Part shown: positions 1 through 64,000 of the stretch, one piece after another
How positions within the stretch are numbered: position 1 is the stretch's first letter
How the letters are laid out: each line of letters opens with the position of its first letter
IMG/VR virus record: IMGVR_UViG_3300042361_000498
DNA length: 64,000 nucleotides
DNA from: a virus
Lineage: Duplodnaviria > Caudoviricetes
Reading direction: 5' to 3' (one strand)
The notes under the pieces: model-generated
Database searches by the model: none
The model's input: the letters and a program-made list of their open reading frames with translations, nothing else
What the model was told of the DNA's origin: nothing
Translations under genes and position numbers: made by a program

Positions 1-368
1 CAGAGAGAAAAGCTGCAGAATTAGAAGCTGCTGCAAAACAAATAGAAGCGGCAGCATTAGCAGCTGCTAAAATGATTGAAGAAGAATTAAAAAGAAAAAA
101 AGAAGAAGCAAAGAAAGCAATTGAAGATGCAAAAAAAGAAGCAAAGGAGGCATTTCAAAAAGCACTAACCGCAAAAGAACAGGCGGAAGATATGATAGCA
201 AAATTACGTGGATTTAAAATACCCAGATTAAAAAAATTAAAACCCATACCAACAAAAGATTTACCAGCACCTCCTCAATATGCTAAATATATGGATGCTG
301 ATGCAAAACGGGAATACGCCGAAAATGCTAAAAGTTCGGCAACAAAAGGAGAACCACCAATAGTATAA
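1..368 (+). CDS. 5'-truncated coiled-coil protein with Pro/Lys-rich C-terminus (tail/baseplate region, function unknown)
   Basis: The frame of ORF 72..368 stays open back to position 3 (ERKAAELEAAAKQIEAAALAAAKM), so the gene starts before the window; A/E/K-rich heptads. Confidence 0.6.
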   Translation, partial: ERKAAELEAAAKQIEAAALAAAKMIEEELKRKKEEAKKAIEDAKKEAKEAFQKALTAKEQAEDMIAKLRGFKIPRLKKLKPIPTKDLPAPPQYAKYMDADAKREYAENAKSSATKGEPPIV

Positions 369-371
369 ATT

Positions 372-1436
372 ATGTCTTGGGAAATATTTAAACAAAATAT
401 TGTAAGAATTTCAAATAGACCAGGTAGTATACCTGATATAGATACTGTGGCTAGGGCTTATGCAGTTGAATACGATGCTGCAATTAAAAGAGGATTTGAT
501 ACTTTAAATAATATAGCAATTCAGCAAGGTGATGTTGCAACAATGGAAAGATTGTTTAAAATTGCTTTACAAAAAGGATTATCATCAACAGGTCCATATG
601 ATTTAGTTGGTGAAATGGGAAAGGGTGTAATTGCGTATTGGAGTGCACCAGGTGGGCCTGCTAGTATAGCTGATAATGCGGATGGTATTGATGCGGTGGA
701 GGCTGAAGCAATTCAAACCGATATTAATAGAGAATACCCAAAAACTCAATTAGAGTATGAAAGACAGTTTCCATCAAAAGAAGCCGCAATGGCAAATAAT
801 AGTAATGTTTCACCAAAAGAAGCATTAGATTCTGTAAACGATTTTAATAATGAAAAATCCCAAAGTAATGCTGATACTAAATTAGTTGGAAGGGGTGATA
901 CTGCATTATTTAATAAATGTGGAAATGGAATATGGCCTGCATTGGGAACTGCTCCAAATTTTGAAATAAGAAGTATAGAAAATGCTGACTCAGATTGTCC
1001 TAGAAAATGGTACAAAACAAATCAAGAATATCTAACAAAAAATTGTACTCAAATAATGTTTCCAACTGCCAAAGGTAGTTCTAAAATATTAGTTCATAAA
1101 AATTTGGCAGCAATTATAAAACCCGCATTAGAAGAAATAAAAGCAAAAGGATTGCAAAGATATATTGAAAATTGCGGAGGTGGGTTGGCTATTAGAAATG
1201 TAACTTGTGGTACTAGATTATCAAATCATAGTTGGGGAACTGCGATTGATATGAATACGGGAATATACCCATATGGTGTAAAATTTAAATCAGATGGAAT
1301 TTATAGTGGTAAGAAAAAACTTAGAGAACTTAATGAATTTGATAAAGGATTCCAACAAGTAGCAGCAATATTTAAATCAAAAGGAATGACATGGTTAAGT
1401 AATAATGACCCAATGCACGTTTCTATATATGAATAA
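372..1436 (+). CDS. Peptidoglycan hydrolase: helical N-terminal segment plus C-terminal M15 (VanY/Ply500-like) Zn peptidase
   Basis: SNHSWGTAIDMN (SxHxxGxAxD) and DPMH Zn-ligand motifs at the C-terminus. Confidence 0.85.
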   Translation: MSWEIFKQNIVRISNRPGSIPDIDTVARAYAVEYDAAIKRGFDTLNNIAIQQGDVATMERLFKIALQKGLSSTGPYDLVGEMGKGVIAYWSAPGGPASIADNADGIDAVEAEAIQTDINREYPKTQLEYERQFPSKEAAMANNSNVSPKEALDSVNDFNNEKSQSNADTKLVGRGDTALFNKCGNGIWPALGTAPNFEIRSIENADSDCPRKWYKTNQEYLTKNCTQIMFPTAKGSSKILVHKNLAAIIKPALEEIKAKGLQRYIENCGGGLAIRNVTCGTRLSNHSWGTAIDMNTGIYPYGVKFKSDGIYSGKKKLRELNEFDKGFQQVAAIFKSKGMTWLSNNDPMHVSIYE

Positions 1437-1446
1437 TTATTAAGAT

Positions 1447-2283
1447 ATGGGAGCTATAATGAGAAACTTTCCAATACCACTTATACCAGCACCAGGCTCA
1501 ACTGCCAATGTTGCTGTAATAAATAATGTGGTTTTAAGTCCGGGAGTTTGGGGACCACCACAACCATCGGTAGGAGCAAGACAGGGAGATACTTTATCCG
1601 AAGAGGAAAAAGCTGGTGCACAAGAAGATTTGGATGTTGCAAAAAAAGATTTGCAAGAATTTCAAAATGACCCAACACCCGAAGGACAGGCTAAAGCACA
1701 AACTGCAAGAGAACAAATAGCATATCAATCGGAAAGATTGGGAAGTGGTGAGAATGCATCTTCATCGGATGTATCAAATGAACCAAAGCAAGAGATTATA
1801 GCAGATTTGCCACCTGATATGGAAATAGGATTAAAAATAGTTCAATATGCTTTAAGAGATTTAGGAGTAACTGAAAATCCACTACCACCGGGAAAACCTG
1901 AAAATTCCGGTCCAAGAGTTTTACAAATGTTAAAAGGTGTTGGATTTAATACACCCGCATATTGGTGTGCTGCTGCGGTATCTGCTTGGTATAAGAGTGC
2001 TGGTGCAAAATCACCCAATAGTGCATCATGTGATGTTTGGATGAGTTGGGCAAAACGAAATGGATTGTTTAGTAGCAAACCTGCAATTGGAGCAGCTATT
2101 TTATATGGTAGTTCGGCAGATGCACATCACATAGGAATTGTTGAGGCAATAAGTGGGGATAGAGTAACTACAATAGAAGGTAATACTTCTGGTGGTGGTT
2201 TTAGTAGAAACGGAGTAGGTGTATTCCGTAAATCAGCAAGAATTGCAAAAGCAGTTGGATTTGTATTACCAATAAAAAAATAA
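1447..2283 (+). CDS. Peptidoglycan hydrolase with C-terminal CHAP amidase/peptidase domain
   Basis: AYWCAAAVSAW (catalytic Cys), AHHIGIVE (His), IEGNT motif. Confidence 0.85.
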   Translation: MGAIMRNFPIPLIPAPGSTANVAVINNVVLSPGVWGPPQPSVGARQGDTLSEEEKAGAQEDLDVAKKDLQEFQNDPTPEGQAKAQTAREQIAYQSERLGSGENASSSDVSNEPKQEIIADLPPDMEIGLKIVQYALRDLGVTENPLPPGKPENSGPRVLQMLKGVGFNTPAYWCAAAVSAWYKSAGAKSPNSASCDVWMSWAKRNGLFSSKPAIGAAILYGSSADAHHIGIVEAISGDRVTTIEGNTSGGGFSRNGVGVFRKSARIAKAVGFVLPIKK

Positions 2284-2287
2284 TAAA

Positions 2288-3220
2288 ATGTCAGCAGTTA
2301 GACCTACGGATAATACTGGAGTAATAGTTGATGAGTTCATTCGTTATGCAACTCAACATTTAACTACTGTAACCGGCGTTATATCAACAACATCTTTATA
2401 TCCACCTTTGGGTACACCCGGACCGGGTATTATAAATTGGACAGGTTATACAGTTCCCCCAGCAGCACCATCAATACCTATTGGTCAAGTTGATACATCT
2501 GCAATAGAAATGACACCTGAACAAGAAGCAATAGCTGAAAGAGCATCACAAAGGGGAGCTGATTTAAATTCTGCAACCGCAGCTGCACTATCTGGTGTGG
2601 AATATACAGGCGGTTCTTCTGGTGGAGGTGGTGGAGGTGGTAGTGATTCTGGCGGTGTAGTATCTTTATCCGCAGATAAATTGCCGGTTGATGGTGTTGA
2701 AAAAATACCTAATTACAAAACAAGTGTAAAAGTTCCACCCGAAATAGTTGTTGCTATGAGAAAATATGGAGTGGGTAGAAGTCCTTTGGAAAGAGCACAC
2801 TTTTTAGCACAATGTGCTCACGAAAGTGGAGGATTTATTTATAGAGAAGAATTGGCAAGTGGAGCTGCATATGAAGGTAGACGTGATTTGGGTAATACAC
2901 AACCTGGCGATGGTGTACGATATAAAGGTAGGGGATATATTCAATTAACGGGTAGAGCAAACTATACAAAATTTGGACCTGTTGCTGGTGGTGATTTTGT
3001 AGGAAATCCAAGAGTAGTTGCACAGCAATATTATGCTGATACCGCTTGTTTATTTTGGAAATCAAATAGTTTAGGTCCAAAATGTGTTAATTCATCGATT
3101 GATACTATTAAAGTTGTAACTAAAAGAATCAATGGTGGTTATAATGGATTGAACGATAGAGTAAGTAGATTTGCAGTTTATTGGAGAGAATTACAAAGAG
3201 ACCCGACACTTTGGGCATAA
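2288..3220 (+). CDS. Peptidoglycan hydrolase with C-terminal glycoside hydrolase family 19 (lysozyme/chitinase-like) domain
   Basis: AHFLAQCAHESGGF, YEGRRDLGNTQPGDGVRYKGRGYIQLTGRANY and TKRINGGYNGLNDR are typical of phage GH19. Confidence 0.9.
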   Translation: MSAVRPTDNTGVIVDEFIRYATQHLTTVTGVISTTSLYPPLGTPGPGIINWTGYTVPPAAPSIPIGQVDTSAIEMTPEQEAIAERASQRGADLNSATAAALSGVEYTGGSSGGGGGGGSDSGGVVSLSADKLPVDGVEKIPNYKTSVKVPPEIVVAMRKYGVGRSPLERAHFLAQCAHESGGFIYREELASGAAYEGRRDLGNTQPGDGVRYKGRGYIQLTGRANYTKFGPVAGGDFVGNPRVVAQQYYADTACLFWKSNSLGPKCVNSSIDTIKVVTKRINGGYNGLNDRVSRFAVYWRELQRDPTLWA

Positions 3221-3242
3221 ATCCCAAAAATAAACAAATCAA

Positions 3243-3251
3243 ATATTTATA
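3243..3251 (+). promoter_or_regulatory. Putative late promoter motif ATATTTATA (first of about 15 copies)
   Basis: Same motif 18-29 nt upstream of many + strand starts (see findings). Confidence 0.6.
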
Positions 3252-3275
3252 TTAACAACAACGAAAGATAATCAA

Positions 3276-3782
3276 ATGAATACGGATAAATTATTAAAAG
3301 CTATTCAAATTCTTATCAAAGAGGAGTTAAAACAACAACTCCCTGCTTTGATTAAAGAAGGAGTGAAAGCGGAAATGAAAAAGGTTTTAGCGGAAGGAAA
3401 TACTAAACCACAACCTAAAAAAGAAAGTGAAGGATTTTCAATGGCTAAAGCAATATTGGGGAATGATACTATTAAGGAATCGGTTGAAACTAAAGTAGTA
3501 GAAACTAAACAATTTAGTAAAAACCCAATTATTAATCAAATTTTAAATGAAACAAGAGGTGGTATCCCACAAGGTGATGGTGGTTTTAGAACAATGAATT
3601 TTGGACAAGGTGATATGGGGTCTGTTGTAGGTAGAACTGCAGTAGCTGATAAAATGGGATATGGTGATTTAGCTAGAGGACCTCAACCAAGTGGATTAGG
3701 TGTTCAAACTGGGGTGCCTGAATTGGATAAAGCATTGAACAGAGATTATTCAGAATTAGTAAAACGATTTAATAAAAAATAA
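3276..3782 (+). CDS. Hypothetical phage protein
   Basis: 168-aa ORF behind a late-type motif; N-terminus KLLKAIQILIKEE resembles those of the head-associated proteins. Confidence 0.7.
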   Translation: MNTDKLLKAIQILIKEELKQQLPALIKEGVKAEMKKVLAEGNTKPQPKKESEGFSMAKAILGNDTIKESVETKVVETKQFSKNPIINQILNETRGGIPQGDGGFRTMNFGQGDMGSVVGRTAVADKMGYGDLARGPQPSGLGVQTGVPELDKALNRDYSELVKRFNKK

Positions 3783-4204
3783 TGGCAGTATTATTAGGTC
3801 AAAGGATGGTTAAAGATACAATTGCATATAACGATTATGCTATTGGTATTACATTGCCATTACAAATAGGAAATAATGCATTTAATCAATCATTTAAAAC
3901 AATTGACCAAGTAAAAACAAATATTAAAAACCTTTTATTAACAAAAAGAAAAGAAAGAGTAATGCAACCGGAATTGGGTAGTGGCTTACAAGAATTACTT
4001 TTTGATTTTAATGATGACTTTTTAGCTGATGAAATAGAAGAAGTTATTACAAACAGTATGGAAAAGTGGTTGCCATACGTTACTATTGAAGAAATTGATG
4101 TTAGACAGACTGATGAATTTAAGGATACCAATCGTGTTGAAATTTCATTAACATTTAGTATAACAAATAATGTAGGTATGGAGACAGTAACCTTTACAGT
4201 ATAA
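3782..4204 (+). CDS. gp25: Baseplate wedge subunit, T4 gp25/GPW-like
   Basis: NIKNLLLTKRKERVMQPELGSGLQELLFD...WLPYV pattern of the GPW_gp25 family; directly upstream of the baseplate J/gp6-like gene. Confidence 0.85.
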   Translation: MAVLLGQRMVKDTIAYNDYAIGITLPLQIGNNAFNQSFKTIDQVKTNIKNLLLTKRKERVMQPELGSGLQELLFDFNDDFLADEIEEVITNSMEKWLPYVTIEEIDVRQTDEFKDTNRVEISLTFSITNNVGMETVTFTV

Positions 4205-4208
4205 AAAA

Positions 4209-6245
4209 ATGGCATTAACTACAATAAATAAGAATTTTAAAAACAAAGGAAAAGATATAAAATATCTAAATAAAGACTTTGCTGCATTTAGAGAAAACTT
4301 AATTGAATTTTCTAAAACATATTTTCCAAAAACATATTCTGATTTTAATGAAACATCACCTGGTATGATGTTTATTGAATTAGCATCGTATGTTGGTGAT
4401 TCATTATCTTATTATGTAGATGATACTTTAAAAGAATCATTAATGCCATACGCTGAAGATATTCAAAGTGTAATTGCATTATCTCAATTTTTGGGATATA
4501 AACCAAAAGTAACATCTCCAGCAATAACAAATGTATCGGTATATCAATTAATTCCATCAATTGGAAGTGGTGTTAATAACAAACCAGATGAAACATATTT
4601 TCTTAGAATAAAAGAAGGTATGCGATTACAATCTACTGAAAATGATATTTTATTTAGAACAACAGACGTAGTTGATTTTAATGATGAAAACAATAGAGAG
4701 ATTACAATTTACGAAAGAGATGTAAATACTGGAGAACCTACTTTTTATTTGGTTAAAAAATATGTACAAGCAATATCAGCTATCACATCGGAAAGAACAT
4801 TTACGTTTGGAGCATATCAACCATTTCAATCAATAACATTAGATGAAACGAACATTATTCAAATATATGATGTTAGGGATTCGAATGGAAACAAATATTA
4901 TGAAGTTCCATATTTGGGACAAGAAATGGTGTATATTGAACAACCAACAACAGAATCAAATGATGCTGAATTATATCAATTTAAAACAACAGTTCCATAT
5001 ATTCTTAAAACTATAAAAACACCAAGAAGATTTGTAGCAAAAGTAAATCAAAATAGTACAACTACATTACAATTTGGAGCAGGTGACCCATCCGCATCGG
5101 ATGAACAATTAATACCAAATCTTAAAAATGTAGGACTTGGTTTACCAAACTCAATTAGTAGATTGGAAGAATCATTTGACCCAACTAATTTTTTAAAAAC
5201 AAAAACGTATGGAACATCTCCATCAAACACAAGTATTATTGTTAAATATTTTGTAGGTGGTGGTATTAGTTCAAATATAGTTAAAGGTGATTTGACTAGA
5301 ATAGTTGGAATAGAATATGAAGATGATATTGATTCATTTACAAATGCACAAATAGCAACATATAATAGTATTAAAAATTCAGTAGCAGTTGATAACGAAA
5401 TACCCGCAACAGGTGGTAGAGATGGTGAAACTATTGAAGAGATTAGACAAAACGCATTGGCAAACTTTGGTGCACAAAATAGAGCAGTAACTGCAAAAGA
5501 TTATCAAGTTAGAGCATTATCATTACCATCAAAATATGGTGGTGTTGCTAAAGCATTTGCAACTGCAGATGGTACATTGGATAATAATTCACCTGCTTCT
5601 ATATTAGCATCACCAAATCATTTACAAGAGTTTACGGATTTGGTTATGAGTTTTGTTAATAAGCCTGATTCAGAAGAACCAACTATACAATCCGTTAAGC
5701 AAGATATTACAACATATTTAATTGGTAAAGATTCCAACTTAAAGGAAAAAAATAATCCGTTTGCAATTAACCTCTATTTGTTGGGATATGATTTAAACGG
5801 AAATCTTACAAATCTTAATAAAGCAGTAAAAGAAAATCTTAAAACTTATATGAACGAATACCGAATGTTGACAGATGGTGTTAATATAAGTGATGGGTAT
5901 ATTATAAATATTGGTGTTGAGTTTGATATTATCATATATAACAACTACAACAAAAGTGAAGTACTTACTAAATGTATTACTGAATTGAAAGATTATTTTA
6001 ATATAGATAATTGGACATTCAATCAAACAATTAATTTAAGCGAAGTAGAATTACTAATAGCAAACGTTGAAGGTGTATCATCAGTACCAATGATGAAAAT
6101 AACAAATAAATGTGGTGGAAATTATTCACCAAATTCATATAACGTAGATGCTGCAACTAAAGATAAAATTGTATATCCATCGTTAGACCCATCTATTTTT
6201 GAAATTAAGTTTCCGGATTCAGACATTAAAGGACGAGTAAGATAA
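4209..6245 (+). CDS. Baseplate wedge protein, gp6/baseplate-J-like
   Basis: YLNKDF...DFNETSPGMMFIELASYVGD N-terminus; GGRDGETIEEIRQNA and QNRAVTAKDY motifs. Confidence 0.85.
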   Translation: MALTTINKNFKNKGKDIKYLNKDFAAFRENLIEFSKTYFPKTYSDFNETSPGMMFIELASYVGDSLSYYVDDTLKESLMPYAEDIQSVIALSQFLGYKPKVTSPAITNVSVYQLIPSIGSGVNNKPDETYFLRIKEGMRLQSTENDILFRTTDVVDFNDENNREITIYERDVNTGEPTFYLVKKYVQAISAITSERTFTFGAYQPFQSITLDETNIIQIYDVRDSNGNKYYEVPYLGQEMVYIEQPTTESNDAELYQFKTTVPYILKTIKTPRRFVAKVNQNSTTTLQFGAGDPSASDEQLIPNLKNVGLGLPNSISRLEESFDPTNFLKTKTYGTSPSNTSIIVKYFVGGGISSNIVKGDLTRIVGIEYEDDIDSFTNAQIATYNSIKNSVAVDNEIPATGGRDGETIEEIRQNALANFGAQNRAVTAKDYQVRALSLPSKYGGVAKAFATADGTLDNNSPASILASPNHLQEFTDLVMSFVNKPDSEEPTIQSVKQDITTYLIGKDSNLKEKNNPFAINLYLLGYDLNGNLTNLNKAVKENLKTYMNEYRMLTDGVNISDGYIINIGVEFDIIIYNNYNKSEVLTKCITELKDYFNIDNWTFNQTINLSEVELLIANVEGVSSVPMMKITNKCGGNYSPNSYNVDAATKDKIVYPSLDPSIFEIKFPDSDIKGRVR

Positions 6246-7312
6246 TGATATATTTTTTAACAGCATCTAAAGATGCAACATTGTATTTACAGCAACCCAA
6301 TCAAAATACTGGGCTTGATGAGATATTGGAAATAAATAAAGTATATTATGGAAATATAAAAGATATAACCCATGCTTTACTTAAATTTGAAATGGGGTAT
6401 CTATCATCTTCAATTGTAAGTGGTGATGTATCAATGAGTAATGCAACTCTTATTTTGAGAGAAACCGAAAGTAATGAGATACCATTAGATTACACAATAT
6501 TTGCAAATGCATTATCTGGCAGTTGGGAAATGGGTAAAGGTAATCGATTTGATGAAATTGAAACCGCCGGTGTAACTTGGAATTATAGAGATGGTGATAA
6601 TAGTGTTGAATGGTTAGAAAACACTTTTAACACAAACACAACTGCTAGTGTAAATAATGGAACTGGTGGTACTTGGTGGACTAATTATCAGGCATCTCAA
6701 GGATATAGTTATCAAACTGCTGATATTGAAATGGATGTTAAATCTATTTTAAGAGGATGGGTAAGTGGTTCTATTCCAAACGATGGTTTTATTTTAAGGA
6801 GAGATGTTGACAAAGAAAGAGATACAAATGATTACGGTCAACTTAAATTCTTTTCAAAAGAAACGCATACAATTTATCAACCAAAAATTAGAATAGGTTG
6901 GGATGACCAAAAAATTGTAACTGGTTCACTAACCGAATTAACAACCGAAGATATAAAAGTTAGTATATCTAATTTAAAGAAAGAATATAAATTAAATAGT
7001 ATTCCAAAATTAAGAGTGTTGGGTAGAGAATTATATCCATTAAAAACATTTACAAGCACATTTGCATATAATGATGTTAAGTATTTACCCGAAACTACAT
7101 ATTATCAAATAAAAGATTTACATTCAAACGATGTAATAATCCCCTTTTCGGAATATTCAAAAGTAAGTTGTGATTCAATTGGTAACTATATAAATTTAAA
7201 TCTTTCCAATTGGGAGGTTGATAGAAAATATAAAATAGAATTTAAAATAGATAGAGATGGTTCTATTTCTTATTTTGATGATAATATAATATTTGGTGTA
7301 ATTAAGTACTAA
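6245..7312 (+). CDS. Virion structural protein, DNRLRE/CBM96-like beta-sandwich
   Basis: KDATLY...NTG.DEILEI start, W-rich segments, FFSKETHTIYQPKIRIGWDD; baseplate operon. Confidence 0.55.
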   Translation: MIYFLTASKDATLYLQQPNQNTGLDEILEINKVYYGNIKDITHALLKFEMGYLSSSIVSGDVSMSNATLILRETESNEIPLDYTIFANALSGSWEMGKGNRFDEIETAGVTWNYRDGDNSVEWLENTFNTNTTASVNNGTGGTWWTNYQASQGYSYQTADIEMDVKSILRGWVSGSIPNDGFILRRDVDKERDTNDYGQLKFFSKETHTIYQPKIRIGWDDQKIVTGSLTELTTEDIKVSISNLKKEYKLNSIPKLRVLGRELYPLKTFTSTFAYNDVKYLPETTYYQIKDLHSNDVIIPFSEYSKVSCDSIGNYINLNLSNWEVDRKYKIEFKIDRDGSISYFDDNIIFGVIKY

Positions 7313-7313
7313 G

Positions 7314-8402
7314 ATGATAAAAACAGGTTTACAAAATGAAGCAATAATATCCGAACTTTTAGTTAGTGGTTCGCAAATCATTGATACTAAAAATGATTTT
7401 GGAGTTTATATGTTTGAAGATAAAGAAACTTCGGATGGTATTGTATTTGGTAAATTACAAAAACCAAAATATAATGAAACAGAAATAATAAAATCAATTG
7501 ATACAACTATTGTAGAATTATTACCATTAGAAGTACCAAATTTACCAGAAACTGTTCTTAAATTTATCTATGATGCTAAAGTTGCGGAAGTTGCGGATTT
7601 GACGGAAAATATTAGAGAACTAAATACTGAAATATCATCTTTAGAGGGAACTATAAGTGGTTTAGAAACCGAACTTGAGGCAATGAGAATTGATATGGAT
7701 AATAAAGATTTGTTACTTGCGGTTGCGGAAAACAATGCACAACAATCAACAACTAAAGTTCAGAGTTCAATACAAGAATTACAAAACGCTATCCAAAGAG
7801 CAACTGCTGAATCTGTACAAAGAGTTTCGGCATATGCTAGAAATGAATCTTTAAAAGGACAGGTAACACAATATGAAGAGCAGGTAAGTACATCTACAAA
7901 ACAAATAATTTCATTAAATGAATCAATACGTCTGCAAAATAATACCATTTTTGAAAAGGATAGTGCAATAGATGCATTAAGTAGAGATAACTCCGCACTT
8001 CAAACAAATTTAATAAGAAGTACTACCGCCAATAAGAAGGGAAAAATTATTTGTAACATGCTTTATGAGCAAGGATTTATACCTCAACACATATGGGCAG
8101 CAGATGAGGCATTTGGTGAGATGATGTTGAAAGAAAATAGACACGTTGCTATGGGTTACTTAATGTGGGCACAATCTGTTGTGGATTATTTTACTAAAAA
8201 CTCACAATATTCTAAGTATCTATATGTAGCAGTTAAACCTTGGTCAGAACATATGGCACACATAATGGGTGTATTACCAAACGATAATTTAATTGGTAAA
8301 GGATTGCACTTTGTAGGTTGCCAATATTCATTGATTATTTATAATGTAGTTAAATTAAAAAGAAAATATAAAAAGAAAAAATTATCATTGGGATGGCTAT
8401 AA
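7314..8402 (+). CDS. Coiled-coil virion protein with a distinct C-terminal GKIIC module
   Basis: Central heptad region (approx. aa 90-240), then a globular Cys/Trp/His-containing domain. Confidence 0.6.
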   Translation: MIKTGLQNEAIISELLVSGSQIIDTKNDFGVYMFEDKETSDGIVFGKLQKPKYNETEIIKSIDTTIVELLPLEVPNLPETVLKFIYDAKVAEVADLTENIRELNTEISSLEGTISGLETELEAMRIDMDNKDLLLAVAENNAQQSTTKVQSSIQELQNAIQRATAESVQRVSAYARNESLKGQVTQYEEQVSTSTKQIISLNESIRLQNNTIFEKDSAIDALSRDNSALQTNLIRSTTANKKGKIICNMLYEQGFIPQHIWAADEAFGEMMLKENRHVAMGYLMWAQSVVDYFTKNSQYSKYLYVAVKPWSEHMAHIMGVLPNDNLIGKGLHFVGCQYSLIIYNVVKLKRKYKKKKLSLGWL

Positions 8403-9901
8403 GAACATTTAAAGAGATTATAGATAATAAAGGATATCGTATTGAAGCCAGAGATAGAGAAATTTTTGAGCAGGGAAACCTACAATCTTTTTTTGGATTA
8501 GGTGACCAAGATGCTATTGAGTTTATTATGTACGATACAAATGATAATCAACTTCCTCAAAAAAATGGAAATTTGGTTACATATGTTACACTATCAACCC
8601 AAAACATAAAAGATTACATACTATTACCAGAAGGTACTATATTCCAAAGATATCAGTTTCCAAAAGAATATTTTGTAGATATTGAACGATTGATTAAAGA
8701 AGCTGGATACGATAGTGGTATTTTTAAAACTCAAATAACTTTAATAAATAAAAGAGTTGGTAGTGAGCAAAAATACAATAAACTTTGGATAAATGAAATA
8801 TCACCATCAAGAACTGAAATTAGATTAGTTCCATTAAAAAAAGGATTAGAAACTAATCCAGAATTAAGAGAACGATTTAATTTAATGATAAGAGATGGTA
8901 ATTTTAGAGATGATACTATATATTTTGTATTTAAATTTATTGAAAATATAACTCCTACAAAAATATCATCTTATATGAGAGATAGATATTCAGAGAAATT
9001 TTTAGTTAGATTAAAAACAGAATTTAAAATACAGGATTTTGAAACATTTGTAAGTAGAGTATATGATACATTTGTAGAATCTTCTGCCTATGAATTTACA
9101 AATAGAATATCTGAATTAAATAATGTAAACTATGGAAAACCAAAAAATAGTAGACCTTCAATTGAATTAACTAAAAGTACCATTGTATCAATTTGTCAAA
9201 GATTATTAATAGCATCTTTAGATTATCATTTGTTAAGACCTGATGTTAAAACAACAACTACATTTGATGCAGGTAATGATGCTAGTTATGATGAAGTGGG
9301 TAAAGTTTTACAAAGATTAAATTCAGATACTAGAATTGATACAAGAAGTCCTATTATTGAATTAGTAAAGCAATCTCCACCAGTACTTACGCCTGTTCAA
9401 GAAAAAATACGAATTGTAATTAGAAAGGAAACTCCTATTGATAAAACACTTCCAATATCAACACCTGTTGATTTTCCGGTCGTAGAACCCGAACCACCAA
9501 GACAAGAACCTGAAGTTATTGTAATGAGAAAATATATGGTTTCTAATTTGGCAAGACAAAGAGATGGGGCTGGTCAAATGGTAGTTGTTAGATATCAGAA
9601 CGAATTTAAAGATGGTAAACAAATACAATTGCAAGGTGGGGATTCAATTGATATTTGTGCTTTGCAAAATAGTATAAATATTGAAGACCCTGATGTTAGG
9701 ATGATGGTAAAAGATGTAGGTCCTTGTGATAAAGCCTATGAACGAGTATCACCAGCAATCCCTACCGATGAACCTCGTGGAGGCGCAGCCGCTGGAAGCG
9801 GTGGTGGGGGTACGACCGGTGGGGTGATTGGGAGAAATGATAGATTTGAAACTGGTAATACTACATTCTTTGAAGACCCATCCGTACAAAATATGATATA
9901 G
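8393..9901 (+). CDS. Baseplate-region structural protein
   Basis: 502-aa ORF in the baseplate operon; EISPSRTEIRL motif; Cys-containing C-terminal module. Confidence 0.6.
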   Translation: MAIRTFKEIIDNKGYRIEARDREIFEQGNLQSFFGLGDQDAIEFIMYDTNDNQLPQKNGNLVTYVTLSTQNIKDYILLPEGTIFQRYQFPKEYFVDIERLIKEAGYDSGIFKTQITLINKRVGSEQKYNKLWINEISPSRTEIRLVPLKKGLETNPELRERFNLMIRDGNFRDDTIYFVFKFIENITPTKISSYMRDRYSEKFLVRLKTEFKIQDFETFVSRVYDTFVESSAYEFTNRISELNNVNYGKPKNSRPSIELTKSTIVSICQRLLIASLDYHLLRPDVKTTTTFDAGNDASYDEVGKVLQRLNSDTRIDTRSPIIELVKQSPPVLTPVQEKIRIVIRKETPIDKTLPISTPVDFPVVEPEPPRQEPEVIVMRKYMVSNLARQRDGAGQMVVVRYQNEFKDGKQIQLQGGDSIDICALQNSINIEDPDVRMMVKDVGPCDKAYERVSPAIPTDEPRGGAAAGSGGGGTTGGVIGRNDRFETGNTTFFEDPSVQNMI

Positions 9902-9954
9902 GATAATTTAAAATAAAATATTTATAAAATAACAATACAATAATAAAATAATAA

Positions 9955-12900
9955 ATGGCTGCACCAAAACAAATAGGATATGATGATTATGGAAATCCAT
10001 TATTGGATGAATCTGGCGCACCTTTATTTATTGGTGAGGGTAGTGGTGGGAATCCAATAGGTTCACCAGCATTCGCACCCACTCCACCACCTGCTACTCT
10101 TCCCCAGTCCACATCATATACATTTCGTCTTGAAAACATAACTGGTGATGATGTAGTATTTTCTTATCAAGCTCCTAATTCTGTTTATAAAAATGTAACT
10201 GTTTTTGCATATTCAAACAGAGAAGTTTGTGCTATACCAGACACATTTACATATCCACCTGGTTTAGATGTTACTCAATTAAGTCCCTGTGATAATCCAA
10301 CTGGTGGAACTCCATCAACACCGGGTGGAAGTACCGAACCGATTGATGGTATTGGGCGAACTCCTGCACCTGTATCTGCAACTAAATTTAATCTTAGAAT
10401 TATAAGTGCAAATGCTGCTGGTAGTACTCAAAAATATGTAATAAATGGAAAAGAATATTCCGAAGCAACTAATTATGAGTTTGATATAAATGATTTTAAG
10501 AATGCAGTTGAAATTATACCAAATTACAACAATAAATTATATAATTTAAAAAACGCGTTTAGAATACATACACAACGTAGTGGAACATTAGCTATTTTTG
10601 AAACTCTAACAAAGTATGGTTCTGATAATTCTGGTTCCGAAATTAATAGATTTTTTGATACATTCCCAACAGATATTACAGTAACATTTGATTATGAACC
10701 ATTTGCATTACCACCCCCAACAAATGATTCTGTTGAATTACAACTTGAATTGGATGGTCAAAGTGAGTCTGCAGTAGTTTTATTAGATAGTGGAGTGGAA
10801 TATCTTGTAAAATCTGGATATTCGGTAATAAATGTTAAATTAGGCAGTACTTTTAAATTATATTCCAATGGTAGCGATTATAATGTAACAAGATTACTTG
10901 GTATAGAATCACAAGGTGATAGAGATGTTACTGCATTTGATTTAAATGCCAATGCAACAACACCCTCACTTGAATTAAGTTATAGAGTAAAACAATCAGT
11001 AAAAGTTTTCATAACAACTAATTCGGTACAAAGGGTTGAAAGTAGACCAAAAATAGTTCCTGGTATTAGTTTTACTGCTGGTGATAGTAGAGAATATAAT
11101 ACAAATTCTGAAACTGGTGTTGCATTTACAATCGGAAAATCTGGCGGTGTAAGCAGAATTAGAGTATCTGTAAATAATCAAGAATACACATTTAGTGATT
11201 TAGGCAGTGATGGTGAAACAATAATTTATTTACCTGATGCAGCATTCCCAACACCTGGTCAATATAGAATTATAATGGTCCCATCCAATGGAAATGGTGA
11301 TGGGAATCCAATAGAAGGACTTGTAAGTGCATTTGCAGATTTTTGGGTAGGTGTTCCTGATATTAGAGATATTGTATATCCATCGGTATTAAGAGGACCT
11401 GATTATACTGGAACTAATGTTGATTTTGATTTAAGTTATAAAACAGTTAATGCTGATTTTGTTAGAATATCAAAAGAGGGTAGTTCACAATATATTCAAG
11501 GACCTGCATCTGGTACTATAAAATTAAATGTACAACAAATTTTAGATTTAGATAATACTCTTACTTCGGAAGATGAAGATAAGATTTCATTTACTTTAAA
11601 ATTAGTTGCATATAACATAAGTGGGTTATCACCTGTTATAAGTAGAGAAGAATTTATTACAATTCTATTTGATAAGGGTGATTTAATAATCCCAAGACCA
11701 TTAGCAATGAATAGAATTGCCGATGGTTTCTTTTCACAATTTAATACAAATGTATTTGCAGATGAAACTTCAAAATATTTAACACACTTATTACATTTAG
11801 GCGATGGTGATAACAAAGTAGTTACTACGTGGGTTGGAAGTGATAATAGTTTAATATTAAAATTATACGAACCATTAACAACGGCAGTACAAGCAAATCA
11901 ACAAGTTTGGATTTCAAAATTACAATCAAATCCAATTGTTGAAACTGTAACTTTAAAAAACGAAGTAGATGAATTTTGCCCTCCATTAAAAGGACCTAAT
12001 TTCAGTTTAGATACATCCGTTGGTATTGGATATAAAGTGTTTGATGAATTGACTGCAAGTGGTTCATATACTTCAAACGATATTGTAAACAAATATTTGG
12101 AGGGTAATGGAATTGATACATCTAAATTAAATATATCATATGCAAGTGGTTCTGTTTATTTGTTTAATAATTTTGTAAATTTTAGTTCTGCTGAAGAAAG
12201 AGTAAATAACTTTTTTTATAAAGTACAATTAATAGAAACTTATAAAGATAAATATACAAGATTAATAGCAGATACATTTACAAATCCATACATAGATTTA
12301 CAATCAAATTTATTAGCAGAATATGACGCTACAAATGCAGATGTATTTTTAACAACATATAGTTCTCAAAACAATGCAAATTTAATAACTGAAGATACTA
12401 TATTTGATTTAATTCAATGGGAGATTAATCAACCAAAAGGTACTGCTCAAATTTCCGAAGCTAAAAATATATTAGAAAAAGCAAATGTTTTAATTAGAGG
12501 ACTTGATGGATTTGAAAAATGGTTATATACGGATTTAATATATTCAGATAGTTTATCATACCCAAAAACTACTTCAACAAACGGTCTTACTGGTTTAACT
12601 ACTTATGTTTTAAAACCAACTACCGATAGTGAAGTTACTGCTTGGTATGAATCTTTAATTAATTTGGCGTATGAATTTGACAAATACAATCCAAATTATT
12701 TAGTAAACAATATACCTGAATTTATAAAAGAAGATTATGATAATAATGATTTCATACTTTTCTTAGATATGATTGGGCAACATTTTGATATTATTTGGGT
12801 TTATATTAAAGCATTATCTGGAAACAAATTATTAGAAGAAAAACAATTTAAAGGAGCTACAAATAATCTTATATATTACCTATTGGAATCAATGGGTTGG

Positions 12901-15318
12901 GATGGTAAGAGAGCGTTTGATTCACAATTCCTTTGGGAGTATGCGTTTGGAACTGATAGAGAAGGTAATCAAAAATATGGAATGCCATTGGAAGATGCAA
13001 ACAATCAAGTTTGGAGAAGAATCCTAAACAACCTACCATATTTATTAAAACATAAAGGTACATCCAGAGCTATGAAAGCAGCTATGGCTTGTTATGGTGT
13101 TCCCCAATCCATGTTAACAATTATGGAATATGGTGGACCGCAAGACCCAACAAAAGATGGTACTACTAAATTTACATTTGATGATAGAACTGCTGCAATT
13201 AAATTAAACTCTGGTTCATATAATTCTTCTGTTGTTGTTCCTTGGAAATCAATAAATGGTTCATATCCACAAGGTATTGAATTTAGAATAAAACCTGATA
13301 ACGTACATAATACAACTATTATATCATCATCTCAATTTAAATTAGATATAATACAAACAACAGGTTCTTTTGCAACTTTACGATTTGGATTGGGTGGTAA
13401 TGCAATATCAGCAGGACCTTATATAGAAACGCCATTTACATCTGCATCCGTATCAACTACTTATTTTACAGCATCTATTGAATATGTGCTGGGGCCTGAT
13501 ACTGTTAGTGGTAGTTCTAATTTTCCATTATCTACCGAATATTATAGTAATGTTTTAATAAATAGATATCAATTAGGAGGTCAATTTTCATCCGCATCAC
13601 GTTATGAGGTATTACTAAAAACATCCGATGGACAACGAATTGTGAATTCCGTGAGTATGTCTTTTGTTAGTACAAAGGAATATTGGGAAAGTGGTTCTAA
13701 TTTAACAATAGGTAAAGATTTTGATGGTAACTTAGATGAGTTTAGATTATGGAGAGTTCCACTGCAACCATCTAAATTAGAAAATCACACATTACACCCA
13801 GATGCTATAAATGGAAATTCATATACTTCATCAACGGCTGATTTATTATTTAGATTAGATTTCGAATATCCAAAAAATAGAATATTAGACCCATATATTA
13901 AAAACGTTGCTATAAACACAACATATGGTGAAAATTATGCTACGGCTAGTAATATGTACCCCGCTACACTATATCCGTATCAATACACTCCATATGATAG
14001 AACTGTAACAGCAACTGTACCATCGTTGGGATTAAATTATTCCAATAAAATTCGTTTTGAAGAACAAACTTTAGTTGGAGATTTATCTCATAAAGTAAGA
14101 GCAACTCAAAAAGCGTTTGATAGAGCACCAATAGATTCAAATAGATTAGGTATATTCTTATCTCCAATTAAGGAGTTAAATATGGATATTGTAAGAGCAT
14201 TTGGTGATTTTAATATTGATAACTATATTGGTGACCCATCGGATGATTATAAAGATAATTATACAGAATTAACTAATTTAAGAACTTATTATTTCCAAAG
14301 ATTAAATAGAAACATATACGAATACATTCAATTGGTTAGATATATTGATAAATCTTTATTTGATGTATTGGAAGATTTGGCACCAGCTAGAGCAAAGGTA
14401 TCTAAAGGTTTATTAATTGAACCGCATTATTTAGAAAGAAGTAAAACTAAATGGAGTAAGCCTGAATCCGAAAGAGGTGATTATGAAACATTAATAAACA
14501 CATTTGAAGATAAGAAAATTGAATTAACTTATGAATCTAAAGATGCTTTAATAGATGCATCTACTCAAGTTAATTTAGAAGGAGATACTCCAAACTATGA
14601 TACTATAATAAATGCAGAAGATGTATATACATTGGAAGCAACTAATCCAAACTACGATACATTAATAAATACTAATGATAATATTATAATTGAAACCGAA
14701 TATCCAACATACCCACCTACTGGTTCTGTTAATATTGATTGTAACTTGGGTTCAAAAATATTAGCTGAAGTAGATTCGTTTACAACTACTATTATTGGAT
14801 TTGACCCTAACTCAATTGCTAATGCAGGATTTGGATTATATGCAGAAAATGGTAATAGTATTATTAGAAAAATAGAACCGGTATTTGGAAACTTTGAAAC
14901 AACTGGTAGTAGAAGTAGTGTATTTTTAGTAAAAGAGCAATACAATACAAAAATATCAACTCAATTAAAAGGTTGGCCTACAATTGGTGCTTTACCTGGT
15001 GAGCAAGTATATTATGAAGATGTAGATGTAACAAATTACAGATATAAAGTTTCAATTTTACCATTTAGTGGAAGTATTAACGTTGGAAACGATACTGTTG
15101 AAGTAGTGGCATTAAATGGATATTTTCCATCACACTATAAATTTGTAAATAATTTATCGGAAGGAATGCAACGTTCTTACTTTAAAGGTTCTTTACAAAC
15201 ATCGGGTTCAACGCCAGATGGTTTAGCTGCAGTTGAAACATTTACAACTAATCCTAACATACTTAGAGTATCTAAAACAGGTAGAGGAAGTGGTGAACCA
15301 ATACTTGTTGTTGACTAA
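9955..15318 (+). CDS. Large baseplate/tail structural protein (1787 aa) with beta-sandwich and LamG-like segments
   Basis: LamG-like FDGNLDEFRLW motif; wedge-like WRRILNNLPYLLKHKGT motif; late-type motif upstream. Confidence 0.7.
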   Translation: MAAPKQIGYDDYGNPLLDESGAPLFIGEGSGGNPIGSPAFAPTPPPATLPQSTSYTFRLENITGDDVVFSYQAPNSVYKNVTVFAYSNREVCAIPDTFTYPPGLDVTQLSPCDNPTGGTPSTPGGSTEPIDGIGRTPAPVSATKFNLRIISANAAGSTQKYVINGKEYSEATNYEFDINDFKNAVEIIPNYNNKLYNLKNAFRIHTQRSGTLAIFETLTKYGSDNSGSEINRFFDTFPTDITVTFDYEPFALPPPTNDSVELQLELDGQSESAVVLLDSGVEYLVKSGYSVINVKLGSTFKLYSNGSDYNVTRLLGIESQGDRDVTAFDLNANATTPSLELSYRVKQSVKVFITTNSVQRVESRPKIVPGISFTAGDSREYNTNSETGVAFTIGKSGGVSRIRVSVNNQEYTFSDLGSDGETIIYLPDAAFPTPGQYRIIMVPSNGNGDGNPIEGLVSAFADFWVGVPDIRDIVYPSVLRGPDYTGTNVDFDLSYKTVNADFVRISKEGSSQYIQGPASGTIKLNVQQILDLDNTLTSEDEDKISFTLKLVAYNISGLSPVISREEFITILFDKGDLIIPRPLAMNRIADGFFSQFNTNVFADETSKYLTHLLHLGDGDNKVVTTWVGSDNSLILKLYEPLTTAVQANQQVWISKLQSNPIVETVTLKNEVDEFCPPLKGPNFSLDTSVGIGYKVFDELTASGSYTSNDIVNKYLEGNGIDTSKLNISYASGSVYLFNNFVNFSSAEERVNNFFYKVQLIETYKDKYTRLIADTFTNPYIDLQSNLLAEYDATNADVFLTTYSSQNNANLITEDTIFDLIQWEINQPKGTAQISEAKNILEKANVLIRGLDGFEKWLYTDLIYSDSLSYPKTTSTNGLTGLTTYVLKPTTDSEVTAWYESLINLAYEFDKYNPNYLVNNIPEFIKEDYDNNDFILFLDMIGQHFDIIWVYIKALSGNKLLEEKQFKGATNNLIYYLLESMGWDGKRAFDSQFLWEYAFGTDREGNQKYGMPLEDANNQVWRRILNNLPYLLKHKGTSRAMKAAMACYGVPQSMLTIMEYGGPQDPTKDGTTKFTFDDRTAAIKLNSGSYNSSVVVPWKSINGSYPQGIEFRIKPDNVHNTTIISSSQFKLDIIQTTGSFATLRFGLGGNAISAGPYIETPFTSASVSTTYFTASIEYVLGPDTVSGSSNFPLSTEYYSNVLINRYQLGGQFSSASRYEVLLKTSDGQRIVNSVSMSFVSTKEYWESGSNLTIGKDFDGNLDEFRLWRVPLQPSKLENHTLHPDAINGNSYTSSTADLLFRLDFEYPKNRILDPYIKNVAINTTYGENYATASNMYPATLYPYQYTPYDRTVTATVPSLGLNYSNKIRFEEQTLVGDLSHKVRATQKAFDRAPIDSNRLGIFLSPIKELNMDIVRAFGDFNIDNYIGDPSDDYKDNYTELTNLRTYYFQRLNRNIYEYIQLVRYIDKSLFDVLEDLAPARAKVSKGLLIEPHYLERSKTKWSKPESERGDYETLINTFEDKKIELTYESKDALIDASTQVNLEGDTPNYDTIINAEDVYTLEATNPNYDTLINTNDNIIIETEYPTYPPTGSVNIDCNLGSKILAEVDSFTTTIIGFDPNSIANAGFGLYAENGNSIIRKIEPVFGNFETTGSRSSVFLVKEQYNTKISTQLKGWPTIGALPGEQVYYEDVDVTNYRYKVSILPFSGSINVGNDTVEVVALNGYFPSHYKFVNNLSEGMQRSYFKGSLQTSGSTPDGLAAVETFTTNPNILRVSKTGRGSGEPILVVD

Positions 15319-15371
15319 TTGGAAAATAAAAATAAGTTATATTTATATAATATAGAATAAACGAATAAAAA

Positions 15372-16001
15372 ATGGCATATTTAGATAATACAGAAATAAC
15401 AGTAGATGCAATACTTACCAAAAAAGGTAGACAAAAATTAGCATCTGGACAATCTCTAAACATCACAAAATTCGCATTAGGTGATGATGAGATTGATTAT
15501 ACATTGTATGAGCCGGCACACCCAAAAGGTTCGGCATATTATGATTCTGCTATCAGAGCAATTCCGGTAACGGAAGCAACTCCTGATGAGACTCAAATAT
15601 TAAGATACAAATTAGTAACTCTTCCAAAAGGAACAACTCAAATACCAATAGTTAAATTGGGTGTAACAGCAATTTCAGTAAATCAAACTGAAGGTGGTGT
15701 ATCGTTATCACCAACAACATCTCCTGCTGGAAATACAAACGCTGGATACACTGTGGTGTTGGCTGACCAAAGAGCTGGTACATTGACAGTAACCAATGGA
15801 ACAACTGGAACTGGTACGGTACCTGTTTTCTTAGGTGAAGAAATTACAACAACTGCACAAGTAGTTAGTGGTTTAGAATTTAGATTTACTCCAAATCCTA
15901 ACTTAACTATTGATGTTGCAACTACATTGACAGTATATGGTAATGATACGGGTGGTTCTGAAACAATTCCAGTAACTGTGATATACAAACAAAGAATATA
16001 A
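15372..16001 (+). CDS. Baseplate/fibre-attachment protein (tail-collar-like N-terminus)
   Basis: ILTKKGRQKLASGQSLNITKFALGD resembles the N-terminal half of P2 gpH-type tail-collar domains. Confidence 0.55.
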   Translation: MAYLDNTEITVDAILTKKGRQKLASGQSLNITKFALGDDEIDYTLYEPAHPKGSAYYDSAIRAIPVTEATPDETQILRYKLVTLPKGTTQIPIVKLGVTAISVNQTEGGVSLSPTTSPAGNTNAGYTVVLADQRAGTLTVTNGTTGTGTVPVFLGEEITTTAQVVSGLEFRFTPNPNLTIDVATTLTVYGNDTGGSETIPVTVIYKQRI

Positions 16002-16013
16002 TAAAATAAGACA

Positions 16014-17264
16014 ATGGCAATAATTAATGATATTAATATAACCTCACAAATTGCAGCATTGGCAAATGGTGGAAATTTGGATACCAACGCTTTGGTATCT
16101 TTATTAAACTCGGCATTACCAGCTGGACAACAATTATCTTCAGGTGGTACTACCAACGCAATTGGTATCTACAAAAGATTTGGTGAGTTTGATAAAGTAA
16201 ACGCAAAAGTAGAAGTTGTAACAACTGGATTATGGTCTAACGATTCTGGTTCATTAACTACATTTTTTACATCATCAACGCAAGTTGCACAAAATAGTGG
16301 ACAATACTACTATAATGTATATGATAAAAATACAGCAACCGATTCAACTACTGAAGTTCAATTTGCAGTAGCATACGGACACGTAGATGGTAGTGGTTCA
16401 ATGACATTGAATTTAAACGATAATTCATTACAAGCATCCAAAGCAACTTATGCACAATATCGTTCAATTTTATTAGACCCAACAGATACTAAATTCTCAT
16501 TTGAAAATAGTTCTACAACTTTAGTTGATTCGAATGATATATATGTTATCAATTTAAGTAGAAATAGATTTAGAGAGAAAATGGATGCTGGAAACTGGTC
16601 ATTACCACTTTCTGGTTCTAATGGTTTATTTACTTTTATTGATAATAGTGGTAAGAAATTTAGTGATGAGAGTGGATTAAGTGGACGAGTATTTAAAGTT
16701 GTTGAAGGTAACTTAAATTTAGGTACACAAAGTGAAGCAACTATTACAAGTACAACCGATGCAACATCTGGTGAAGGATATGGTTTATTTTATCCTGATA
16801 GAGGTATTATTGTTCTTAATCCAAGAGCAATTGGTAATAAGGTAGGAAACGTTTGGAACGAAGCATTTCAAACTGTAGGTCATTTAGCACCTGGTGGTGC
16901 TGGAGCAACATCTGCACCTGATAATTCAACATCAACTGCGGCTGAACAATATTATCATAAGAGATTGTACTACGCAATTAAAAATGGTAAAGATTTTGAA
17001 GCAAGAAGAACTGAAAATGTATCAACACAACATTTCTTTGTAAGAGCAACAAATAGAGAGTTTAACTACTCCAACAATCCAACATATGTAAATGTAGATG
17101 GTACATTTAGTGAAACAACTTTTAAAACTGACCCATATACTTACATTACAACGATTGGTTTAATGAATGATTCAAATGAATTGATTGCGGTGGCTAAAAC
17201 ATCTCAACCAATTGCAAAATCATTTGATAAGGAAGTTTTAATTAAAGTTAAATTATCATTCTAA
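16014..17264 (+). CDS. Baseplate/fibre-attachment structural protein
   Basis: C-terminal YITTIGLMNDSNELIAVAK resembles the C-terminal half of the tail-collar domain; paralogous to the next gene. Confidence 0.6.
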   Translation: MAIINDINITSQIAALANGGNLDTNALVSLLNSALPAGQQLSSGGTTNAIGIYKRFGEFDKVNAKVEVVTTGLWSNDSGSLTTFFTSSTQVAQNSGQYYYNVYDKNTATDSTTEVQFAVAYGHVDGSGSMTLNLNDNSLQASKATYAQYRSILLDPTDTKFSFENSSTTLVDSNDIYVINLSRNRFREKMDAGNWSLPLSGSNGLFTFIDNSGKKFSDESGLSGRVFKVVEGNLNLGTQSEATITSTTDATSGEGYGLFYPDRGIIVLNPRAIGNKVGNVWNEAFQTVGHLAPGGAGATSAPDNSTSTAAEQYYHKRLYYAIKNGKDFEARRTENVSTQHFFVRATNREFNYSNNPTYVNVDGTFSETTFKTDPYTYITTIGLMNDSNELIAVAKTSQPIAKSFDKEVLIKVKLSF

Positions 17265-17289
17265 TAGAATTAATTAGATAAAGTATAAG

Positions 17290-17319
17290 ACCCCCAATTC
17301 GTTGGGGGTTTTTCTTTTT
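17290..17319 (+). terminator. Rho-independent terminator
   Basis: ACCCCCAA-TTCG-TTGGGGGT stem with UUCG loop followed by TTTTCTTTTT. Confidence 0.85.
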
Positions 17320-17351
17320 ATTAATATTTATATAAAAGTAAAACAAATCAA

Positions 17352-18323
17352 ATGCTTAAACCAATACCAAAATCAGATATCATTGTTAGACCTATAACAG
17401 TTTACAAAGAATGGTCTTTGGATGAAAATGATGTATTTCCAATATTTGCTTTAAGTGGAAGTAGTGGTAATTTCGATGATGAGTTTGATGAAACAAGTAA
17501 TGGATTTTCTAAAAAAAGTTTATACGCATCAATAAAATCACAATTTTACAGAAATTCTTCAACTGCATCAATTTTAACAGAAGTTGGTTTACGAAAATCA
17601 TATGCATCTACCGATGAAAGAAATTTAGAAGATGAGGTGGTGGTATTTTCAATTCCACAAATATACATTGGTGAGGGTATTAAAATTGGTAGTGTTGTTT
17701 TATTAGATGATGATACTAATAGAACTTTAACGGATGATGGTTATTCAAACCTTATAGATTCTGGTAGTAATATTAAAGGTAATATATTTTATGATAGGGG
17801 ATTAATAGTTGTGGCTAAAGATATTACATCCGGCTCAAACTTTAATACTTTTAGATTAAATTATCGTTCTACTAAAACAATTTATGAAAACGAAATATTC
17901 ATATCGGTTTTAGAGCATGAATTTAATTATTCTCAAAATCCATCTGCTGTATATGAAGATGGGGCAACTTATGATATGATAACCGTTACTAATAGAAATG
18001 ATGTAACTGGAGCTAACACATATTCAAAACCAATTTATAAAAGTGGTGTAAAATATGTAAAGAAAAAAACCAATTTACCAAATGGTGATGGTTCTTTGGA
18101 TTTTAGGATACAATCAAATATAGACCCAACAAAATATGGTAGTTGGGATGATTATGATGAATATATTTCAACAGACCCTACCGGTTCATATTTAGCACCA
18201 TATATTACAACAATTGGATTATATGATGATGATTTAAATATGGTTGCTGTTGCAAAATTACCACAACCAATAAAATCATTGCCTGATTTTCCAGTAAACT
18301 TTATTATAAGATTTGATACTTAA
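17352..18323 (+). CDS. Structural protein, paralog of 16014..17264
   Basis: Shared motifs (GNIFYDRGLIVV vs GLFYPDRGIIVL; EFNYSQNP vs EFNYSNNP; YITTIGLYDDDLNMVAVAKLPQP). Confidence 0.6.
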   Translation: MLKPIPKSDIIVRPITVYKEWSLDENDVFPIFALSGSSGNFDDEFDETSNGFSKKSLYASIKSQFYRNSSTASILTEVGLRKSYASTDERNLEDEVVVFSIPQIYIGEGIKIGSVVLLDDDTNRTLTDDGYSNLIDSGSNIKGNIFYDRGLIVVAKDITSGSNFNTFRLNYRSTKTIYENEIFISVLEHEFNYSQNPSAVYEDGATYDMITVTNRNDVTGANTYSKPIYKSGVKYVKKKTNLPNGDGSLDFRIQSNIDPTKYGSWDDYDEYISTDPTGSYLAPYITTIGLYDDDLNMVAVAKLPQPIKSLPDFPVNFIIRFDT

Positions 18324-18363
18324 AAAGTTATTGTGTTATATTTATAATTAAACAATTAAAACA

Positions 18364-18552
18364 ATGGCATCTATATTAGAATTATTTGGTGAAAACGGTC
18401 CAAAAACTTCACAAATTAATAAAAAAGGTAAAGATAAAACTCCAATATCAGAAGATGGTGGAATGAATTTAGCAAACGAAGCAAATTTAGCAAAAGCTAG
18501 ACAAGGAAAATTAAATTCAAAATTCTACTCTGATTCGGTAGTAAAGAAATAA
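18364..18552 (+). CDS. Small hypothetical protein
   Basis: 62-aa ORF with late-type motif 18 nt upstream, abutting the next gene. Confidence 0.65.
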   Translation: MASILELFGENGPKTSQINKKGKDKTPISEDGGMNLANEANLAKARQGKLNSKFYSDSVVKK

Positions 18553-18553
18553 A

Positions 18554-18961
18554 ATGAATTGGTTATATGAGGGAAATATTGTTACGGAGGAAGACGTGCC
18601 TGTTGGTGCGGTGGGATTCGTATATAAAATAATTCACACTCCAACTGGTAGATACTATATAGGTAAGAAATCACTTACATCAACTAGAAAATTAGCACCA
18701 CTCAAAGGACAAAAAAGAAAAAGAACAGTAACCAAATCTTCGGATTGGGAAAAATACTATTCTTCAAACGATTGGATTAAAGAGCAAGTAAAGGAAGGTA
18801 AAGCTGACGAGTTCAGTAGAGAAATCATCCAATATTGTTTCTCTAAGAAATCATTAACATATTACGAAATCTATTGGCAGTTTCATTATAATGTACTTGC
18901 CGATGATAATGCAATAAACGAAAACCTAATGGGTAAATTCTATCGTAGGGATTTACTTTAA
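18554..18961 (+). CDS. GIY-YIG nuclease (T4 EndoII/Seg-like, catalytic domain only)
   Basis: GFVY...RYYIGKK, SDWEKYYSS, LTYYE, and the conserved Asn in NENLMG. Confidence 0.8.
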   Translation: MNWLYEGNIVTEEDVPVGAVGFVYKIIHTPTGRYYIGKKSLTSTRKLAPLKGQKRKRTVTKSSDWEKYYSSNDWIKEQVKEGKADEFSREIIQYCFSKKSLTYYEIYWQFHYNVLADDNAINENLMGKFYRRDLL

Positions 18962-18972
18962 ACACAAAAGTT

Positions 18973-19173
18973 ATGACAATACCTGAAATATCAAAAAAAT
19001 ACGGAATCTCCGAAGCATATTTAAATGCAAAAGATGATGCAGTACAAATTGCGGCAGCATCTATATTAGATTTAAAAGCTATGGTTGAGCAAAATCATCC
19101 AAAAGAAGTTATCACAAAGAAAATGCAGTTTTTAGCAGATTTCTTATATGATGTAAAAAATTCCAATCATTAA
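18973..19173 (+). CDS. Small hypothetical protein
   Basis: 66-aa ORF in operon context. Confidence 0.65.
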   Translation: MTIPEISKKYGISEAYLNAKDDAVQIAAASILDLKAMVEQNHPKEVITKKMQFLADFLYDVKNSNH

Positions 19174-19205
19174 TTTGGAATTGTAAAATAATCTTCGTAT
19201 ATTTG
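19174..19205 (+). promoter_or_regulatory. Bacteroidota sigma-A type promoter (-33 TTTG / -7 TATATTTG)
   Basis: TTTG-N20-TATATTTG, an exact match to the TTTG-N19-21-TAnnTTTG consensus, upstream of the primase. Confidence 0.8.
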
Positions 19206-19224
19206 TAAGATTATAATCCAAATT

Positions 19225-20163
19225 ATGCTATCTGGTAAAAATAAAATTGTAGTTATATCGATTTTAGACACAACGCTTGGTGTTGGTTCATCTCTTAAAG
19301 GAAATGAGCAACAACACCATTGTCCATTTTGCCATCATCACAAAAAGAAACTACAAGTCAATTTAGATACACAGCAATGGCATTGTTGGGTGTGTAACTC
19401 CAAAGGTCGTTCCATCTCATCTCTTCTTCGTAAACTAAATGTTGATAGGAGGGATTTGGATAGATTACATAAAATCTATGGAGATGAACCAGCATACTCA
19501 CCAACGGAAGAGTATGTAATCAAACTACAATTACCAAAGGAGTTCAAACAATTACATTTTAAACCATCGGGTCTATTTAATCCAATTTACACCAAAGCAA
19601 TCCATTACCTAAAACAAAGAGGTATAAAGGATTCGGAGATTGTAAAATATAACATTGGATATTGTGAAGATGGATTATATGGGGGTAGGGTTATTATACC
19701 ATCCTATGATGAGAGTGGTGAGTTAAACTATTTTATTGCTCGTTCTTTTTATGAGGATGAAAAGATGAAATACAAAAACCCACCTGTCAATAGAGATGTT
19801 ATTGTATTTGAGAATCAAATAAATTGGAATGAACCTATCACATTAGTTGAAGGAGCATTTGATGCATTTTCCGTAAAGAGAAATGTAATTCCTTTATTGG
19901 GTAAATTCCTATTAAGTAAATTGAAGAATAAGATTTTTGAAAAAGGTGTAAAAGAAATCACCATAATGTTAGATTCGGATGCTATTGAAGATTCCACAAA
20001 GCATTCAGAATGGTTTATTAAAAACGGAATTAAAGTTAAGAATATAATACCTAACGGCAAAGATGCCGGAGAGTTGGGATACGAAAGAGTAAACGAACTT
20101 ATTAAAACTACTACTGAAACTGGTTGGGATGATTTAGTCCTTGCCAAATTAAACAACGTATGA
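19225..20163 (+). CDS. DNA primase (DnaG/gp61-like; Zn finger plus TOPRIM)
   Basis: HCPFCHH...WHCWVC zinc knuckle, GRVIIP, LVEGAFDA and MLDSDA TOPRIM motifs. Confidence 0.9.
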   Translation: MLSGKNKIVVISILDTTLGVGSSLKGNEQQHHCPFCHHHKKKLQVNLDTQQWHCWVCNSKGRSISSLLRKLNVDRRDLDRLHKIYGDEPAYSPTEEYVIKLQLPKEFKQLHFKPSGLFNPIYTKAIHYLKQRGIKDSEIVKYNIGYCEDGLYGGRVIIPSYDESGELNYFIARSFYEDEKMKYKNPPVNRDVIVFENQINWNEPITLVEGAFDAFSVKRNVIPLLGKFLLSKLKNKIFEKGVKEITIMLDSDAIEDSTKHSEWFIKNGIKVKNIIPNGKDAGELGYERVNELIKTTTETGWDDLVLAKLNNV

Positions 20164-23100
20164 GTATAAAAAGAATATATCACATTGCAGATGTTCATAT
20201 CCGTAATGTAAAAAGACACAACGAATATAGACAAGTATTTGAAAAAATGTTTGAGGAGATTCGTAAGAGGGGAACTGAAGATTCACTCATTTATTTAGCT
20301 GGAGATATTGCCCATGCTAAATTGGAAATGAGTCCTGAATTATTAAAAGAAATTAGTTGGTTATTTACGGAGTGTTCTAAGCATTGTGAAACTATCCTTA
20401 TTGCGGGAAATCACGATTGTAATATGAACAACTCCGATAGATTGGATGTTCTGACTCCAATCGTAGATGCATTGAATCTACCAAACTTTCATTACCTTAG
20501 AGATACGCAAGTATATTCAATTGGAGGAATTGATTTTTCAGTATTCTCTATTTTTGATAAAAGAGATAATTGGATTACAGCAGATAAACTATTTGGTAAC
20601 AAAAAGATTGCACTATTTCACGGACCATTAGATACATCCACAACCGATGTAGGATATGTGGTAAGTAGTAGACACTTTAAGCCGGAGATATTTGATGGGT
20701 TTGATTTGGCTCTATTAGGTGATATTCATAAGAGACAAGAAATCATATCGGAAGCTGGATGTAAGATTGTATATGCTGGTTCATTGGTACAACAAAACTT
20801 TGGAGAGAGTTTAGATAAGCACGGATTTGTAGTTTGGGATATGGATACTCTAAACTATGAAGAGGTTGATATCCAAAACGAATACGGATACTACACTATG
20901 AATGTGGATAATGGTATTGTGCCGGATGTAACGGATATGCCATTAAAACCTCGATTGAGAGTTAAGTTATCCAACACCGATACTGCGGATACTAAAAGAG
21001 TGGTAACGGAAATTAAGATGAAGTACAACGTAGATGACTTCACAATCATTCGGACAGACTCATTCTCAAAGAGTAAGACGGGTAATAGAAGTAGTAAGTT
21101 GGACTTCGAAGATATATCGGATATTAACCACCAGAACTCTCTCATATCGGAGTATGTTAAACGAATGATGCCATATACTACCGAAGAGGATTTGAAGGGC
21201 TTAGAAACGATAAATAGAGATGTAAATAGTAGAATCGTAACGGAAGATATTCATAGAAACATTCATTGGAAACCTGTAAGATTTGAATTCAGTAATATGT
21301 TTTCGTATGGGGAGGATAATGTAATTAACTTTGATAAGGTAGGTGGATTGATGGGATTGTTTGCACCAAACGCAGCTGGTAAATCCTCACTATTTGATGC
21401 AATATCATTCTGCCTTTTTGATAAGTGTAGTAGAGCATTCAAAGCAGGAAACATTCTAAACAATCGTAAGGATACCTTTAGTTGTAAGTTGGAGATTGAG
21501 ATTGATGGGGTAAGGTACTTTATTCAAAGGGAAGCAAAGACAGTGAGTAAAGGTAAGAGTGTTAAGGTAGATGTACAATTTTGGAAAGAGAATGGTGATG
21601 GTACGGAAATTCTAAATGGAACGGAACGTAGAGATACCAATAACATCATTGAACAATATGTTGGTAGGTATGAAGATTTTGTACTAACTGCCTTATCATT
21701 GCAAGGAAACAACGCCCTATTCATTGATAAATCTCAAAGTGAAAGAAAGGAATTACTTTCTCAATTTATGGGATTAACTATCTTTGATAAATTATATGAA
21801 ACGGCTAGTGAAGATATTAAAGAGGTAACAACACTTATTAGAAATTTTAAGAGGACCGATTTTACTTCCGAATTAGCAGAAAAACAAAGTGAACTCAAAG
21901 AAAAGAAAGAAGAGTTTGATACATTGGATACTGAATCTAAAGAGTTGGAAACTGAAAAGAGTGAGTTGGAAAAAGAAATTATCCAGTTATCACAACAATT
22001 GACTCCAATGGATGGTAATTTAAACATTGATAGTTTGAATACCAAAAAATCAAATTTAGACCAAAACATTGAGAAGCAGATTGAAAAGATGACAGATAAG
22101 GCATCTAAGTTGGAAGAGTATGAATCTGCATTAAAACAAATTGGAGAGGGTATTGAAGAAAGTAAATTGTATGATGATACTGCAATTGATTATATGTACA
22201 CAAAATTTACAACTCTACAATCCACATACACATCATCACTACACTCTATTGATAAGTTACACATATCATTGGATGCCAACAAAGAAAAGTTATCTCATTT
22301 AGAAAAGCATGAGTATGACCCTAATTGTAACTTTTGTATGAACAACGTATTCGTAAAGGATGCAAAGGAAACTGAAAAGATAGTTGGGGAGCAGTTGATT
22401 GTATTGGAAGAATTGGAAAGAGGTTCAAAAACAATTACTCAAAATCTACAATCATTAAAGGATGTTAAATCTCAATATGATTTGTGGATTTCTTTAACCG
22501 AAAAACAAAAGAAAGGTAACACATTATGCGATAGTACCAAATTGGAGTTAGAGCAGATGGAAACTCAACTACAACTATTCCAACATCAATTGGAAGGAGT
22601 TGAGGGGGATATCCAACGTTACAATGATAATTTGGAAACCATTTCTAAAAACAAAGAGATACAAACTAAAATATCAGAACTAACAACATCTAAAAAAGAA
22701 ATTGAGGGTAAGATAGAAAGTGCTAAAAAGAAACTTTTAAAGTTATCATCCGATACCGGTTCTATTAACACATTTATCAAAGATATGAAAGCTAAGATGG
22801 GGGAGGTTAAGGATTTGGAAACAAAGAATCAATTGTACACATTTTATTTAGATGCGGTTAAGAGAGATGGAATTCCATACGAATTGATTACTAAGGCTCT
22901 GCCTGTAATCGAAGAGGAAATTAACAACATATTAGGACAGGTTGTTGATTTTGGAATCGTAATGGATACGGATGGTAAGAACATCAACGCTAAGATAGTT
23001 TACGATGACCAGGAATGGGCATTGGAAATGTGTAGTGGTATGGAGAAGTTTGTTAGTGGATTGGCAATTAGAGTTGCACTTATTAACATATGTAACTTAC

Positions 23101-23303
23101 CTCGTCCAAACTTCTTAGTAATCGATGAGGGATTTGGTACGTTAGATAGTGATAACCTGTCATCCCTATTTATGATGATGCAATATCTCAAAACTCAATT
23201 TGATTTCATTTGGATGATTTCGCATTTAGAACAAATGAGAGATATTGTAGATGGTTTAATTGAAATCAAAAAAGATAATGGGTTTAGTAAGATTAATTTT
23301 TAA
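20160..23303 (+). CDS. Fused Mre11/SbcD nuclease - Rad50/SbcC ATPase (gp47-gp46-like)
   Basis: Metallophosphoesterase motifs HIADVH, GDIAH, GNHD, FHG, GDIH; Walker A APNAAGKSS; CNFC zinc hook in coiled coil; signature CSGME; Walker B VIDEGFGTLD; H-loop ISH. Confidence 0.92.
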   Translation: MSIKRIYHIADVHIRNVKRHNEYRQVFEKMFEEIRKRGTEDSLIYLAGDIAHAKLEMSPELLKEISWLFTECSKHCETILIAGNHDCNMNNSDRLDVLTPIVDALNLPNFHYLRDTQVYSIGGIDFSVFSIFDKRDNWITADKLFGNKKIALFHGPLDTSTTDVGYVVSSRHFKPEIFDGFDLALLGDIHKRQEIISEAGCKIVYAGSLVQQNFGESLDKHGFVVWDMDTLNYEEVDIQNEYGYYTMNVDNGIVPDVTDMPLKPRLRVKLSNTDTADTKRVVTEIKMKYNVDDFTIIRTDSFSKSKTGNRSSKLDFEDISDINHQNSLISEYVKRMMPYTTEEDLKGLETINRDVNSRIVTEDIHRNIHWKPVRFEFSNMFSYGEDNVINFDKVGGLMGLFAPNAAGKSSLFDAISFCLFDKCSRAFKAGNILNNRKDTFSCKLEIEIDGVRYFIQREAKTVSKGKSVKVDVQFWKENGDGTEILNGTERRDTNNIIEQYVGRYEDFVLTALSLQGNNALFIDKSQSERKELLSQFMGLTIFDKLYETASEDIKEVTTLIRNFKRTDFTSELAEKQSELKEKKEEFDTLDTESKELETEKSELEKEIIQLSQQLTPMDGNLNIDSLNTKKSNLDQNIEKQIEKMTDKASKLEEYESALKQIGEGIEESKLYDDTAIDYMYTKFTTLQSTYTSSLHSIDKLHISLDANKEKLSHLEKHEYDPNCNFCMNNVFVKDAKETEKIVGEQLIVLEELERGSKTITQNLQSLKDVKSQYDLWISLTEKQKKGNTLCDSTKLELEQMETQLQLFQHQLEGVEGDIQRYNDNLETISKNKEIQTKISELTTSKKEIEGKIESAKKKLLKLSSDTGSINTFIKDMKAKMGEVKDLETKNQLYTFYLDAVKRDGIPYELITKALPVIEEEINNILGQVVDFGIVMDTDGKNINAKIVYDDQEWALEMCSGMEKFVSGLAIRVALINICNLPRPNFLVIDEGFGTLDSDNLSSLFMMMQYLKTQFDFIWMISHLEQMRDIVDGLIEIKKDNGFSKINF

Positions 23304-23460
23304 CAGAAGGTAATATATTTTTTGGTTGAGGTTTTGGTAATACTTTTTCTTTTATCAAAGCTTCAACTAAACCATTTAATTTATAACCTTTATCTTTACA
23401 AAATTCTTTTAACATAAGATGTACTTCTGCATCAATTTGTATCATTGCATATTTTTTCAT
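23293..23460 (-). CDS. Small ribbon-helix-helix (CopG/Arc-like) DNA-binding protein, 55 aa; absent from the ORF track
   Basis: Manual translation: MKKYAMIQIDAEVHLMLKEFCKDKGYKLNGLVEALIKEKVLPKPQPKNILPSVKN*. Beta strand (YAMIQID), helix, G turn, helix. Confidence 0.7.
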   Translation of the reverse strand: MKKYAMIQIDAEVHLMLKEFCKDKGYKLNGLVEALIKEKVLPKPQPKNILPSVKN

Positions 23461-23465
23461 AACGA

Positions 23466-23505
23466 TTATTTAACTTTCTTTAATTTTATTTATATTTCTT
23501 TAGAT
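23466..23505. repeat. Tandem 20-bp direct repeat upstream of the RHH gene (candidate operator)
   Basis: TTATTTAACTTTCTTTAATT / TTATTTATATTTCTTTAGAT, 16 of 20 identical. Confidence 0.55.
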
Positions 23506-23562
23506 AAGTATTAACATAAATATTTATCGTAATATTTATATTGAGAACTAATAGAAATTTCA

Positions 23563-26500
23563 ATGGCAAGAATTAAAAAATACGCTAGTAACCAAACAAC
23601 AAATTTACAGCCACAATTAACTGAATATGGTACTTTTGTCACAGACCAGTTACCATCATCAATATATTTTAGAATATCTGAATTTAAAGATACATTTACA
23701 GGTGGTAAAAACGGATTTCTTATTGAAGGTTCTGAACATTTATTAGAATCTACTGAAATAAAAATAGAAATAATAGATGTAAATGGTAATCCAATTTATT
23801 ATGAACCAGGTGATGGTATACCTGAATATTATGAAGGACTATCTAAATTAGTAGCTGTTTACATTTATGAGGATACTCCAATTGGTATTGCCAACATAAC
23901 TATATTAGGAGAATTAAAAACTTATATAGATAGTGAAGGAAATGTACAACCAATACCAGAAGAATGGAAAGGTATTTATAATGTAAAATGGCAAAAAGAA
24001 TTTAAAGTAAATCGTTTAATAGCAAACGAAGATAGAGTTAGATTTTATAAAAGACCTCAAGTATCAATTACAGAATTAATAAAACCATTATATTCAAATG
24101 TAGTTGCTCAAAAAACAAATAATGGTACTGTTAGTGGTATTCCATTAGCACCATTAGAAAATCAACCATTATCCGAATATAGTTTACCAACATCCTATTT
24201 ATTAACTATAACCGATAATGGTGTATATAATGCTTGGAGTAGTTCGGTTGTTGGAAATACTATAAGTGTACCATCATTGGGATATACAACAACTGCAGAT
24301 GATATAATAAATAAAACTCAATTAGTTGTAACAAATCCATACACAGATTCCAATGGATTGGTTCAGCCATTTGTAAGTGCACCATATACTACAACTTTTA
24401 ATTATTTAGAAGGTGTTAATGATTTAGCAACTGCATTAACTGGTTCATTTGCAAAAATAAGTCTTACTGATTTAACATCATTTGTAGGAGATGTTGCTAG
24501 AGTTAAAGTATTTAGAAAATCGCAATCAGACTTATCCGACTTTCAATTTATTCAAGAAATTCAATTGGAAGCAAATGAATTACTTTTGGATTTGGATATA
24601 CCAACTAAAAATCAAGAAAACTACGGAATATTTACATCGGATATTATTAAAGATTATTGGGTAACATCTTCTAATAATTTAACAGCAACATTTAATCAAA
24701 GTTATTTATATAATTCGGTTAAATTAAATAGTAATTCTTCGGTTTACAAATTCCATACATCAAAATCAATATCAATTACCGAAGATGTTGAATATACTTT
24801 GGATTTTAAAGTTAGAAGTGAAACATCAACTGGTAATGGTTATATTAAAGCATTTTTAAGTGGTTCTAGAGATGGTACAAACGGTAAAGTACAAGTAGAA
24901 CAACAAATAATAGCTGTACCAGCACAAACGGCAGTTTTACAAAAATCAACTGTAACTAAAAATATAATTGCCCAACAAATGGCAACTGCTAGTTTGTATT
25001 TTGAAGTTAGTGGAAACGATTGGTATGTGTCTGATGTTAGTTTAAAAGCATCTCAAGAAAGTTCATTTTCACCCGATGAAATAACATTTATACAATCAGT
25101 TCCAAGAACATTACCGGAGGAAACATTTATATATCGTTTTGAATTCTATGATATTAATAACAACTATATACCTGTAAATGTAGAAGAAACAAAAACATTT
25201 AACGGAGGTAATTTACAAACAATTAGAAAAGGTTTACAATTACTACCATCATCTTTATATTTTCAATTTGATTCTGGTTCAAATCCAGTTCCCCCAACTT
25301 CTATAAACATTCAAGTTGTAAAAACTTTATTAACTGGTTCTGTACGATACACATCTCAATCATTTGATTATGATGGAAGTACTCATACGGCTTTACAATA
25401 TGCAGGTGGGCAGTATCCTGGTGTTTTAAATCAAACAAATCCTGATAATGTAGTATTAACTGTTGGAAATTTTACTGGTAGTAGAAGTGATAAAAATGTA
25501 CAATATTTAGAAATAACCGGTGAAGTGGAAGGATTTACTGATACTATTATTATAACAAAAGTATTAGATGGATTTGGTGGTGTAAACTATATTATTAGAC
25601 CTTATAGAGGAACTCAAATCAGAAATAGTAGTACTGCTTCTTTGGAAATTCAAGCGGTTAGAATTGATGGTATAAATGAGATTATTTTAAATGATACAAT
25701 TGGAAAACCAAAAGGCTGGCCTACTTATCAACTTCACGTATTGTCAGCATCGTTAGACCCATTGAACGAACCTGAAAGGTTTATCAATTTACAAAAAGCA
25801 GTCAATCAAAATTATATTAAAGGATTATCTGTTGGGGAATTGGGTAGTAAACAAATAAACTACAATGCAATATTCAATAGAGATTCTATAAATAAAGTAA
25901 GAGTAGTTTATATATTATCGTCTGGTTCAATAACACAACAACCTGCTTTTATAGCATCCGCATCTGTATTGACATCTATAAATTTAGAGGATTTGCAAGA
26001 TGGTTTGGATTCTGGATTTATGGTATATAATACGGATACGTTTACTATCAATCCAAGAACTCAAACAATATTTACACCTGTATCGGCAAGTGTTACGGGT
26101 TCATTTTATAAAAGAGGAACTAACGTAGAACCATTTACCGCATCATTTGAGGTGTTCCCATCAATGTCTTTAAACATAGATTTTGAGCCGGAATATTGGA
26201 TGTATTATGTAACTGGTAAATTTCATCCAAATATTTCAGTAGTAGCAATTGATGAAAAGAAAAGAGAAATACCATCAAGAGCAGTTTCTAATCATATATA
26301 CTCACCATTATCACAAAGTAAAACATTAACCGTAACATTAACTTATACCGAAGATTATACATCATCATCTATAAGTTTGGATAAGACATTTACAATTGTA
26401 CCTGAAGGAAAGCCGGGTGATGAGAGTATTGTATTTGAAGTAGTACCTACCAATGTAACCTTAAACTCAAATGCAGAAGGTACTGTTTTAGATTACAAAC

Positions 26501-29500
26501 CATCTATAACTGATATTAAATTAAAACAAGGTAGTAGATATTTGATATTTACTGGAAGTAGAGCAGCTGGTACATTCCACATTGCATCATCCTCAATAAG
26601 TTCACAAAATATCACACCTGGTAATGTACACTTTACATCATCATTTGGGATACCATATACTGCATCATTAATTGTATCTCAATCTTCAAATCTTACTGAT
26701 TTAAGTGGTAGTATAACATATCCATTGATTATACATCCGTACTATACATCATCAATCTACACACAAAGTATTGTTCAAAACTATACCAAAGCAGTTGATG
26801 GACCTCCACCAATTGATGTAATAATAACTCCAACTAATATTACATTAAATGCCGATGAGAATGGTTTTGTATCAACTTTAGCTCCCGCACAAACTACAAT
26901 TCAATTAAGAGAAGGTAGTAAATTTTTAACATTTAATAGTAATTCAGCAGAAACACCTGGTACTTTTAAATTTGGTAGTACACCTACTCAAAATATTACA
27001 ATAAGTACTTTGCAGGGAAATGGTACTAATTCGGCAACTGCATCATTTAGTTTATTTAATTATCCACATGTATCGGCAAGTGTAAATTATAATATAATTG
27101 CATTTCCATATTCATTGGGACCTGGTCATAGATTTACATCATCAGTATTTAATAGAACTCAAACTATAACGAAGAATGTGGCTGCAACTGCTGCTAGAAC
27201 TATTAATTTAACATCAACTGCATATACTATAACTTATGATTCGGATGGGCAAGTAGTTAATCCAACAGATGGTATTACATTAGTTGCAACTGCATTTAAT
27301 ACAACTGGTTCTAGATTTTATCAATTTTTTAAAGATGATGTAGCTCAAACACCAATACAAACTACGGCAACTAGAAATGTAGCTCCTGAAGATGCAGTTG
27401 CTGTTGGTGAAGTTGCAACTTGGAAAGTAACATTAAGAGATGGTAGTAATTCAGCATCGGCACCAATTAGAGCACAAGCCTCTGTAACAATTGCTGGTGT
27501 TGGGGATGGTACTAAAGCATATAACGCAGTTGTAAATCCCGAAAACACTTCTATTGTTTATAAAGTTTCTGGTGAGTTGGAAATAGCTAATACATCTGCA
27601 GTAATAACGGCAACAAAAGGTGGAGAAGCTCTAACACATAGACCATCTGGTTTTAGTGCACAATCACAAGACCCATTTGGAAATAATATAGGTTCATTAG
27701 GTGAGTATCAGGTAACTATTCATTCTAAATCAAATCATATAGTTTTGGGTGATAGTAAAGTTAGTGGTAGTGTATTGAATGGTAGTACTAACGCAACTAT
27801 TAGTAATTTAGCAGGATGGGTAAATCCGATTGGAAATCCAACGGGACAGATTGTTTATAGAATTAATTTTGAAAACGGAAAACAAATAACTTTTAAAACA
27901 CAATCAATTGCAATTCAATACGAAGGAGACACTGGACCTGGTATTGTAATGAGAGGTGTGTGGAATCAAACTACTAATTACATAGGTTCGGTTGAAACAA
28001 CAAACTATCGTAGAGATGCGGTAATTTGGCCTGACCCTGGTAACTCTGGTGGTAACACTAGATATTATGCGGCAATTAGTGGTAGTGGACCAGGTACCGC
28101 AACTGGATATCATGAACCTGTTTACTCACCATCACCTGTTGATAGTGCATGGTGGCAATACTTAGGTGACCAAGAATTCTTTGTGGCAGCTAAGATTGCA
28201 ATATTCGATGAATCATTTGTTAAAAATACAATTAATATTGGTAACAATGCTGGTAGTCCTTTTGCAAACATTGTATTAGCTGGGGGTAGAGATGACCCTT
28301 ATATGGCAATTGGACAAAACGGAACTGTTGGTGGAAACGGAATTCAATATGACCCATCTACACACCCTACTATAATTGGATATGATAAGATTGGTATATT
28401 TGCTGGTATGTACAATGGTGCAACATACGAACCACGTTTTTCATTAAGAGGAAGTGGTGGTAATTATTTAAGATGGAATGGCAGTACTTTGGATATTAGT
28501 GGTGCGATAACGGTAACTGGAGGTGATGCGGCAACACAAACATATGCATCTCAATCGGCAGCAACTGCGTTATCATCGGCATTGACAACTGTAAACGCAT
28601 TGGCCGCCGGTACTTACAATATTGGTACAACTACATTCATTACAAACAATTTTATATCTGCACCGGTAATTGCTGGAACTGCTGGATATATACAAAAATT
28701 ATTTAGGGTTGGCGATGATACAGCTGCATCAATTTATTTAGATGCTAGAAATATAGCCGATGGAGCAGCTGATAATTATCGTAGAATATGGATTGGTAGT
28801 GGTGCATATGGTATTTATGGTGATTCAAATACTTCATTTTATGTAGATAGTAATAATAGATTTTCGTTAGGTGATAAATTAACATTTACTGGTGGTAATT
28901 TAAGTGTAAGTGGTAATATAACTTCAACCGGTGGAAGTATTGGTGGATGGACTATAGATTCCAATTCAATTTTTAGTGGAACAAAGGGTACTAATGGTGC
29001 TTATACCGCAGCGGCAGGTAGTGTAACAATATCATCAGAGGGATGGATTTCATCAAAAAATTTCAGAATATCATCAACAGGCGCTGTAAATGCAGATGTT
29101 ATTGATGTGAGTGATGTGTTAGCTTCATCGGCCTATTTTGGTACTGCTCGAGGAAATTATACAATTGCAATTGATACCAATGCTATGACATTAGCAGGAT
29201 ATTCACGATTCGATTTGGGAGCAGTTGCTGGTATTGTGGGTACATATACATCATTCATTGCATTTACTGATGGTGGTGGTACTCCATCGGGTACCATATT
29301 AAGTTCATTTGGTGCAACTGGATTAACTGTAAATGGTGCAATTACCGCAACTGGAAATATTACTGCTTATTACTCTGATGAAAGATTAAAAACAAAATTG
29401 GGTAATATTACTAACGCAATTGATAAGATATCACAATTAAACGGATTTTACTATACAAATAATGAGTTAGCAAATTCATTTGGATATACCGATGATAAAA

Positions 29501-29733
29501 CTCAATTGGGTTTATCTGCGCAAGAAGTACAAAATGTATTTCCTAATATTGTATCACTAGCACCATTTGATATGAAGGTATATTTACCAAATGAAACTAA
29601 AACCGATACACCACCCGAATCTAAATCTGGAGAAAACTATTTAACAATTGATTACTCCAAATTAGTACCTGTATTAGTTGAGGCAATAAAAGAATTGAAA
29701 GCGGAAATTGAAGAATTAAAAAGAAATAAATAA
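23563..29733 (+). CDS. Giant tail fibre/spike protein (2056 aa) with C-terminal peptidase S74 intramolecular chaperone
   Basis: YSDERLKTKLGNITNAIDKISQLNG...LTIDYSKLVPVLVEAIKELKAEIEELK; tandem beta modules; RGVWNQTTNY carbohydrate-binding-like module. Confidence 0.88.
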   Translation: MARIKKYASNQTTNLQPQLTEYGTFVTDQLPSSIYFRISEFKDTFTGGKNGFLIEGSEHLLESTEIKIEIIDVNGNPIYYEPGDGIPEYYEGLSKLVAVYIYEDTPIGIANITILGELKTYIDSEGNVQPIPEEWKGIYNVKWQKEFKVNRLIANEDRVRFYKRPQVSITELIKPLYSNVVAQKTNNGTVSGIPLAPLENQPLSEYSLPTSYLLTITDNGVYNAWSSSVVGNTISVPSLGYTTTADDIINKTQLVVTNPYTDSNGLVQPFVSAPYTTTFNYLEGVNDLATALTGSFAKISLTDLTSFVGDVARVKVFRKSQSDLSDFQFIQEIQLEANELLLDLDIPTKNQENYGIFTSDIIKDYWVTSSNNLTATFNQSYLYNSVKLNSNSSVYKFHTSKSISITEDVEYTLDFKVRSETSTGNGYIKAFLSGSRDGTNGKVQVEQQIIAVPAQTAVLQKSTVTKNIIAQQMATASLYFEVSGNDWYVSDVSLKASQESSFSPDEITFIQSVPRTLPEETFIYRFEFYDINNNYIPVNVEETKTFNGGNLQTIRKGLQLLPSSLYFQFDSGSNPVPPTSINIQVVKTLLTGSVRYTSQSFDYDGSTHTALQYAGGQYPGVLNQTNPDNVVLTVGNFTGSRSDKNVQYLEITGEVEGFTDTIIITKVLDGFGGVNYIIRPYRGTQIRNSSTASLEIQAVRIDGINEIILNDTIGKPKGWPTYQLHVLSASLDPLNEPERFINLQKAVNQNYIKGLSVGELGSKQINYNAIFNRDSINKVRVVYILSSGSITQQPAFIASASVLTSINLEDLQDGLDSGFMVYNTDTFTINPRTQTIFTPVSASVTGSFYKRGTNVEPFTASFEVFPSMSLNIDFEPEYWMYYVTGKFHPNISVVAIDEKKREIPSRAVSNHIYSPLSQSKTLTVTLTYTEDYTSSSISLDKTFTIVPEGKPGDESIVFEVVPTNVTLNSNAEGTVLDYKPSITDIKLKQGSRYLIFTGSRAAGTFHIASSSISSQNITPGNVHFTSSFGIPYTASLIVSQSSNLTDLSGSITYPLIIHPYYTSSIYTQSIVQNYTKAVDGPPPIDVIITPTNITLNADENGFVSTLAPAQTTIQLREGSKFLTFNSNSAETPGTFKFGSTPTQNITISTLQGNGTNSATASFSLFNYPHVSASVNYNIIAFPYSLGPGHRFTSSVFNRTQTITKNVAATAARTINLTSTAYTITYDSDGQVVNPTDGITLVATAFNTTGSRFYQFFKDDVAQTPIQTTATRNVAPEDAVAVGEVATWKVTLRDGSNSASAPIRAQASVTIAGVGDGTKAYNAVVNPENTSIVYKVSGELEIANTSAVITATKGGEALTHRPSGFSAQSQDPFGNNIGSLGEYQVTIHSKSNHIVLGDSKVSGSVLNGSTNATISNLAGWVNPIGNPTGQIVYRINFENGKQITFKTQSIAIQYEGDTGPGIVMRGVWNQTTNYIGSVETTNYRRDAVIWPDPGNSGGNTRYYAAISGSGPGTATGYHEPVYSPSPVDSAWWQYLGDQEFFVAAKIAIFDESFVKNTINIGNNAGSPFANIVLAGGRDDPYMAIGQNGTVGGNGIQYDPSTHPTIIGYDKIGIFAGMYNGATYEPRFSLRGSGGNYLRWNGSTLDISGAITVTGGDAATQTYASQSAATALSSALTTVNALAAGTYNIGTTTFITNNFISAPVIAGTAGYIQKLFRVGDDTAASIYLDARNIADGAADNYRRIWIGSGAYGIYGDSNTSFYVDSNNRFSLGDKLTFTGGNLSVSGNITSTGGSIGGWTIDSNSIFSGTKGTNGAYTAAAGSVTISSEGWISSKNFRISSTGAVNADVIDVSDVLASSAYFGTARGNYTIAIDTNAMTLAGYSRFDLGAVAGIVGTYTSFIAFTDGGGTPSGTILSSFGATGLTVNGAITATGNITAYYSDERLKTKLGNITNAIDKISQLNGFYYTNNELANSFGYTDDKTQLGLSAQEVQNVFPNIVSLAPFDMKVYLPNETKTDTPPESKSGENYLTIDYSKLVPVLVEAIKELKAEIEELKRNK

Positions 29734-30479
29734 TGGCACTACCAGCATCAGGACAAATTTCAATGGATAATATGAACACCGATAGAGGAATAGCATCTGG
29801 TACTCAAATTAATTTGGCAACTGCTGGTACTGCTTATAGTGTTTCTTATAATACAAGTGGAACTAACGATTTACAATTTTCTGAATTTTATGGATTAAGT
29901 ATAACACCTGTATATACATCATATAGCAGTAGTCTATCTACTGGTGCTGAAGCTGGTTGCTATGCTGGAGATTTTTATACCGATTTTACTATAACATTGT
30001 TAGACCAATTTGGAAATCCAATAAGTTTAGGTTACGATGTTGATTTTGGAATAAAATTCCTTTTAAACGATGTACAAGATGTTGGTGGTGGTTATTATCC
30101 TGACACAATTACTAATGTAAGAATCTTTGCAGGATTTCCAACAGGATATCGAAGATTTTATGATAAACGATATCTAAATTGTAACTTTAGTTCATTATGT
30201 GATGGTAGTTGCTATGAAGAATCAACTGGTATGTATATATTTGAAGGACCAATAACAGTAACTACAACAACTACAACAACTACAACAACCGCAGCACCCA
30301 TATATAGTGGATTGATTTTGTGTGGTGAAACCAATGTAGATTATTATTATACAGGCACTATATCATCTGGTGACCATTTATATAGTGGTGCTGGTAATTG
30401 TTATGTATCAACCGGTACAATAGGTTCAATATTTGGTAAAGTTGAAATATTTGGCACAATAAATGGTTGTAGTTGTTAA
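29733..30479 (+). CDS. Fibre-associated protein with poly-Thr linker and Cys-rich tip
   Basis: MALPASGQISM start typical of genes following S74 fibres; TTTTTTTTTT tract. Confidence 0.65.
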   Translation: MALPASGQISMDNMNTDRGIASGTQINLATAGTAYSVSYNTSGTNDLQFSEFYGLSITPVYTSYSSSLSTGAEAGCYAGDFYTDFTITLLDQFGNPISLGYDVDFGIKFLLNDVQDVGGGYYPDTITNVRIFAGFPTGYRRFYDKRYLNCNFSSLCDGSCYEESTGMYIFEGPITVTTTTTTTTTTAAPIYSGLILCGETNVDYYYTGTISSGDHLYSGAGNCYVSTGTIGSIFGKVEIFGTINGCSC

Positions 30480-30485
30480 TATATT

Positions 30486-31445
30486 ATGGTAAACACTACT
30501 AAAAAACTACGTTATATATGCGCTCAACCTGCTATTACTTATTACATTTGGCAGGTTGAAGTAATGTTAAACAATTTTATGCAGATGGGTATCAATTTAA
30601 ATAATATTGATATTGTATGCTGGCAACAAAATGATGAACTACCTGAAGAATGGAGTAAACTATCTAACAATTATGAAGCTAGATTCTTTTTTTATAGGGA
30701 TACTAGAGAAACTCATCATTACATTTCATCAATCCGTCCTAATATTTTAAAGCAACATTGGAAAGCGCATCCTTATCTTAAAGATGATACCATATTTTAC
30801 CACGATTGCGATATTATATTTACCAAAAATATAAAGGAATGGATAACGGATGAGATGATAAATGATGATAAATGGTATGGTTCGGATACTAGATGGTACA
30901 TATCACACTCTTATATCAAATCTAAAGGTGATGATGTAATACAAAAGATGTGTGAGTTAATGGAATTGCCTGAAACACTTATTGAAGGTAATGAACTAAA
31001 CGCAATTGGTGCACAATATCTAATGAAAGGTGTTGATTATGATTATTGGAATAGAGTAGAATCGGATTCAGAAATGCTATTCAAAGAAATTACCGAACAA
31101 TGTAATGAAAAAGTAAAGAAAGACCCTACACACCACCCTTTACAAATATGGTGTGCAGATATGTGGGCTGTATTATGGGGAGGTTGGAGATTGGGATATG
31201 AGACAGTATGTCATCCTAACTTTGATTTTAGTTGGGCTACGTCTGGTATAGATGATTATTATAAAATGAACATCATGCATAACGCAGGTGTAACAAACTC
31301 AACATCAGGTATGTTTTACAAAGCAGACTATATAAATAAACTACCATATAATGAAAACATAATTATTGATAAAAATTATGCATCTTATTATTATTGGAAA
31401 GAAATATGTAGAACTTCTAAAAAATCAGTATTAACAAAAAAATAA
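30486..31445 (+). CDS. GT-A fold glycosyltransferase (HPAT/SERGT-like)
   Basis: FYHDCDIIF (DxD-type), GAQYLM, WCADMWA and IMHNAG motifs. Confidence 0.6.
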   Translation: MVNTTKKLRYICAQPAITYYIWQVEVMLNNFMQMGINLNNIDIVCWQQNDELPEEWSKLSNNYEARFFFYRDTRETHHYISSIRPNILKQHWKAHPYLKDDTIFYHDCDIIFTKNIKEWITDEMINDDKWYGSDTRWYISHSYIKSKGDDVIQKMCELMELPETLIEGNELNAIGAQYLMKGVDYDYWNRVESDSEMLFKEITEQCNEKVKKDPTHHPLQIWCADMWAVLWGGWRLGYETVCHPNFDFSWATSGIDDYYKMNIMHNAGVTNSTSGMFYKADYINKLPYNENIIIDKNYASYYYWKEICRTSKKSVLTKK

Positions 31446-31507
31446 TAAATAATCGTTTTGATAAATAAAAAAACATATATTTATATATAAACATATAGAA
31501 TAAAATT

Positions 31508-31792
31508 ATGGCACAACGTAGTGAACAATTAGCAGAAGAAACTTATAATAAATTAAGAAATCTGCAAGACGAAATAAATAATTTAGTTGTAACAATTGGA
31601 CAAGCGCATTTGCAAATAAGAGATGCTGAAACTCAATTGAAAAACTTTAAATTCTCATTGGAAAATTTAGAAACTCAATTTGATGAAAAAAATGAAGAAT
31701 TAAATGAGGTATTGTATGTAATGGAAAAGGCATATCCAAAAGGAGAGATTGATTTAATTAATGGTACAATCACTTACGAAGAAGCTGAATAA
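31508..31792 (+). CDS. Small coiled-coil protein (paralog of 35208..35570)
   Basis: Heptads ending in AYPKGEIDLINGTI. Confidence 0.7.
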   Translation: MAQRSEQLAEETYNKLRNLQDEINNLVVTIGQAHLQIRDAETQLKNFKFSLENLETQFDEKNEELNEVLYVMEKAYPKGEIDLINGTITYEEAE

Positions 31793-31795
31793 AAA

Positions 31796-31827
31796 TTAGG
31801 AAATACCAAAAAAGTTTCGTATATTTG
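31796..31827 (+). promoter_or_regulatory. Bacteroidota sigma-A type promoter
   Basis: TTAG-N20-TATATTTG; the ATG lies only 5 nt after the -7 box. Confidence 0.7.
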
Positions 31828-31832
31828 TTATA

Positions 31833-34013
31833 ATGAATAATACACGTAAAAAATTGTTATACGTTGCTCCTCACTTATCTACTGGAGGACAACCACAATA
31901 TCTATTAAAGCAAGTTGAACATTTCTACAAAGATTACCAAATAAAGGTAGTTGAAGTTAGAAATAGTGGGGGTGATGCATTTGTGGTTCAAAAAAACAAA
32001 ATCAAAGCATTAGTTCCCGTACACACTTTATATGAGGATAAATCGGATATACTAAAAGTTATAGATGATTTTGAACCTGATATTATTCATTTTCAGGAAA
32101 TACCACAACACGATTTAGATTACGATATATTGGATAAAATATGGGATGATAATCGTAAGTATTTTATTATAGCAACAACACACGGCTCATTTACAGACCC
32201 CGATGCAATTATTTACCAACCCGATAGATATGTGTTAGTATCTGAATGGAGTAGAAGAAAGTTTGAACATTTGGGTGTTGATACTATGTTGTGGGAATAT
32301 CCAATTGAGGATATTAAATACGATAAAGATAAAGCAAAGGAGGTATTAGGATTTGAAAAAGATTGGAAGCACGTTCTTAATGTAGGATTGTTTGCTCCCG
32401 GCAAAAACCAAGCTGAAATATTTGAGGTAGCTAGATTGTTGGAAAAATATAAAATAAAATTTCACTTTGTAGGAAACCAAGCTGGAAACTTTGAGGATTA
32501 TTGGAAACCTTTGATGGATGATAAACCATCTAATTGTGTAGTGTGGGGGGAACGAAATGATGCTGATAAGTTTTACGCAGCAGCTGATTTCTTTTATTTC
32601 TCAACACTTTGGGAATTGAATCCATTATCAATTAAAGAAGCACTATCATATAAACTACCATGTATCTTTAGAAGGTTACATACTTATTTGGATACCTATG
32701 ATAATAATCCATTGGTAACTTATATTGATGGGGATGTACCTGCAACTAAAAAAATTATATTAGAACAATTAAAACCTGATTTTGGTGAAATAGAAGGGTG
32801 GTTCTACTATAATCATATGTATAAAGATATAGTTCAAGCTGGATATGATGGGTGTGAATTTGTAGAAGTTGGTGTGTGGAAGGGCAAATCTACCAATTAT
32901 ATGATTCAGAAAATAAAAGAGTCTGGTAAACGTATTCACTTTACAACTGTTGATACGTTTAAAGGAACTGAATCGGAACCTTGGCATAACCCAGTGGTTC
33001 AACATTATAATGGAGATTTATTTCCTGAATTTATTGATAACACATTATTATCAAACAACTATGGGTTATTTGATATTATAAAAGATAATTCCGTAAATGC
33101 AGCAAATCAATTTAAGAATAATAGTATTGATTATATAATGATTGATGCCGGGCATACTTACGAAGATGTTACAACTGATTTAAAAACTTGGTATAAAAAA
33201 GTAAAACCGGGTGGTATTATTAGTGGTGATGATTATACAATAACCGATGGTGTAACCAATGCTGCAAACGATTTCTTTTATGGGCAATTTGATAAAACGT
33301 ATTATAGGGCATTCTTACGAAAGAAACCTAGAATTCAAATCAAACATTTATTAACATCTCCATTTAACGCAAGAGAATATATTAGTATTGCTTCCATAAA
33401 ACAATTACAAAAATATGGAATTGATTACACTCAAAGTGTAACTGAAGTGTATAAAGATATTCCACCTACCGAACATTGTAGGAGACCCGAACATATAAGT
33501 AAAGATAATAAGCCGGGTGAGTTATGGCCTGGCGCTGGATTGGGTTGGATAACTGGTGGACATTATGGGTGTTATTTAGCACATAAGAACGCAGTTGATA
33601 GCTTGGATGATAAATACGATTACACTCTTATATTCGAAGCAGATGCGTTCATTTACACCGGTTTGGAAGAGTTTGTAGATATAGTTCACAAAGCGTGTTT
33701 CATTTCGGAAAGAGACGATGTGTACTATATTGGATTGGCAAATAACCCATCTCGTTCAAAAGAAAAGGTAGATGAATTATTTTCACAAACCGCACATAAC
33801 CAAGACCTTGCACATGCTTATTTGGTTAGAAACAAAGATAAACAATGGTGGAAAGATAGGATAGCAGATTGTGAATGGGATGTTGGTGATTTATGGTATA
33901 ATCACGTATTTGCTAAATATCCAATGAAAAGATATACTACAAACAAAATGTATAGTAATCAGACGGAGGGATTCTCATTATTAGACCAAACAATTAAAAC
34001 TTGGAACGTATGA
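31833..34013 (+). CDS. Three-domain enzyme: GT4 glycosyltransferase + class I SAM methyltransferase (Methyltransf_24-like) + GT25-like glycosyltransferase
   Basis: HLSTGGQP and FSTLWELNPLSIKEAL (GT-B); VEVGVWKGKS and IMIDAGHTY...KPGGIISGDDY (methyltransferase); GHYGCYLAH...LIFEADA (GT25-like). Confidence 0.8.
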   Translation: MNNTRKKLLYVAPHLSTGGQPQYLLKQVEHFYKDYQIKVVEVRNSGGDAFVVQKNKIKALVPVHTLYEDKSDILKVIDDFEPDIIHFQEIPQHDLDYDILDKIWDDNRKYFIIATTHGSFTDPDAIIYQPDRYVLVSEWSRRKFEHLGVDTMLWEYPIEDIKYDKDKAKEVLGFEKDWKHVLNVGLFAPGKNQAEIFEVARLLEKYKIKFHFVGNQAGNFEDYWKPLMDDKPSNCVVWGERNDADKFYAAADFFYFSTLWELNPLSIKEALSYKLPCIFRRLHTYLDTYDNNPLVTYIDGDVPATKKIILEQLKPDFGEIEGWFYYNHMYKDIVQAGYDGCEFVEVGVWKGKSTNYMIQKIKESGKRIHFTTVDTFKGTESEPWHNPVVQHYNGDLFPEFIDNTLLSNNYGLFDIIKDNSVNAANQFKNNSIDYIMIDAGHTYEDVTTDLKTWYKKVKPGGIISGDDYTITDGVTNAANDFFYGQFDKTYYRAFLRKKPRIQIKHLLTSPFNAREYISIASIKQLQKYGIDYTQSVTEVYKDIPPTEHCRRPEHISKDNKPGELWPGAGLGWITGGHYGCYLAHKNAVDSLDDKYDYTLIFEADAFIYTGLEEFVDIVHKACFISERDDVYYIGLANNPSRSKEKVDELFSQTAHNQDLAHAYLVRNKDKQWWKDRIADCEWDVGDLWYNHVFAKYPMKRYTTNKMYSNQTEGFSLLDQTIKTWNV

Positions 34014-35158
34014 TATACGAAAATTTAAAAAGAAATATAAATAATATAACCGAAGTAAAAAACAGCGTATCGGTTAATTTTGTTAAAGGTGCATTTGTAG
34101 AAATAAAAGGACCTTACAAAGCAGAGTACACCGTTGATTTTATAGATAATAGGAGTGGTAAACGTATATTTGCATCTGATATTGGAAATAATTGTTGGAC
34201 ACGGTGTACTAAAGAATATTTTGTAGAATGGAAAATACAAATTTATCAAAATGGAAAACTTTGGTATGAACATTTATATGATGCAACTGATAAGAGAGTT
34301 TACATCCCATTGGATTCAAAAGCATTGGGTGATACAATGGCTTGGTTTCCATATGTAGATGAGTTCCGTAAAAAACATAATTGTAAAGTTGTAACATCTA
34401 CTTTTATGAATGATTTATTTGTAGATGAATACCCTGAATTAGAATTTATTAATCCCGGTGAAGCAGCTGAAAACCTTTATGCAATGTATTCGGTTGGTTT
34501 ATTTTACAATGATAATAACGAACCAAACTTACAAAAAAACCCAAATGATTTTAGAAAACAACCATTGCAAAAAATGTGTTCGGATATTTTAGGATTAGAT
34601 TATGTGGAGGTTAGACCTAAAATAAAACACAATCCAATTGAAATAAATTCAGAATTAAAACAAATTACTATTGGTGTATTTGGTACGGCTCAACCTAAAT
34701 TTTGGAATAACAAAGATGGCTGGCAGTATGTAGTTGATTGGTTAAACTCAAAAGGATACACAGTCAAACTAATATCAAAAGAAGGAGATGATTATATGGG
34801 GAATAAATTACCAACGGGAATTGTTAAACATCCAAACGGTCCTTTGAGTGATGTAATTGATGAACTTAGAAAATCAAAAGCATTTATAGGAATTGGTAGT
34901 GGGTTGAGTTGGTTAAGTTGGGCAGTTAATACTCCAACGGTATTGGTGAGTGGATTCTCATATGATTGGGCAGAAATGCAAGATTGTGTAAGAATTGGTG
35001 CACCTGAAGGAAAGTGTAGTGGATGTTTCAATCGGTATAGATTAGATGCTGGTGATTGGAATTGGTGTCCTGACCACAAAGGTACGGATAGACAATTTGA
35101 GTGTACCAAATCAATAACACCACAATCGGTAATAAAAGAATTAGAAAAATTCTTATAA
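34010..35158 (+). CDS. Autotransporter strand-loop-strand O-heptosyltransferase family (AAH/TibC-like) glycosyltransferase
   Basis: SKALGDTMAWFPYVDEFRKKHNC, FIGIGSGLSWLSWA, and the Cys cluster CSGCFN...WNWCPDHKGTDRQFECTK. Start moved to ATG 34010 (ATGA overlap). Confidence 0.8.
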   Translation: MIYENLKRNINNITEVKNSVSVNFVKGAFVEIKGPYKAEYTVDFIDNRSGKRIFASDIGNNCWTRCTKEYFVEWKIQIYQNGKLWYEHLYDATDKRVYIPLDSKALGDTMAWFPYVDEFRKKHNCKVVTSTFMNDLFVDEYPELEFINPGEAAENLYAMYSVGLFYNDNNEPNLQKNPNDFRKQPLQKMCSDILGLDYVEVRPKIKHNPIEINSELKQITIGVFGTAQPKFWNNKDGWQYVVDWLNSKGYTVKLISKEGDDYMGNKLPTGIVKHPNGPLSDVIDELRKSKAFIGIGSGLSWLSWAVNTPTVLVSGFSYDWAEMQDCVRIGAPEGKCSGCFNRYRLDAGDWNWCPDHKGTDRQFECTKSITPQSVIKELEKFL

Positions 35159-35207
35159 AAATTAAAAAACAATATATTTATATATAAACAAACAAAACAA
35201 TAATATT

Positions 35208-35570
35208 ATGGCATTAAATGTTCCACAAATACAAAACGTAGAGATTGCAACTGCAAAATTGGATGAAGATGTAATTAAACAAATTCAAGAATTAAACCAA
35301 AAATCTTCTATATTAATTAATGAGTTTGGTTCAATATATCTTAGAAAACAACAAATTCAAGAAGAATCACTTCGTATGGATGAGTTTTTAGAAAAAGCTA
35401 ATGATGATTATAAAATGTATCAACAACAATTAAACGAAATTGGAGAGCAAATTGATGAAAAATATCCACAAGGTAGAATTAATATCCAAGATGGTACTGT
35501 TCAATATCAACCAGGTGCACCAACTCGTAAGCAATTAGCTGAGCAACAATCTCAACAAGCTAATCAATAA
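35208..35570 (+). CDS. Small coiled-coil protein (paralog of 31508..31792)
   Basis: Ends in KYPQGRINIQDGTV; late-type motif upstream. Confidence 0.7.
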   Translation: MALNVPQIQNVEIATAKLDEDVIKQIQELNQKSSILINEFGSIYLRKQQIQEESLRMDEFLEKANDDYKMYQQQLNEIGEQIDEKYPQGRINIQDGTVQYQPGAPTRKQLAEQQSQQANQ

Positions 35571-35616
35571 AAATTTATTCTATATTTATATAGTATAAAG
35601 AGTAATACTATATTTA

Positions 35617-38600
35617 ATGAGTGAATTATCTAACTTTTTAGTAGAAAGCATATTAGGGGAATCTGCCGAAATGGAAAACGTAATAGTTGTCTATTCTGGT
35701 AGATTTCAACCTTTTCATAAGGGGCACTTCGCCACATACAAACAACTTGTATCAAAATTCGGAAAAGATGATGTTTACATAGCAACATCCAATAAAACCG
35801 ATAACCAAAAATCTCCATTTGATTTCAGAGAGAAAAAAACCATAATGACTAAAATGTTTGGTATCCCATCAAACAAAATAGTTCAGGTTAAAAATCCATA
35901 TCAACCTACGGAAATTGTAAGTTCATACGATGCAGCTAAGACTGGTTTAATAGTTGTAGTTGGTGAGAAAGATGAACAACGTTTGGGTGGAAATTATTTT
36001 ACTCCATATAAAGGTAAGGTAGAGATGGGATATTTGGATAAGGGATACGTTTATGCTTCACCTGCTCAATCAAATCCTATAAGTGGAACTGATGTTCGTA
36101 ATTGGTTAAGTAAAGGAACTGATGACGAAAAGAAAGAGGGATTCTTAAAAGCATATCCAAAATTTGATGCAACTGTTTTCAAATTTATTACTCTAAAATT
36201 AGCAAAACTTTCTGAAGATATTAACTTAGATGTGAATGTAGGTGATACTCTTTTGATGGGCAAGTTTAAGAACAAAAGAGTAGTTGTAAAAAATATTGAT
36301 AAAGATGAGCATGGTATGCCAACTATCAATGGTAAGAAAGCAACTACATTTAGAATCCCACCAAAATCAAACCTATTTAATGAATCATCTAACTTTGGTA
36401 TGGCTGGTGCTGAACCAGGTGAACCAAACCCAAACTACGTTGCCGATGGACAAGCTCGTATATTAGATAAAGGGAAACCTGAAGGTTGGTTTAGACAAGG
36501 TGGATACACCCAAATAGATAAACCAAAGGGTGATTGGATGCGTGGTAAGGGTAGAAAAAAAGAATCGGAATCAACATTTAGAAAAGTAACATATTCACTT
36601 AAAAACTATAAAGAATCTGAACTAAATCCAGCGCAAGACCCATACCATACTGAAGATTGGGTAGAAACTGAACCAAAGAAAAAAATTAAAAAACCAAAAA
36701 GATTTTGGGAAGATACTGAAATGGATGTAAAAATATCATTAATATCTGAAGAAGAATTAAACGAAATTGCTGAAGATTATATAACCGCATTGGATGAAAT
36801 GGGATTGGGTGGAGGAGCCGGTGTTGGTTTATCTTTACCGGGTGGATACATAAATGGTGCTCCGAAAGCAGATGATGTTGCCAAAGTAAGTAAGAAGTTG
36901 AAGAATAAAGGTATGAGTGGGTATGAGGAGGTTGATGAAGAAACTATTTTAGAATATAGTGGAAATGGTGCATTCTACAACGATGGTAATGCAACAAGTG
37001 GTACAATGTGGAATGCTGATTGGGATGATTACAATAATGCAGAATACTATTTAGATAATTTAGAGGGTTGGTGTTTTTATCACGAAGACCCATCTGAATA
37101 TGAAAAGAAAAAATCAGTAGACCAAAAGTTACCAACGGATGACCAAAACGATGGAAAAACTGATAAGTACAATCGTATATTAAAATACAACTTTCCTAAA
37201 CCAGAAGATTTAACGGAGATGGCTAAATCTGATTTAGACCAGGTTGAGAAATATGCTGACCAACAATTATCTCCCGAAGATATTGAATTGGGAAAGGAAA
37301 CTGACCATTTTTTCCAAAGATTAAATGACCCTCGTAATGGTAAACAAATATCAGCAGCCGAATTAACTGGTTTCTTTAAAAGATTGGCAAAAAATAAAAA
37401 GAAATTTTTAGATTTTGTAAAACAATATAAGGAGTTTGTAGTTAAAGATAAGAGAACAAACATCAATATTCCATTTATGACAGTAGCAAACAAATTGATT
37501 GCTAAAACCATAATGAGAAAGGATGATTTCAAATCTTCAACACCAGTTTATGTATCCGAACAATCTTTGAGTGAAATTACAAAAGGTATCTACGGAAAGA
37601 AAATAAAAATCAATGGTGAAATAATTGAATTACAAGTTGAGTTAGTTGGGGCTGATAATAAAACAAATGAATTTATTACAAAAATAGTTCATATTGATAA
37701 AAAATATCAAAACAAATATCCAATTGGTTCTACACTAAAAGTACCGGCACGAATATTTAGATTACCCGGCGGTGGTTGGTACAAAGTTAAAAATAAAGCA
37801 TTTGAAGCAATAACTTCAAAAAATCATAAAGCAGATGGAACTGCTGACCACAATTTTACACAACATCATAAATCATCATCATATACACCTGATTATGGTT
37901 ATCCTGCTGAATTAGATACAATTGATTTTGATGATGATAGAGAAATAGAACCTGGTCATCAAACGGATACAAAAGATAAACAAAACAAAGGATACGAACC
38001 TGTTAAAAAAGTAAACGAAAGTAAAGATTTAATAATTGAAGGTGGGGCTTATGGACACATGCACCATCCGTTTGATATTGAAATGAACCTTACGTTCTCT
38101 GACCTAAAGAACATCGTTAAGAAAGCACTTACTGGAGATTTGGATGTAGCAAGAGAAAAAACCGATGGACAAGCATTGGCAATTAGTTGGGTAAATGGAA
38201 GATTAGTTGCTGCTAGAAACAAATCACATCTAAAGAATAAAGGTGAGGGTGCTATGACAATAGGACAGGTAGCTGATAAGTTTGCTGGTAGAGGCGGACT
38301 AACCGATGCTTACAACTTTGCTATGAGTGATTTATCAAAAGCAATTGGTTCATTATCCGAACCACAAAGAAAAAAAGTATTTAATGATGGAAGTTCGTTT
38401 ATGAATTTGGAAGTAATATATCCAACATCGGTAAACGTAATTCCATACAACCAACCACTATTAGTATTTCATGGTACATTTGATTATGATATCGATGGTA
38501 ATATAAGTGGTGAGAATCAACAATCAGCACGAATATTAGCTGGTATGATTAAGCAAGTAAATGCAAGTGTTCAATCCAAATACACAATACAAGGACCACC

Positions 38601-39231
38601 AATGCAGAAATTACCAAAGAGTGAGAATTTAACAAAACTACAATCAAAGTATATGAGTATGATATCTAAACTACAAAGTGAGTTTGGGTTATCTGATTCT
38701 GATGGGGTAGCTGATTATCATCAAGCGTGGTGGAGTAACTTTGTGGATAAAAACGCAAAAGGATTAGATGCACAAGAAAAGATTGGTTTGGTTAAGAGAT
38801 GGGCATTTGGAGATAAAGGATTCAGAATAGCAACAATACAAAACCCTAAATTAAGAAGTTGGGCAGACAATACTGAAAAGAAAGACCAAGCTAAAATAGC
38901 AAAAGATAACCTAATGAAATTTGAAGAAATATTCTTAGGTGTTGGTGCAGATGTACTTTCATTTATGGAATCAGTACTTACCGCAAATCCAACGGAAGCA
39001 ACTAAACAAATGGTAGCTAGATTACATAAGACGGTTGATGATGTTAGAAAGTTGGGAGACCCTAAGAAGTTGGATAAACTTAAATTAGAATTACAAAGAT
39101 TACAGGCATTAGGTGGATTTGAAAAGATAGTTCCAAATGAAGGTATCGTATTTGTATATAACGGAAACACTTACAAATTAACAGGAGCATTCGCTCCACT
39201 TAATCAAATATTAGGTCTTTTTTACGAATAA
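35617..39231 (+). CDS. Multidomain protein: N-terminal HxGH cytidyltransferase-like nucleotidyltransferase, internal modules, C-terminal DUF6267-like (KxDG ligase-like) domain
   Basis: GRFQPFHKGH and ISGTDVR; EGGAYGHMHHPFD and REKTDG; many hydrophobic-X-E junctions. Confidence 0.7.
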   Translation: MSELSNFLVESILGESAEMENVIVVYSGRFQPFHKGHFATYKQLVSKFGKDDVYIATSNKTDNQKSPFDFREKKTIMTKMFGIPSNKIVQVKNPYQPTEIVSSYDAAKTGLIVVVGEKDEQRLGGNYFTPYKGKVEMGYLDKGYVYASPAQSNPISGTDVRNWLSKGTDDEKKEGFLKAYPKFDATVFKFITLKLAKLSEDINLDVNVGDTLLMGKFKNKRVVVKNIDKDEHGMPTINGKKATTFRIPPKSNLFNESSNFGMAGAEPGEPNPNYVADGQARILDKGKPEGWFRQGGYTQIDKPKGDWMRGKGRKKESESTFRKVTYSLKNYKESELNPAQDPYHTEDWVETEPKKKIKKPKRFWEDTEMDVKISLISEEELNEIAEDYITALDEMGLGGGAGVGLSLPGGYINGAPKADDVAKVSKKLKNKGMSGYEEVDEETILEYSGNGAFYNDGNATSGTMWNADWDDYNNAEYYLDNLEGWCFYHEDPSEYEKKKSVDQKLPTDDQNDGKTDKYNRILKYNFPKPEDLTEMAKSDLDQVEKYADQQLSPEDIELGKETDHFFQRLNDPRNGKQISAAELTGFFKRLAKNKKKFLDFVKQYKEFVVKDKRTNINIPFMTVANKLIAKTIMRKDDFKSSTPVYVSEQSLSEITKGIYGKKIKINGEIIELQVELVGADNKTNEFITKIVHIDKKYQNKYPIGSTLKVPARIFRLPGGGWYKVKNKAFEAITSKNHKADGTADHNFTQHHKSSSYTPDYGYPAELDTIDFDDDREIEPGHQTDTKDKQNKGYEPVKKVNESKDLIIEGGAYGHMHHPFDIEMNLTFSDLKNIVKKALTGDLDVAREKTDGQALAISWVNGRLVAARNKSHLKNKGEGAMTIGQVADKFAGRGGLTDAYNFAMSDLSKAIGSLSEPQRKKVFNDGSSFMNLEVIYPTSVNVIPYNQPLLVFHGTFDYDIDGNISGENQQSARILAGMIKQVNASVQSKYTIQGPPMQKLPKSENLTKLQSKYMSMISKLQSEFGLSDSDGVADYHQAWWSNFVDKNAKGLDAQEKIGLVKRWAFGDKGFRIATIQNPKLRSWADNTEKKDQAKIAKDNLMKFEEIFLGVGADVLSFMESVLTANPTEATKQMVARLHKTVDDVRKLGDPKKLDKLKLELQRLQALGGFEKIVPNEGIVFVYNGNTYKLTGAFAPLNQILGLFYE

Positions 39232-39289
39232 TTTTTAACCTTTTTTCCAAAAAGTATATACTTATATATACGAATATATAGGAAATAAT

Positions 39290-39979
39290 ATGGCAAAAGA
39301 ATTCAATCGAAAGTACATGCATCCGACTCGTAGAAAGTTATCGGATATGGTATTACGTGGGCAGGAATATGAAACAAATGCACAAATCTCATTATCAGTA
39401 AATCCGGAAGCTAATATTACAAGAGAAGTTGGAGAAACTTGGACTGATTCAAACGGAGTTCAATGGGAACAAAAAAAATGGGGTAAGGAGCAGATATCAT
39501 CATTAAGTGATACAATGGCTGGAGTTAGAAACTATTTAGCAGAACTTAATAGATGTAAAGGTGTTGGATGCAAAACAATCAAATTAGGTAGAGTTGATAA
39601 AAAGTTAATATCCAAAACAGGATATTGTATAACGTGTCTTGCTATAAAAGAAACTCAAATAAAAACTGATGGATTGTGGGATGCATACGAAACCTACAAA
39701 TTAACATCAAATATGATTGACCATGGTACTGACGTACTTGCTCAATTTAATCAAGCATATAACGATGCAAAGCAGGAATATGAGTATGTAAACGAAAATG
39801 GTACAACTGAAAAGTGGACTATGGAAAGGCCTGTTGAGGAATTAAAAGCTGAAATATTATTAGAAATTACAAACGTAGAAGCTGAAGTTATACAAGTTAC
39901 AAAATTAAGAAATGAAGCTTGGGAATTACTAAAAGATAAAAATTATGATTTAGTAAAACCACCTAAAGATTTAGTATGA
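39290..39979 (+). CDS. Hypothetical Zn-binding protein coupled to the terminase gene
   Basis: CKGVGC...CITC; ATGA overlap with the large terminase. Confidence 0.6.
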   Translation: MAKEFNRKYMHPTRRKLSDMVLRGQEYETNAQISLSVNPEANITREVGETWTDSNGVQWEQKKWGKEQISSLSDTMAGVRNYLAELNRCKGVGCKTIKLGRVDKKLISKTGYCITCLAIKETQIKTDGLWDAYETYKLTSNMIDHGTDVLAQFNQAYNDAKQEYEYVNENGTTEKWTMERPVEELKAEILLEITNVEAEVIQVTKLRNEAWELLKDKNYDLVKPPKDLV

Positions 39980-41568
39980 GTAACGGAATACAACAAAAAA
40001 AATCTCTAAAGCAAATTATTGCAGAAGAATACAAAAAGTGTGCTAGTGACCCTATCCACTTTATGAAGAAATATTGTATGATTCAGCATCCGGTGAAAGG
40101 TAAAATACCATTTCACCTATTTCCGTTTCAAGAGAAAACATTAACCGAATTTAAGAACAATCGTTTTAACATCGTTCTTAAGTCACGTCAAACTGGTATA
40201 TCCACATTATCAGCAGGATATGCTTTGTGGAGTATGTTATTCAATACGGATTTCAACGTATTGGTTATTGCAACAAAACAAGAGGTTGCAAAGAACTTAG
40301 TAACAAAAGTAAGAGTAATGTACGAACTATTACCATCGTGGTTAAAGGGTGGTGCATTGGAAGATAACAAACTCTCACTCAAATTACAAAATGGTTCACA
40401 AATCAAAGCAATTGCTTCCTCACCTGATGCAGGACGTTCGGAAGCATTATCACTTCTAATATTTGATGAGGCAGCTTTCATTGATGATATCGATGAGATT
40501 TGGAAAGCAGCTCAATCTACTCTATCAACGGGTGGGGCGTGTATTGCCCTTTCAACTCCCAATGGTGTAGGTAATTGGTTTCATCAAACGTGGAGTGATG
40601 CGGAATCATCTATAAATCCATTCAATACAATCAGATTACATTGGACAGTTCATCCAGAAAGAGACCAGACGTGGAGAGATGAGCAAGAAAGATTGTTGGG
40701 AAGAAAAGGAGCCGCACAGGAATGTGATTGTGACTTTATTTCATCTGGAGATAACGTAATTGACCCAGAACTCTTAATGTTCTACAAAGAAACTTATGTT
40801 CAAGACCCTGTTTCAAAAGGTGGTATAGATAATAACTTTTGGAGATGGGAATATCCTACATCAAATGCATCTTATATGGTTGTAGCTGACGTTGCAAGAG
40901 GAGATGGTGCCGATTATTCTACATTCCACATTATGGATATTGTAACGGCAACGCAAGTTGGTGAATACAAAGGCAAGATAGATACAAAAGATTTTGGAAA
41001 TTTGTTAGTAGCAATATCAACTGAATATAATGATGCTTTATTAGTAATTGAAAACGCAAACATTGGTTGGGCAACAATACAACAGGTAATAGATAGGGGG
41101 TATCGTAACCTATTCTATATGAGTAAAGATTTGAAATATGTAGATGTTGAAAATCAATTAAACAATAGATACAGAGCAGAAGATAGAGGATTAGTTGCTG
41201 GTTTTTCAACAACATCAAAGACAAGACCTTTAATCATATCAAAGTTGGATGATTATTTTAGAGAAAAGACGGTTATAGTACGTTCTTCTCGATTGATTGA
41301 TGAATTGTTCACATTTATATATTCAAGTGGTAGAGCGGAAGCTATGAAGGGTTATAACGATGACTTGGTGATGGCATTCTCTATTGGATTATGGGTAAGA
41401 GATACTGCGTTAAGATTAAGACAAGAAGGTATTGATTTAACAAAAATGGCAGTAGCTGGAATTACTGCAAATACATACGAAGGTGTGTATTCACCATCTA
41501 ATATGGATGAGAATCCTTGGAAGATGAGAGTAGGTGAAGGGTTCGAAGATTTAACCCAATGGTTATAG
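39976..41568 (+). CDS. gp17: Terminase large subunit (T4 gp17-like)
   Basis: KSRQTGIST Walker A, LLIFDEAAF Walker B, STPNG coupling motif, VADVARG nuclease motif, NDDLVMA. Confidence 0.95.
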   Translation: MSNGIQQKKSLKQIIAEEYKKCASDPIHFMKKYCMIQHPVKGKIPFHLFPFQEKTLTEFKNNRFNIVLKSRQTGISTLSAGYALWSMLFNTDFNVLVIATKQEVAKNLVTKVRVMYELLPSWLKGGALEDNKLSLKLQNGSQIKAIASSPDAGRSEALSLLIFDEAAFIDDIDEIWKAAQSTLSTGGACIALSTPNGVGNWFHQTWSDAESSINPFNTIRLHWTVHPERDQTWRDEQERLLGRKGAAQECDCDFISSGDNVIDPELLMFYKETYVQDPVSKGGIDNNFWRWEYPTSNASYMVVADVARGDGADYSTFHIMDIVTATQVGEYKGKIDTKDFGNLLVAISTEYNDALLVIENANIGWATIQQVIDRGYRNLFYMSKDLKYVDVENQLNNRYRAEDRGLVAGFSTTSKTRPLIISKLDDYFREKTVIVRSSRLIDELFTFIYSSGRAEAMKGYNDDLVMAFSIGLWVRDTALRLRQEGIDLTKMAVAGITANTYEGVYSPSNMDENPWKMRVGEGFEDLTQWL

Positions 41569-41618
41569 TGTTTTAATATTTTTACATATTTATTGTATAT
41601 ATCAAAATACTATTTACT

Positions 41619-42056
41619 ATGATTAAGTTAAAATCTTTACTAAACGAAGATGAGTATATAGACCAAGCATATGCTATGGGTGATACTCCGCAAGATAATC
41701 CAATTGATGATTATGATGAATTGGATGTTGAGCAAGAAGATATGGATGACTTTATTGCATACTTACAACAATACTCAAACGAATTGAATGAGACAAATTG
41801 TAATTGTGTGTTTGAAGCAGAATATCAGGGAAGAGAAGTAAAGTTAGGGAAACCGATGCAAGGCGATGTAAAGAAATTTAAGGTCTACGTCAAAAACCCA
41901 AAAACAGGTAAGGTGATTAAAGTGAATTTTGGACAGAAGGGAATGGTTATTAAAAAAGACAATCCAGCAAGACGAAAATCATTTAGAGCAAGAATGAATT
42001 GTGATAATCCCGGTCCAAGAACAAAGGCAAACTATTGGAGTTGTCGAAAATGGTAA
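41619..42056 (+). CDS. Probable head-packaged protein (DUF6321-like basic C-terminal domain)
   Basis: MIKLKSLLNE leader, acidic linker, KKFKVYVKNPKTG...VNFG...RRKSFRARMNC...YWSC. Confidence 0.65.
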   Translation: MIKLKSLLNEDEYIDQAYAMGDTPQDNPIDDYDELDVEQEDMDDFIAYLQQYSNELNETNCNCVFEAEYQGREVKLGKPMQGDVKKFKVYVKNPKTGKVIKVNFGQKGMVIKKDNPARRKSFRARMNCDNPGPRTKANYWSCRKW

Positions 42057-42067
42057 AATAGAAAATT

Positions 42068-43831
42068 ATGGCAGAATTAAATGATGATAGAAGTTTTTTT
42101 GGTAGACTAAAGAAATTGTTTGCAACACAAGCCGTTGTCCGAATTGATAAAGATGGGAAACGTAAAGTTGTTGATACAGATGATAGACAGTACAATACAA
42201 ACTTTATTAATTTAAGAGATAGATATACAAAGTTACAAAAATCATTCTACGAACAACAAGGTGGTGCTCAATCAATGGCATATTCGCAAGTTCGTAGAGA
42301 ATTATTCAGAGATTATGATGCAATGGATAATGACCCGATACTTTCATCGGCATTAGACATTTATGCGGATGAATCAACTACAAAAGATGAATATGGTGAG
42401 GTATTAACAATCAAATCATCTAATGAAAATGTAAAAGAAGCATTACACAACTTATTCTACGATATAATGAACGTAGAGTTTAACTTGTGGCCTTGGGTTC
42501 GTAATATGGTTAAGTATGGTGATTTCTTTTTGGCATTGGAAATTGGTGAGAATCAAGGAATTGTAAATGTAAAACCATATTCTGTCTACAATACTGAGCG
42601 ATTAGAAAATACTGACCCATCAAATCCTAACTATGTTAAGTTTAAAGTAGAGTTGGATGAGATTGGAAAGAAGGAATATGAGAACTATGAAATGGCTCAT
42701 TTTCGTTTACTTTCAGATACAAACTTCCTACCATATGGTAAATCAATGATTGAGGGAGCAAGAAGAATTTGGAAACAATTAACTCTTATGGAAGATGCGA
42801 TGTTAATCCATCGTATTATGAGAGCTCCTGAAAAGAGAGTATTCAAAATTGATATTGGTAACATTCCACCGCAAGAGGTTGATAACTATATGCAAAAAAT
42901 TATCAACAAAATGAAGAAAACTCCATTCGTTGATAGAAATACAGGAGATTACAACTTAAAATACAATATCCAAAACCTTACGGAAGATTTCTTTTTACCT
43001 GTTAGAGGTGGAGATAGTGGTACATCAATTGAAAATATTAGTGGTTTAGAATATACTGCAACGGAAGATATTGATTACTTAAAAAACAAATTATTTGCTG
43101 CATTGAGAGTACCAAAGGCTTACTTATCTTATGATGAGAACGTAAATGGTAAAGCAACTCTTGCGGCAGAAGATGTTAGATTCGCAAGAACTGTTGAAAG
43201 AATTCAAAGAACAGTAGTAAGTGAATTAACTAAAATAGCAATCGTTCACTTAGCAGCTCAAGGTATTGATGATGCTGAAATGGTAAACTTTGAATTAACT
43301 CTTACAAACTCATCTACAATCTATGAGCAAGAGAAAGTAAATCTTTGGAGTGAGAAGGTGAGATTAGGAACTGATATTAAAAATATGAATATGTTATCTA
43401 CCGATTGGGTATATCATAATGTATTTAATATGAGCGAAGATGAAATAAATACGGAGAGAGCTAAAGTAATATTAGATATCAAAGATAGATTTAGACATAA
43501 CTCAATTGAACAGCAAGGTGAAGACCCAGCAAATCCACCAAAACAACAAAATGTGGAGCAAGAGATAGAGGAGTTGAAATTGGGTATGAGTCAAGACAAA
43601 GGTGGTAGACCAAGAGAAGGTAACACATATGGTAAAGATAAACACCCATATGGTAGAGACCCATTGGGTGATAAAGAAAATCACGGAGAAAGAAAAAGAG
43701 AAAATAGAAACATATCAACTGCAAAATTAGCAAAAGAATATATAAATGGAATATCAGCTAAAAGAAAGGTTTTGATTGAGAAATCTGGTATGTTAGATGA
43801 AAAAAATTTATTAGATGACACAAAAATTTAA
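42068..43831 (+). CDS. gp20: Portal protein (T4 gp20-like)
   Basis: QLTLMEDAMLIHRIMRAPEKRVFKIDIGN and EDFFLPVRGG; DIDYLKNKLFAALRVP. Confidence 0.95.
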   Translation: MAELNDDRSFFGRLKKLFATQAVVRIDKDGKRKVVDTDDRQYNTNFINLRDRYTKLQKSFYEQQGGAQSMAYSQVRRELFRDYDAMDNDPILSSALDIYADESTTKDEYGEVLTIKSSNENVKEALHNLFYDIMNVEFNLWPWVRNMVKYGDFFLALEIGENQGIVNVKPYSVYNTERLENTDPSNPNYVKFKVELDEIGKKEYENYEMAHFRLLSDTNFLPYGKSMIEGARRIWKQLTLMEDAMLIHRIMRAPEKRVFKIDIGNIPPQEVDNYMQKIINKMKKTPFVDRNTGDYNLKYNIQNLTEDFFLPVRGGDSGTSIENISGLEYTATEDIDYLKNKLFAALRVPKAYLSYDENVNGKATLAAEDVRFARTVERIQRTVVSELTKIAIVHLAAQGIDDAEMVNFELTLTNSSTIYEQEKVNLWSEKVRLGTDIKNMNMLSTDWVYHNVFNMSEDEINTERAKVILDIKDRFRHNSIEQQGEDPANPPKQQNVEQEIEELKLGMSQDKGGRPREGNTYGKDKHPYGRDPLGDKENHGERKRENRNISTAKLAKEYINGISAKRKVLIEKSGMLDEKNLLDDTKI

Positions 43832-43898
43832 CAAATAAAAAAAGGTTTATATTTATATGTGTTACTATACGGTCGTAAGTTAAATATAGGGTAAATAA

Positions 43899-44780
43899 AT
43901 GAAAAAAATAAAGCACAGTAAATTCAAAAATACTGGAGTGTTATTTGAATTATTAGTAAGACAAATAACATTAGAGGTATTGAATGGAGATAAAACGGAA
44001 AATGCTAAGAAGATAGTTAAGGAGTTTTTTGCTCCCGGAACGGAACTTAATAAAGAGTTACGTTTGTATGAACTACTTTTAAAAGAAAAATATAATACGG
44101 AGAGTAGAGCAGAGAAATTTGTAGATACTGTATCCCAAGCTCACTCAAAATTAAATGAGGGAAAACTAGCTAAAGAAAAATATGGTTTAATTAAAGAAAT
44201 TGGTGCTAAATTCGAAATAGAGCAATTCTTATCATCGCCAATTACCAACTACAAAGTATTAGCTTCAATTTATAAAGTATTTGAATCTAAAAAATCGGAA
44301 AACTACGATATTAAAGATATATTCAATTCGAAGATTACCCTAATTGAAAACATCATAGCAAGACCTGCTAAAGTAGAAGCAGTTAAAAATGTTGAATCGA
44401 TTAAGTTAATGGAAACTTATTCTCAACAAGAAAAAGATTTACGTTTATTGACTTATAAGATATTGGTTGAAACTTTCAATAAAAAATATACTAATTTAGA
44501 TACAAAACAAAAAGGCTTGTTGAAAGAGTATATTAACAATATGAGTAACACAACTAAATTCAAAGATTATGTTGTTACCGAAGTTCCTAAAATCGCAAAA
44601 GAACTTAGATTAATTGAAACTAAAGTTTGTGATAAAGTAACTAAAATCAAATTATTAGAAACAATTTCAGTATTAGAAAAAATGAAGATTGGAAAGACTG
44701 TTTCCGATTCTCAAGTTTCATCTATTATGCTTTCTTATGAATTAGTTAAAGAATTAAAGAACAAAGTAAATGGAAAATAA
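43899..44780 (+). CDS. Conserved head-module hypothetical protein
   Basis: 293-aa helical ORF between portal and protease; KHSKFKNTG N-terminus. Confidence 0.7.
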   Translation: MKKIKHSKFKNTGVLFELLVRQITLEVLNGDKTENAKKIVKEFFAPGTELNKELRLYELLLKEKYNTESRAEKFVDTVSQAHSKLNEGKLAKEKYGLIKEIGAKFEIEQFLSSPITNYKVLASIYKVFESKKSENYDIKDIFNSKITLIENIIARPAKVEAVKNVESIKLMETYSQQEKDLRLLTYKILVETFNKKYTNLDTKQKGLLKEYINNMSNTTKFKDYVVTEVPKIAKELRLIETKVCDKVTKIKLLETISVLEKMKIGKTVSDSQVSSIMLSYELVKELKNKVNGK

Positions 44781-45336
44781 ATTAAGAGAAATAATCAGAA
44801 CATTAGTCAAAGAGATTCAATCCGAAGATGAATTGGAGGAAATGACTGGAACTGGTGCAGTTGCTGGTTACAACACTCCTGCTGCATTTTCTAAACCCGG
44901 TCAAACTGGAAAGAAAAACAATAGATTAGCTAAAGTTACTGGTGGGACTGTTGTAGATGATTTAGAGGAAGGTAAATTAAAAGAAGATATTGGTGTATTG
45001 GATTTAGACCCACATAAATTAAAACCAACAGCAACTCCATCAAAAAAAGAAAATGATAAAGATGAAACTATGGCAGATGTATCTTCTATGGAATTGGTTG
45101 AAAATCGTTGGTTAGAATTAAAAAGAGAAGATGCTTCTCCACAAAAGAAAATAGCTGTGGGATTGAGAAGTGTAAAATCTCAATTATCTGAAATTGAAAA
45201 GTTTGTTAATTGGTATTCAAGATTAAAAACTGAAAACAATTTGGACAGAACAGGTTACTACAAAAGAACATATAGTAACTTAAATACTATCAAAGAAAGA
45301 TTAAATAAAATAGCGGAGAAAATCCACTCAATGTAA
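44770..45336 (+). CDS. Head-module protein (probable internal/core protein)
   Basis: LREIIRTLVKE leader, LEEMTGTGAVAGY, several hydrophobic-X-E sites. Confidence 0.65.
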   Translation: MENKLREIIRTLVKEIQSEDELEEMTGTGAVAGYNTPAAFSKPGQTGKKNNRLAKVTGGTVVDDLEEGKLKEDIGVLDLDPHKLKPTATPSKKENDKDETMADVSSMELVENRWLELKREDASPQKKIAVGLRSVKSQLSEIEKFVNWYSRLKTENNLDRTGYYKRTYSNLNTIKERLNKIAEKIHSM

Positions 45337-45337
45337 T

Positions 45338-45544
45338 ATGGCAGGTATAACAAAACAAAAACTAAAAGAATTAGTTAAGGAAGTAATGGTAGAAGAAACT
45401 GAATATCAGGCATTCTTCCAAAAGGCATTAGATAAAGCTGGTAAATCTATTCCATCTATGAGTGATGATGAAAAGAAAGCATTCTTTGATAAAATTGATG
45501 CAGCATGGAATGGTAAAGGTGAAAAATCCGAATCCGTAAAATAA
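45338..45544 (+). CDS. Small head-module protein
   Basis: KLKELVKEVMVEE leader; operon context. Confidence 0.65.
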   Translation: MAGITKQKLKELVKEVMVEETEYQAFFQKALDKAGKSIPSMSDDEKKAFFDKIDAAWNGKGEKSESVK

Positions 45545-45551
45545 TAACAAA

Positions 45552-46139
45552 ATGAAGAATCTTTTAATAGAAACCAAATTATTCGAAGGAAAGGTGCAAG
45601 AGGATGCTGGTGGTAGAACTATCGTTAAAGGTGTTCTTCAAAGAGCTGGTGCGGAGAATCAAAATGGTAGAGTATATCCAAAACCTACATTGATGAGAGA
45701 AGCTCAAAAGTATGAGCAACTTATCAAAGAACGTAGAGCATTAGGTGAATTGGACCACCCTGATTCAACTGTAATCAACTTAAAGAACGTATCACACAAT
45801 GTTAGAGAAATCCATTGGGAGGGCGATGATTTATGTGGTACGGTTGAAATCCTTGCAACTCCATCTGGTAATATCCTTAAAGAATTACTTAAAGCTGGTA
45901 TCCTATTAGGTATATCATCAAGAGGTATGGGTTCTACAAAACAAATGGAAGGAAATAAAGTAGAAGTTCAGGAAGATTTTGAATTAATCGGTTGGGATTT
46001 TGTTTCTAATCCATCTACACATGGTGCATTTATGGTACCTGTAAACGAATCGGTAACAAAACAAATTGGAACTGATGTTTGCGGAGATTATTGCAAAGCA
46101 CAAGATTTAATGAGAGAAATTATAACTGAAATATCATAA
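45552..46139 (+). CDS. gp21: Prohead core protease (T4 gp21-like)
   Basis: NQNGRVYP, ALGELDHP (His), GISSRGMGS (Ser), DFVSNPS. Confidence 0.93.
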   Translation: MKNLLIETKLFEGKVQEDAGGRTIVKGVLQRAGAENQNGRVYPKPTLMREAQKYEQLIKERRALGELDHPDSTVINLKNVSHNVREIHWEGDDLCGTVEILATPSGNILKELLKAGILLGISSRGMGSTKQMEGNKVEVQEDFELIGWDFVSNPSTHGAFMVPVNESVTKQIGTDVCGDYCKAQDLMREIITEIS

Positions 46140-46696
46140 TGAGCAAGCCATTTGACATATACGATTATGTACACAATAATAAGATTAGCTTAAAAGTAGA
46201 AGCTAATAGAAAAGCAACTAATGTAACTAAGGGGTACAATGACATTCGTAAAACTAATTTAAACGAAGTAAAGATTGTAAACGGAAAGTTTAGCATTAAA
46301 GAAAGTTTAAACGGAGATAAAAGACCTTTAAGTAATGAGGTTAAGAAACACTTTTTAGAAATCATCTCTACATACAACACATTCCAAGAGCAAATGCAAA
46401 GAGCATCCGATTTAACGGAGGTTGCAAATACTTTAGGTGGAATTGTTGAAGCAGCAAAAGAATTAACTTTAAGAGAAACTGCAGATTGGTTTGATGGTGT
46501 AACTGTTAAACGTAATATGAGTGAATTGGATAAGATGGATAAAAGTTTCCAAAAGTTCGCAGTAGAAGCAAGAGCAATGGATGAAAGATTACATTCATTA
46601 TACGAAGATATGGGACATATTCTATCTCGTTACTATGAGATTGCAGATATTCAGCCTGATGTTATGAGAGAAAGATTGGGTTTAAGAAAAAAATAA
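46139..46696 (+). CDS. Head-module hypothetical protein
   Basis: 185-aa helical ORF translationally coupled to the protease gene. Confidence 0.7.
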   Translation: MSKPFDIYDYVHNNKISLKVEANRKATNVTKGYNDIRKTNLNEVKIVNGKFSIKESLNGDKRPLSNEVKKHFLEIISTYNTFQEQMQRASDLTEVANTLGGIVEAAKELTLRETADWFDGVTVKRNMSELDKMDKSFQKFAVEARAMDERLHSLYEDMGHILSRYYEIADIQPDVMRERLGLRKK

Positions 46697-46697
46697 T

Positions 46698-47309
46698 ATG
46701 ATTCGTTTAACTGAAATGTTTAACTTTGCTGATAGTTCTACTTATGGTAAACTAAAACCACAATTAGGACAGGTAATGTCTAACCCTTATGCAAGAGCAT
46801 TCGCTCCGCAAGTTAAAGAGGGTGAAGACCACGAAGTATCAATGGCAAATAACACTTTGGATGCAATTATAAAGAACGCAACTGAATTAAAATCTAAAAT
46901 CGGTGGAAACGAAAAGAACATACCTGCGTGGATTCAAGACCACATTACAAATGCAGGAAACTTTATTTCACAAGCTGCTGAAAACTATCACGAATACGGA
47001 AAGAACGAATCAAAGCAACAAATCAAAGAAGCAACTGCAAAGTTTGATTTTGTTCAAGCGAATGGTGTTCAATTCTATGTATCATCTCCAAATAACAATA
47101 TAGTTTTATTACCACAATCAAGAAAAGAAATTGAAAAGATTGATACCATAAAACAAAAATTGGGTGATGGTGCAGACGAAGATTTTTTATCATTATTACA
47201 AATCCGTTTAGAAAAGAAATTAGGAGTTTCAGTAATACCAAACAAAAGATACGCTGGAGCCGGTTATGCATTTGATATTGATACTGAAAAATTATTTAAT
47301 AAATTATAA
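46698..47309 (+). CDS. Probable head-packaged modular protein
   Basis: MIRLTE leader; modules separated by VKE/IKE sites. Confidence 0.65.
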   Translation: MIRLTEMFNFADSSTYGKLKPQLGQVMSNPYARAFAPQVKEGEDHEVSMANNTLDAIIKNATELKSKIGGNEKNIPAWIQDHITNAGNFISQAAENYHEYGKNESKQQIKEATAKFDFVQANGVQFYVSSPNNNIVLLPQSRKEIEKIDTIKQKLGDGADEDFLSLLQIRLEKKLGVSVIPNKRYAGAGYAFDIDTEKLFNKL

Positions 47310-47310
47310 A

Positions 47311-48825
47311 ATGATTAAATTAAATCAACTACTTAAAGAGGAAACGTTTACCGCAACTAATAAATCAACTGGTAAAACTTCTGTATTCAAATCTAAAGAT
47401 AGTAGAGATGCTGCAATCAAAGCAGGTACACATGATACTATAAAAGATAAAGAACAACCATCGGCACCAAAAGCAGCTGGTAGTGATATGTTTGGTGGAG
47501 ATTATACAAAAAATAGAGGTGGTGAAGCTCCTAAATCTGATGCTGGTAAAGAAGAAACTCCAAAGTATGATTTAGGTGTAGACTCAGTTGTATATAACAA
47601 AAGAACAAAGACAGTTGGTATTGTAAGATTGGGGGATGAAAGAGGTGAAACGAAAACTGATGCAGATGGTAATGTAAATACTGATGAGTTAGAACCATAC
47701 AACCCAATGAAGTTTCCATATCAAAAAGATGCACAAGTTGCACCATCAACATCAAAAGAAATTGAAAGTAGAAAGTTATTCAATCCGTTTTCACAAAAAA
47801 ATGACCCTATAAAATCAGAACCTAAAAACCAAAGAAAAGGTAATCCACAAGTAAACAAAGAAGCAAAAAAGAAAGCAGAACAATATGGTATTACTCCTCA
47901 AAAGTTGGGTAATGAAAAATATAAAGAAGCAATGTTACAAGCAGCAGTTTCTGCATTAACTGATTCAAACTTCCATAGTGAAGCAAGAGAATTAGTTGCA
48001 GCAATTGAAGGAAAGCCTGAATTTGCAAAAAAACCGGAGTACCCATCGATGAAAGACCCTAAGTATAAAGAAAAAATGGCAGATATTCGTAAGAATTCCG
48101 CAGATGGTTCGATTTATATGAATGGTACTGGTGAGATTGATGATTATGGTACGGATGTATCACAAGCATCTGGATGGGATGGTGTTGATGCAGCGGATAG
48201 TATTGCATTTACATTAAGAATGAATGGTTTCCATAAAGAAGCAGATTTGATTCAATCGGTATTTGATAATAAACCATATATGAAAAATGAGGGTACAATT
48301 AAATTAACAAAGTTAATGGAAAATGACCCTTGTTGGAAGGGATACAAACAAGTTGGAATGAAAGACAAGAATGGTAGAGAAGTTCCAAATTGTGTGCCTG
48401 AAGGAATTGTGAATGAGCAAACATCATATGCATTTGGTAAACAACAATATACCCAAAAAACTCTTACACCATCTCAAATTTTAGATTTAGCTACTGCATA
48501 TGTAAATGTACCAAATTTGGAAAAAATTTTTAATGGTAAACTTGATAATATAGTTAATGTAGCTAATGATTTGGCTAGATTAAATGGTACTATTCAATTA
48601 GATGCAAAAACAAGAGGTAAAAAACCCGCACTTATATTATCTTTATTAAACAATAAATTAATTAGTAAAGATGATTATGTTAAATTGTATAGAAACTTAA
48701 TAGAAAAACAAATATTGACTGTAAAAAGATTAAAAAATGCAGACCCAGCATCAAGAATGATAAAGGGAGCAGCTGCTAGACAAGCTTATAAAGATATGAA
48801 GGGTGAGTTTGATGAAACAGATTAG
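47311..48825 (+). CDS. Probable head-packaged modular protein
   Basis: Start moved to ATG 47311 (MIKLNQLLKE) just after the previous stop; internal IKLTKLME and CWKGYKQVG...VPNCVP module. Confidence 0.7.
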   Translation: MIKLNQLLKEETFTATNKSTGKTSVFKSKDSRDAAIKAGTHDTIKDKEQPSAPKAAGSDMFGGDYTKNRGGEAPKSDAGKEETPKYDLGVDSVVYNKRTKTVGIVRLGDERGETKTDADGNVNTDELEPYNPMKFPYQKDAQVAPSTSKEIESRKLFNPFSQKNDPIKSEPKNQRKGNPQVNKEAKKKAEQYGITPQKLGNEKYKEAMLQAAVSALTDSNFHSEARELVAAIEGKPEFAKKPEYPSMKDPKYKEKMADIRKNSADGSIYMNGTGEIDDYGTDVSQASGWDGVDAADSIAFTLRMNGFHKEADLIQSVFDNKPYMKNEGTIKLTKLMENDPCWKGYKQVGMKDKNGREVPNCVPEGIVNEQTSYAFGKQQYTQKTLTPSQILDLATAYVNVPNLEKIFNGKLDNIVNVANDLARLNGTIQLDAKTRGKKPALILSLLNNKLISKDDYVKLYRNLIEKQILTVKRLKNADPASRMIKGAAARQAYKDMKGEFDETD

Positions 48826-48853
48826 TTAGTTAAAAAATAAAATATAATTAAAG

Positions 48854-48881
48854 AAAAGCTTGGTAATCCCAAGCTTTTTTT
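48854..48881 (+). terminator. Rho-independent terminator overlapping the downstream promoter
   Basis: AAAAGCTTGG-TAATC-CCAAGCTTTT followed by further T residues. Confidence 0.75.
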
Positions 48882-48890
48882 GTATATTTG
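48859..48890 (+). promoter_or_regulatory. Bacteroidota sigma-A type promoter
   Basis: CTTG-N20-TATATTTG upstream of the methyltransferase. Confidence 0.7.
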
Positions 48891-48910
48891 TGGTTACTAT
48901 AATAAAACCC

Positions 48911-50245
48911 ATGGCAATTAAACCATTTTCAATTTTAGATACTCGCACCAAAGAATGGCAAGACCGTAAACGTTGGTGGATACAAACCTATAATATCAAA
49001 TCAGAGTTAGGTAGGGAAGATACTCAATCAAATAGTAAGTTTTGGGATGATGAAGATACTGTTTCAGTATTCGATGCTACTCTATCCGAAAAGATGTATG
49101 AGTGGTTTGTTCCAAAGGGTGGTAAGATATTAGACCCATTTGCTGGCGGAAGTGTGAGGGGAATTGTGGCAACGGAGATGGGATTCAAATATGATGGTAT
49201 CGATATATCACAAACACAAATAGATGCAAATAGAAAACAATCCGATAAACCTCGATGGATGGGTGGGGATAGTTACCTATTATTAAATGTATTGGAGGAG
49301 AATACCTATGATTTTGTATTTACTTGCCCACCATACTACGATTTGGAGGTATATAGTGATAATGCGAATGATTTATCTAATATGGCGGATGCACAATTTG
49401 ATGATAGATACATTTCTATATTACAAAAATCAGCAGAAAAGTTAAAGAACAATAGATTCTTTGCAGTTGTGGTATCGGAAGTTAGAGAGGTATCAAAGAC
49501 AGGGGATTACAAAATTGGAAAGTATAGAGGATTGGTAAACAAAACTATTTCAGCAATGGAAGAAGTTGGTTTACACTTCTATAACGATATGGTACTATTT
49601 AATTCACAACATCAGGCTGGAAGAGTGGTAGATACATATTTCAAACGTAATCGTAAGGTAGCATCTGTTCATCAAAACGTATTAGTATTTGTAAAAGGAA
49701 ATCCTGATTTGGCAACGGAAGATATTGAATGGGATGGTACTTACAAATGTGTAGTTGGTGGAAAACAATACAAATCATTCAGAGAAGCGGCAATTTCAAT
49801 AAATCCAAATGAGTTAGTAGCATCGGAAGTAGAAAGAAGATGCCTTTCACCAAAAACCAAATACAAAGGGTGGCAGGTAAATGGTGAGGAAACATATCCT
49901 ATCTTAAAATATTGTATAGATGGGTATTACTTTGAGTCTCCTGTACAAGCTGCAGAGTACATTGAATATAGTGAAACTGAAATTCGTAATCGTTTAGAAT
50001 CAAAAGCTGACCATTATAGACATTGGAAAAAGTTGGAAACTCCTTTAACAACTATTACTTATGATGCACATGAAAGGACTCTAAAGGACATCCAAGTTAG
50101 AGATAAGGTACATACGATAAGTTGTGAGGGAGAACTATTCTACACACTAAAAGATGCAGGTGAAAGATTTGGTGTATCGGATGAACGAATCAGACAAAAA
50201 ATCCAATCGGACAAACATACTGACTATTTTTACTTATTTTCATAG
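48911..50245 (+). CDS. Amino (N4-C/N6-A) DNA methyltransferase with three C-terminal NUMOD1/HTH-like repeats
   Basis: DPFAGGS (motif I) and FTCPPYY (motif IV); repeats CVVGGKQYKSFREAA, CIDGYYFESPVQAA, CEGELFYTLKDAG. Start moved to ATG 48911. Confidence 0.8.
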   Translation: MAIKPFSILDTRTKEWQDRKRWWIQTYNIKSELGREDTQSNSKFWDDEDTVSVFDATLSEKMYEWFVPKGGKILDPFAGGSVRGIVATEMGFKYDGIDISQTQIDANRKQSDKPRWMGGDSYLLLNVLEENTYDFVFTCPPYYDLEVYSDNANDLSNMADAQFDDRYISILQKSAEKLKNNRFFAVVVSEVREVSKTGDYKIGKYRGLVNKTISAMEEVGLHFYNDMVLFNSQHQAGRVVDTYFKRNRKVASVHQNVLVFVKGNPDLATEDIEWDGTYKCVVGGKQYKSFREAAISINPNELVASEVERRCLSPKTKYKGWQVNGEETYPILKYCIDGYYFESPVQAAEYIEYSETEIRNRLESKADHYRHWKKLETPLTTITYDAHERTLKDIQVRDKVHTISCEGELFYTLKDAGERFGVSDERIRQKIQSDKHTDYFYLFS

Positions 50246-50284
50246 AATCTAATATTTATTCCATATAACCAAAGGAATAATATT

Positions 50285-52456
50285 ATGCCTGCAAAATCAA
50301 AAGCACAACAAAGATTTATGGGAATGGTTCACGCCGCTCAAAAGGGTGAATTAGATAATCCATCATCGGAAGTTGAAAAAGTAGCTGATTCAATGAGTGA
50401 TGCAGACGCAAAAGATTATGCATCAACTAAACACAAAGGTTTACCCAATCATGTGAAAAAAGAAAATATGGAAAAACAATTAAAAGAAATCATCCGTCAA
50501 ACATATAGAGAGAGTTTGAGAGAATCGGTAAACGAAGATGCAACTGAATTGCCTCAAGCAACAATACCATCCGCTGTAAAAGTTAAATTACAAATGGCTA
50601 TTGATAAAATAAAAGATTCAAAGTTAAGTAACAATGCAAAATTACAATTGGTGGCACAAGTAATAGATGCATTAGATGTGGATAAATCTCAATTATCAAA
50701 TATTGCAAATAAGATTCGTTCTAAAATGGAATCGGTAAACGAAGCTAAGATACAACCAAAAGATGATTGGGGAGTTAGATTAGTTGTGGCTATTAATAAT
50801 AATGTTGCTGCATTACATACATCCGTTATAAGAGAAAAGAAAGATGTACAGCAAGCAGTTGCTGCTTTTGGTAATGTGTTAAAAAATGCTATTAAAGAAA
50901 CTCTAAAGCACAAATACAAACCACATCCAAAATATACTGAAGCTGATAGCAAAATAAAAACATTTATTTCTGAACTTAAAAAGTTTGAAAATATTGTAGA
51001 TATGGTTATTTCTAAACCAACAAAATCTGGTATTGTAAAATTGGATGATGCTTGGCGAAATATTTGGAATCATAAATATGGTGCGGCAATTGCGTTATCT
51101 GGTGATTTGTTTAATAGTATTATAGAAAACGAATCGGTAAACGAAGCAAAATACCCAACCAATTTATATGTTGGTTCTATAATTTATGGACAAGGATTTA
51201 CTGGATTAAAAGGAATCGAAGGTGGTAAATACTACAAAGTTGTTGAAATGGATGATACTACTGCAACATTAGCACCATGCGACCAAAAAGGTAAGATAAC
51301 AGGTTCAAAGAAAGTTAGACATAAATTAGATTCAATCGAAGGTGGTATCAAAACTGCTAAAAGAGGAGATGAAAACGGAATTGTTATCGAATCGGTTATT
51401 GTTGAAGATATTAAATCCGATATAAACAAATTCTTAGATAAATTAAACAAACAATTTCCTGAACAAGAATATACTACCGATTTCAAAGGTGGAAAATATG
51501 CTAGAATTGTTCAACAAAATAGAAAATATTCTGGAAATCGTTCTGCATGGGGATTTGTAGCAATGGAAGATAATCCATCCAAAGGATTTAAGAAAGGAGA
51601 TTTATTAAAAGCAGCAGGATTTAATACACCTGCAAAGGGTGCTAGGGGTAATATATTAGATGGTACTGCAAAATATGATAAATACTCACCAGTATATTTA
51701 AGAGAATCCGTAAACGAATCAATATCACATGAAGCAATGGGAATCGCTTCAATGACTAACACTAGAAAAGAGGCAGTTCAAAAGTTTATTGATGATAACA
51801 ACTTAAATGCAAAAGAAATATTAACTCACGTTACCAAAGGCAAATTGCCGGAGAGAATTCGTTTTGTTCAGGCATTAGTTGGAACTCCTAATAATTCTTC
51901 TTTCAAATGGTATGTAAAAAATTACACAAACGAATCGGTAGTAACTGAAGGAAAGAAAGCATTCAAAATAAATCCACCAATCGGTAAAGCAAAATATAGT
52001 ATTAGTGCTCACAATGGTGTATCAAAACACAAAGATGGTAGTGATTTTTGGGATATTCTTATCTTTAAGAACAAAGCAGATTTAGAAAGAAGAGCTAAAT
52101 ATTTTAGAGGTGAAAAATACATTGAAGAATCGGTAATCAAAGAAGGTGTTTACAAATCAATTTTATCAAATAACAAAGGAAAGTTATTCTTTAGTTTAGT
52201 TGATGATGAAACTGATAAAGTAACGGATGTTGATGCAAAGGCTTGGTTAAAATCAACTATTAAAGATAAATCATCCGATAACTCAAAAGAATTGGTATTA
52301 AGTGCATTAGTAAGACAAATCAATCAATTTAATAAAAAAGTTGATTTTAATATGTGGGTTAATGCTAACAAACCAACTTGGGAAGAAAAGGTTAAATATT
52401 TGTTTGATAAGGGATTAGCAAACAACGTAAATAAGACTGGTATTAAGGTTCATTAA
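50285..52456 (+). CDS. Cassette-like polyprotein of eight small domains joined by ESV(N/I/V)(x)E linkers; probable head-packaged protein
   Basis: Seven linkers; N-terminal PAKSKAQQ (DUF3008-like); KYARIV...SAWGFV...GDLLKAAGFNTPAKGARGNI module. Confidence 0.75.
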   Translation: MPAKSKAQQRFMGMVHAAQKGELDNPSSEVEKVADSMSDADAKDYASTKHKGLPNHVKKENMEKQLKEIIRQTYRESLRESVNEDATELPQATIPSAVKVKLQMAIDKIKDSKLSNNAKLQLVAQVIDALDVDKSQLSNIANKIRSKMESVNEAKIQPKDDWGVRLVVAINNNVAALHTSVIREKKDVQQAVAAFGNVLKNAIKETLKHKYKPHPKYTEADSKIKTFISELKKFENIVDMVISKPTKSGIVKLDDAWRNIWNHKYGAAIALSGDLFNSIIENESVNEAKYPTNLYVGSIIYGQGFTGLKGIEGGKYYKVVEMDDTTATLAPCDQKGKITGSKKVRHKLDSIEGGIKTAKRGDENGIVIESVIVEDIKSDINKFLDKLNKQFPEQEYTTDFKGGKYARIVQQNRKYSGNRSAWGFVAMEDNPSKGFKKGDLLKAAGFNTPAKGARGNILDGTAKYDKYSPVYLRESVNESISHEAMGIASMTNTRKEAVQKFIDDNNLNAKEILTHVTKGKLPERIRFVQALVGTPNNSSFKWYVKNYTNESVVTEGKKAFKINPPIGKAKYSISAHNGVSKHKDGSDFWDILIFKNKADLERRAKYFRGEKYIEESVIKEGVYKSILSNNKGKLFFSLVDDETDKVTDVDAKAWLKSTIKDKSSDNSKELVLSALVRQINQFNKKVDFNMWVNANKPTWEEKVKYLFDKGLANNVNKTGIKVH
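50522..52144 (+). repeat. Dispersed 15-bp repeat GAATCGGTAAACGAA (three exact copies, four variants)
   Basis: Exact at 50522, 50729 and 51131; variants at 51389, 51704, 51932 and 52127. Confidence 0.85.
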
Positions 52457-52675
52457 TACCATTCTTAAAAAATATAGAAAAAACTAAAGAAAATTAAACA
52501 TATTTTTATGTTTAATTTTTTTTTATATACTTATTGATAACAATAACCTATTTCATATAGGTTTAAGACAGTTGGTTAATGAATACCCATTTATATGAGG
52601 TGACCGAACAACCGAACTACCTACATTGAAGTCCCAAATCAAATGACTTCAGAATAAGAAAAACAAAGTAAAAGA

Positions 52676-53767
52676 ATGGCAAGTTCAAAATTATTAAAAG
52701 AAGCTATCGCTGACGCTAAAGCTGTACGTGAAACTGCTATTGCCAACGCTAAAATCGCATTAGAAGAAGCATTTACTCCTCGTTTACAATCTATTCTTTC
52801 TAGAAAATTACAAGCCGAAATGGAAGGTGATGAAGAAGAAGCAGATATGAACGAAGATAATGATGTATCTAGTGAAATTGGTAAGGGTGATAACGCAGAA
52901 CCAGCAGTAAACGCAAACGATGGTAATACTGACTTGAGTGGAATCGCTTCACAATCAGCACAAGCTGGTGATGAGTTAGAAGGACACGAAGAAGTAGATG
53001 ATTTAATGGAAGGCGAAGACGAAGAAGCACCGGCAATGGAAGGTGAAGAAGAGGCTGAGTACGCAGCAGAAGGTGAAGAAATGGCACCTGAAGCTGATGA
53101 AGATGAGTTAGATTTAGAATCTATCATCAGAGAATTAGAAGATGAGTTAGGTATGGAAGAATCCGATGAATTAGGATACGAAGACCCAACAGGAGTTGAG
53201 ACAGCATACGAAGGAGAAGATGAAGAAGCACCGGCAATGGAAGGTGAAGAAGAAGAAGCTCCAGCTATGGAAGAGGAAGAAGAAACTATCGATTTAGACG
53301 AAATCCTTCGTGAGATGGGTTACGGAGATGATGAAGAAGTTTCTGAAGAAGAAGAAGCAGGAAACGAAGAAGAAATGGCAGCAATGCAATCTGAATTGAA
53401 AGAAGCATATTCAACTATTCAATCTTTGAGAAAAACTATCAACGAAGTAAATTTATTAAACGCTAAATTACTTTACACTAACAAATTGTTCAGAGGATAT
53501 AATCTAACTAATGAGCAAAAAATTAAAGTTGTAGAGAATTTAGACAGAACTTCTAACGTAAGAGAAGTTAAATTGGTTTACGCAACATTATCTGAATCAA
53601 TGAAATTCACTGGTACTGAAAGAAAAGTAGCACAAGCTAAGAAAAGCATAACTGAAGGGTTAGCATCTAAGCCATCTGCTTCAACTGCACCGGTAAAACA
53701 AATTATTTCGGAAAATACAAATGAATTAGCAAATCGCTTTAAGCAATTAGCTGGTATCATTAAATAA
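52676..53767 (+). CDS. Prohead scaffolding/core protein (T4 gp22-like)
   Basis: Highly acidic; helical ends (EVNLLNAKLLYTNKLF; RFKQLAGI); directly upstream of the major capsid gene. Confidence 0.8.
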   Translation: MASSKLLKEAIADAKAVRETAIANAKIALEEAFTPRLQSILSRKLQAEMEGDEEEADMNEDNDVSSEIGKGDNAEPAVNANDGNTDLSGIASQSAQAGDELEGHEEVDDLMEGEDEEAPAMEGEEEAEYAAEGEEMAPEADEDELDLESIIRELEDELGMEESDELGYEDPTGVETAYEGEDEEAPAMEGEEEEAPAMEEEEETIDLDEILREMGYGDDEEVSEEEEAGNEEEMAAMQSELKEAYSTIQSLRKTINEVNLLNAKLLYTNKLFRGYNLTNEQKIKVVENLDRTSNVREVKLVYATLSESMKFTGTERKVAQAKKSITEGLASKPSASTAPVKQIISENTNELANRFKQLAGIIK

Positions 53768-53793
53768 ACAAACTAAACAAAAAATATTATAAA

Positions 53794-55449
53794 ATGGCAA
53801 ATTTTGATTTATCCAAGTTAATGGAAGGCAAAAACCCACAAGCAGTAATGTTGGCTGAAACACGTCAATTGAAATCTAAGTGGGAGAAAACCGGTCTATT
53901 AGAAGGTATGAAAGATAGAGACCAACACTCTATGGCAGTTCTTTTAGAGAACCAAGCTAAGCAATTGTTGGACGAGGCAACTCAAACTGGTACTTCTTCT
54001 GGTTCAGAAGAGTGGAGTGGTGTAGCTTTACCTTTAGTAAGAAGAATCTTCGGTGAGATTGCTTCTAAAGAATTCGTTAGTGTACAACCTATGAACTTAC
54101 CTTCTGGTCTTGTATTCTTCTTAGATTTCAAATATGGTTCTTCACAAGGAGCAGCAGGACAATTCGGTGGAAAATCACTTTTCGGTGGTACTAACGCAAC
54201 TGGTTCAGCAGCTAACTTTGGTAGAACTGATGCAGCAACAGGTGGTTTATATGGTGAAGGCCGTTATGGTTATTCAGTAAACGATGCAACTGTAGCTGTT
54301 GCTGCTAGTAACATCACTTCTGCTTCAGCTACTTGGGCTGATTTAGGATACGATTCAGCATTATCAGCTTCTGCAGCTGCTAATAAAATTGTTAAATTAA
54401 CAATCGCATCTGCAAACATTTCGGCAACAGCTGATACTGAAGCAGTTCGTTCATTCCAAGCGGTTAATGCTGCTGGTGTTGCTGCATTTAACAACACTAA
54501 CTCTACATTAGGACAGTATAACTTTAAATCTGGTACTAATGTAACTTTATTCGTTTCTGCATCATCTTTAGCATTAGCTGGTGGTACAACTAACGTAATC
54601 TATTCTGAAGTTCCTGTAGCTTACGATAGAGGAGATTTTGAAGATTCAACTGCAAACGCTGCTGGTAACACAACAACTGCATTGGATATTCCTGAAATCG
54701 ACTTAGAATTGAAATCAGAGGCAATCGTTGCTAAGACTCGTAAGTTGAAAGCAGTTTGGACTCCTGAATTAGCTCAAGACTTAAACGCATATCACTCAAT
54801 CGATGCTGAAGCTGAATTAACTTCTATGTTATCTGATTATATCTCATTAGAGATTGACTTAGAAATCTTAGATATGTTAAAGAGCAACGCATTAACAACT
54901 GAATACTGGTCTGCAACTATTGGTGAAGAATACTTAAACAATGGTGCAACTGGACAAGCAGCTTGGGGTGGTGCAGTTTCTGCAATGGCTTACCAAAAGA
55001 ACACTTGGTTCCAGACTTTAGGAACTAAAATCAATAAGGTATCTAATAAGATTCACCAATTAACATTGAGAGGTGGAGCTAACTTCATCGTTGCTTCTCC
55101 TGATGTTTGTACTATCTTAGAATCTATTCCTGGATTCGTAGTAAACGCTGATAAAGATGCAACATCTTTCGCAGCTGGTGTAACTCAAGTAGGTGCTATG
55201 GCTAATCGCTACACTGTTTACAAAAACCCTTATATGACTTCTAACGAAATCTTATTAGGATATAGAGGTAACAACTTCTTAGAGACAGGTGCAGTTTACG
55301 CTCCATATGTTCCTTTGATTATGACTCCTTTAGTGTACGACCCACAAAACTTTACTCCACGTAGAGGTGTGATGACTCGTTACGCTAAGAAAATGGTGCG
55401 TCCTGAGTACTACGGTAAGATTTATGTTAAAGATTTGCAAAATATCTAA
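53794..55449 (+). CDS. gp23: Major capsid protein (T4 gp23-like)
   Basis: VSVQPMNLPSGLVFFL, AKTRKLKAVWTPELAQDLNAYH, YAPYVPL, DPQNFTPRRGVMTRY. Confidence 0.96.
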   Translation: MANFDLSKLMEGKNPQAVMLAETRQLKSKWEKTGLLEGMKDRDQHSMAVLLENQAKQLLDEATQTGTSSGSEEWSGVALPLVRRIFGEIASKEFVSVQPMNLPSGLVFFLDFKYGSSQGAAGQFGGKSLFGGTNATGSAANFGRTDAATGGLYGEGRYGYSVNDATVAVAASNITSASATWADLGYDSALSASAAANKIVKLTIASANISATADTEAVRSFQAVNAAGVAAFNNTNSTLGQYNFKSGTNVTLFVSASSLALAGGTTNVIYSEVPVAYDRGDFEDSTANAAGNTTTALDIPEIDLELKSEAIVAKTRKLKAVWTPELAQDLNAYHSIDAEAELTSMLSDYISLEIDLEILDMLKSNALTTEYWSATIGEEYLNNGATGQAAWGGAVSAMAYQKNTWFQTLGTKINKVSNKIHQLTLRGGANFIVASPDVCTILESIPGFVVNADKDATSFAAGVTQVGAMANRYTVYKNPYMTSNEILLGYRGNNFLETGAVYAPYVPLIMTPLVYDPQNFTPRRGVMTRYAKKMVRPEYYGKIYVKDLQNI

Positions 55450-55478
55450 TCTTAAACATTCTTAGAGTGAATAAAATT

Positions 55479-55505
55479 GGGGGAAAATGGATTTCCCCCT
55501 TTTTT
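55479..55505 (+). terminator. Rho-independent terminator after the capsid gene
   Basis: GGGGGAAA-ATGGA-TTTCCCCC plus TTTTTT. Confidence 0.85.
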
Positions 55506-55544
55506 ATGCTCTTTTGGGTTTCTAAAACTATTTGATATTTATAG

Positions 55545-55626
55545 ATACACACTAATATAATTTAAATAGAATAACTATCCTTCACAAATATAGTTAGAGA
55601 GAGAATGGAAACGTTCTCTCTTTTTT
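55545..55626 (+). ncRNA. Candidate small RNA (about 80 nt)
   Basis: Late-type motif at 55535-55543, stem-loop TAACTAT/ATAGTTA, then a GAAA-tetraloop terminator; no ATG-initiated ORF. Confidence 0.3.
55598..55626 (+). terminator. Rho-independent terminator
   Basis: AGAGAGAATG-GAAA-CGTTCTCTCT plus T run. Confidence 0.75.
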
Positions 55627-55684
55627 ATTTTATCCCTTTCCAACTTTTTTATATTTATAAGAGTATTATAATATTTCAATAAAA

Positions 55685-56068
55685 ATGGCAGCAGCAAAAT
55701 ACTCATTTGTAATAGAACAAGGGGCAACATTAGATTTTCAATTAGATTGGACAGATGATATCGGTTCTCCAATTGATTTAACAGGTATGCATGCAAGAAT
55801 GCAAGTTAGACCTTCAGTTGAATCTTCCGAAGTATTTCTAAACCTTTCATCATCTCTATCCGATAGTTGTGGAACGGGATTGAATTTAAGTGGAAGTAAT
55901 GGAACAACTCCATTACAATCTGGTTCAATCGGTGTTTATGTATCTGCTGCATCATCTTCATTATTAACATTTGGTGAAGCATATTATGATTTAGAAGTAG
56001 TAAGTGGTTGTGAAGTTTATAGATTATTGGAGGGTAAAGTTCGTTTATCCAAAAATGTAACAAGATAA
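55685..56068 (+). CDS. Small Ig-like virion adaptor (BppU N-terminal-like)
   Basis: IEQGATLDFQLDW...IDLTG...ARMQVR...AYYDLEV...LLEG.V pattern. Confidence 0.7.
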   Translation: MAAAKYSFVIEQGATLDFQLDWTDDIGSPIDLTGMHARMQVRPSVESSEVFLNLSSSLSDSCGTGLNLSGSNGTTPLQSGSIGVYVSAASSSLLTFGEAYYDLEVVSGCEVYRLLEGKVRLSKNVTR

Positions 56069-56069
56069 A

Positions 56070-57671
56070 ATGAGTATTCCTAATGTAAATAAGACTAGGA
56101 TTAGTGTTGTGACAAAACCCACTAATGTATCGGTCTCATCGGTTGGTATTCAGGGTAAAGCAGGTGAAACGCAAGACCTATCTAACTATGCTATTTTAGA
56201 TGGTTCAAATAGTTTTATAGGTAATCAATTCATAAGTGGTGGTATTGAAGTAAATAATATTACTTTTGTAGATGGTGATAACGCTACAATAGAAAAAATA
56301 CCAATAGCATCGGAAATATATTACGCAACATATACATTAGTAAATATTGAAGGGTATAGTACTGGTTCAACTGATACATTACCATCTTCATCATTCAATA
56401 CCCCAAATGATATTCCGCATCCTTGGACAGCATTTTATTTAGATGCGGGAAATGGTACAGCCGTATCATCTATAATAGCAGGTGATATATTAGCAGGTGT
56501 TTCAATTATTCCATCTCAAGTTCAAACTAGAGGTGGTAGTGGATTTGGAAACGTAGTTATCTTAAATTTGGATTTGAGTGCATACGATGATGTTATTCTT
56601 CCTGTAACTGGTTCTAAATTTACATTAGTAAGACCTGTTACAAAGCAGGCATTGGAAATAAAAGCAGAAGGAAATACGGATATATTTTTCAATCCAATGG
56701 GAAGTGGTTCGGTTATTACAAACAAATCATTTATCCCATCCGTATCAAACCAAATAGATTTAGGATTGTCTACTAGAAGATGGAGAGAACTTTGGATAGG
56801 TAGTGGCTCGATATATGTTCAGGATGAAACTTTAGCAATTGACCATAAATTAACAGCAAGAGATGGTGACTTTGTAATAGAAGGTTCAGCTGGATTGCAA
56901 GTAGGTCAATTTACATTTCACGACAATTATATAAAAATAAAAGATGCGGCTAGAGATATTGAATTTGGAGTAGAAGATGCAACTGGATATATAAATTTCA
57001 ATAGACCGTTTGCAATAAAAAGTTTATTAACAGGTAGAACAACTTTTAATGCAACTAGAGAAGGTAGAGTTCAAATTATAACTCCGAATATTCCTGCTGG
57101 AGATGTTGGTGCTCTAAGTATCATAGGTAACGCATCTGGTTCATACCAACCTGTTATCAATCCAAGTGGTATGTTACATATTACTTCAAACGATGGGCAG
57201 GCGGCGAGAGTAACTGTGGATGGATTTGGTTCTTCTATTGGAGCTATCTTTGTAGGTAGACATGCTAGAGGAACGGCCGCATTACCAACACCAACATTAT
57301 CGGGAGATATATTGGCTCGTTTTTCTGGATTAGGATATTCGACAAGTAGTTATTTTCCAGTAGTAGAAGCAGTTCCAACAAGTTTAGAATTTCAAGCTAC
57401 TGAAAATTATTCAACATCTGGAGCAGGAAGTAGAGCAGCATTTTACACATACGCTAATGGAGCAACTAATAGAACGTTATCGGCAGTAATAGATACAAAT
57501 GGTTTAATATTACCAAATGTACCAACCAATGAAACCGAAAATGAGATTTTAGTTTGGGATAGTGTAACTGGTAGAGTTGGAAAACAAAATGGTGTAAGTG
57601 CAATAGATGGTGGAGCAGCAGCTTCAATATTTATATTATCAACGGAAGTATTAAATGGCGGAGGCGCTTAA
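56070..57671 (+). CDS. Fibre/spike-like virion protein
   Basis: FIPSVSNQIDLGLSTRRWRELW spike motif; beta-rich; C-terminal IDGGA...LNGGGA. Confidence 0.7.
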   Translation: MSIPNVNKTRISVVTKPTNVSVSSVGIQGKAGETQDLSNYAILDGSNSFIGNQFISGGIEVNNITFVDGDNATIEKIPIASEIYYATYTLVNIEGYSTGSTDTLPSSSFNTPNDIPHPWTAFYLDAGNGTAVSSIIAGDILAGVSIIPSQVQTRGGSGFGNVVILNLDLSAYDDVILPVTGSKFTLVRPVTKQALEIKAEGNTDIFFNPMGSGSVITNKSFIPSVSNQIDLGLSTRRWRELWIGSGSIYVQDETLAIDHKLTARDGDFVIEGSAGLQVGQFTFHDNYIKIKDAARDIEFGVEDATGYINFNRPFAIKSLLTGRTTFNATREGRVQIITPNIPAGDVGALSIIGNASGSYQPVINPSGMLHITSNDGQAARVTVDGFGSSIGAIFVGRHARGTAALPTPTLSGDILARFSGLGYSTSSYFPVVEAVPTSLEFQATENYSTSGAGSRAAFYTYANGATNRTLSAVIDTNGLILPNVPTNETENEILVWDSVTGRVGKQNGVSAIDGGAAASIFILSTEVLNGGGA

Positions 57672-57688
57672 AATAAATAGGATTAACA

Positions 57689-60325
57689 ATGGCAAGTAAA
57701 ATACAATTAAGAAGGGATGTAAAAGAAAACTGGGAGTTTGTAAACCCGGTATTATCTCAAGGTGAACCTGGTCTGCAAATAGCAGAAAACCTTATTAAAA
57801 TAGGTGATGGTGTAAACGCATGGGTGGATTTACCATATTACAACTATTTGGATACGGGCTCATTTGCCGTATTGGTTGGTGATAATTATTTCATAGGAGA
57901 TAATACAATTGAAGGAACTTTGTTCATATCTGGCTCAACTAACCAAGTCCTATCAGCGGAAGCAAGTATTCAAGGGTTTACTGAAATAATCGTAACTAAT
58001 AATAGTTCTCTTAATAACGCATCGGCAGATTTAGTAGCAACAAATAATATTGGTAACTATGTGGATTTAGGTATTAATAGTAGTACCTTTAACCAATTCT
58101 TAGGTGGAAATAATGATGCATATTTATACAATACTGGTTCAAATTTCTTTATTGGTAATATTACAAAAGGTGATGCTTCACTTCAATTCTTTAGTGGAAA
58201 CAATGGTACAATAATTCCTTTAGAAGTAAGTGGTTCGGAAGTATTTGTGAATGGTGAATTTTATATTAATGGTGCACCTTACACAACACAAACATCTGGA
58301 ACAGCAGGTACATCAGGCACATCTGGCACAAGCGGTACATCTGGTACTTCTGGTACAAGAGGAACTGCAGGAAGTGGCGGTTCATCTGGAACGTCTGGGA
58401 CAAGCGGCACCTCTGGTACTTCTGGTACAAGCGGAACAAGCGGAACATCTGGTACAAGCGGAACAAGCGGAACATCTGGTACGGATGGAGTATCTGATAG
58501 GTATCAAACAACATCAACATCATCATATACTTTGGGTGGTGGTAATCAAACTATATTTGTTGAAGCTGGGTTAGGATATTCAATAGCACAGGATGTATTA
58601 TTAGCATACAACTCATCAAACCATACAATTGTTAGTGTAATTTCATATAACAAATTAACTGGTGAAATGGTATTGAATGGCGCATCCGAAGTAACTGGTA
58701 CTGGTACATATAGTTTATGGAAAGTAAACTTAGCGGGAGCAGCTGGTGGTGATGGTACTTCTGGTTCATCTGGAACTTCTGGTATAAATGGTACATCGGG
58801 AACTTCTGGTACATCGGCAACATCTGGTACGAGTGGCACTTCCGGTTCTTCTGGGACAAGTGGTACATCTGGAACTTCTGGGACTAGTGGTACGGATGGT
58901 ACGGCTGGTAGTGGTGGTACGGCAGGTACATCAGGAACGTCCGGGACTAGTGGTACAAACGGAACTGCTGGTAGTGGTGGAGCAAATGGTACAAACGGAT
59001 TAGATGGTACATCTGGTAGTGGAGGCACATCAGGGACAAGAGGAACGGCTGGTAGCGGTGGTTCATCTGGTACATCGGGAACTTCTGGAACGTCTGGTAC
59101 GTCTGGTACAAGTGCAACAAATGGTACTGCAGGAAGTGGTGGAACTGCTGGTTCTTCTGGAACATCAGGAACATCGGGAACGTCTGGAACGTCTGGTACA
59201 TCTGGTAGTGATGGAACTTCTGGATATGATGGGGATAAATACAAAACTACATCTGAAACTGAATTTACTTTAGGTACTGGTGGAACTATATTTGTTGAAG
59301 CTGGACTAGCATACACAATAGCACAGGATATTATTATAGCATTTGACCAACCAAATCATCAAATATCACCAATCACATCATATAATATTAGTACTGGTGA
59401 GTTGGTATTCGGAACTCCTTCTGAAACAACTGGTAGTGGTACATATTCAAGTTGGACTGTAAACTTAGCTGGAGCATCTGGAGGTGATGGTACATCGGGA
59501 ACGTCTGGAACGTCTGGTTCATCAGGAATATCTGGGACTAGTGGTACATCTGGAACAAGCGGCACCTCTGGACAAACTGGTATAAATGGATTAGATGGAA
59601 CGTCTGGTAGTGGTGGAACATCTGGTTCTTCTGGAACAAGAGGAACTGCAGGAAGTGGTGGAACTTCTGGAACGTCTGGTTCATCTGGAACGTCTGGTTC
59701 ATCTGGAACAAACGGCACGGCAGGTAGTGGTGGTACGGCTGGTACTTCTGGTACATCAGCAATACTAACTGCATATACTGGTTCTGCTGTGATAAGTGGT
59801 TCATTGACGGTGACTGGTTCTTTTAATATAAACGATGGATTTTATATAAGTGGTAGTAAGCAATTCAACTACGCAATGATGTACCATACGGCATCTCAAA
59901 CGGTAGGTTCAACAACAACGGCATATCCGTTTGAATTATCAACTATGGATGGTAATAGTGGAGCATTTGAGGTGGTTCGTTCTGGTACTAGGACAAGTAG
60001 AGTTTATACAACTGTAACTGGTTGGTATAATATAGCATATACTGTTCAATGTACAAAAAGTGGTACTAGTACTGCTGAATCAACAATTTGGATAGAGAAG
60101 AATGGTATTTTGGAAACTTATAGTAGTAATAGAAGAACATTGACTGCAGGATATAATACAACTGTAAATAAAAATAATATACTATACCTAAATTCTGGTT
60201 CTTATTTTGAAGTAATGTATCAGGCCGAAAGTACAACGGTATCATTCCCAGCCCTTGCCGGTGGAACAACACCAACAACGCCCGCATCACCATCTATAAT
60301 TTTGGTAATAACACAACACGCATAA
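57689..60325 (+). CDS. Collagen-like (Gly-Thr-Ser) fibre with Mtd/hyaluronidase-type N-terminus and C1q/BclA-like C-terminal domain
   Basis: MASKIQLRRD...NPVLSQGEPG; long (SGT)n tracts; C-terminal beta domain with GWYNIAYTVQ. Confidence 0.8.
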   Translation: MASKIQLRRDVKENWEFVNPVLSQGEPGLQIAENLIKIGDGVNAWVDLPYYNYLDTGSFAVLVGDNYFIGDNTIEGTLFISGSTNQVLSAEASIQGFTEIIVTNNSSLNNASADLVATNNIGNYVDLGINSSTFNQFLGGNNDAYLYNTGSNFFIGNITKGDASLQFFSGNNGTIIPLEVSGSEVFVNGEFYINGAPYTTQTSGTAGTSGTSGTSGTSGTSGTRGTAGSGGSSGTSGTSGTSGTSGTSGTSGTSGTSGTSGTSGTDGVSDRYQTTSTSSYTLGGGNQTIFVEAGLGYSIAQDVLLAYNSSNHTIVSVISYNKLTGEMVLNGASEVTGTGTYSLWKVNLAGAAGGDGTSGSSGTSGINGTSGTSGTSATSGTSGTSGSSGTSGTSGTSGTSGTDGTAGSGGTAGTSGTSGTSGTNGTAGSGGANGTNGLDGTSGSGGTSGTRGTAGSGGSSGTSGTSGTSGTSGTSATNGTAGSGGTAGSSGTSGTSGTSGTSGTSGSDGTSGYDGDKYKTTSETEFTLGTGGTIFVEAGLAYTIAQDIIIAFDQPNHQISPITSYNISTGELVFGTPSETTGSGTYSSWTVNLAGASGGDGTSGTSGTSGSSGISGTSGTSGTSGTSGQTGINGLDGTSGSGGTSGSSGTRGTAGSGGTSGTSGSSGTSGSSGTNGTAGSGGTAGTSGTSAILTAYTGSAVISGSLTVTGSFNINDGFYISGSKQFNYAMMYHTASQTVGSTTTAYPFELSTMDGNSGAFEVVRSGTRTSRVYTTVTGWYNIAYTVQCTKSGTSTAESTIWIEKNGILETYSSNRRTLTAGYNTTVNKNNILYLNSGSYFEVMYQAESTTVSFPALAGGTTPTTPASPSIILVITQHA

Positions 60326-60337
60326 TTGCTATAAAGA

Positions 60338-63300
60338 ATGAAATTAGAAATAATACAACCACAATATCAAATTAAAGTATCTTCTGTTGGAGTTGCTGGG
60401 ATTAATGGTACATCCGGTACATCTGGTATTTCTGGAACGTCTGGTGTAGATGGTTTAAGCGGAACTTTCTTTGGTAGTAGTGGAACTTCTGGTGTAAATG
60501 GTACTTTCTTTGGTAGTAGTGGTACTTCTGGTGTAAATGGTATAGGTACTGATGGAACAAGTGGCACATCAGGCACATCGGGTTCAAATGGTATAACTGG
60601 AGCAGGTGGTACGGCTGGTTCATCTGGAACATCAGGTTTAAATGGTACATTCTTTGGAAGTAGTGGAACATCTGGAGTAAGTGGAAGTGGTGGCACAAGT
60701 GGTACATCAGGAACTTCTGGAGTAAGTGGAAGTAGTGGGACTAGTGGTATAAGTGGTAGTGATGGTACAAGCGGCACTTCGGGAACGTCTGGAGTAAGTG
60801 GAGAAAATGGTAGTAGTGGTACATCTGGAACTTCTGGTGTTAGTGGTAGTGAAGGTACATCAGGAACTTCTGGTACAAGCGGCACTTCTGGAACTTCTGG
60901 ATTAAGAGGAGATTCTTTATTCGCACTAACTGGTTCTAAATGGGCAACAACAAATACAATAGAGATTACGGGTTCATTAACAGTATCATCATCGGGTACT
61001 TTCACAAATATCGGACCTGCAAATTTTATAGGAAATCAAACAATAACTGGTTCATTAAGTGTAAGTGGCAGTTTAAGTATTGGTGGTGATGTAAGTGTCC
61101 AAAGTTCTGAAACCATAGGAAATTTTATAGAACAAAGTATATTTGTAAATAAAAAAACTGAGGCGTTTCAATATTCTTCTTACAACGGAGGACCTCAACT
61201 TAGTTTAGATATAGAATATCAAAAGCCATTAACTACGGGAATTGGTATTAATACATTAGCAATTGGATTTGCCGATGAAACGGTACAAACAACGGCATTT
61301 ATTCCAACAACATACGCAACAACCGGTTCAAATGAATTTAATGGTAACCAAAATATAACAGGCTCTCTTATTCAAGGATTGGGGAATACAGCATTAGGAG
61401 AAAACTCACATGCCGAAGGAGATAGTACGCAGGCAATAGGACTTTTTTCACACGCAGAAGGATTAGGAACAATAGCATACGGAGGCCGCTCACACGCCGA
61501 AGGTAGAGATACATTAGCATCAGGTTCATATTCACATGCCGAAGGTTATCAAACAATAGCATTAGGCGATAATCAACACGTACAGGGCCAATATAATTTT
61601 GTATCACCCGTACAATCCGCTTTTATTGTAGGTAATGGAATTGATGGTGATAATAGAAATAATCTTATATACGCAGCAGAAAATGCAGTGGAGATAAGTG
61701 GTTCATTGAATGTAAGTGGTAGTGTTAAACTTTCTAGAACAAATCAAAATGGTGATTCTGTAGACCTTATAATAGGAAACATGAATGAATTTGGACTAGA
61801 TGGATATCAAATAAAAGCAAGTGGTTCTACTGAAAACCCCCTCTTTTTAATATCCAATTTGGCATCTGCAATGGTTGCACAGGGTACAGTCTCAAACCCC
61901 GAAGATACTTCCGTTTTTACAACTCAAGTAGTTGGATATGCAAATATTGATGGACCTGAAGCCAGACTTCAATTAAATAAATCGGGTTCAATTGGTGCAT
62001 TTTGGTTCTATAACTACGATGCTACTTCTAAGTTTCCTGGTGATATTAATATTGGATATGATACTATATTAAGTGTACCATCCACATCTGGTTCATTGAA
62101 TATAAGAAATGGTAATATAAATTTAAGTGGCAGTATAAATGTAAGTTCATCATTAACCGCATCTCTAAGAGAAGGGTATGTTTGGGTTGGTGACAATACT
62201 GGAAAAAACACATTACAAATAGCAACATCTTCATTTGGTGTAGGTGGAGGAGCTGATATAACTTTATTAAATAATTACACTGGTTCTTCTATTGGAATTG
62301 ATGCTGGATTGATGGCATATACGGCATCATTAAAAGCAGTAGTATTGGTTAGTGGTTCATTGATAGCATCATCTTCATATAGTGTAGTATCGGATAATGC
62401 AAGAACAATGTTACTATATTCAAATACGCAAGATTTTGAATCGTATTTATTATTCTCAAACGCAGTTGCGGTAAATTCAGCTACAATCGCTGGTAACAAT
62501 AATATAAGATATAATTCTTCAACAAATGTATTAACTGTAGGAACGGTATCGGCAACTAAATATTTAGGTGGTGTTGTTAGTGGTAGTGCTCAATTAACTG
62601 AATTAAATACATATACAGGTTCTAATGATAGTGTAATAAATAGAGTATTACAAACTACTGCATCTTTAAATACATACACCGGTTCTAACGATAGTGTGAT
62701 AAGTAGAATACTACAAACTACTTCATCGTTAAACACTCTAACAGGTTCAATGATTGGTATTACAAACGGATTGATGGCTTTAACTGCATCAATGAAGGCA
62801 GCAGCAATTGTATCATCATCAACACAAATACAAAATTATTTCTTATTCGCACAAACATCATCGGCAAATACTTTTTATAATAACCAAACAATTAGTGGTT
62901 CGTTATTTGTAAGTTCAACTGCAATAAGTAACGCAACTTTATTAGCAGCTTCTTCAAATTTAACATTGAGTAGTGGTAGTAACTTATACATCTACAATGG
63001 TGGGTTTGCTGATATTAGTGGTTCTTTAAGATTAACTGGTTCATTGAGTGTAGGATTCTCAGCAGGTACTTCGGAATTGCAAGTATTAAGTACTGGTGTT
63101 AATATTGGTAACATTTCAACGGATAGACATTTAATAACCGGTTCACTAATTGTATCGGCATCAACAAATTTAACTGGTTCAGTAACAATAAACGAAAGTA
63201 GAATTGATACGGCTTGGACAGCATATACTCCACAATGGACAGCAGCGTCTGTAAACCCTGCAATTGGTAATGGAACAATAGAAGGTTACTACAAAGTAAT

Positions 63301-63613
63301 TGGTAAGACTTGTTTCGTAAGAGGTAATATTGCTATGGGTAGTACAACAACATTTGGTACTGGGGAGTGGTATGTATCAATGCCATTTACGGCATCACAT
63401 GCAGATGCTATCTTAATGACAGTAACTTTATTAGATAATGGTTCTAATTGGTACAACGCTACAATGGCAGGAGCAAGAGCAGGATTTAATCACAAAGCAC
63501 CTATACAATATCAAAATGTAGCTGGAACTGCTGGTGATGTAAATGCAACTGGACCATTTACTTGGGCAACAAGTGATAGATTTATTTGGAACGGAAGTTA
63601 CGAAATAGCATAA
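60338..63613 (+). CDS. Fibre protein with (SGT)n collagen-like region, YadA/Hep_Hag-like SHAEG repeats and C-terminal fibre-tip domain
   Basis: SGT tracts; four SHAEG repeats; WTAYTP...GNGTIEGYYKVIGKTCFV C-terminus. Confidence 0.8.
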   Translation: MKLEIIQPQYQIKVSSVGVAGINGTSGTSGISGTSGVDGLSGTFFGSSGTSGVNGTFFGSSGTSGVNGIGTDGTSGTSGTSGSNGITGAGGTAGSSGTSGLNGTFFGSSGTSGVSGSGGTSGTSGTSGVSGSSGTSGISGSDGTSGTSGTSGVSGENGSSGTSGTSGVSGSEGTSGTSGTSGTSGTSGLRGDSLFALTGSKWATTNTIEITGSLTVSSSGTFTNIGPANFIGNQTITGSLSVSGSLSIGGDVSVQSSETIGNFIEQSIFVNKKTEAFQYSSYNGGPQLSLDIEYQKPLTTGIGINTLAIGFADETVQTTAFIPTTYATTGSNEFNGNQNITGSLIQGLGNTALGENSHAEGDSTQAIGLFSHAEGLGTIAYGGRSHAEGRDTLASGSYSHAEGYQTIALGDNQHVQGQYNFVSPVQSAFIVGNGIDGDNRNNLIYAAENAVEISGSLNVSGSVKLSRTNQNGDSVDLIIGNMNEFGLDGYQIKASGSTENPLFLISNLASAMVAQGTVSNPEDTSVFTTQVVGYANIDGPEARLQLNKSGSIGAFWFYNYDATSKFPGDINIGYDTILSVPSTSGSLNIRNGNINLSGSINVSSSLTASLREGYVWVGDNTGKNTLQIATSSFGVGGGADITLLNNYTGSSIGIDAGLMAYTASLKAVVLVSGSLIASSSYSVVSDNARTMLLYSNTQDFESYLLFSNAVAVNSATIAGNNNIRYNSSTNVLTVGTVSATKYLGGVVSGSAQLTELNTYTGSNDSVINRVLQTTASLNTYTGSNDSVISRILQTTSSLNTLTGSMIGITNGLMALTASMKAAAIVSSSTQIQNYFLFAQTSSANTFYNNQTISGSLFVSSTAISNATLLAASSNLTLSSGSNLYIYNGGFADISGSLRLTGSLSVGFSAGTSELQVLSTGVNIGNISTDRHLITGSLIVSASTNLTGSVTINESRIDTAWTAYTPQWTAASVNPAIGNGTIEGYYKVIGKTCFVRGNIAMGSTTTFGTGEWYVSMPFTASHADAILMTVTLLDNGSNWYNATMAGARAGFNHKAPIQYQNVAGTAGDVNATGPFTWATSDRFIWNGSYEIA

Positions 63614-63615
63614 TT

Positions 63616-64000
63616 ATGGCAATAATAATTTCAAACGGATTTAGTATAACTCCAAATGTTACTTTGAGTATAATAGCAGATTCGTTATTTATGCATCTTG
63701 ATGCAAGTGATTATACAACTGGAACTTGGAATGATAGAACAGCAAACGGAAATAACGCAACTATAAGTGGGGCAACTTGGAGCTCAACCGATGGGGGTAT
63801 TTTTGATTTGGACGGAACAAATGATACAATTAGTATTCCCCATAAATCATCGTTATCTTTAATAACATCGGGCCAAAGAACTATTCAAGTTTGGGTTAAG
63901 TTTGATGTATTACCAGCATCAACTGCACAAGGACAACCTGTTTTTGGAAAATTATCATCATCATCTGGATTTGATGGATATTGGGGAGGATTATATTCTA
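63616..64000 (+). CDS. 3'-truncated LamG/concanavalin-A-like virion protein
   Basis: Manual translation from ATG 63616: MAIIISNG...MHLDASDYTTGTWNDRTANGNNATISGATW...FDLDGTNDTISIP...TIQVWVKFD; open to the window end. Confidence 0.8.
   Translation, partial: MAIIISNGFSITPNVTLSIIADSLFMHLDASDYTTGTWNDRTANGNNATISGATWSSTDGGIFDLDGTNDTISIPHKSSLSLITSGQRTIQVWVKFDVLPASTAQGQPVFGKLSSSSGFDGYWGGLYS

Follow-up and report, generated by a model that had tools for sequence, protein, structure and literature searches.

Three consecutive genes at the start of the window, the whole 64,000-nucleotide stretch of phage DNA that was analyzed, each encode a different cell-wall hydrolase behind a short N-terminal segment. 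What are these segments, and why would a phage produce three of them from adjacent genes? An earlier note, made from the nucleotide sequence, proposed that they are consecutive parts of one split protein, which would re-assemble into a three-enzyme module of the virion.

Three adjacent lysin genes begin with consecutive pieces of one domain

Genes 1 to 3 are carried by the same strand in three different reading frames and are separated by gaps of 10 and 4 nucleotides (Table 1). Each gene has its own ATG, ends with TAA, and lacks internal stop codons. The N-terminal parts of the three proteins had no match in Pfam. In this family, the N-terminal segment, a part or the whole of what is hereafter called the anchor, is connected to the enzyme by a low-complexity linker of 80 to 110 residues. 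The limits of the three pieces were exactly those of the earlier note. Without the added start residues, piece 2 (positions 1450–1569) comprises a Pro-rich extended segment and one long β-strand, and piece 3 (positions 2294–2473) comprises one helix and a β-hairpin, ending with the motif W-x-G-Y-T-V. The pieces are collinear with a single domain of about 185 residues found in relatives, as expected for lysins that contain consecutive parts of one split protein.

Table 1. Features of the locus, with positions in the window.
Feature	Position	Strand	Remarks
3' part of a 191-aa low-complexity coiled-coil ORF	3..368	+	begins 207 nt before the window
M15_4 gene (gene 1)	372-1436	+	354 aa
Piece 1 of the split anchor, gene 1 N-terminus	372..644	+	91 aa, four helices
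Acidic low-complexity linker and Peptidase_M15_4 behind piece 1, through the TAA stop	645..1436	+	PF13539
CHAP gene (gene 2)	1447-2283	+	278 aa
Start codon and piece 2, gene 2 N-terminus	1447..1569	+	40 aa
Linker and CHAP cysteine peptidase behind piece 2	1570..2283	+	PF05257
GH19 gene (gene 3)	2288-3220	+	310 aa
Met-Ser and piece 3, gene 3 N-terminus	2288..2473	+	60 aa
Linker (Gly run) and GH19 glycosidase behind piece 3	2474..3220	+	PF00182
Conserved 168-aa neighbor	3276..3782	+	161-200 aa in relatives
gp25-like baseplate wedge protein	3782..4204	+	PF04965, E 1.5e-11; phrog_261, E 2e-22
gp6 / Baseplate_J-like wedge protein	4209..6245	+	678 aa; weak PF04865 match

The domain occurs unbroken, interrupted, and split

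Homology searches retrieved single proteins in which all three pieces are present in the same order. The contiguous homologues that the earlier note placed in related freshwater phages thus exist. In P0069 (445 aa), pieces 1, 2, and 3 are followed by a linker and a GH19 domain in one chain, and about 20 stand-alone proteins of 182 to 198 aa (including P0169, P0172, P0177, and P0184) consist of the three pieces without anything else. The unbroken domain is followed by a C-terminal enzyme in approximately 30 proteins. Pieces 1, 2, and 3 correspond to residues 1–91, 92–131, and 134–192 of the unbroken domain, respectively. BLAST comparisons between pieces and homologues gave E-values ranging from 1e-5 down to 1e-45, so that the similarity is not due to chance. 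Piece 1 had 401 homologues (65 to 100% identity), and a HMMER search with this piece against 1.84e9 representatives returned 152 matches. Of the 120 closest homologues, 113 have piece 2 joined directly to piece 1. At the level of sequence, these comparisons show that the pieces are of common descent and match the unbroken domain collinearly.

Uncultured phages encode the domain as a stand-alone protein, as a C-terminal fusion, with an in-frame insertion, in two genes, or in three genes. The two-gene form is the most common, and the three-gene form is found in the clade of the window and in one distant clade. Examples of these forms include P0007, in which pieces 1 and 2 precede a CHAP domain, and P0153, P0162, and P0171, in which a foreign domain of about 260 residues is inserted in frame at the junction between pieces 2 and 3 of a single chain.

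IMG/VR alone yielded 187 relatives. Exactly one complete and ordered set of the three pieces was present at each of the 93 loci examined. The set was distributed over two genes at 74 loci, one gene at 6 loci, and three genes at 5 loci, and contained a divergent piece 2 at 2 loci; the remaining 6 loci were also of the two-gene form, each scored with one additional weak or spurious match. The three-gene layout recurred in independent samples (P0002–P0006, L004, L014, and the distant L009/L010), L004 being arranged like the window. At junctions between split genes (n = 91), the median gap was 4 nt (range –10 to +15).

Pieces devoid of any enzyme were also detected. Locus L014 contains a 104-aa gene encoding piece 1 alone (90% identity), from which the M15 unit is cleanly missing, and the piece-2 gene starts 12 nt downstream. 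Locus L051 contains a 69-aa gene encoding piece 3 alone. Each of these two loci is represented by one contig and could result from a recent deletion.

Predicted structure of the anchor and proposed assembly of the pieces

AF2 modeling of residues 1 to 200 of P0069, based on 49 sequences, gave one compact α/β unit (pLDDT 93.3, pTM 0.88). The region of piece 1 forms helices 3–14, 23–39, 55–71, and 78–90; that of piece 2, a strand (110–121); that of piece 3, a helix (141–156) and a hairpin (160–183). Confidence was lowest for residues 121–140, at the junction between pieces 2 and 3. The model shows one three-stranded sheet and one helical bundle, both built from elements of different pieces: the piece-3 hairpin is paired with the piece-2 strand, and the piece-3 helix is packed against those of piece 1. 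The unbroken sequence is predicted to be a single structural domain and not three. Piece 1, being a four-helix unit, might fold and dock alone.

Comparison of the anchor fold with known structures returned nothing at E ≤ 0.001 with Foldseek against the PDB and a best Z score of only 4.9 with VIA-align against 48,161 chains. In BFVD and the ESM Atlas, all matches were unnamed proteins belonging to this family. Likewise, no match was obtained in Pfam with 49 members of the family or in PHROGs with P0169. An AFDB cluster named 'tape measure C-terminal domain' (A0A382PFL9) was retrieved with an E-value of 2.8e-3, TM scores of 0.53/0.64, and 9% identity, and is considered as a lead only.

Complex prediction with the three pieces of the window was returned as 'weak support', with a score of 0.58 (0.50, 0.58, and 0.69 in individual runs) and a best control of 0.03. 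Contact agreement between runs was at least 85% and the pLDDT of the partners at least 67; no contact list was returned. Among solved complexes, 58 of 80 attained the pass mark of this procedure, as did 2 of 110 mismatched pairs; the range of scores up to 0.60 contained only 7 of the 80 solved complexes as passes and both of the passing mismatches. From the packing in the AF2 model, the 93 complete sets, the selection acting on the pieces (see below), the bare pieces, and the complex prediction, we infer that the three pieces re-assemble non-covalently into the original single domain. Since related phages make this domain as one chain, the pieces probably come back together as one anchor that holds three enzymes beside the tail baseplate.

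The lysin genes are located in a baseplate neighborhood

The gp25 and gp6 baseplate genes, reported in the earlier note to be close to the lysin genes, were found downstream of them in this order. At the DNA level, the gp6/J-like gene also resembles a gene of Flavobacterium phage immuto that is annotated as baseplate wedge. The 168-aa neighbor is syntenic in L001, L002, L004, L005, L012, L014, and L051. Directly upstream of gene 1, the slot of the 191-aa ORF is variable, encoding 76 to 274 aa in relatives and missing in L005; this ORF had weak coiled-coil or tape-measure-like matches only.

Further upstream, a 412-aa protein gave individually weak, coherent matches to central spike proteins. 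Its Atlas features included Gp5_OB / Phage_base_V at 0.90, its top Foldseek rows were the phiKZ spike, an eCIS spike, and VgrG, and VIA-align retrieved the P1 baseplate (Z 7.1), the phiKZ spike (Z 7.0), and phi92 (Z 6.2). Searches of Pfam and PHROGs with the 130-, 412-, 168-, and 355-aa neighbors gave no match. The 412-aa protein is probably the central spike, which makes the analogy with spike adaptors proposed in the earlier note a reasonable one. The protein search gave 1,577 homologues of this neighboring gene, so that the phage group is common in metagenomes.

The position of the locus, between the probable spike gene and gp25/gp6, was conserved in all relatives examined. With proteins designated by their length in residues, the order is 414, 186 (stand-alone form), 183, gp25, and 677 in L005; 416, 170, 445 (unbroken domain and GH19), 200, gp25, and 678 in L001; and 410, 76, pieces 1 and 2 with CHAP, piece 3 with GH19, 169, gp25, and 677 in L002. 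In Microcystis phage Mel-JY01, the same slot encodes a GH19 protein. This protein was considered as a relative of the anchor and was rejected, as hhalign detected no similarity to the anchor alignment; the slot is filled without this anchor.

Searches for cultured relatives by tblastn with piece 1, P0206, and P0069:1-200 gave no match in 50,697 GenBank phages. The family is absent from these records, and gene order suggests that the lysins may be present in virions.

Exchange of linker and enzyme units

The enzymes named in the earlier note were recovered by Pfam, with scores exceeding the gathering cut-offs in each case: Peptidase_M15_4 in gene 1 (residues 280–351, E = 9.5e-8), CHAP in gene 2 (residues 171–246, E = 4.8e-7), and Glyco_hydro_19 in gene 3 (residues 180–266, E = 2e-7). 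PHROG matches identified endolysin families for gene 2 (phrog_9589, E = 4e-21) and gene 3 (phrog_181, E = 1.8e-40). Catalytic motifs were present in the three proteins: H-x6-D followed by a further His in gene 1, the Cys of YWCAAAV and the His of AHHIGIV in gene 2, and the Glu of CAHESGG together with KGRGYIQLTG in gene 3. Based on these domains and motifs, the three enzymes are predicted to cleave the cell wall.

The enzyme borne by a given piece varies between phages. In L004, an 88%-identical relative, piece 3 bears M15_4 in place of the GH19 domain of the window, and this cargo (linker and M15) is 69% identical to the cargo of piece 1 in the window. The linker-M15 unit is also located behind piece 2 in other phages, and proteins starting with piece 3 bear GH19, M15_4, VanY, or GH24. 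Among the homologues, M15, CHAP, and GH19 each occupy two or more attachment points. Comparison of these proteins shows that units composed of a linker and an enzyme move between attachment points.

Selection and phylogeny of the pieces

Comparison of the window with L004 gave dN/dS ratios of 0.17, 0.23, and 0.17 for pieces 1, 2, and 3, similar to those of the enzymes (0.11–0.21). Along genes 1 and 2, the ratio was between 0.11 and 0.37 throughout. Invariant or near-invariant residues of the domain alignment (Y34, G41, W90, P104, N111, G123, and H155, among others) were retained in the split pieces. As judged from these ratios, pieces 1 to 3 are under purifying selection.

In a piece-1 tree, the two three-gene clades were apart, each within a two-gene clade. 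Holding these clades together gave a borderline result in the AU test (p = 0.049, lnL –75.6) for a group that was chosen after the tree had been seen. For these two reasons, our claim is limited to two clades, or to spread by recombination. A single origin of the three-way split was also considered and was not retained, in view of the separation of the clades and of the borderline test. Because the tree is unrooted and based on 93 columns, we infer the direction of the change, from unsplit to split, instead of reading it from the tree.

Proposed mechanism and alternative explanations

We propose, with a probability of about 0.65, that one gene of the baseplate module was broken twice and that the pieces of its product refold together into one anchor bearing three enzymes. 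The ancestral product would be an α/β protein of about 185 residues, from an undescribed family. A large group of uncultured phages with contractile tails, most of them from freshwater, encodes it between the probable central spike and gp25/gp6. Many lineages use this anchor to tether a peptidoglycan hydrolase via a low-complexity linker, which can be attached after residue ~91, after residue ~131, or at the C-terminus. When one of the two internal places is used, the chain usually stops after the enzyme, and a new Met restarts it a few nucleotides downstream. In the window, all three places are filled, by M15_4, CHAP, and GH19, and for this reason the anchor is made as three polypeptides. Translation of the three tightly packed genes is probably coupled. 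Close to the spike or hub, the refolded domain would bear three enzymes cutting different bonds of the cell wall, presumably acting locally on the wall at the time of tail penetration.

A more specific form of this proposal, to which we give even odds, is that the refolded pieces form a tripartite docking platform on the spike or hub, each piece being a handle for an exchangeable linker-enzyme unit, with display of the enzymes in a 1:1:1 ratio. If so, any of the three attachment points could be re-equipped by recombination, and the non-covalent joints might release the enzymes after ejection.

The same pieces could be three docking tags, each of which gained or retained a binding site of its own after the split and binds the baseplate or spike separately without the domain being rebuilt. 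The plausibility of piece 1 as an isolated four-helix bundle, the occurrence of pieces 1 (L014) and 3 (L051) as small separate proteins devoid of an enzyme, and the weak complex prediction point in this direction. We nevertheless regard independent docking as unlikely: a 40-aa Pro-rich strand is a poor candidate for an autonomous unit, and the AF2 model pairs it with the hairpin of piece 3, whose helix lies on piece 1. Independent tags would also fit poorly with the retention of all three pieces, once and in order, at 93 of 93 loci, and with residues invariant in the unbroken domain that are unchanged in the split pieces. That the three proteins are ordinary late endolysins acting from within, their N-terminal pieces being leftovers or regulatory segments without a role in the virion, is distinctly unlikely in our estimation. 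The fixed location between the probable spike and gp25/gp6 in all relatives examined, the enzyme-free 186-aa form filling the same slot, the purifying selection on the pieces, and the lack of an adjacent holin or spanin gene argue against it, whereas PHROG matches to endolysin-labelled families and the incompleteness of the genome sequence (71.8 kb) are in its favor.

Finally, the split could reflect decay or an artefact, namely frameshifted pseudogenes, mis-assembly, or a recoded read-through polyprotein. The sequence is derived from a metagenome and the reading frame differs between all three genes, as might be expected in such cases, but we hold this explanation to be very improbable in light of the recurrence of the three-gene layout in independent samples, the individual ATG and TAA codons without internal stops, and the low dN/dS ratios throughout genes 1 and 2. 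Simple read-through is excluded because the frame changes between genes; more generally, a read-through or frameshift polyprotein was rejected on account of the three frames, the TAA ends, and the separate ATG codons. Inteins and protein trans-splicing were also considered and rejected, since Pfam detected no Hint domain and the inserted segments consist of a linker and an enzyme.

In a literature search, neither this family nor split tail lysins were found to have been described, and the family is unmentioned in the pelagimyophage paper PMC7029224. Re-assembly of the pieces would represent a new way of loading several enzymes on a tail, in which the anchor is broken instead of a polyprotein being extended or further structural sites being added. 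It would concern an abundant phage group, in which the anchor family has neither a Pfam model nor a PHROG annotation. The locus also provides a natural series, rare for one small fold, comprising stand-alone, fused, loop-inserted, two- and three-way split, and bare-fragment forms. As these architectures coexist, hypotheses on how domains become inserted and genes split during evolution can be tested directly. Protein engineering might also benefit from a complementation system of three fragments, with three positions for cargo, that has been shaped by natural selection.

Comparison with known systems

The locus resembles virion-associated lysins, such as T4 gp5, SPO1-like tail lysins, and lysin domains of tape measure proteins, in combining hydrolase domains that retain catalytic residues with genes located within the baseplate module. 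In both cases, the hydrolase is tethered to a structural part, a probable one for the present proteins, and is presumed to act locally during penetration. In T4 gp5, the enzyme lies inside a structural protein whose parts remain associated after the chain is broken; the pieces of the present anchor would likewise associate. However, the break is genetic here, with a stop and a new start, and proteolytic in T4 gp5. The anchor is also a small α/β domain of an undescribed family, instead of an OB-fold or β-helix spike or a tape measure protein, and bears up to three different enzymes. A hub lysozyme of the T4 gp5 type was rejected for genes 1 to 3, as Pfam detected no Gp5_OB or Gp5_C, the enzymes are C-terminal, the anchor is modeled as helices with a three-stranded sheet, and the spike-like features belong to the separate 412-aa protein.

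Polymorphic toxins and T6SS effectors also combine a conserved N-terminal module with swappable C-terminal cargo. In the present family, hundreds of proteins share the N-terminal module with 65 to 76% identity, this module is combined with at least six enzyme families, the units are swapped even between 88%-identical phages, and a probable spike gene is nearby. In contrast to these toxins and effectors, the cargoes are phage wall hydrolases, immunity genes are absent, and the delivery module is itself split.

Multi-subunit endolysins, including those generated by internal starts, similarly derive lytic activity from more than one gene product. Lysins of the PlyC type associate a catalytic chain with separate cell-wall-binding subunits and are lysis enzymes, not proteins of the baseplate module. 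The products of genes 1 to 3, unlike these lysins, contain fragments of a single fold and are encoded within that module. Cutting of a single fold at loops into collinear fragments is likewise found in gene fission and in engineered split reporters, bipartite or tripartite, the fragments of which must associate to rebuild the domain. Known natural fissions usually part whole domains, whereas the cuts here are inside one domain of about 185 residues, which is found in nature in unbroken, loop-inserted, and split versions. Each fragment is the handle of a different enzyme, and the fragments would associate with one another.

Three lysin genes bearing parts of a single domain

The three lysin genes of the window, each with its own ATG and TAA stop, are arranged head to tail in three different frames, with spacers of 10 and 4 nt. 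The scores for Peptidase_M15_4, CHAP, and Glyco_hydro_19 all exceed the Pfam gathering scores, PHROGs agree with Pfam on the enzyme assignments, and the catalytic motifs are directly readable. The coordinates and domain calls proposed in the earlier note are right. The Pfam scan gave no match for the N-terminal parts of the three proteins (pieces 1, 2, and 3). A conserved 168-aa ORF separates the trio from the gp25 gene.

Coordinates of the lysin genes, their neighbors, and related proteins (window positions unless a locus is named)
Feature	Position	Strand	Description
Lysin gene 1	372-1436	+	354 aa; C-terminal part Peptidase_M15_4 (Pfam)
Lysin gene 2	1447-2283	+	278 aa; C-terminal part CHAP (Pfam)
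Lysin gene 3	2288-3220	+	310 aa; C-terminal part Glyco_hydro_19 (Pfam)
gp25	3782-4204		downstream of lysin trio
gp6/J-like protein	4209-6245		downstream of lysin trio
Coiled-coil ORF	3-368		start 207 nt before the window
412-aa protein	L008:646-1881	-	212-1450 nt before window position 1
P0153	L012:4194-6263		in-frame insert between pieces 2 and 3
P0286	L009:6132-7067		cargo domain without Pfam family
343-aa protein	Mel-JY01 161423-162454		GH19, without anchor domain

A search with residues 1-95 of gene 1 retrieved 401 proteins (65-100% identity), in which this type of N-terminus is partnered with M15_4, CHAP, VanY, M15_3, GH19, GH24, or unnamed domains. Piece 1 runs directly into piece 2 in 113 of the 120 closest homologues, and in protein P0069 the three pieces form an unbroken domain, the anchor, with a linker and GH19 behind it. 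Searched exhaustively with HMMER, piece 1 matched 152 cluster representatives. About 20 consist only of the 182-198 residues corresponding to pieces 1+2+3 and end at a W-x-G-Y-T-V motif, about 30 carry one C-terminal enzyme behind the unbroken domain, and seven harbor a foreign segment in frame between pieces of a single chain. P0069, the stand-alone proteins, and those with a C-terminal enzyme thus verify the suggestion, made in the earlier note, of homologues with contiguous pieces. In P0153, P0162, and P0171, approximately 260 aa of no known family are inserted between pieces 2 and 3; in this group, a further unnamed domain of roughly 230 aa lies at the C-terminus. In a deep-branching subgroup (P0216, P0254, P0260, and P0232), pieces 1 and 3 are set apart within one chain by a long, helical, Pro-rich spacer of 200-280 aa, in which no enzyme was detected.

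Predicted structure of the anchor

AlphaFold2 modeled P0069:1-200 with a pLDDT of 93.3 and a pTM of 0.88 from an alignment of 49 sequences. In this model, piece 1 provides four helices, piece 2 an extended, Pro-rich stretch plus strand 110-121, and piece 3 a helix (141-156), placed beside the piece 1 helices, and a hairpin (160-183). The sheet requires both piece 2 and piece 3. Confidence is lowest at residues 121-140, where pieces 2 and 3 join, which is what an insertion-tolerating loop would show. No solved or annotated fold matched the anchor in PDB, BFVD, the ESM Atlas, 48,161 chains compared with VIA-align, or Pfam; the weak match to an AFDB cluster labeled 'tape measure C-terminal domain' is a lead only.

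All pieces are retained at a common locus

Whatever the layout, the anchor gene or genes correspond to one gene at one fixed position, as illustrated by three relatives.

Gene layouts at the loci of three relatives (numbers are protein lengths)
L005	126	414	186-aa stand-alone	183	gp25	677
L001	130	416	170	445-aa unbroken + GH19	200	gp25	678
L002	128	410	76	pieces 1+2 + CHAP	piece 3 + GH19	169	gp25	677

A three-gene layout is found in L004, which is 88% identical to the window and has M15_4 in place of GH19 behind piece 3, and in L009 and L010, which combine piece 1 with M15, piece 2 with an unnamed Cys/His domain, and piece 3 with GH19; piece 1 of the latter two loci is only 39% identical to that of the window.

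Scanning IMG/VR with piece 1 identified 187 relatives, of which the loci of 80 were taken, and profiles of the three pieces were run against 93 loci in total. One ordered set of pieces was present in 93 of 93. Two genes encode it in 74 loci, one gene in six, and three genes in five; piece 2 is divergent in two, and the remaining loci have the two-gene layout with a single spurious additional match. The median spacing of split genes is 4 nt, with values from -10 to +15, which suggests that their translation is coupled. In L002, the piece-3 gene overlaps the preceding pieces 1+2 gene by 10 nt.

Between the window and L004, dN/dS was 0.17, 0.23, and 0.17 for pieces 1, 2, and 3, respectively, with similar values for the enzymes. 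Read against alignment A1, all invariant residues of the unbroken domain are retained in the split pieces. Two loci amount to deletion experiments performed by nature: a 104-aa gene in L014 comprises piece 1 and 13 linker residues without the M15 unit and is followed after 12 nt by the piece-2 gene, and a 69-aa gene in L051 encodes only piece 3. Retention of a bare fragment as an intact ORF would make sense if the anchor needed the fragment itself. When the three window pieces were predicted as a complex, the score was 0.58 against 0.03 for the best control, with at least 85% contact agreement between runs and partner pLDDT of at least 67. The result was graded 'weak support'. Of 80 solved complexes, 58 attained the mark, as did 2 of 110 mismatches, but at scores up to 0.60 it was attained by only 7 of the 80, and both passing mismatches fell in that range.

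Linker and enzyme move together

In L004, piece 3 carries cargo that shares 69% identity with the cargo of piece 1 in the window. This identity covers the linker and the M15 domain alike, so the mobile unit is the linker plus the enzyme. M15 units of the gene 1 type occur behind piece 2 in many other phages (up to 84% identity), CHAP behind piece 2 or piece 3, and GH19 likewise (behind piece 2 in P0156). One cargo domain that recurs often and belongs to no Pfam family (P0010, residues ~200-393, and P0286) has conserved motifs with Cys (GLCPQG) and His (YGHIQVW) and may be a further papain-like peptidase. Long-cargo forms of 558-653 aa (P0023, P0150, P0124, and P0132) carry, besides VanY, another conserved segment (VPVFLFSAGC) of no assigned role.

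Inferred history of the splits

In an unrooted tree based on piece 1 alone (133 rows, 93 columns), divergent branches hold scattered stand-alone and C-terminal-enzyme forms, and large shallow clades are made up of two-gene forms. The two three-gene clades are embedded in separate two-gene clades, with starred support; constraining them together cost 75.6 log-likelihood units (AU p borderline at 0.049, for a group picked after the tree was seen). P0069 is nested among two-gene forms and retains the Met-Ser of the piece-3 gene start at its piece 2/3 junction (P-M-S-A-V-K-P-T), which suggests that deletion has re-fused the genes. The forms probably arose in the order stand-alone, enzyme-bearing, split once, and split twice, with occasional reversal.

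A probable spike gene upstream

The 412-aa protein encoded ahead of the window belongs to no Pfam or PHROG family, although it has 1,577 homologues. Its Atlas features lie near Gp5_OB and Phage_base_V clusters at 0.90, the best Foldseek rows are the phiKZ spike, an eCIS spike, and VgrG, and VIA-align retrieved a P1 baseplate chain (Z 7.1), the phiKZ spike (Z 7.0), and the phi92 spike (Z 6.2); the AF2 model has a pLDDT of only 65. These signals, each weak, are concordant, and the protein is probably the central spike (gp5/gpV/VgrG-like OB fold plus β-structure). Its C-terminal end is a helical hairpin, not a classic apex. The gene order thus starts with the probable spike, followed by a coiled-coil ORF of variable length, the anchor gene or genes, the 168-aa ORF, gp25, and gp6. 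The coiled-coil ORF, of low complexity, encodes 76 aa in L002, 170 in L001, 191 in the window, and 269-274 in L004 and L014, and is absent from L005. In the nearest isolate, Microcystis phage Mel-JY01 (L095, PP395634.1), a 343-aa protein with a 130-aa low-complexity N-terminus and GH19 occupies this slot, flanked by a spike-like gene and gp25. Judged by gene order and analogy, the three lysins most likely form a virion-associated module that is anchored close to the spike or hub.

Relation to known systems

Neither a Pfam model nor a PHROG annotation exists for the anchor family, which has no member among GenBank phage genomes and no description in the literature searched. Separately, tail lysins, exchangeable cargo, and gene fission all have precedents. 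What is new is a small fold cut at two places, each fragment providing a different enzyme with its handle, together with a complete natural series of intermediate forms alongside the split fold.

Follow-up and report, generated by a model that had tools for sequence, protein, structure and literature searches.

RESULTS

Three consecutive hydrolase genes carry tiled N-terminal pieces

The window analyzed here is a 64,000-nucleotide stretch of an IMG/VR virus record (IMGVR_UViG_3300042361_000498), whose source is an uncultured jumbo phage. At its start lies the C-terminal portion of a coiled-coil protein rich in K, E and A (positions 3 to 368, + strand; 274 aa in the independent contig L001) that is found in some relatives and not in others. 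Three hydrolase genes follow: ORF1 (372 to 1436, 354 aa), ORF2 (1447 to 2283, 278 aa) and ORF3 (2288 to 3220, 310 aa). They share the + strand, start with ATG and occupy frames 0, 1 and 2 in turn, with spacers of 10 nt (ORF1/ORF2) and 4 nt (ORF2/ORF3). Pfam assigned their C-terminal domains, all above its cut-offs, to Peptidase_M15_4 (E 9.5e-8; ORF1), CHAP (4.8e-7; ORF2) and Glyco_hydro_19 (2e-7; ORF3), and the sequence shows recognizable catalytic motifs. Each catalytic domain is preceded by a low-complexity linker of ~90 to 110 aa that is rich in A, E, G, S, N and D.

Ahead of the linkers lie three short noncatalytic pieces, here called p1, p2 and p3. p1 (372 to 644) is the N terminus of ORF1 and corresponds to scaffold residues 1 to 92, the four-helix part; its cargo (645 to 1436) is a linker and the M15 domain (Pfam aa 280 to 351), in which an HxxxxxxD motif and a C-terminal His can be recognized by eye. 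p2 (1447 to 1569) opens ORF2 with a Met followed by scaffold residues 93 to 132, a Pro-rich loop and one long beta-strand, and its cargo (1570 to 2283) is an acidic linker plus the CHAP domain (aa 171 to 246), with the Cys of YWCAA and the His of HHIGIV evident by eye. p3 (2288 to 2473) opens ORF3 with Met-Ser and scaffold residues 131 to 190, one helix and a beta-hairpin; its cargo (2474 to 3220) is a Gly/Ser-rich linker and the glycoside hydrolase family 19 domain, which also matches the endolysin family phrog_181 (E 1.8e-40).

These assignments rest on a profile (A3) built from 56 contiguous homologues of ~186 aa, with split forms left out. The window pieces tile this profile in order: aa 1 to 91 of ORF1 match positions 1 to 92 (108 bits), aa 2 to 41 of ORF2 match positions 93 to 132 (39 bits), and aa 3 to 60 of ORF3 match positions 131 to 190 (73 bits), while neighboring ORFs score ~0 bits. 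Every invariant or near-invariant residue of the contiguous family is kept in the pieces. Across the 71.8-kb source record only these three pieces matched; the record is ~36% complete, and the rest of the genome may still hold a second, intact copy. Internal repeats among p1, p2 and p3 were considered and ruled out, the best pairwise match in a three-sequence search being 22 aa long at an E value of 0.04.

A first-pass annotation made without database searches had described this layout of three N-terminal pieces, linkers and M15, CHAP and GH19 domains, and its positions held. Its further claims, that the pieces are mutually dissimilar, that they read as one protein when joined, and that the second and third begin abruptly after an added Met (by our count, 1 or 2 residues past it), were likewise borne out.

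One domain in one, two or three genes

p1, p2 and p3 are, at the sequence level, consecutive segments of one domain of ~186 residues, hereafter the carrier, which many related phages encode as one polypeptide. Our queries were profiles of natural contiguous proteins and not the joined 190-aa chain of the window pieces. Contiguous examples include P0052 and P0059 (186 aa). We took a census of 150 cluster representatives found with a p1p2 profile, a sample that does not cover all 273 clusters. All three pieces lay in one chain in 73 of the 150; the module stood alone in 25 and was followed by one C-terminal peptidoglycan hydrolase in 48. Another arrangement, p1p2 followed by cargo, accounted for 48 representatives, and in every case where the following gene was read this gene opened a two-gene form; an in-frame insert between p2 and p3 was present in 6. 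Among 80 close loci, 79 had p1 and p2 fused with p3 opening the next gene. The first-pass annotation had put forward, unverified, that contiguous homologues occur in related freshwater phages, and its reading would have been refuted had the pieces never occurred contiguously; the searches show that such homologues exist.

Where the cargo could be identified it was always a peptidoglycan hydrolase (CHAP, GH19, VanY, M23, GH24, M15_3/4 or SleB-like). Natural single-chain proteins with the order p1p2-insert-p3-cargo also exist (the P0044 type, and a 689-aa in-frame form in locus L086). Pieces without cargo occur as genes of their own, coding either for p1 extended by a 13-aa stub (L001 type, 104 aa in total) or for p3 alone (69 aa, L038 type), and in these cases the other two pieces are still present at the same locus. 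A set of 5.8 billion proteins yielded 73 homologues, all unnamed. A tblastn search of cultured phages, for which p1, p3 and two of the contiguous proteins served as queries, found no homologue. Some proteins listed in databases as p1 only (for example, P0047, P0062 and P0081) resemble frameshifted or truncated gene calls.

One might ask whether ORF1 to ORF3 are translated as a single polyprotein through programmed frameshifting or read-through. The gaps of only 10 and 4 nt, the succession of frames 0, 1 and 2, and the existence of natural single-chain insert forms (689 aa) are in keeping with this idea. However, each ORF has its own stop codon, after which come AT-rich spacer sequence and a conserved ATG. 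Moreover, spacer length ranges from 2 to 18 nt over the 80 loci, the genes keep no constant frame relative to each other, and gene 2 invariably begins with Met. No slippery motif was noticed by eye, although no formal search was made. We consider a polyprotein virtually ruled out.

The split is maintained, and its cassettes are mobile

The three-gene arrangement is real and under purifying selection. The exact sequences of ORF1, ORF2 and ORF3 occur on 37, 39 and 29 contigs, respectively, from several sources, and the 90% clusters of these ORFs have 32 to 78 members. L001 shares both breaks with the window; it lacks bases 666 to 1432 (the M15 cassette) and is otherwise 92% identical. Between the two, the scaffold pieces differ at 29 synonymous and 18 nonsynonymous positions, giving a dN/dS of 0.17. 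That the split is an assembly or sequencing artifact, or that the genes are decaying pseudogenes, gains some color from the p1-only database proteins with a frameshifted or truncated appearance. Against this stand the recurrence of the exact ORFs on 29 to 39 contigs, the two breaks in L001, the full-length ORFs with intact catalytic motifs, and the signature of purifying selection, which together leave this explanation next to no room.

In a tree of the family, three-gene loci make up one small clade surrounded by two-gene forms, and at least two lineages placed apart from each other have the p2/p3 break. The split thus probably arose stepwise, through a widespread two-gene form and then a p1/p2 break confined to the one small clade; the tree is unrooted and rests on 131 columns, so this order of events is likely and not proven. 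The earlier inference of an ancestral domain split into three polypeptides therefore holds, refined to a stepwise process.

The linker-enzyme cassettes are mobile among loci and attachment points. In L033 the same linker-M15 cassette stands both after p2 and after p3 (90% amino acid identity), and the linker that follows p2 there is homologous to the linker of cargo 1 in the window. We envisage a domain that would offer three cargo attachment points, one at its C terminus and one in each of two surface loops, which follow residues ~92 and ~131. Some cassettes would enter the loops in frame, and a larger number would bring a stop codon and a new start codon; insertions of the latter kind would have turned one gene into two and, in the lineage of the window, into three.

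The carrier genes occupy a conserved slot in the baseplate block

Downstream of the hydrolase genes is a conserved gene for a 168-aa protein (3276 to 3782, +). Its counterparts of ~170 aa always follow the scaffold gene or genes (L016, L081, L082 and L086), and Pfam, PHROG and Atlas searches gave neither a family nor a lead. Next come a gp25-like baseplate wedge gene (3782 to 4204, +; Pfam GPW_gp25 E 1.5e-11, phrog_261) and a gp6/Baseplate_J-like wedge gene (4209 to 6245, +; phrog_6 and phrog_219, E ~1e-17). The gp25-like and gp6-like genes lie 60 to 1,000 bp downstream of the hydrolases, in an order kept in L016, L081 and L086. The same genomic slot holds the 186-aa gene (L081 and L082), the 689-aa in-frame form (L086), the two-gene forms and the three genes of the window.

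Immediately upstream, L081, L026, L048 and L086 have, in place of the coiled-coil protein, a protein of 411 to 414 aa. For the 412-aa protein the Atlas language model gave a lead (0.91) to Gp5_OB/Phage_base_V; searched alone or as a profile, it had no match in Pfam, PHROG or PDB. It is conceivable, on this language-model lead only, that it is a gp5-like spike without a lysozyme domain.

We propose that the carrier complex is a virion-borne unit because the carrier gene is always in the tail-tip/baseplate block; it would breach the cell wall at infection. The first-pass annotation had suggested a virion module near gp25 and gp6: the gene position is confirmed, and conserved gene order is the sole basis for placing the proteins in the virion.

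The main rival to a virion-borne unit is that the carrier is the wall-binding or oligomerization module of a multisubunit endolysin acting from within at lysis, i.e., a cytoplasmic three-enzyme lysin. Modular Gram-negative endolysins with N-terminal binding domains, and the two-gene PlyC, provide models for such an enzyme. The layout of noncatalytic N-terminal module, linker and C-terminal hydrolase is that of a modular endolysin, and PHROG calls all three catalytic domains "endolysin." No further lysin was seen among the 30 larger window ORFs scanned, but with only ~36% of the genome in hand the true endolysin may be elsewhere. Nor do any data show incorporation into the virion, which rests on inference. 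However, 25 of the 150 representatives are the module without an enzyme, in the same slot beside gp25 and gp6, which is not what would be expected of a module confined to catalytic partners in a lysis cassette. Furthermore, the hydrolase genes are co-oriented and tightly packed within the tail/baseplate block, where Pfam and PHROG searches of the neighboring ORFs found no holin or spanin, and no wall-binding family listed in Pfam or PHROG (such as PG_binding, LysM or SH3) gave a sequence match to the N-terminal module. We therefore hold the endolysin alternative to be unlikely.

The carrier is predicted to be a compact fold without a solved relative

AlphaFold2 modeled the contiguous protein P0052 as one compact alpha/beta domain (pLDDT 95.8, pTM 0.89). 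The p1 part contributes helices at residues 2 to 14, 23 to 39, 55 to 71 and 79 to 91; the p2 strand (111 to 122) lies beside the p3 strands (157 to 166 and 173 to 182) in a shared beta-sheet. Both breaks fall in coil or loop regions of this model. When p1p2 was predicted without p3, the pLDDT was 70 and p2 was unstructured.

Neither Pfam nor PHROG had a match to the carrier, a sequence profile found no relative in the PDB, and Foldseek with the carrier model returned nothing from the PDB at E ≤ 0.001. The best VIA-align (wide) hit was generic (Z 5.0), BFVD gave only uncharacterized proteins of uncultured phages, and the ESM Atlas led only to hypothetical viral clusters. Fold searches with a p1p2-only model retrieved generic helical bundles (Z ≤ 7.4). 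Gp5_OB and Gp5_C of Pfam matched neither ORF1 to ORF3 nor the carrier, and no spike proteins were listed in the carrier fold searches, an absence that does not exclude that family. The carrier thus defines an uncharacterized phage protein family whose fold is predicted with confidence and has no counterpart among solved structures.

The three pieces probably rejoin into one carrier domain

We think it likely that the three pieces rejoin into one carrier domain bearing three hydrolases, as a virion-borne wall-breaching unit; their reassembly and stoichiometry, their place in the virion and the activity of the enzymes are all inferred. After translation, the three N-terminal segments would co-fold into the ancestral domain. 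Four helices would come from p1 and a single long beta-strand from p2; p3 would add the fifth helix and a hairpin that pairs with the p2 strand. The product would be a heterotrimer displaying an M15 metallopeptidase, a CHAP amidase/peptidase and a GH19 glycosidase on flexible linkers, enzymes that would attack different cell wall bonds.

The case for reassembly is indirect, without experimental data, and is drawn from the fold topology, the conserved core residues and the dN/dS of 0.17. Complex prediction adds weak support: the three window pieces, with p3 as the partner, scored 0.55 against 0.06 for the best control, with contact agreement between runs of at least 87% and a partner pLDDT of at least 70. 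In calibration, 58 of 80 solved complexes and 2 of 110 mismatched pairs attained the mark; a score of ≤0.60 was seen in only 7 of the 80 solved complexes and in both of the passing mismatches. The calibration is only approximate here, given custom alignments, three chains and no like complex solved. The fragment complementation proposed in the first-pass annotation is an inference with weak computational support.

Alternatively, the pieces may no longer reassemble, having become independent anchors on different tail or baseplate partners, or p1 and p2 may be dispensable relics. Pieces can stand as genes of their own (p1 of 104 aa in the L001 type, p3 of 69 aa in the L038 type), and the complex prediction is a weak pass only. 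However, p2 (41 aa) is in the model a single strand beside the p3 hairpin, with no predicted structure in the absence of p3; the pieces retain all core residues at the low dN/dS given above; and the cargo-free pieces are still accompanied by the other two. We regard loss of reassembly as very improbable.

DISCUSSION

The carrier system and its proposed reassembly may be compared with several known systems. T4 gp5, of the cell-puncturing device, is cleaved between Ser351 and Ala352, and the two polypeptides stay together in the virion (PMC3004832). In gp5 (in gp27-gp5*-gp5C) a wall-degrading enzyme stands in midchain of a tail structural protein, joined via long linkers; the single-chain P0044-type relatives of the window genes similarly have a domain inserted between scaffold segments. 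However, the gp5 break is posttranslational and lies between domains, whereas the carrier break is genetic and falls inside one small domain, in two places; moreover, the carrier system has up to three different enzymes. No similarity of the carrier to the gp5 OB-fold or beta-helix was detected by Pfam or fold searches.

In the Aeromonas phage Aeh1, the essential gene nrdA is cut by mobE into NrdA-a and NrdA-b, whose products reassemble noncovalently with the help of short new tails, and relatives have contiguous homologues (PMC3045599). Here too contiguous homologues exist, and the window fragments tile them in order and without overlap. Unlike the Aeh1 insert, a freestanding homing endonuclease gene, the window insert is a linker and hydrolase fused to the upstream fragment. 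Pfam and PHROG found no endonuclease domain between the window pieces, only linker, hydrolase and a spacer of 4 to 10 nt. The carrier split is also three-way, within a 186-aa domain, and adds function, because the inserted linker and enzyme are fused translationally to the upstream fragment.

With virion-associated hydrolases and tail lysins the carrier genes share a place in the tail/baseplate module and modular domain shuffling. Known tail lysins are fused to recognized structural proteins (tape measure, spike, Tal or knob) and are not known to be fused to fragments of one split domain. Our literature search for tail lysin genes that had undergone fission turned up no relevant case. By analogy, the carrier also resembles the adaptors of type VI secretion (T6SS) and contractile spikes (PAAR, VgrG extensions), in which a small tip module bears exchangeable enzyme cargo. 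The first-pass annotation had drawn this comparison; it stands as an analogy only, with no sequence or fold similarity to PAAR/VgrG adaptors detected and no homology found. In Microcystis phage Mel-JY01, a GH19 "putative chitinase" lies two genes upstream of a gp25-like gene, in a slot like that of the carrier genes; as a candidate carrier homologue it was rejected, since the protein lacks the carrier domain.

A bolder reading, for which we find the arguments evenly balanced, is that the carrier is a structurally novel tail-tip/baseplate component forming a natural three-part complementation system, with up to three hydrolases at one virion site and cassettes freely exchanged. To our knowledge, natural fission inside a single small domain, with all fragments kept and each gaining a function, is not known to be more than very rare. 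Carrier fission is frequent and graded, running through one, two and three genes together with in-frame inserts, and is still polymorphic in wild phage populations, so that its forms provide a natural series for studying the evolution of split-protein complementation. In environmental myophages, both freshwater and marine, the domain appears to serve generally as a carrier of peptidoglycan hydrolases. It could offer a three-way self-assembling tag for enzyme display, plus a catalogue of natural linker-lysin cassettes. For annotation, it carries the warning that "three endolysins in a row" may form one structural unit.

Results

The three hydrolase genes of the window, ORF1 (372-1436), ORF2 (1447-2283), and ORF3 (2288-3220), are co-oriented, lie in frames 0, 1, and 2, respectively, and are separated by AT-rich spacers of 10 nt (ORF1/ORF2) and 4 nt (ORF2/ORF3). 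Each product consists of a short N-terminal piece (p1, ORF1 aa 1-91; p2, ORF2 aa 1-41; p3, ORF3 aa 1-62), a low-complexity, A/E/G/S/N/D-rich linker of ~90 to 110 residues, and a C-terminal enzyme domain (Peptidase_M15_4, CHAP, and GH19, respectively) which exceeds its Pfam cutoff and is labeled endolysin-like in PHROGs. No mutual similarity was found when the three pieces were compared with one another. ORF3 is followed by a conserved 168-aa ORF, a gp25-like gene, and a gp6/Baseplate_J-like gene; tail-fiber, terminase, portal, protease, and major-head genes occupy the remaining window. Given that the ORF1-ORF3 proteins are also found on a 279,674-bp contig, the phage is a jumbo myophage.

The first-pass annotation had observed that the three pieces are consecutive parts of one protein, pointed to contiguous homologues in related freshwater phages, and proposed a homology search for single ORFs spanning all three. 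The observation is confirmed, contiguous homologues do exist, and the search came out in its favor: profile searches recovered single chains containing p1p2p3, here termed the carrier. A profile built only from 56 such contiguous proteins (A3) tiles ORF1-ORF3 exactly, its positions 1-92 matching ORF1 aa 1-91 (108 bits), positions 93-132 matching ORF2 aa 2-41 (39 bits), and positions 131-190 matching ORF3 aa 3-60 (73 bits), with ~0 bits for the flanking ORFs. These are the only A3 matches in the source IMG/VR record (71.8 kb, rated 36% complete), which contains no intact carrier copy. The sequences, the census, synteny, and the predicted structure all support the accompanying interpretation that one domain has been split.

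A search of 1.84 billion representatives with a p1p2 profile returned 273 clusters, in all of which the match starts at residue 1; the 150 best were next searched with a p3 profile. In 73 of these clusters, p2 runs directly into p3 within a single chain. The carrier stands alone in 25 (about 183 to 203 aa, stopping at the ...W-x-G-Y-x-V motif that ends p3) and bears a C-terminal extension in 48, the identifiable extensions being CHAP (13), GH19 (4), VanY (3), M23 (2), GH24, M15_4, M15_3, C39_2, and Extensin-like_C. Six of the 150 carry an in-frame insert between p2 and p3 within one reading frame. One such protein, P0044 (L086 4001-6070; 689 aa), occurs on four contigs in the same genomic slot and, together with P0060 and P0064, has the order p1p2, a ~260-aa insert (...YNLRKMLDDAGY...) matching no Pfam family, p3, and a second C-terminal domain. 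In a divergent subfamily (P0138 and P0150; also P0131 and P0149), p2 and p3 are separated by a long K/E-rich coiled coil, and the clade of the window encodes a separate K/E-rich coiled-coil protein directly upstream of the carrier (window 3-368; 274 aa in L001, a related contig).

AlphaFold2, supplied with the A3 alignment, predicted a contiguous carrier (P0052) to be one compact domain (mean pLDDT, 95.8; pTM, 0.89), in which p1 forms four helices, p2 contributes a long strand (111-122), and p3 contributes a helix (139-153) and two strands (157-166 and 173-182). Both break points, after residues ~92 and ~131, fall in coil regions of this model. When the p1p2 module was modeled without p3, pLDDT reached only 70 and p2 was unstructured. 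These models therefore predict mutual dependence of p2 and p3, and dependence of both on p1, with the splits interrupting a domain instead of separating domains. No similar solved structure was found (Foldseek, nothing at E <= 0.001; VIA-align, best Z of 5.0; PDB sequence profile search, nothing); relatives in BFVD are exclusively uncharacterized proteins of uncultured phages (e.g., A0A6J5MBZ8; TM, 0.92), and the family has no name in Pfam, PHROG, or the source annotations.

Scanning viral contigs with p1 yielded 187 relatives, and 80 of these loci were retrieved. In 79 of the 80, p1 continues straight into p2 within one ORF (...AYW-x-GA-x-(L/M)-N-x-FPIP...), followed by a linker and a variable enzyme, and the next ORF opens with p3 and has its own linker and enzyme. 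Among the 80, the window shares its p1|p2 break with L001 only, whose DNA is 92% identical. L001 lacks window bases 666-1432, the linker-M15 cassette (site, L001 5222-5238), and its p1 terminates in 13 residues of that linker; because this stub is retained, L001 probably represents a later deletion of the M15 cargo. That the cargo was lost and p1 kept indicates that the cargo is dispensable and the piece is not. The cassette is a presence/absence polymorphism, the 104-aa L001-type p1-only protein (90% cluster, n = 16) being found on many contigs and the 354-aa form having n = 32. In six of the 80 loci, the second gene encodes p3 alone (69 aa). Enzymes shuffle freely across positions (GH19, M15_4, VanY, CHAP, GH24, M15_3, a SleB-like hydrolase, and several unidentified). 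In L033, one linker-M15 cassette is present both after p2 and after p3 with 90% identity (genes 15-1310 and 1325-2395), and the same duplication is seen in L035, L058-L061, and L080 (within-locus identity, 71 to 90%). Homology between the copies begins at the conserved Trp closing p2 and at the Trp closing p3, which is evidence for cassette copying between attachment points.

The first-pass annotation further proposed that the pieces reassemble and that the assembly resides in the virion. Both remain likely but unproven. The evidence for reassembly is indirect only; it includes the fold topology of the contiguous model and the fact that every invariant or near-invariant position of the contiguous family is conserved in p1, p2, and p3. 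The window and L001 pieces differ by 29 synonymous and 18 nonsynonymous changes (dN/dS, 0.17), indicating purifying selection since the three-way split, and the arrangement persists in nature, the exact ORF1-ORF3 sequences recurring on 29 to 39 contigs (90% clusters have 32 to 78 members); both add to the indirect evidence. Complex prediction with the three window pieces and matched alignments, p3 being the scored partner, gave a score of 0.55 versus 0.06 for the best control, which we regard as weak support for an assembly whose prior was already high. Of 80 solved complexes, 58 attain the pass mark, as do 2 of 110 mismatches, and scores of <=0.60 come from only 7 of the 80 solved complexes and from both passing mismatches; moreover, with our own alignments and three chains, this calibration is only rough. 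Contacts agreed between runs (>=87%), and partner pLDDT was >=70. Memory of a known structure is an unlikely source of the score, since no similar complex has been solved.

Discussion

The p1p2 tree (151 rows, 131 columns, unrooted) has a deep, long-branched half of contiguous forms and another half consisting mostly of two-gene forms, among which the window and L001 nest as a fully supported pair. Well-supported branches force at least 4 changes of two-gene state, and one two-gene lineage within the contiguous half (L085) was verified at the DNA level. This pattern suggests, as far as an unrooted tree permits, a probable progression from one gene to two and then three, the two-gene step having arisen in multiple lineages or having been disseminated by recombination. 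The ORF1 linker is homologous to the post-p2 linker of relatives; ORF1 therefore resembles a p1p2-linker-M15 gene without p2, and ORF2 a p1p2-linker-CHAP gene without p1. Such genes could have arisen by insertion of a "linker-enzyme-stop-spacer-ATG" cassette at a loop or by tandem duplication with later complementary deletions. The latter fits the duplicated cassettes of L033, but the two routes are indistinguishable here. Each piece closes with an aromatic residue and then a Pro-rich stretch, which might have served as microhomology for either route.

Every carrier form occupies one slot, in the order 409- to 416-aa conserved protein (L001 2857-4095; L081 5482-6726; L086 2764-3999), carrier, ~170-aa ORF, gp25, and gp6, with a K/E-rich coiled-coil protein between the first two in some phages. 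From this gene order we infer, and favor without proof, that the carrier and its enzymes constitute a virion-borne wall-breaching unit. The nearest named Atlas clusters of the 412-aa upstream protein carry Gp5_OB, Gp5_C, and Phage_base_V (0.91; a lead only), a Gp5-like identity that Pfam, PHROG, and PDB sequence searches did not confirm. It is conceivable, on this lead alone, that the protein is a central spike; if so, it would lack the lysozyme domain of T4 gp5, and the neighboring carrier would supply wall-degrading activity on long tethers. The cultured Microcystis phage Mel-JY01 (L084; PP395634.1) has a related gp6 and, in the same slot ahead of a gp25-like gene, a 343-aa GH19 "putative chitinase" (L084 4906-5937). 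The N-terminal half of this protein is low complexity, and it lacked the carrier domain when tested for it.

The ORF1-ORF3 system is best placed with tail lysins (its virion location being inferred from gene order) and genes in pieces, built on an uncharacterized carrier family. T4 gp5 is a spike protein with a lysozyme at its center, and its two cleavage products remain associated (PMC3004832); its break, however, is made by proteolysis between domains, whereas the carrier breaks separate genes and are predicted to run through a domain. In Aeh1, a homing endonuclease divides NrdA into two genes whose products reassemble (PMC3045599), the inserted DNA there being selfish, whereas here it is cargo. 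The "module-linker-enzyme" layout of ORF1-ORF3 is also that of modular endolysins. That the carrier also exists alone in the baseplate block speaks against its being merely a wall-binding domain. The literature searched yielded no account of one small domain divided among three genes, each with an enzyme.

Several other features of the window were noted. All three starts (340-372, 1434-1447, and 2281-2288) lack an upstream Shine-Dalgarno-like motif, and the spacers are purely A/T rich; with 30 to 35% G+C, this may hint at a host with SD-independent initiation, e.g., Bacteroidota. Flavobacterium phages are among the faint blastn matches. A 1,047-aa ORF (20160-23303) with SbcD-like (aa 2-346) and SbcC-like (aa 317-1046) PHROG matches probably encodes a fused SbcCD nuclease. 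A 135-aa ORF adjoining the primase gene (18554-18961) matches PHROGs labeled homing endonuclease, as well as phrog_447 "NAD synthetase," and could be a mobile endonuclease of the replication block, far from the split lysin genes. Two multidomain ORFs, one glycosyltransferase and methyltransferase-like (31833-34013; 726 aa) and one with a cytidylyltransferase-like N-terminal region (35617-39231; 1,204 aa), possibly have surface- or DNA-modification roles.

Follow-up and report, generated by a model that had tools for sequence, protein, structure and literature searches.

Two predicted protein O-glycosylation modules next to the giant tail fibre gene of an uncultured T4-like phage

The stretch of DNA analysed here (the window; 64,000 nucleotides of IMG/VR record IMGVR_UViG_3300042361_000498) comes from an uncultured T4-like phage from a lake. 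Its + strand carries, in this order, a giant tail fibre gene (23563..29733; 2056 aa), P0008 (29733..30479), P0005 (30486..31445), cc94 (31508..31792), P0006 (31833..34013) and P0007 (34010..35158), and the glycosylation genes among them are contiguous and co-oriented, with the fibre on one side and the terminase block on the other. An octamer, TATTTATA, which we infer to be a promoter, occurs 27-36 nt 5' of the ATG in nine genes of the window, structural genes included; one + strand copy (23533..23540) lies 30 nt 5' of the giant fibre gene and another (31478..31485) 30 nt 5' of cc94. Because cc94 is preceded by its own motif, cc94, P0006 and P0007 are treated as a separate unit, and the motif positions place P0008 and P0005 in the transcription unit that begins with the giant fibre. 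The original prediction, that four glycosyltransferase (GT) domains and a methyltransferase follow the fibre genes at 30486-35158, was borne out: all five catalytic domains are present on the + strand, profile scores and model folds agree with their assignment as HPAT-like, GT4, methyltransferase, GT25-like and TibC-like, and the cluster directly follows the 2056-aa fibre gene.

The separate unit opens with cc94, a 94-aa coiled-coil protein whose matches to coiled-coil families all fell below cut-off, followed by P0006, a 726-aa fusion of three domains. Residues 1-335 (31833..32837) form a GT4 (GT-B) domain that matches PF00534 (Glycos_transf_1; 38.1 bits, cut-off 26.4) and, over residues 10-335, the glycosyltransferase family phrog_2170. 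Residues 336-489 (32838..33299) are a SAM-dependent methyltransferase of the Methyltransf_24/TylF-like type (PF13578, 76.4 bits, cut-off 26.3; PF05711, 33.4 bits, cut-off 23), a domain that is absent in some relatives (L018, L080-L082). The remaining 237 residues (490-726; 33300..34013) were modelled with AF2 (pLDDT 82) as a GT25-like GT-A domain, for which the best Foldseek matches were COLGALT1, the GT25 collagen galactosyltransferase (E 1e-7), and Mimivirus R655. The similarity to COLGALT1/LH3 (PDB 9evj, 8zgc) does not go beyond fold and family (14-15% identity); PF01755 was matched weakly by 16/17 homologues, and JGI labels relatives 'GR25 family glycosyltransferase'.

P0007 is assigned by homology to TibC as a TibC/Aah-type (BAHT) protein O-glycosyltransferase (E 4e-56 against PDB 4rap over residues 42-377; 293 bits against the TIGR04414 equivalog, cut-off 200). 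Its probable start is the ATG at 34010, which overlaps the P0006 stop as ATGA, rather than the TTG at 34001. In TibC, an Asp is catalytic, a Thr and a Lys contact the beta-phosphate, a Trp contacts the sugar and four Cys form an iron finger (PMC4358343); P0007 retains Asp-110, Thr-226, Lys-230, Trp-305, the four iron-finger Cys and the thumb hairpin. Relative to TibC, Arg-286 is replaced by Val and Pro-300 by Gly. Since Arg-286 of TibC touches N1 of adenine, and its mutation to Ala abolishes or largely diminishes heptosylation (PMC4358343), a heptosyl donor is uncertain for P0007. A search of this contig, two related ones and the complete Microcystis phage Mel-JY01 gave zero matches to rfaE_dom_I (heptose-7-P kinase).

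The cassette of cc94, P0006 and P0007 is kept across all 80 of the related contigs that were fetched for comparison; identity within the window's clade is 66-94%. The recurring order in these loci is fibre, cc94, GT4-methyltransferase-GT25, TibC, polyprotein and terminase, with cc94 opening the cassette ahead of the GT4 gene in most of them. The TibC homologue, the P0006 homologue and collagen repeats are all absent from Flavobacterium phage immuto, the closest isolate by terminase. Elsewhere, among the longer homologues listed (120 of 3030), TibC-like domains are mostly fused to GT4, FkbM or MT24 domains, with Mel-JY01 and LR756501 as examples. The fusions to GT4 and methyltransferase domains lend support to a unit that would initiate, extend and cap a glycan, which the original prediction had proposed.

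As that prediction also stated, Ser/Thr-rich collagen-like fibres are encoded elsewhere in the window, on the + strand. P0003 (57689..60325; 878 aa; Pfam Collagen, E 2e-32) has an N-terminal Mtd_N match (E 3e-9) and blocks of (Gly-Thr-Ser)n in which X is Thr in 63/80 and Y is Ser in 61/80 of the counted triplets, with zero Pro and one Lys. P0004 (60338..63613; 1091 aa) has an N-terminal Gly-Thr-Ser collagen-like region (Pfam Collagen, E 3e-16) and 14 [IVLF][ST]GS[LIVFA] motifs. Searches for the classical acceptor signatures gave a single sub-threshold match to TIGR04415, at 62951-63010 (17 bits, cut-off 30), and zero matches to PF16168.

In a tree of 96 homologues, a branch of 47 rows that includes the window is split from the classical bacterial branch with 100% SH-aLRT support. 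When linkage counts were restricted to loci of at least 12 kb, a Ser/Thr-rich, Pro-free collagen-like neighbour was found in 20/32 loci of the window's branch and in 1/27 of the classical branch (20 and 1, respectively, of the 21 collagen-linked loci; Fisher p 1.4e-6, a test that overstates independence because the counted loci are partly related to one another, and in which phage DNA may account for some of the 'bacterial' MAG loci). In 5/6 metagenomic contigs, and likewise in Mel-JY01 and LR756501, Ser/Thr-rich, Pro-free collagen-like ORFs are found no more than 10 kb from the TibC-like gene. In one further locus (L107), P4H-type oxygenases, a sulfotransferase and an APS kinase adjoin a collagen-like S74 fibre. 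This branch of TibC-like proteins is linked, across many lineages of phages, to genes for Pro-free Gly-Thr/Ser-Ser collagen-like proteins. There are counter-examples: megaphage LR756504 has a TibC homologue and no collagen repeat over its entire 636 kb, and no collagen-like ORF was found within 10 kb of the cassette in L109, which shares the window's synteny. In the window's clade the cassette adjoins the giant non-collagen fibre, with the collagen-like genes 22 kb off, so the acceptor of the cassette is inferred from other lineages. Comparative genomics favours the earlier idea that Ser/Thr-rich structural proteins of the phage itself are modified, and this distance speaks against the collagen-like fibres as acceptors.

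P0005 (319 aa) belongs to phrog_4417 (E 8e-62) and gave zero matches in Pfam, NCBIfam and PDB sequence searches. Its AF2 model (pLDDT 97) adopts a GT-A fold with GT-A matches in the PDB, and among named shapes it comes closest to HPAT-family clusters (TM 0.71-0.75 over ~280-290 residues). A DxD motif (D107/D109) is conserved, as is H265; of 51 family members, a single one matched PF23452, at E 0.23. Directly 5' of P0005 lies the gene for P0008, a Cys-rich protein of 248 aa with a run of nine Thr. Runs of [ST]{6,} occur in the gene directly 5' of P0005 relatives at 53/72 loci, as opposed to 27/775 other ORFs (p 1e-47, with independence overstated, the loci being partly related), and the pairing recurs in Lactobacillus phage iLp84 and Chryseobacterium phage MA9V-3. 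Within the clade the two co-vary: relatives with a P0005-like gene encode a poly-Thr protein immediately 5' of it, and the closest relatives (L004, L005) have neither the Thr run nor P0005. P0005 and the poly-Thr protein appear to form a separate pair, with P0008 as the proposed acceptor.

These domain identities, conserved catalytic residues, linkages and fusions are read here, with a probability of roughly 0.6, as two phage-borne O-glycosylation modules that would act on virion proteins before assembly; acceptors, step order, donor sugars and any consequence for the virion are predictions within this scheme. Both modules would be expressed alongside the structural genes, and their enzymes would work in the cytoplasm of the infected cell. 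In module A (cc94, P0006 and P0007), P0007 would attach the initial sugar to Ser or Thr residues in a repetitive fibre. P0003 and P0004 are the most probable acceptors, and the neighbouring giant fibre may be another. P0006 would lengthen the glycan with its GT4 and GT25-like domains and O-methylate a sugar with its TylF-like methyltransferase. In module B (P0008 and P0005), P0005 would glycosylate the poly-Thr run of P0008, giving a mucin-like segment.

The giant fibre is a candidate acceptor in its own right, and module A might be a fibre-linked accessory operon directed at it, instead of or besides the collagen-like fibres. In nearly all of the 80 loci, a fibre of 1700-2500 aa lies upstream of the cassette, with 0-2 small ORFs between them (as also in L109). 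In L029 the fibre is followed by a Phage_tail_APC chaperone. The window's giant fibre, which ends in a Peptidase_S74 intramolecular-chaperone domain (residues 1938-1997), has 20% Ser+Thr and five [IVLF][ST]GS[LIVFA] motifs, and a short Gly-Thr-Ser collagen-like stretch is found inside the giant fibre of five relatives. However, the window's own giant fibre lacks a collagen-like stretch, the adjacency belongs to one clade and may be inherited gene order, and outside that clade it is a collagen-like ORF that recurs beside the TibC-like gene in varying arrangements; this alternative is thus considered unlikely, although it is the strongest of those weighed.

A target other than virion proteins, whether host LPS or capsule (for superinfection block or surface change), phage DNA (as a hypermodified-base glycan) or host proteins, is improbable. 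Phage glycosyltransferases are best known from DNA glucosylation and serotype conversion (reviewed as cited in PMC12619734). Many enzymes of LPS and LOS synthesis belong to GT4 and GT25, and the methyltransferase family carries the PHROGs label 'DNA methyltransferase'. However, the domain matches sugar and small-molecule O-methyltransferases (TylF) rather than DNA methyltransferases, and protein Ser O-glycosylation is the sole known activity of the TibC/Aah family (PMC4358343); furthermore, the glycosylation genes lie inside a structural-gene block whose promoter-like motif they share, and linkage to genes for collagen-like and poly-Thr proteins is unexpected for DNA or LPS targets. Slightly less probable still is the reading with which the work began, a single linear pathway in which all four GT domains and the methyltransferase serve one acceptor. 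The contiguity, shared orientation and location of the genes favour it, as do fusions of P0005 relatives to other GTs (GT2, GT6, GT32) and to MT24 domains; fusion to radical SAM domains occurs too. Against it, P0005 is near the cassette in just 5 of the 80 cassette-bearing loci, went undetected in the two longest related contigs (58% and 67% complete), is in the transcription unit of the fibre rather than that of the cassette and, in phages without TibC, is strongly linked to a neighbour type of its own, the poly-Thr proteins. P0005 is therefore a variable add-on outside the conserved cassette and, as the genes look like two modules, the four-step pathway needs revision.

Several known systems resemble parts of the proposed modules. 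P0007 shares catalytic and iron-finger residues with the enzymes of the TibC/TibA and Aah/AIDA-I systems of E. coli (bacterial autotransporter heptosyltransferases, BAHT; PDB 4rap, 4rb4; PMC4358343) and, like TibC, would modify Ser of a repetitive protein in the cytoplasm before assembly. Unlike TibC, P0007 is phage-encoded in a structural-gene block without an autotransporter or AIDA-type strand-loop-strand repeat, falls in a separate branch with Pro-free collagen-like neighbours, and has GT4, methyltransferase and GT25-like domains coupled or fused to it. Chlorovirus PBCV-1 A064R, which combines two glycosyltransferases with a methyltransferase, builds the end of the capsid N-glycan (PMC9614988). 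P0006 likewise unites two GT domains and a SAM methyltransferase in one viral polypeptide, and may follow the same logic of finishing and methyl-capping a virion glycan; it differs in domain families and in its order of GT4 (GT-B), methyltransferase and GT25-like domains. In PBCV-1, a eukaryotic virus, the glycans are N-linked to the major capsid protein, and biochemical proof exists for A064R.

Plant HPAT proteins (PF23452) are hydroxyproline O-arabinosyltransferases that act on Hyp runs in extensins. The P0005 model superposes on them, and P0005 would similarly start glycans on runs of a hydroxy amino acid, but it would be cytoplasmic instead of Golgi-located, its proposed acceptor is poly-Thr instead of Hyp, and membership is undetectable by sequence. 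Mycobacteriophage glycosyltransferases O-glycosylate structural proteins of the phage that encodes them (Freeman et al., 2023, as cited in PMC12619734). The actinophage glycans are carried on C-terminal extensions of capsid and tail-tube subunits, and the passage on them in PMC12619734 names no TibC-type enzyme and no collagen-like or poly-Thr acceptor. Mimivirus, with collagen-like Gly-X-Y proteins, encodes its own glycosylating enzyme, L230 (PMC9614988), so that, as predicted here, one virus carries both collagen-like proteins and the enzymes for their glycosylation. L230 and COLGALT1/LH3 modify hydroxylysine; in the phage, the counted triplets are Gly-Thr-Ser and include a single Lys and no Pro, so attachment here would be to Ser or Thr.

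The window covers structural genes of a T4-like phage, which form one block. It has a G+C content of about 32%, nearly all genes on the + strand, and genes for baseplate wedge and lysozyme-like proteins, an SbcD-SbcC fusion, the large terminase, a T4-type portal and a gp23-like capsid protein. Its contig record is a 71.8-kb fragment with a completeness estimate of 36%, and its terminase is closest, among those of isolates, to the terminases of Flavobacterium phage vB_FspM_immuto, at 57% identity, and Microcystis phage Mel-JY01, at 56%. Because the last 971 bases (63030-64000) are absent from the 71,791-base record, window and record represent different assembly versions or extents. A single 1047-aa ORF (20160-23303) matches both SbcD-like (residues 2-346) and SbcC-like (317-1046) nuclease subunits, so that the equivalents of gp47 and gp46 are fused.

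Six genes lie downstream of the giant tail fibre (23563-29733), a 2056-aa protein with a Peptidase_S74 chaperone at its end. In order, they encode P0008 (29733-30479), a Cys-rich protein of 248 aa with nine consecutive Thr; P0005 (30486-31445); cc94 (31508-31792), a 94-aa coiled-coil protein; P0006 (31833-34013); P0007 (34010-35158), whose start is joined to the P0006 stop by an ATGA overlap; and p120, a 120-aa ORF. The domains named for this stretch in the original prediction (HPAT-like GT, GT4, methyltransferase, GT25-like and TibC-like) were all found, by profiles and models, the first as a GT-A domain with a putative resemblance to HPAT in fold. Among 80 viral contigs fetched, each with a P0007 relative at 66-94% identity, the common order was SbcCD, giant fibre, zero to two small ORFs, cc94, GT4-methyltransferase-GT25, TibC-like, p120, a polyprotein beginning with a cytidylyltransferase-like domain, p229 and terminase; the methyltransferase domain is absent from four loci (L018, L080-L082). 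P0005 and P0008 (module B) are variable, P0005 lying near the cassette of cc94, P0006 and P0007 (module A) in only 5 of the 80 loci; the two longest related contigs, both of which are incomplete, yielded no P0005. The slot between fibre and cc94 holds, in individual relatives, a P4H-type 2OG oxygenase (PF13640; L076:6948-7505), a DUF6445 protein (L016:6933-7532) or a Phage_tail_APC chaperone (L029:7062-7433). The N-terminal cytidylyltransferase-like domain of the next gene in the window (35617-) was rejected as part of the system, being weakly NMN adenylyltransferase-like and having only the HxGH region in common with an HldE-like protein from another lineage.

P0007 matches the TibC/Aah equivalog profile TIGR04414 at 293.2 bits (cut-off 200) over positions 7-373 of 374, and TibC itself (PDB 4rap) with an E value of 4e-56. 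Compared at the functional residues defined for TibC (PMC4358343), it is identical at the catalytic base Asp-110, at Thr-226 and Lys-230, which contact the beta-phosphate, and at Trp-305, which contacts the heptose O4, the corresponding motifs being LGD, GTAQPK and GLSW. The catalytic Asp and Lys are retained in nearly all of 95 homologues compared, one locus (L124) having Asn instead of Asp. As judged by alignment, a CSGC...WCP...FEC pattern in P0007 corresponds to all four Cys of the TibC iron finger (339, 342, 358 and 370), which are invariant in alignment A3. Two specificity residues differ: Arg-286, which contacts adenine N1 and is the basis of ADP-sugar specificity, is Val in P0007, and Pro-300, which sets heptose stereoselectivity, is Gly (PMC4358343 for the roles in TibC).

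P0006 contains a GT4 domain (Glycos_transf_1, residues 164-281; 38.1 bits against a gathering threshold of 26.4) and a methyltransferase domain (PF13578, 76.4 bits against 26.3; TylF, PF05711, 33.4 bits against 23) with weak PDB matches to O-methyltransferases. Its last 237 residues score below the threshold of the GT25 profile PF01755 (13.2 bits against 24), which is matched weakly by 16 of 17 homologues of this domain (best E value 1.6e-4) and is present as a precomputed hit in two relatives. The region is modelled as a GT-A domain (pLDDT 82), the top Foldseek hits being the collagen galactosyltransferase COLGALT1 (9evj/9evk; E 1e-7, TM by query 0.56-0.61) and Mimivirus R655. The domain of P0007 also occurs in 3030 longer proteins, and among the 120 listed most are GT4 fusions and some are FkbM or MT24 fusions; TibC-like fusions are also present in Mel-JY01 and the megaphage LR756501. 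These fusions support a model in which one product would be worked on by GT4, methyltransferase and TibC-like enzymes alike.

The Ser/Thr-rich fibres of the original prediction are borne out by P0003 (57689-60325) and P0004 (60338-63613), which carry long Gly-Thr-Ser collagen-type repeats with zero proline and almost no lysine, and which score 111 and 59.6 bits, respectively, against the Pfam collagen triple-helix repeat (PF01391; threshold 27.2). Outside its collagen-like part, P0004 contains 14 copies of [IVLF][ST]GS[LIVFA]. An association between TibC-like genes and such fibres extends beyond the window. In five of six long metagenomic contigs with a TibC-like gene, picked for length only, a Ser/Thr-rich, proline-free collagen-like ORF lies within 10 kb of that gene, in differing arrangements. 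In Mel-JY01, a collagen-like ORF of 1016 aa lies 1.7 kb upstream of the TibC-like gene, and in LR756501 one lies 5 kb away. LR756504 (636 kb), which is related to LR756501, is a counter-example, with a TibC homologue and zero collagen repeats; in immuto, TibC homologue, P0006 homologue and collagen repeats are all absent.

A control with classical enzymes was assembled from 80 loci in bacterial genomes and MAGs, obtained by an alignment-based scan of genome contigs after a single-protein scan returned nothing. A quick IQ-TREE phylogeny of 96 homologues from bacterial or MAG, phage and plasmid loci resolved two branches with 100% SH-aLRT support: one of 47 rows, holding the window and every phage locus, and one of 49 rows, with enzymes from an E. 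coli plasmid, Burkholderia, Pandoraea and Kosakonia. Ser/Thr collagen-like neighbours were found at 20 of the 32 long-enough loci most similar to the window and at 1 of the other 27 (p = 1.4e-6, for loci that are not phylogenetically independent and include, among the bacterial ones, some MAG contigs that are possibly phage DNA). Arg-286 is retained in nearly all of the classical branch, and its loss, to V, I, L, M or T, is confined to the part of the other branch nearest the window.

What P0007 modifies, and with which sugar, can be read in more than one way. An acceptor of the AIDA type, as used by the closest known system, TibC/Aah with its autotransporter adhesins, was sought and rejected: the sole match to the target repeat TIGR04415 is a half-repeat in P0004 (62951-63010; 17 bits, cut-off 30), and PF16168 has none in the contig. 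Because P0007 resembles TibC in sequence and active site but lacks both this acceptor and the adenine-contact Arg, it is best placed in a separate branch of the family, one associated with collagen-like genes. The collagen-like genes of the window's phage lie 22 kb from the cassette, so their proposed role as acceptor is drawn from other lineages, and the giant fibre is a live alternative.

For the donor, ADP-heptose is favoured by L111, a locus where Val likewise occupies position 286 of the enzyme and HldE-like genes nevertheless lie next door, so that the loss of Arg would still be compatible with this sugar. The two genes there, of 130 and 250 aa, directly follow a GT4-TibC fusion (L111:12094-14151) and are themselves followed by an FkbM methyltransferase and a 1503-aa collagen-like ORF; their best matches are to HldE (rfaE) domain II (84.7 bits) and domain I (103.5 bits), both below cut-off, and the pair may represent a phage-borne ADP-heptose supply. 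HldE-like genes were found only in L111, which belongs to a different lineage from the window's, and no rfaE_dom_I match was obtained in the window's contig, two related contigs or Mel-JY01, where a phage-encoded supply was accordingly rejected. The lost adenine contact, together with the lack of a heptose kinase match in the window's clade and Mel-JY01, leaves room for another nucleotide sugar.

P0005 had been labelled HPAT-like, and the label describes a probable resemblance in fold, not membership of the family. The only sequence family it matches is phrog_4417, with no hit in Pfam, NCBIfam or PDB sequences even through a 51-sequence profile (TAL-effector matches in that search were dismissed as noise); the HPAT profile PF23452 does not match P0005 and matches 1 of its 51 relatives, at E 0.23. 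The model of P0005 has a GT-A fold (pLDDT 97) with a conserved DxD motif and C-terminal His, and it superposes best on three Chlorophyta HPAT clusters (99-100% of members HPAT) with TM scores of 0.71-0.75, a comparison of predictions on both sides, there being no solved HPAT structure; against GT8, GT6, GT24 and WbbM structures in the PDB, TM is only 0.4-0.5. Some relatives of P0005 carry an additional GT2, GT6, GT32, radical-SAM/SPASM or MT24 domain by fusion, and in other aquatic phages P0005 relatives follow large structural genes, often with further sugar enzymes. Members of phrog_4417, annotated as hypothetical, are encoded by 77 deposited phage genomes, most of them from phages of Lactobacillus, Enterococcus, Staphylococcus and Lactococcus.

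A poly-Thr protein gene lay just upstream of the P0005 relative in all three contigs inspected first. In a larger set of 72 viral loci with a P0005 relative at 48-73% identity, the upstream neighbour contained a run of at least six Ser/Thr in 53, compared with 27 of 775 other ORFs at the same loci (p = 1e-47, the loci not being phylogenetically independent). The pairing recurs in distant phages: in Chryseobacterium phage MA9V-3 (L001 5624-8924), where the P0005-family gene follows a protein with a T6-S-T6-SS-T6 run, and in Lactobacillus phage iLp84 (L002 5620-6879), where the gene before it, directly downstream of the major capsid gene, encodes 125 aa with five poly-Thr runs. Within the window's clade, Thr run and P0005 co-vary: the closest relatives (L004 and L005) have a P0008-like gene without the run and lack P0005, and three other loci (L058, L076 and L081) have both.

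These observations suggest two modules whose enzymes would modify structural proteins in the cytoplasm soon after synthesis, much as TibC modifies TibA. For module A, the proposal is that P0007 attaches the first sugar to Ser or Thr residues in the (Gly-Thr-Ser)n fibres P0003 and P0004, and perhaps in the giant fibre; extension of the glycan would fall to the GT4 and GT25-like domains, and methylation of a sugar to the TylF-like domain. For module B, the proposed target of P0005 is the Thr run in P0008. Galactosyl-Thr stabilises the proline-poor collagen of a deep-sea worm, and Thr is O-glycosylated in the collagen-like region of Bacillus BclA; by analogy, and speculatively, glycans could stabilise proline-free phage helices. 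A joint reading, to which we assign a probability of only about 0.3, is that many tailed-phage lineages make 'glycocollagen' and 'phage mucins': the collagen-associated branch of TibC/Aah, with fused GT4/methyltransferase partners, would sugar-coat proline-free (Gly-Thr-Ser)n fibres, the sugars replacing hydroxyproline in triple-helix stabilisation, and a separate HPAT-like GT-A family would decorate poly-Thr linkers of head or tail proteins. These would be two widespread, undescribed systems of virion O-glycosylation that shape fibre stiffness, adhesion or shielding.

Virus-encoded glycosylation of the virus's own particle is established in giant viruses, and collagen-like genes of the present kind, which lack an assigned chemistry, are common in phage metagenomes from water and gut. 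For the link to collagen, Mimivirus L230 and animal COLGALT1 are parallels, the phage having Ser/Thr where those use hydroxylysine. P0006 parallels chlorovirus A064R, which works on the glycan of the capsid (PMC9614988), in joining two GTs and a methyltransferase in one protein, and virion glycosylation is documented for mycobacteriophages (as cited in PMC12619734). In the full-text literature, no paper was found that joins TibC-type enzymes with phages or collagen-like fibres, and none that describes the pairing of poly-Thr with P0005-type enzymes. TibC/Aah, a well-understood bacterial protein-glycosylating family, occurs here in phages, apparently wired to a different acceptor class. If the inferred glycosylation holds, it would supply a function for thousands of 'hypothetical' phage genes, including phrog_4417 in Lactobacillus, Enterococcus and Staphylococcus phages, would explain the possible stability of proline-free collagen-like fibres, and would make glycans a further determinant of phage adsorption, particle stability and antibody recognition.

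Several other genomes show further features of such loci. In a different phage lineage, a possible island for fibre modification (L107:639-12094) has genes for an APS kinase, a sulfotransferase, two P4H-type 2OG-Fe(II) oxygenases and a GT2 lying between those for a collagen-like S74 fibre and a GT4-TibC fusion, which hints that fibres may be modified by hydroxylation and sulfation besides glycosylation. In LR756501.1 (735 kb), collagen repeats were matched 72 times, the open frames that hold them reaching about 3,500 aa, at approximately 104-124, 257-263, 392-421 and 586 kb. The deposited annotation of Mel-JY01 (PP395634.1) looks wrong in two places: at 2-3049, the 1016-aa collagen-like frame on the + strand is overlaid by two minus-strand 'hypothetical' CDSs, and at 4750-8430, a 1226-aa protein labelled 'methyltransferase FkbM' has GT4 and TibC-type domains.

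The T4 late promoter TATAAATA showed no overall enrichment in the window, with 24 matches against 16.5 expected, a number reached by 6 of 100 shuffles. On the + strand, the octamer TATTTATA, which is the T4 late-promoter octamer in reverse complement, precedes nine start codons by 27-36 nt, in many cases inside aaaTATTTATAtata (3244-3251, 9919-9926, 15340-15347, 17325-17332, 23533-23540, 31478-31485, 35175-35182, 35583-35590 and 55652-55659), and of the two readings only this one is positioned before genes, including those for the giant fibre, cc94, p120 and the polyprotein. It may be a late-promoter element of the window's clade. If so, cc94, P0006 and P0007 would form a unit of their own under structural-gene control, with P0008 and P0005 on the unit of the fibre.

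Follow-up and report, generated by a model that had tools for sequence, protein, structure and literature searches.

Genomic context of the polyprotein gene

The window (the whole 64,000-nt stretch of Caudoviricetes DNA that was analysed) encoded both a gp21-family prohead protease and a Gp23-type capsid protein, together with a polyprotein gene of eight small modules joined by short linkers (Table 1). The DNA comes from an uncultured T4-like lake phage, which is present in at least 20 sequencing runs from lakes. The identical 723-aa protein was carried by 18 contigs, the longest of which measured 279,674 bp. An earlier note on this DNA had placed the gene 4 kb downstream of a gp21 gene and just upstream of scaffold and capsid genes, and this arrangement was borne out, with a Peptidase_S77 gene 4.1 kb upstream and the scaffold-like and Gp23-family genes following. 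The scaffold-like ORF was acidic and of low complexity, and had no Pfam or PHROG match. The intergenic region preceding it (52457-52675) gave a folding z of -5.1, and an Rfam search of positions 50100-52800 returned no match. Peptidase_S77 was also present in all nine of the other viral records with such polyproteins that were tested, fragments of 35-57 kb included, and some relatives (L138, L139) had no adjoining head genes. Residues 91-167 of the leader-bearing 504-aa ORF upstream were 65% identical to a linker-bounded cassette of a relative (P0032).

Table 1. Features of the polyprotein gene and its surroundings (positions in the window)
Feature	Position	Strand	Remarks
145-aa ORF starting MIKLKSLLNE	41619-42056	+	10-residue leader as on standalone cassette homologues
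Prohead protease, T4 gp21 type	45552-46139	+	Presumed processing enzyme; PF03420 (Peptidase_S77) E 7.5e-26; phrog_207 E 2.6e-50
504-aa ORF starting MIKLNQLLKE	47311-48825	+	Leader-bearing
Polyprotein gene	50285-52456	+	Open ORF, 723 aa, 81 kDa, pI 9.4; eight modules and seven linkers
Module M1 (aa 1-84)	50285-50536	+	DUF3008 at aa 3-57, plus helix QLKEIIRQTYRESLRESVNE resembling the second leader class
Linker 1, ESVNE, GAATCGGTAAACGAA	50522-50536	+	Breakpoint in L001, L002, L003
Module M2 (aa 85-153, helical) and linker 2 (50729-50743, ESVNE)	50537-50743	+	Missing from orthologous loci L001, L002, L003
Module M3 (aa 154-287, helical bundle) and linker 3 (51131-51145, ESVNE)	50744-51145	+	
Module M4 (aa 288-374, beta-rich) and linker 4 (51389-51406, ESVIVE)	51146-51406	+	
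Module M5 (aa 375-478, DUF7717-like) and linker 5 (51704-51718, ESVNE, GAATCCGTAAACGAA)	51407-51718	+	Missing from L001, L002, L003
Module M6 (aa 479-555, five-helix domain) and linker 6 (51932-51949, ESVVTE)	51719-51949	+	
Module M7 (aa 556-620, small beta-plus-helix domain) and linker 7 (52127-52144, ESVIKE)	51950-52144	+	
Module M8 (aa 621-723, C-terminal)	52145-52456	+	Stop codon included; no linker after it
AT-rich hairpin then U-run, terminator-like	52486-52527	+	3' of the polyprotein gene
Acidic scaffold-like protein	52676-53767	+	Assigned by position and composition only
Major capsid protein, Gp23 family	53794-55449	+	PF07068 E 9.8e-76

Modules and linkers of the polyprotein

Seven linkers were recovered in the ORF with exactly the sequences and spacings previously claimed, namely ESVNE at aa 80, 149, 283 and 474, ESVIVE at aa 369, ESVVTE at aa 550 and ESVIKE at aa 615, separated by in-frame spacers of 192, 387, 243, 297, 213 and 177 nt. 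The 15-mer GAATCGGTAAACGAA was present in the three identical copies that the note had reported, along with one copy differing by a single base (GAATCCGTAAACGAA). Matches with at most two mismatches numbered five compared to 0.15 expected in shuffled sequences, and none of 100 shuffles reached five. The motif ES[VIL]x(0-2)E occurred nine times in the polyprotein (the seven linkers, ESLRE and ESISHE) and at most once per ORF among the other large ORFs within the window. The spacer domains had been described as mutually unrelated, and an all-against-all BLASTP of the eight modules agreed, with the shared linker tails as the sole matches. All modules were basic (pI 7.99-9.70; 7.5-15.1 kDa), and none begins with a Met in the chain; separate proteins could therefore be generated by proteolysis only.

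The N-terminal module M1 matched DUF3008 (PF11450) across all 57 profile positions (1-57) with a score of 32.8 bits (Pfam gathering cut-off 24). This module was the first in every relative carrying its family (leader family F3, leading in 60/60 cases), and standalone module homologues bore leaders MKLTKTQLREIIREEMTSLNE and MKKSELRQIIKEELLRE that were similar to its helix QLKEIIRQTYRESLRESVNE. Cyanophage S-SCSM1 has a 69-aa homologue that consists of DUF3008 only and shares 61% identity with aa 1-70. Its annotation is that of a virion protein, and virion proteins of this phage were defined by mass spectrometry of CsCl-purified particles (PMC9602691). This homologue gives indirect backing to the idea that the polyprotein may be packaged into the head.

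DUF3008 alone exceeded the cut-off when the polyprotein and its single modules were searched against Pfam, with no enzyme or peptidase domain detected, and the single modules matched only DUF3008, a weak DUF7717 and unnamed PHROGs, with no functional family among the PHROGs and Pfam results. Module M5 scored 20.3 bits against DUF7717 (PF24835), for which the Pfam gathering score is 27, matched phrog_5014 (E 1.2e-10) and had an Atlas structure similar to DUF7717 clusters (TM 0.77). Fold matches to M3 (AF2 block-mean pLDDT 59-89 across aa 161-260) were generic four-helix bundles only, and a cytochrome-b562-like bundle suggested by the Atlas was set aside, having no other support. M6 was the most widespread module, its family (F1) contributing 98 modules in 120 proteins. 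An AF2 model of M6 and M7 together contained two confident domains (mean pLDDT 86.8) and dropped to under 50 in the linkers, at residues 73-75 and 140-142; block-mean pLDDT was 83-94 for M7 (model residues 81-130), and for M6 it was 88-96 over model residues 1-70 (alignment A3). No significant match to this model was found by Foldseek in the PDB (best E 0.22) or by VIA-align in 48,161 chains, where the best Z of 6.2 (half of a PH/FERM domain) fell short of the noise level of this tool (7-8) and a Z of 4.5 for AcrIF5 carried no meaning. Among the AFDB clusters the model retrieved just two unnamed proteins of 60-79 aa, both matching M7 (TM by hit 0.72-0.90). A WGR-like lead for M7 from the Atlas (TM 0.33 by query, 0.65 by row) was likewise discarded for lack of other support. 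Most pLDDT minima of the full-length AF2 model were at or near linkers; this model (mean pLDDT 49.8, 30 relatives) served for domain and linker confidence only and was not used for a fold search.

Relatives and cassette turnover

The same linker was found in all 257 relatives examined, and the family is large, with 3,903 50%-identity clusters matching at E <= 0.001. The 120 relatives from the first search displayed 96 different module architectures. Relatives differed by whole modules, tandem duplications were present and module pairs were found in both orders. The 257 proteins drew on a pool of 280 module sequence clusters, counted with a stricter clustering, single linkage having merged M3 and M4 via unsplit fusions. 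Of 479 internal BLASTP alignment ends, 73% were within 8 aa of a linker centre compared to 16% expected. Three orthologous loci (L001, L002, L003) with aligned flanks of 80-98% DNA identity gave DNA alignments that broke and resumed on linkers, the adjacent pieces overlapping by the linker's own 8-16 nt. Module M5, internal in the window phage, was C-terminal in other relatives, where it ended exactly before the linker.

The earlier note had proposed an expandable, shuffled array, and comparison of the relatives revealed gain, loss and reordering of cassettes, with DNA breakpoints inside the linker repeat in the orthologous loci. Neither an invariant cassette content nor breakpoints unrelated to the repeat, the combination that would have spoken against the proposal, was seen in the relatives. 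Expansion and shuffling of the array among relatives is thus supported. The polyprotein was absent from the nearest isolate, Flavobacterium phage immuto. A tblastn search with aa 85-723 against 50,697 isolated phage records returned three weak M5 homologues only, and none of the isolates in that collection for which a proteome exists has a polyprotein of this kind.

Two joints in lake-metagenome contigs (50627>50726 and 50670>51127, from four runs) were rejected as their sides of 18-26 nt were below the reliability limit. Both joints end 3-4 nt before a linker (linkers 2 and 3).

Linker DNA and codon usage

Codon choice in the linkers was strongly skewed. In 42 linkers of ten genes found by protein similarity, Ser was encoded by TCN in 42/42 (AGY accounts for 26% of Ser elsewhere in the genes), Val by GTA in 36/37 (42% elsewhere in the same ten genes) and Asn by AAC in 27/30 (33% elsewhere). 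The third position of the Ser codon varied freely among relatives (TCG 18, TCA 18, TCC 3, TCT 3). Context-dependent codon bias explains part of this skew: of Ser codons that precede Val, 21% are TCG; of Val codons that precede Asn, 74% are GTA; and the capsid gene prefers AAC for Asn. When the gene was compared pair by pair with those of distant relatives, identical residues shared the same codon at a rate of 0.70-0.83 in linkers and 0.61-0.67 outside them, a difference that rested on 9-14 codons and was non-significant. The claim that the repeat matters at the DNA level was partly supported by the strong codon skew and weakened by the share of context bias and the small, non-significant synonymous excess. 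The window linkers resembled one another (GAATCGGT is common to six of the seven) more than they resembled linkers from distant relatives (mostly GAATCAGT), and this mutual likeness fits homogenisation within lineages.

These data bear on a reading in which the linker matters at the protein level only, as protease site or hinge, with selection making the boundaries coincide and the DNA likeness arising from codon bias and descent. The contribution of context bias, the small pairwise excess and the free third position of Ser agree with such a reading, as does the length of the linker, which varies from four to six residues among relatives while the [VI]-x-E end is kept, and selection acting on random events could also yield clean breakpoints. 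It does not, however, account well for GTA and AAC frequencies above even the context-specific expectation (GTA-AAC makes up 29% of Val-Asn pairs within the window), for the greater mutual likeness of the window linkers or for neighbouring DNA alignments that overlap by exactly the linker, and we consider it rather unlikely.

A true integron-like site-specific system, with a dedicated recombinase acting on the 15-bp repeat, would also explain why identical 15-mers flank the cassettes. The repeat GAATCGGTAAACGAA is, however, neither palindromic or self-complementary nor an inverted repeat, and it lies in frame within coding DNA. A scan of ten ORFs (those at 45.5-50.2 kb and at 52.7-60.3 kb, apart from a short one at 55685-56068) gave no match to an integrase or recombinase family, and the variation seen in the length and sequence of the linkers preserves the peptide motif. 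Such a system is extremely improbable, and the term integron-like used in the earlier note holds as an analogy only.

Linkers as candidate protease sites

T4 gp21 cuts after Glu in L/I-x-E, and replacing this P1 Glu by Asp blocks processing of the T4 CTS (PMC9026906). Among 877 linkers from 257 proteins, in which the P1 Glu was set by the search pattern, P3 was V or I in 97% and P1' was small (A/G/D/S) in 77%. The seven window linkers end in V/I-x-E followed by D/A/A/D/S/G/G, whereas the seven internal [LIV]xE sites of P0001 are followed by I/K/T/L/N/M/R; such sites were not depleted inside modules (7 observed compared to 6.0 expected).

For five of the seven cargo modules (M3-M7), standalone homologues carried N-terminal leaders of 7-22 residues. 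These leaders closed with [LIV]-x-E no more than one residue away from the module start that follows the linker. The M3 homologue P0181 has the leader MIKLKELLTE; those of M4 (P0214), M5 (P0162) and M7 (P0245, 71 aa) begin MIKLASLLKE then VQYPTDLK, MISLKSLLAE then DIKKDVDK, and MIKLKDLIKE then GKKAFKIN, respectively, and a further standalone leader reads MMSLLSE then NASRTAME. The 10-residue leaders are hydrophobic at positions 4, 7 and 8 with Glu at position 10, the positions that matter in the T4 CTS MKTYQEFIAE (PMC9026906, PMC8442874). The linker is equivalent to the N-terminal leaders of the standalone homologues. The polyprotein itself starts with MPAKSKAQQRF (DUF3008), which is not a 10-residue leader ending in L/I-x-Glu, and its own targeting signal is assumed.

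The proposed gp21-type cleavage at the linkers gained from the motif fit, in P3, P1' and leader equivalence, and sequence logic alone points to the linker as a candidate gp21-type cutting site. The N-terminal propeptide of the capsid protein has several L-x-E sites (with conservation of GLLE, LLEN and xxEA in Flavobacterium phage immuto), and its likely sites are L-x-E (LLE, LDE), not ESVNE; a protease motif by itself therefore leaves the strict E-S-V prefix unexplained.

The chain might instead remain uncut and act whole, as a string of beads in the head interior or core or as an array exposed on the surface, the ESVNE motif serving as a flexible hinge. The models predict flexible linkers between the domains, multi-domain polyvalent proteins delivered unprocessed are known (PMC5512222) and variable domain content is shared with other modular phage proteins. 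A hinge, however, needs no invariant Glu after V/I-x followed by a small residue. That the same module start follows [LIV]-x-E leaders in standalone homologues is expected of a processing site and not of a hinge, and the C-terminal copy of M5 ending exactly before the linker also counts against it, making an uncut protein improbable.

A further alternative is scaffold-type core material like T4 gp22, gp67 and gp68, with the modules as assembly filler and the pieces expelled. The gene does lie among head-assembly genes, directly before the scaffold-like gene, and the core proteins of T4 are cleaved at multiple positions and removed from the head (PMC5694885). The modules, however, are confidently folded, basic and independent, in contrast to the acidic, low-complexity neighbour; their content varies in close relatives, and their absence from Flavobacterium phage immuto is at odds with an essential assembly role. 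Module homologues also exist as standalone leader-bearing genes, and we regard a core role as quite improbable.

Proposed model and significance

We propose, with a probability of about 0.65, that the gene encodes a head-targeted polyprotein, that the prohead protease splits it into small basic internal proteins, and that the linker is also a recombination joint. The proposal builds on the modular anatomy, the conserved linker, the cassette turnover with breakpoints on linkers and the co-occurrence of the protease. The N-terminal DUF3008 module with its leader-like helix would bring the chain into the assembling prohead core, where the gp21-type protease would cut each ES(V/I)x(0-2)E linker behind its final Glu and release about eight small basic proteins of 7-15 kDa. 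These would remain packaged in the head alongside the DNA and probably accompany it into the cell. Linker-to-linker recombination or template switching would remove, duplicate, insert and reorder whole in-frame cassettes, with selection retaining only clean cassette products; we infer recombination at the linker, rather than selection alone, as the mechanism. As all cassettes share their final 15-18 bp, frame and cleavage sites would survive cassette exchange.

A more far-reaching reading is that of a post-translational 'effector integron' in aquatic T4-like phages, in which one late gene would have its in-frame cassettes swapped by recombination at a 15-18 bp linker that also codes for the prohead-protease site, so that each lineage could pack a rapidly changing set of small proteins into its capsid and inject them with the DNA as first-wave anti-defence or takeover factors; this we hold only tentatively. 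The packaged internal proteins of T4 include the anti-restriction protein IPI*. If the linkers are cut, one gene would amount to a changeable kit of about eight small proteins travelling inside the capsid, and the family would offer, in uncultured phages of lakes and seas, a plentiful and readily spotted supply of candidate injected proteins with anti-defence or takeover roles. One short sequence could be at once the place of processing, the keeper of the frame and the joint for exchange, and this would account for the quick turnover of cargo. The linker and leaders also provide an easy criterion by which to search T4-like metagenomic phages for packaged cargo, and their design could help to load several foreign proteins into T4-type heads.

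Comparison with known systems

Integron arrays resemble the polyprotein gene in being ordered series of unrelated cassettes, each delimited by a repeat, that are gained, lost and reordered. They differ in that here the cassettes are in-frame protein segments and not promoterless genes, attC/attI structure and an integrase match in the scanned ORFs are lacking, and the proposed separation follows translation instead of resting on individual expression. PeSL regulatory cassettes and hyperplastic regions of T4-type genomes likewise have short conserved sequences beside variable genes, at points of insertion, deletion or replacement between close relatives; as far as these accounts describe them, PeSLs are composite promoter-terminator motifs flanking separate variable genes (PMC2839356, PMC4122927), whereas the conserved sequence here is 15-18 bp of in-frame coding DNA that is also a peptide motif.

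Polyvalent proteins (PMC5512222) share the many unrelated domains in one polypeptide, the mosaicism, the virion-gene setting and the predicted packaging and delivery. Their type of architecture (two to 15 unrelated domains in a virion-gene context) is present here, with eight modules between protease and scaffold genes. Polyvalent proteins carry recognisable conflict domains (peptidases, ARTs, ParB-like DNases, RNases), often with their own zincin-like peptidase, and have no uniform linker (PMC5512222), while the polyprotein has no functional-family match, no built-in peptidase and one uniform linker that fits the prohead protease motif. In the giant phages phiKZ, 201phi2-1 and SPN3US, numerous proteins of the head and ejection apparatus are cleaved after Glu in a short motif, sometimes at several sites, by a diverged protease of the gp21 type, and the leader of SPN3US gp53/gp54 ends in ...RESVE (PMC5694885). 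Those cuts remove long propeptides from single proteins, and no exchangeable array of cassettes with one repeated linker has been described for those phages. In the literature on DUF3008, ESVNE and phage polyproteins or CTS we found no description of such an arrangement. The leaders on standalone homologues of M3-M7, ending at the module boundary or one residue from it, are new in the present analysis.

The closest likeness is to the T4 proteins IPI, IPII, IPIII and Alt, with which the system shares a T4-type head, a gp21-family protease and small, basic, non-conserved cargo. T4 internal proteins are highly basic (PMC8442874), and among T-even phages the CTS alone is conserved in an otherwise highly diverse cargo set (PMC3012670, PMC9026906, PMC8442874). 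The 10-residue leaders of the cassette homologues resemble the T4 CTS, and cutting after Glu in hydrophobic-x-Glu is presumed here. The T4 proteins are encoded by separate genes, each with its own leader and one cut, whereas here up to about nine cargo domains share one frame behind a single DUF3008 leader module and the site repeats internally. The repeat, as known here from sequences, also marks the boundary at which cassettes are exchanged.

Anatomy and genomic context of the polyprotein gene

The polyprotein gene encodes 723 residues, and its seven linkers and their in-frame spacers of 192, 387, 243, 297, 213 and 177 nt lie exactly where the earlier note had placed them, confirming its observation of the polyprotein anatomy. 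The repeat GAATCGGTAAACGAA occurs in the window in three exact copies and one with a single mismatch, with five matches at no more than two mismatches against 0.15 expected. Pairwise BLASTP comparison of the eight modules (M1-M8) revealed similarity limited to the common linker tails, and every other large ORF of the window carries such a linker motif at most once.

Features of the window discussed here, with rank in the head-gene order where applicable
Order	Feature	Position	Strand	Remarks
	145-aa ORF	41619-42056		N-terminus MIKLKSLLNE
1	587-aa ORF			Matches Portal_T4 gene of L140
2	Three small ORFs
	Two small ORFs upstream of protease	44770-45544		N-terminal helices MENKLREIIRTLVKEIQSE and MAGITKQKLKELVKEVMVEETE
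3	Peptidase_S77 protease	45552-46139
4	Three ORFs
	504-aa ORF between protease and methylase	47311-48825		CTS-like leader MIKLNQLLKE
5	DNA methyltransferase	48860-50245		C-terminal I-TevI-type DNA-binding domain
	High-depth segment	50228-50334		Covers DUF3008 start
6	Polyprotein	50285-52456	+
	ESVNE linkers	aa 80, 149, 283, 474
	ESVIVE linker	aa 369
	ESVVTE linker	aa 550
	ESVIKE linker	aa 615
	Intergenic region	52457-52675		219 nt, 3' of polyprotein gene
	High-depth segment	52689-52795		Covers N-terminus of scaffold-like gene
7	Acidic scaffold-like ORF
8	Capsid gene

The window belongs to a 71.8-kb IMG/VR record with completeness judged at 36%. The identical polyprotein was found on 18 contigs, the longest of 279,674 bp, and its gene was present in lake-water metagenomes from 2020-2024, in at least 20 runs. 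The phage (33% G+C) encodes a capsid protein of the Gp23 family that is 51-55% identical to its nearest relatives, from an uncultured 484-kb phage, Flavobacterium phage immuto and Microcystis phage Mel-JY01, and it is therefore a distant T4-type. Gene order is identical on the syntenic 275-kb contig L140. In immuto the protease-to-scaffold interval lacks a polyprotein gene, and the gene is therefore accessory.

The methyltransferase (N6_N4_Mtase, phrog_12517) sits among the head genes, immediately before the polyprotein, and is kept in L140. The intergenic region folds far more strongly than its shuffles (z -5.1), with an AT-rich hairpin and U-run at ~52486-52527 plus three more hairpins, and gave no Rfam match. 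In four lake metagenome runs, summed contig depth at two short segments was 5-30x that of the rest of the locus, and these segments seem to be common to many co-occurring phages. Two distinct polyprotein genes with ES(V/I)xE linkers are present on each of several viral contigs (L006, L037, L046, L131, L139), and on L138 and L139 a polyprotein gene lies away from the head genes, with neighbours encoding glycosyltransferase, 2OG-Fe(II) oxygenase and AdoMet-decarboxylase.

Cassettes are shuffled at the linker

A word-indexed search returned 789 relatives of 400-1229 aa with high identity, yet covering only 12-70% of the query, and an index-free search of 1.84 billion cluster representatives resulted in 3,903 hits at E <= 0.001 (954 at <= 1e-10; 95 at <= 1e-30). 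Nearly all relatives share the linker. Splitting 120 proteins at their linkers and clustering the pieces gave 96 distinct module architectures, with 242 copies of ESVNE alongside the variants ESVVTE, ESVIKE, ESINE, ESVTE and ESVVNE. The first position was always taken by a DUF3008 leader module, certain modules were found at any position and several module pairs were seen in either order. Stricter clustering of 257 proteins assigned 1,116 modules to 280 clusters, internal modules having a median length of 76.5 aa.

Internal BLASTP alignment ends to the polyprotein were no more than 8 aa away from the centre of a linker in 73% of 479 cases (16% expected). Linkers also bounded the gaps in a MAFFT alignment of 30 relatives, where M7 was in tandem duplicate in some and M5, internal in the window, was C-terminal in six, ending ...VYLR-stop exactly ahead of the linker's place. 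Three orthologous loci (L001-L003), whose aligned flanking DNA is 80-98% identical to the window, differ in content: L001 and L002 are without M2 and M5, and L003 is without M2, M3 and M5 and has in common only the first ~20 nt of M7 past linker 6. Their DNA alignments break off and resume at linkers, with neighbouring pieces overlapping by the linker's own 8-16 nt. Invariant cassette content, which would have refuted the earlier note's proposal, is therefore not seen, and the shuffling of cassettes at the linker is shown.

The linkers also carry a real nucleotide-level skew. In the window, linker Ser is TCG in six of seven cases (7.5% of Ser codons genome-wide) and Asn is AAC in all four (31% genome-wide). 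Across 42 linkers from 10 genes, found through protein similarity, Ser was always TCN, Val was GTA in 36 of 37 codons compared to 42% elsewhere in the same genes, and Asn was AAC in 27 of 30 compared to 33%. Codon context accounts for part of this, as TCG makes up 21% of Ser codons preceding Val, GTA 74% of Val codons preceding Asn, and GTA-AAC 29% of Val-Asn pairs. The capsid gene prefers AAC and has no preference for GTA or TCG. In a pairwise test, codon identity at identical aligned residues was 0.70-0.83 in linkers compared to 0.61-0.67 outside them, a small excess based on few codons. The skew would be explained most economically by homogenisation, with recombination recurring at the linker; selection alone on clean products is a serious rival explanation.

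The linker as a putative processing site

T4 gp21 cleaves after the Glu of L/I-x-E (PMC9026906). The internal proteins of T4 have a strongly basic character and undergo a single cut, adjoining the 10-residue capsid-targeting sequence (CTS) MKTYQEFIAE (PMC8442874), in which targeting depends on residues 4 and 7 and processing on residues 8 and 10 (PMC9026906). Among 877 linkers, P3 was V/I in 97% and P1' was A/G/D/S in 77%. The residues right after the window's linkers are D, A, A, D, S, G and G, and after each of the seven [LIV]xE triplets that lie within its modules comes a large or charged residue. Several conserved L-x-E sites are present in the capsid propeptide.

The strongest new sequence evidence for the linker as a processing site comes from cassette homologues outside polyproteins. 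These start with short leaders ending in [LIV]-x-E, at or no more than one residue from the module's first residue after the linker. Linker Glu and leader Glu are therefore equivalent positions, as a common processing site would predict. A second leader class, e.g., MKLTKTQLREIIREEMTSLNE, is similar to the end of M1, QLKEIIRQTYRESLRESVNE.

Leaders of standalone module homologues (slash, leader end)
Module	Homologue	N-terminus
M7	P0245, 71 aa	MIKLKDLIKE/GKKAFKIN
M5	P0162	MISLKSLLAE/DIKKDVDK
M4	P0214	MIKLASLLKE/VQYPTDLK
M3	P0181	MIKLKELLTE; boundary off by one residue
M6	P0205	MMSLLSE/NASRTAME

The window's 145-aa ORF bears a 10-residue leader of this kind and is a candidate single-cargo internal protein. 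The leader-bearing 504-aa ORF matches, with 65% identity over ORF residues 91-167 (E 6e-28), a cassette bounded by linkers in the relative P0032, and modules therefore pass between the polyprotein and further leader-bearing genes of the head region. Ahead of the protease, two small ORFs have N-terminal helices that resemble the end of M1; these ORFs are possibly gp67/gp68-like core proteins or a second leader class.

Peptidase_S77 was encoded in nine of nine other viral records with such polyproteins, M1-M8 are all basic, and AF2 modelling of M6+M7 (43 sequences) gave two confident domains with linker residues at pLDDT < 50, all of which fit a shared processing site. In cyanophage S-SCSM1, a homologue made up of DUF3008 only bears the annotation of virion protein, and the virion proteins of this phage were defined by mass spectrometry of CsCl-purified particles (PMC9602691). 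Protease processing and capsid delivery of the polyprotein are well motivated but unproven.

Cargo modules

DUF3008 was the only domain to pass a curated threshold. M5 resembles DUF7717, and its standalone homologues, ~110 aa long, occur in viral clusters as well as in three isolated T4-like phages. In Buttiauxella phage GuL6 (L143:1435-1764) the homologue's N-terminus, MNTFEILAEK, recalls the T4 CTS, and in Pelagibacter phage Mosig (L144:1336-1698) it adjoins a tRNA cluster. M3 is a generic helical bundle. The confident folds of M6 and M7 had no match above noise among solved structures, and M7 matched solely unnamed proteins of 60-79 aa. By analogy with T4 IPI* (PMC3012670), the cargo may have an anti-defence or takeover role.

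Comparison with known systems

Full-text literature searches found no description of the linker-cassette polyprotein arrangement. The array is not an integron, with no integrase-family hit among the ten ORFs scanned at 45.5-50.2 kb and 52.7-60.3 kb, and the earlier note's term 'integron-like' applies as an analogy. Mosaicism is common to the polyprotein and to polyvalent proteins (PMC5512222), and exchange at short conserved sequences is a trait it has in common with the PeSL cassettes of T4-type genomes (PMC2839356, PMC4122927). The polyprotein would work like the T4 internal-protein/CTS system, with the difference that its cargo is fused in one frame.
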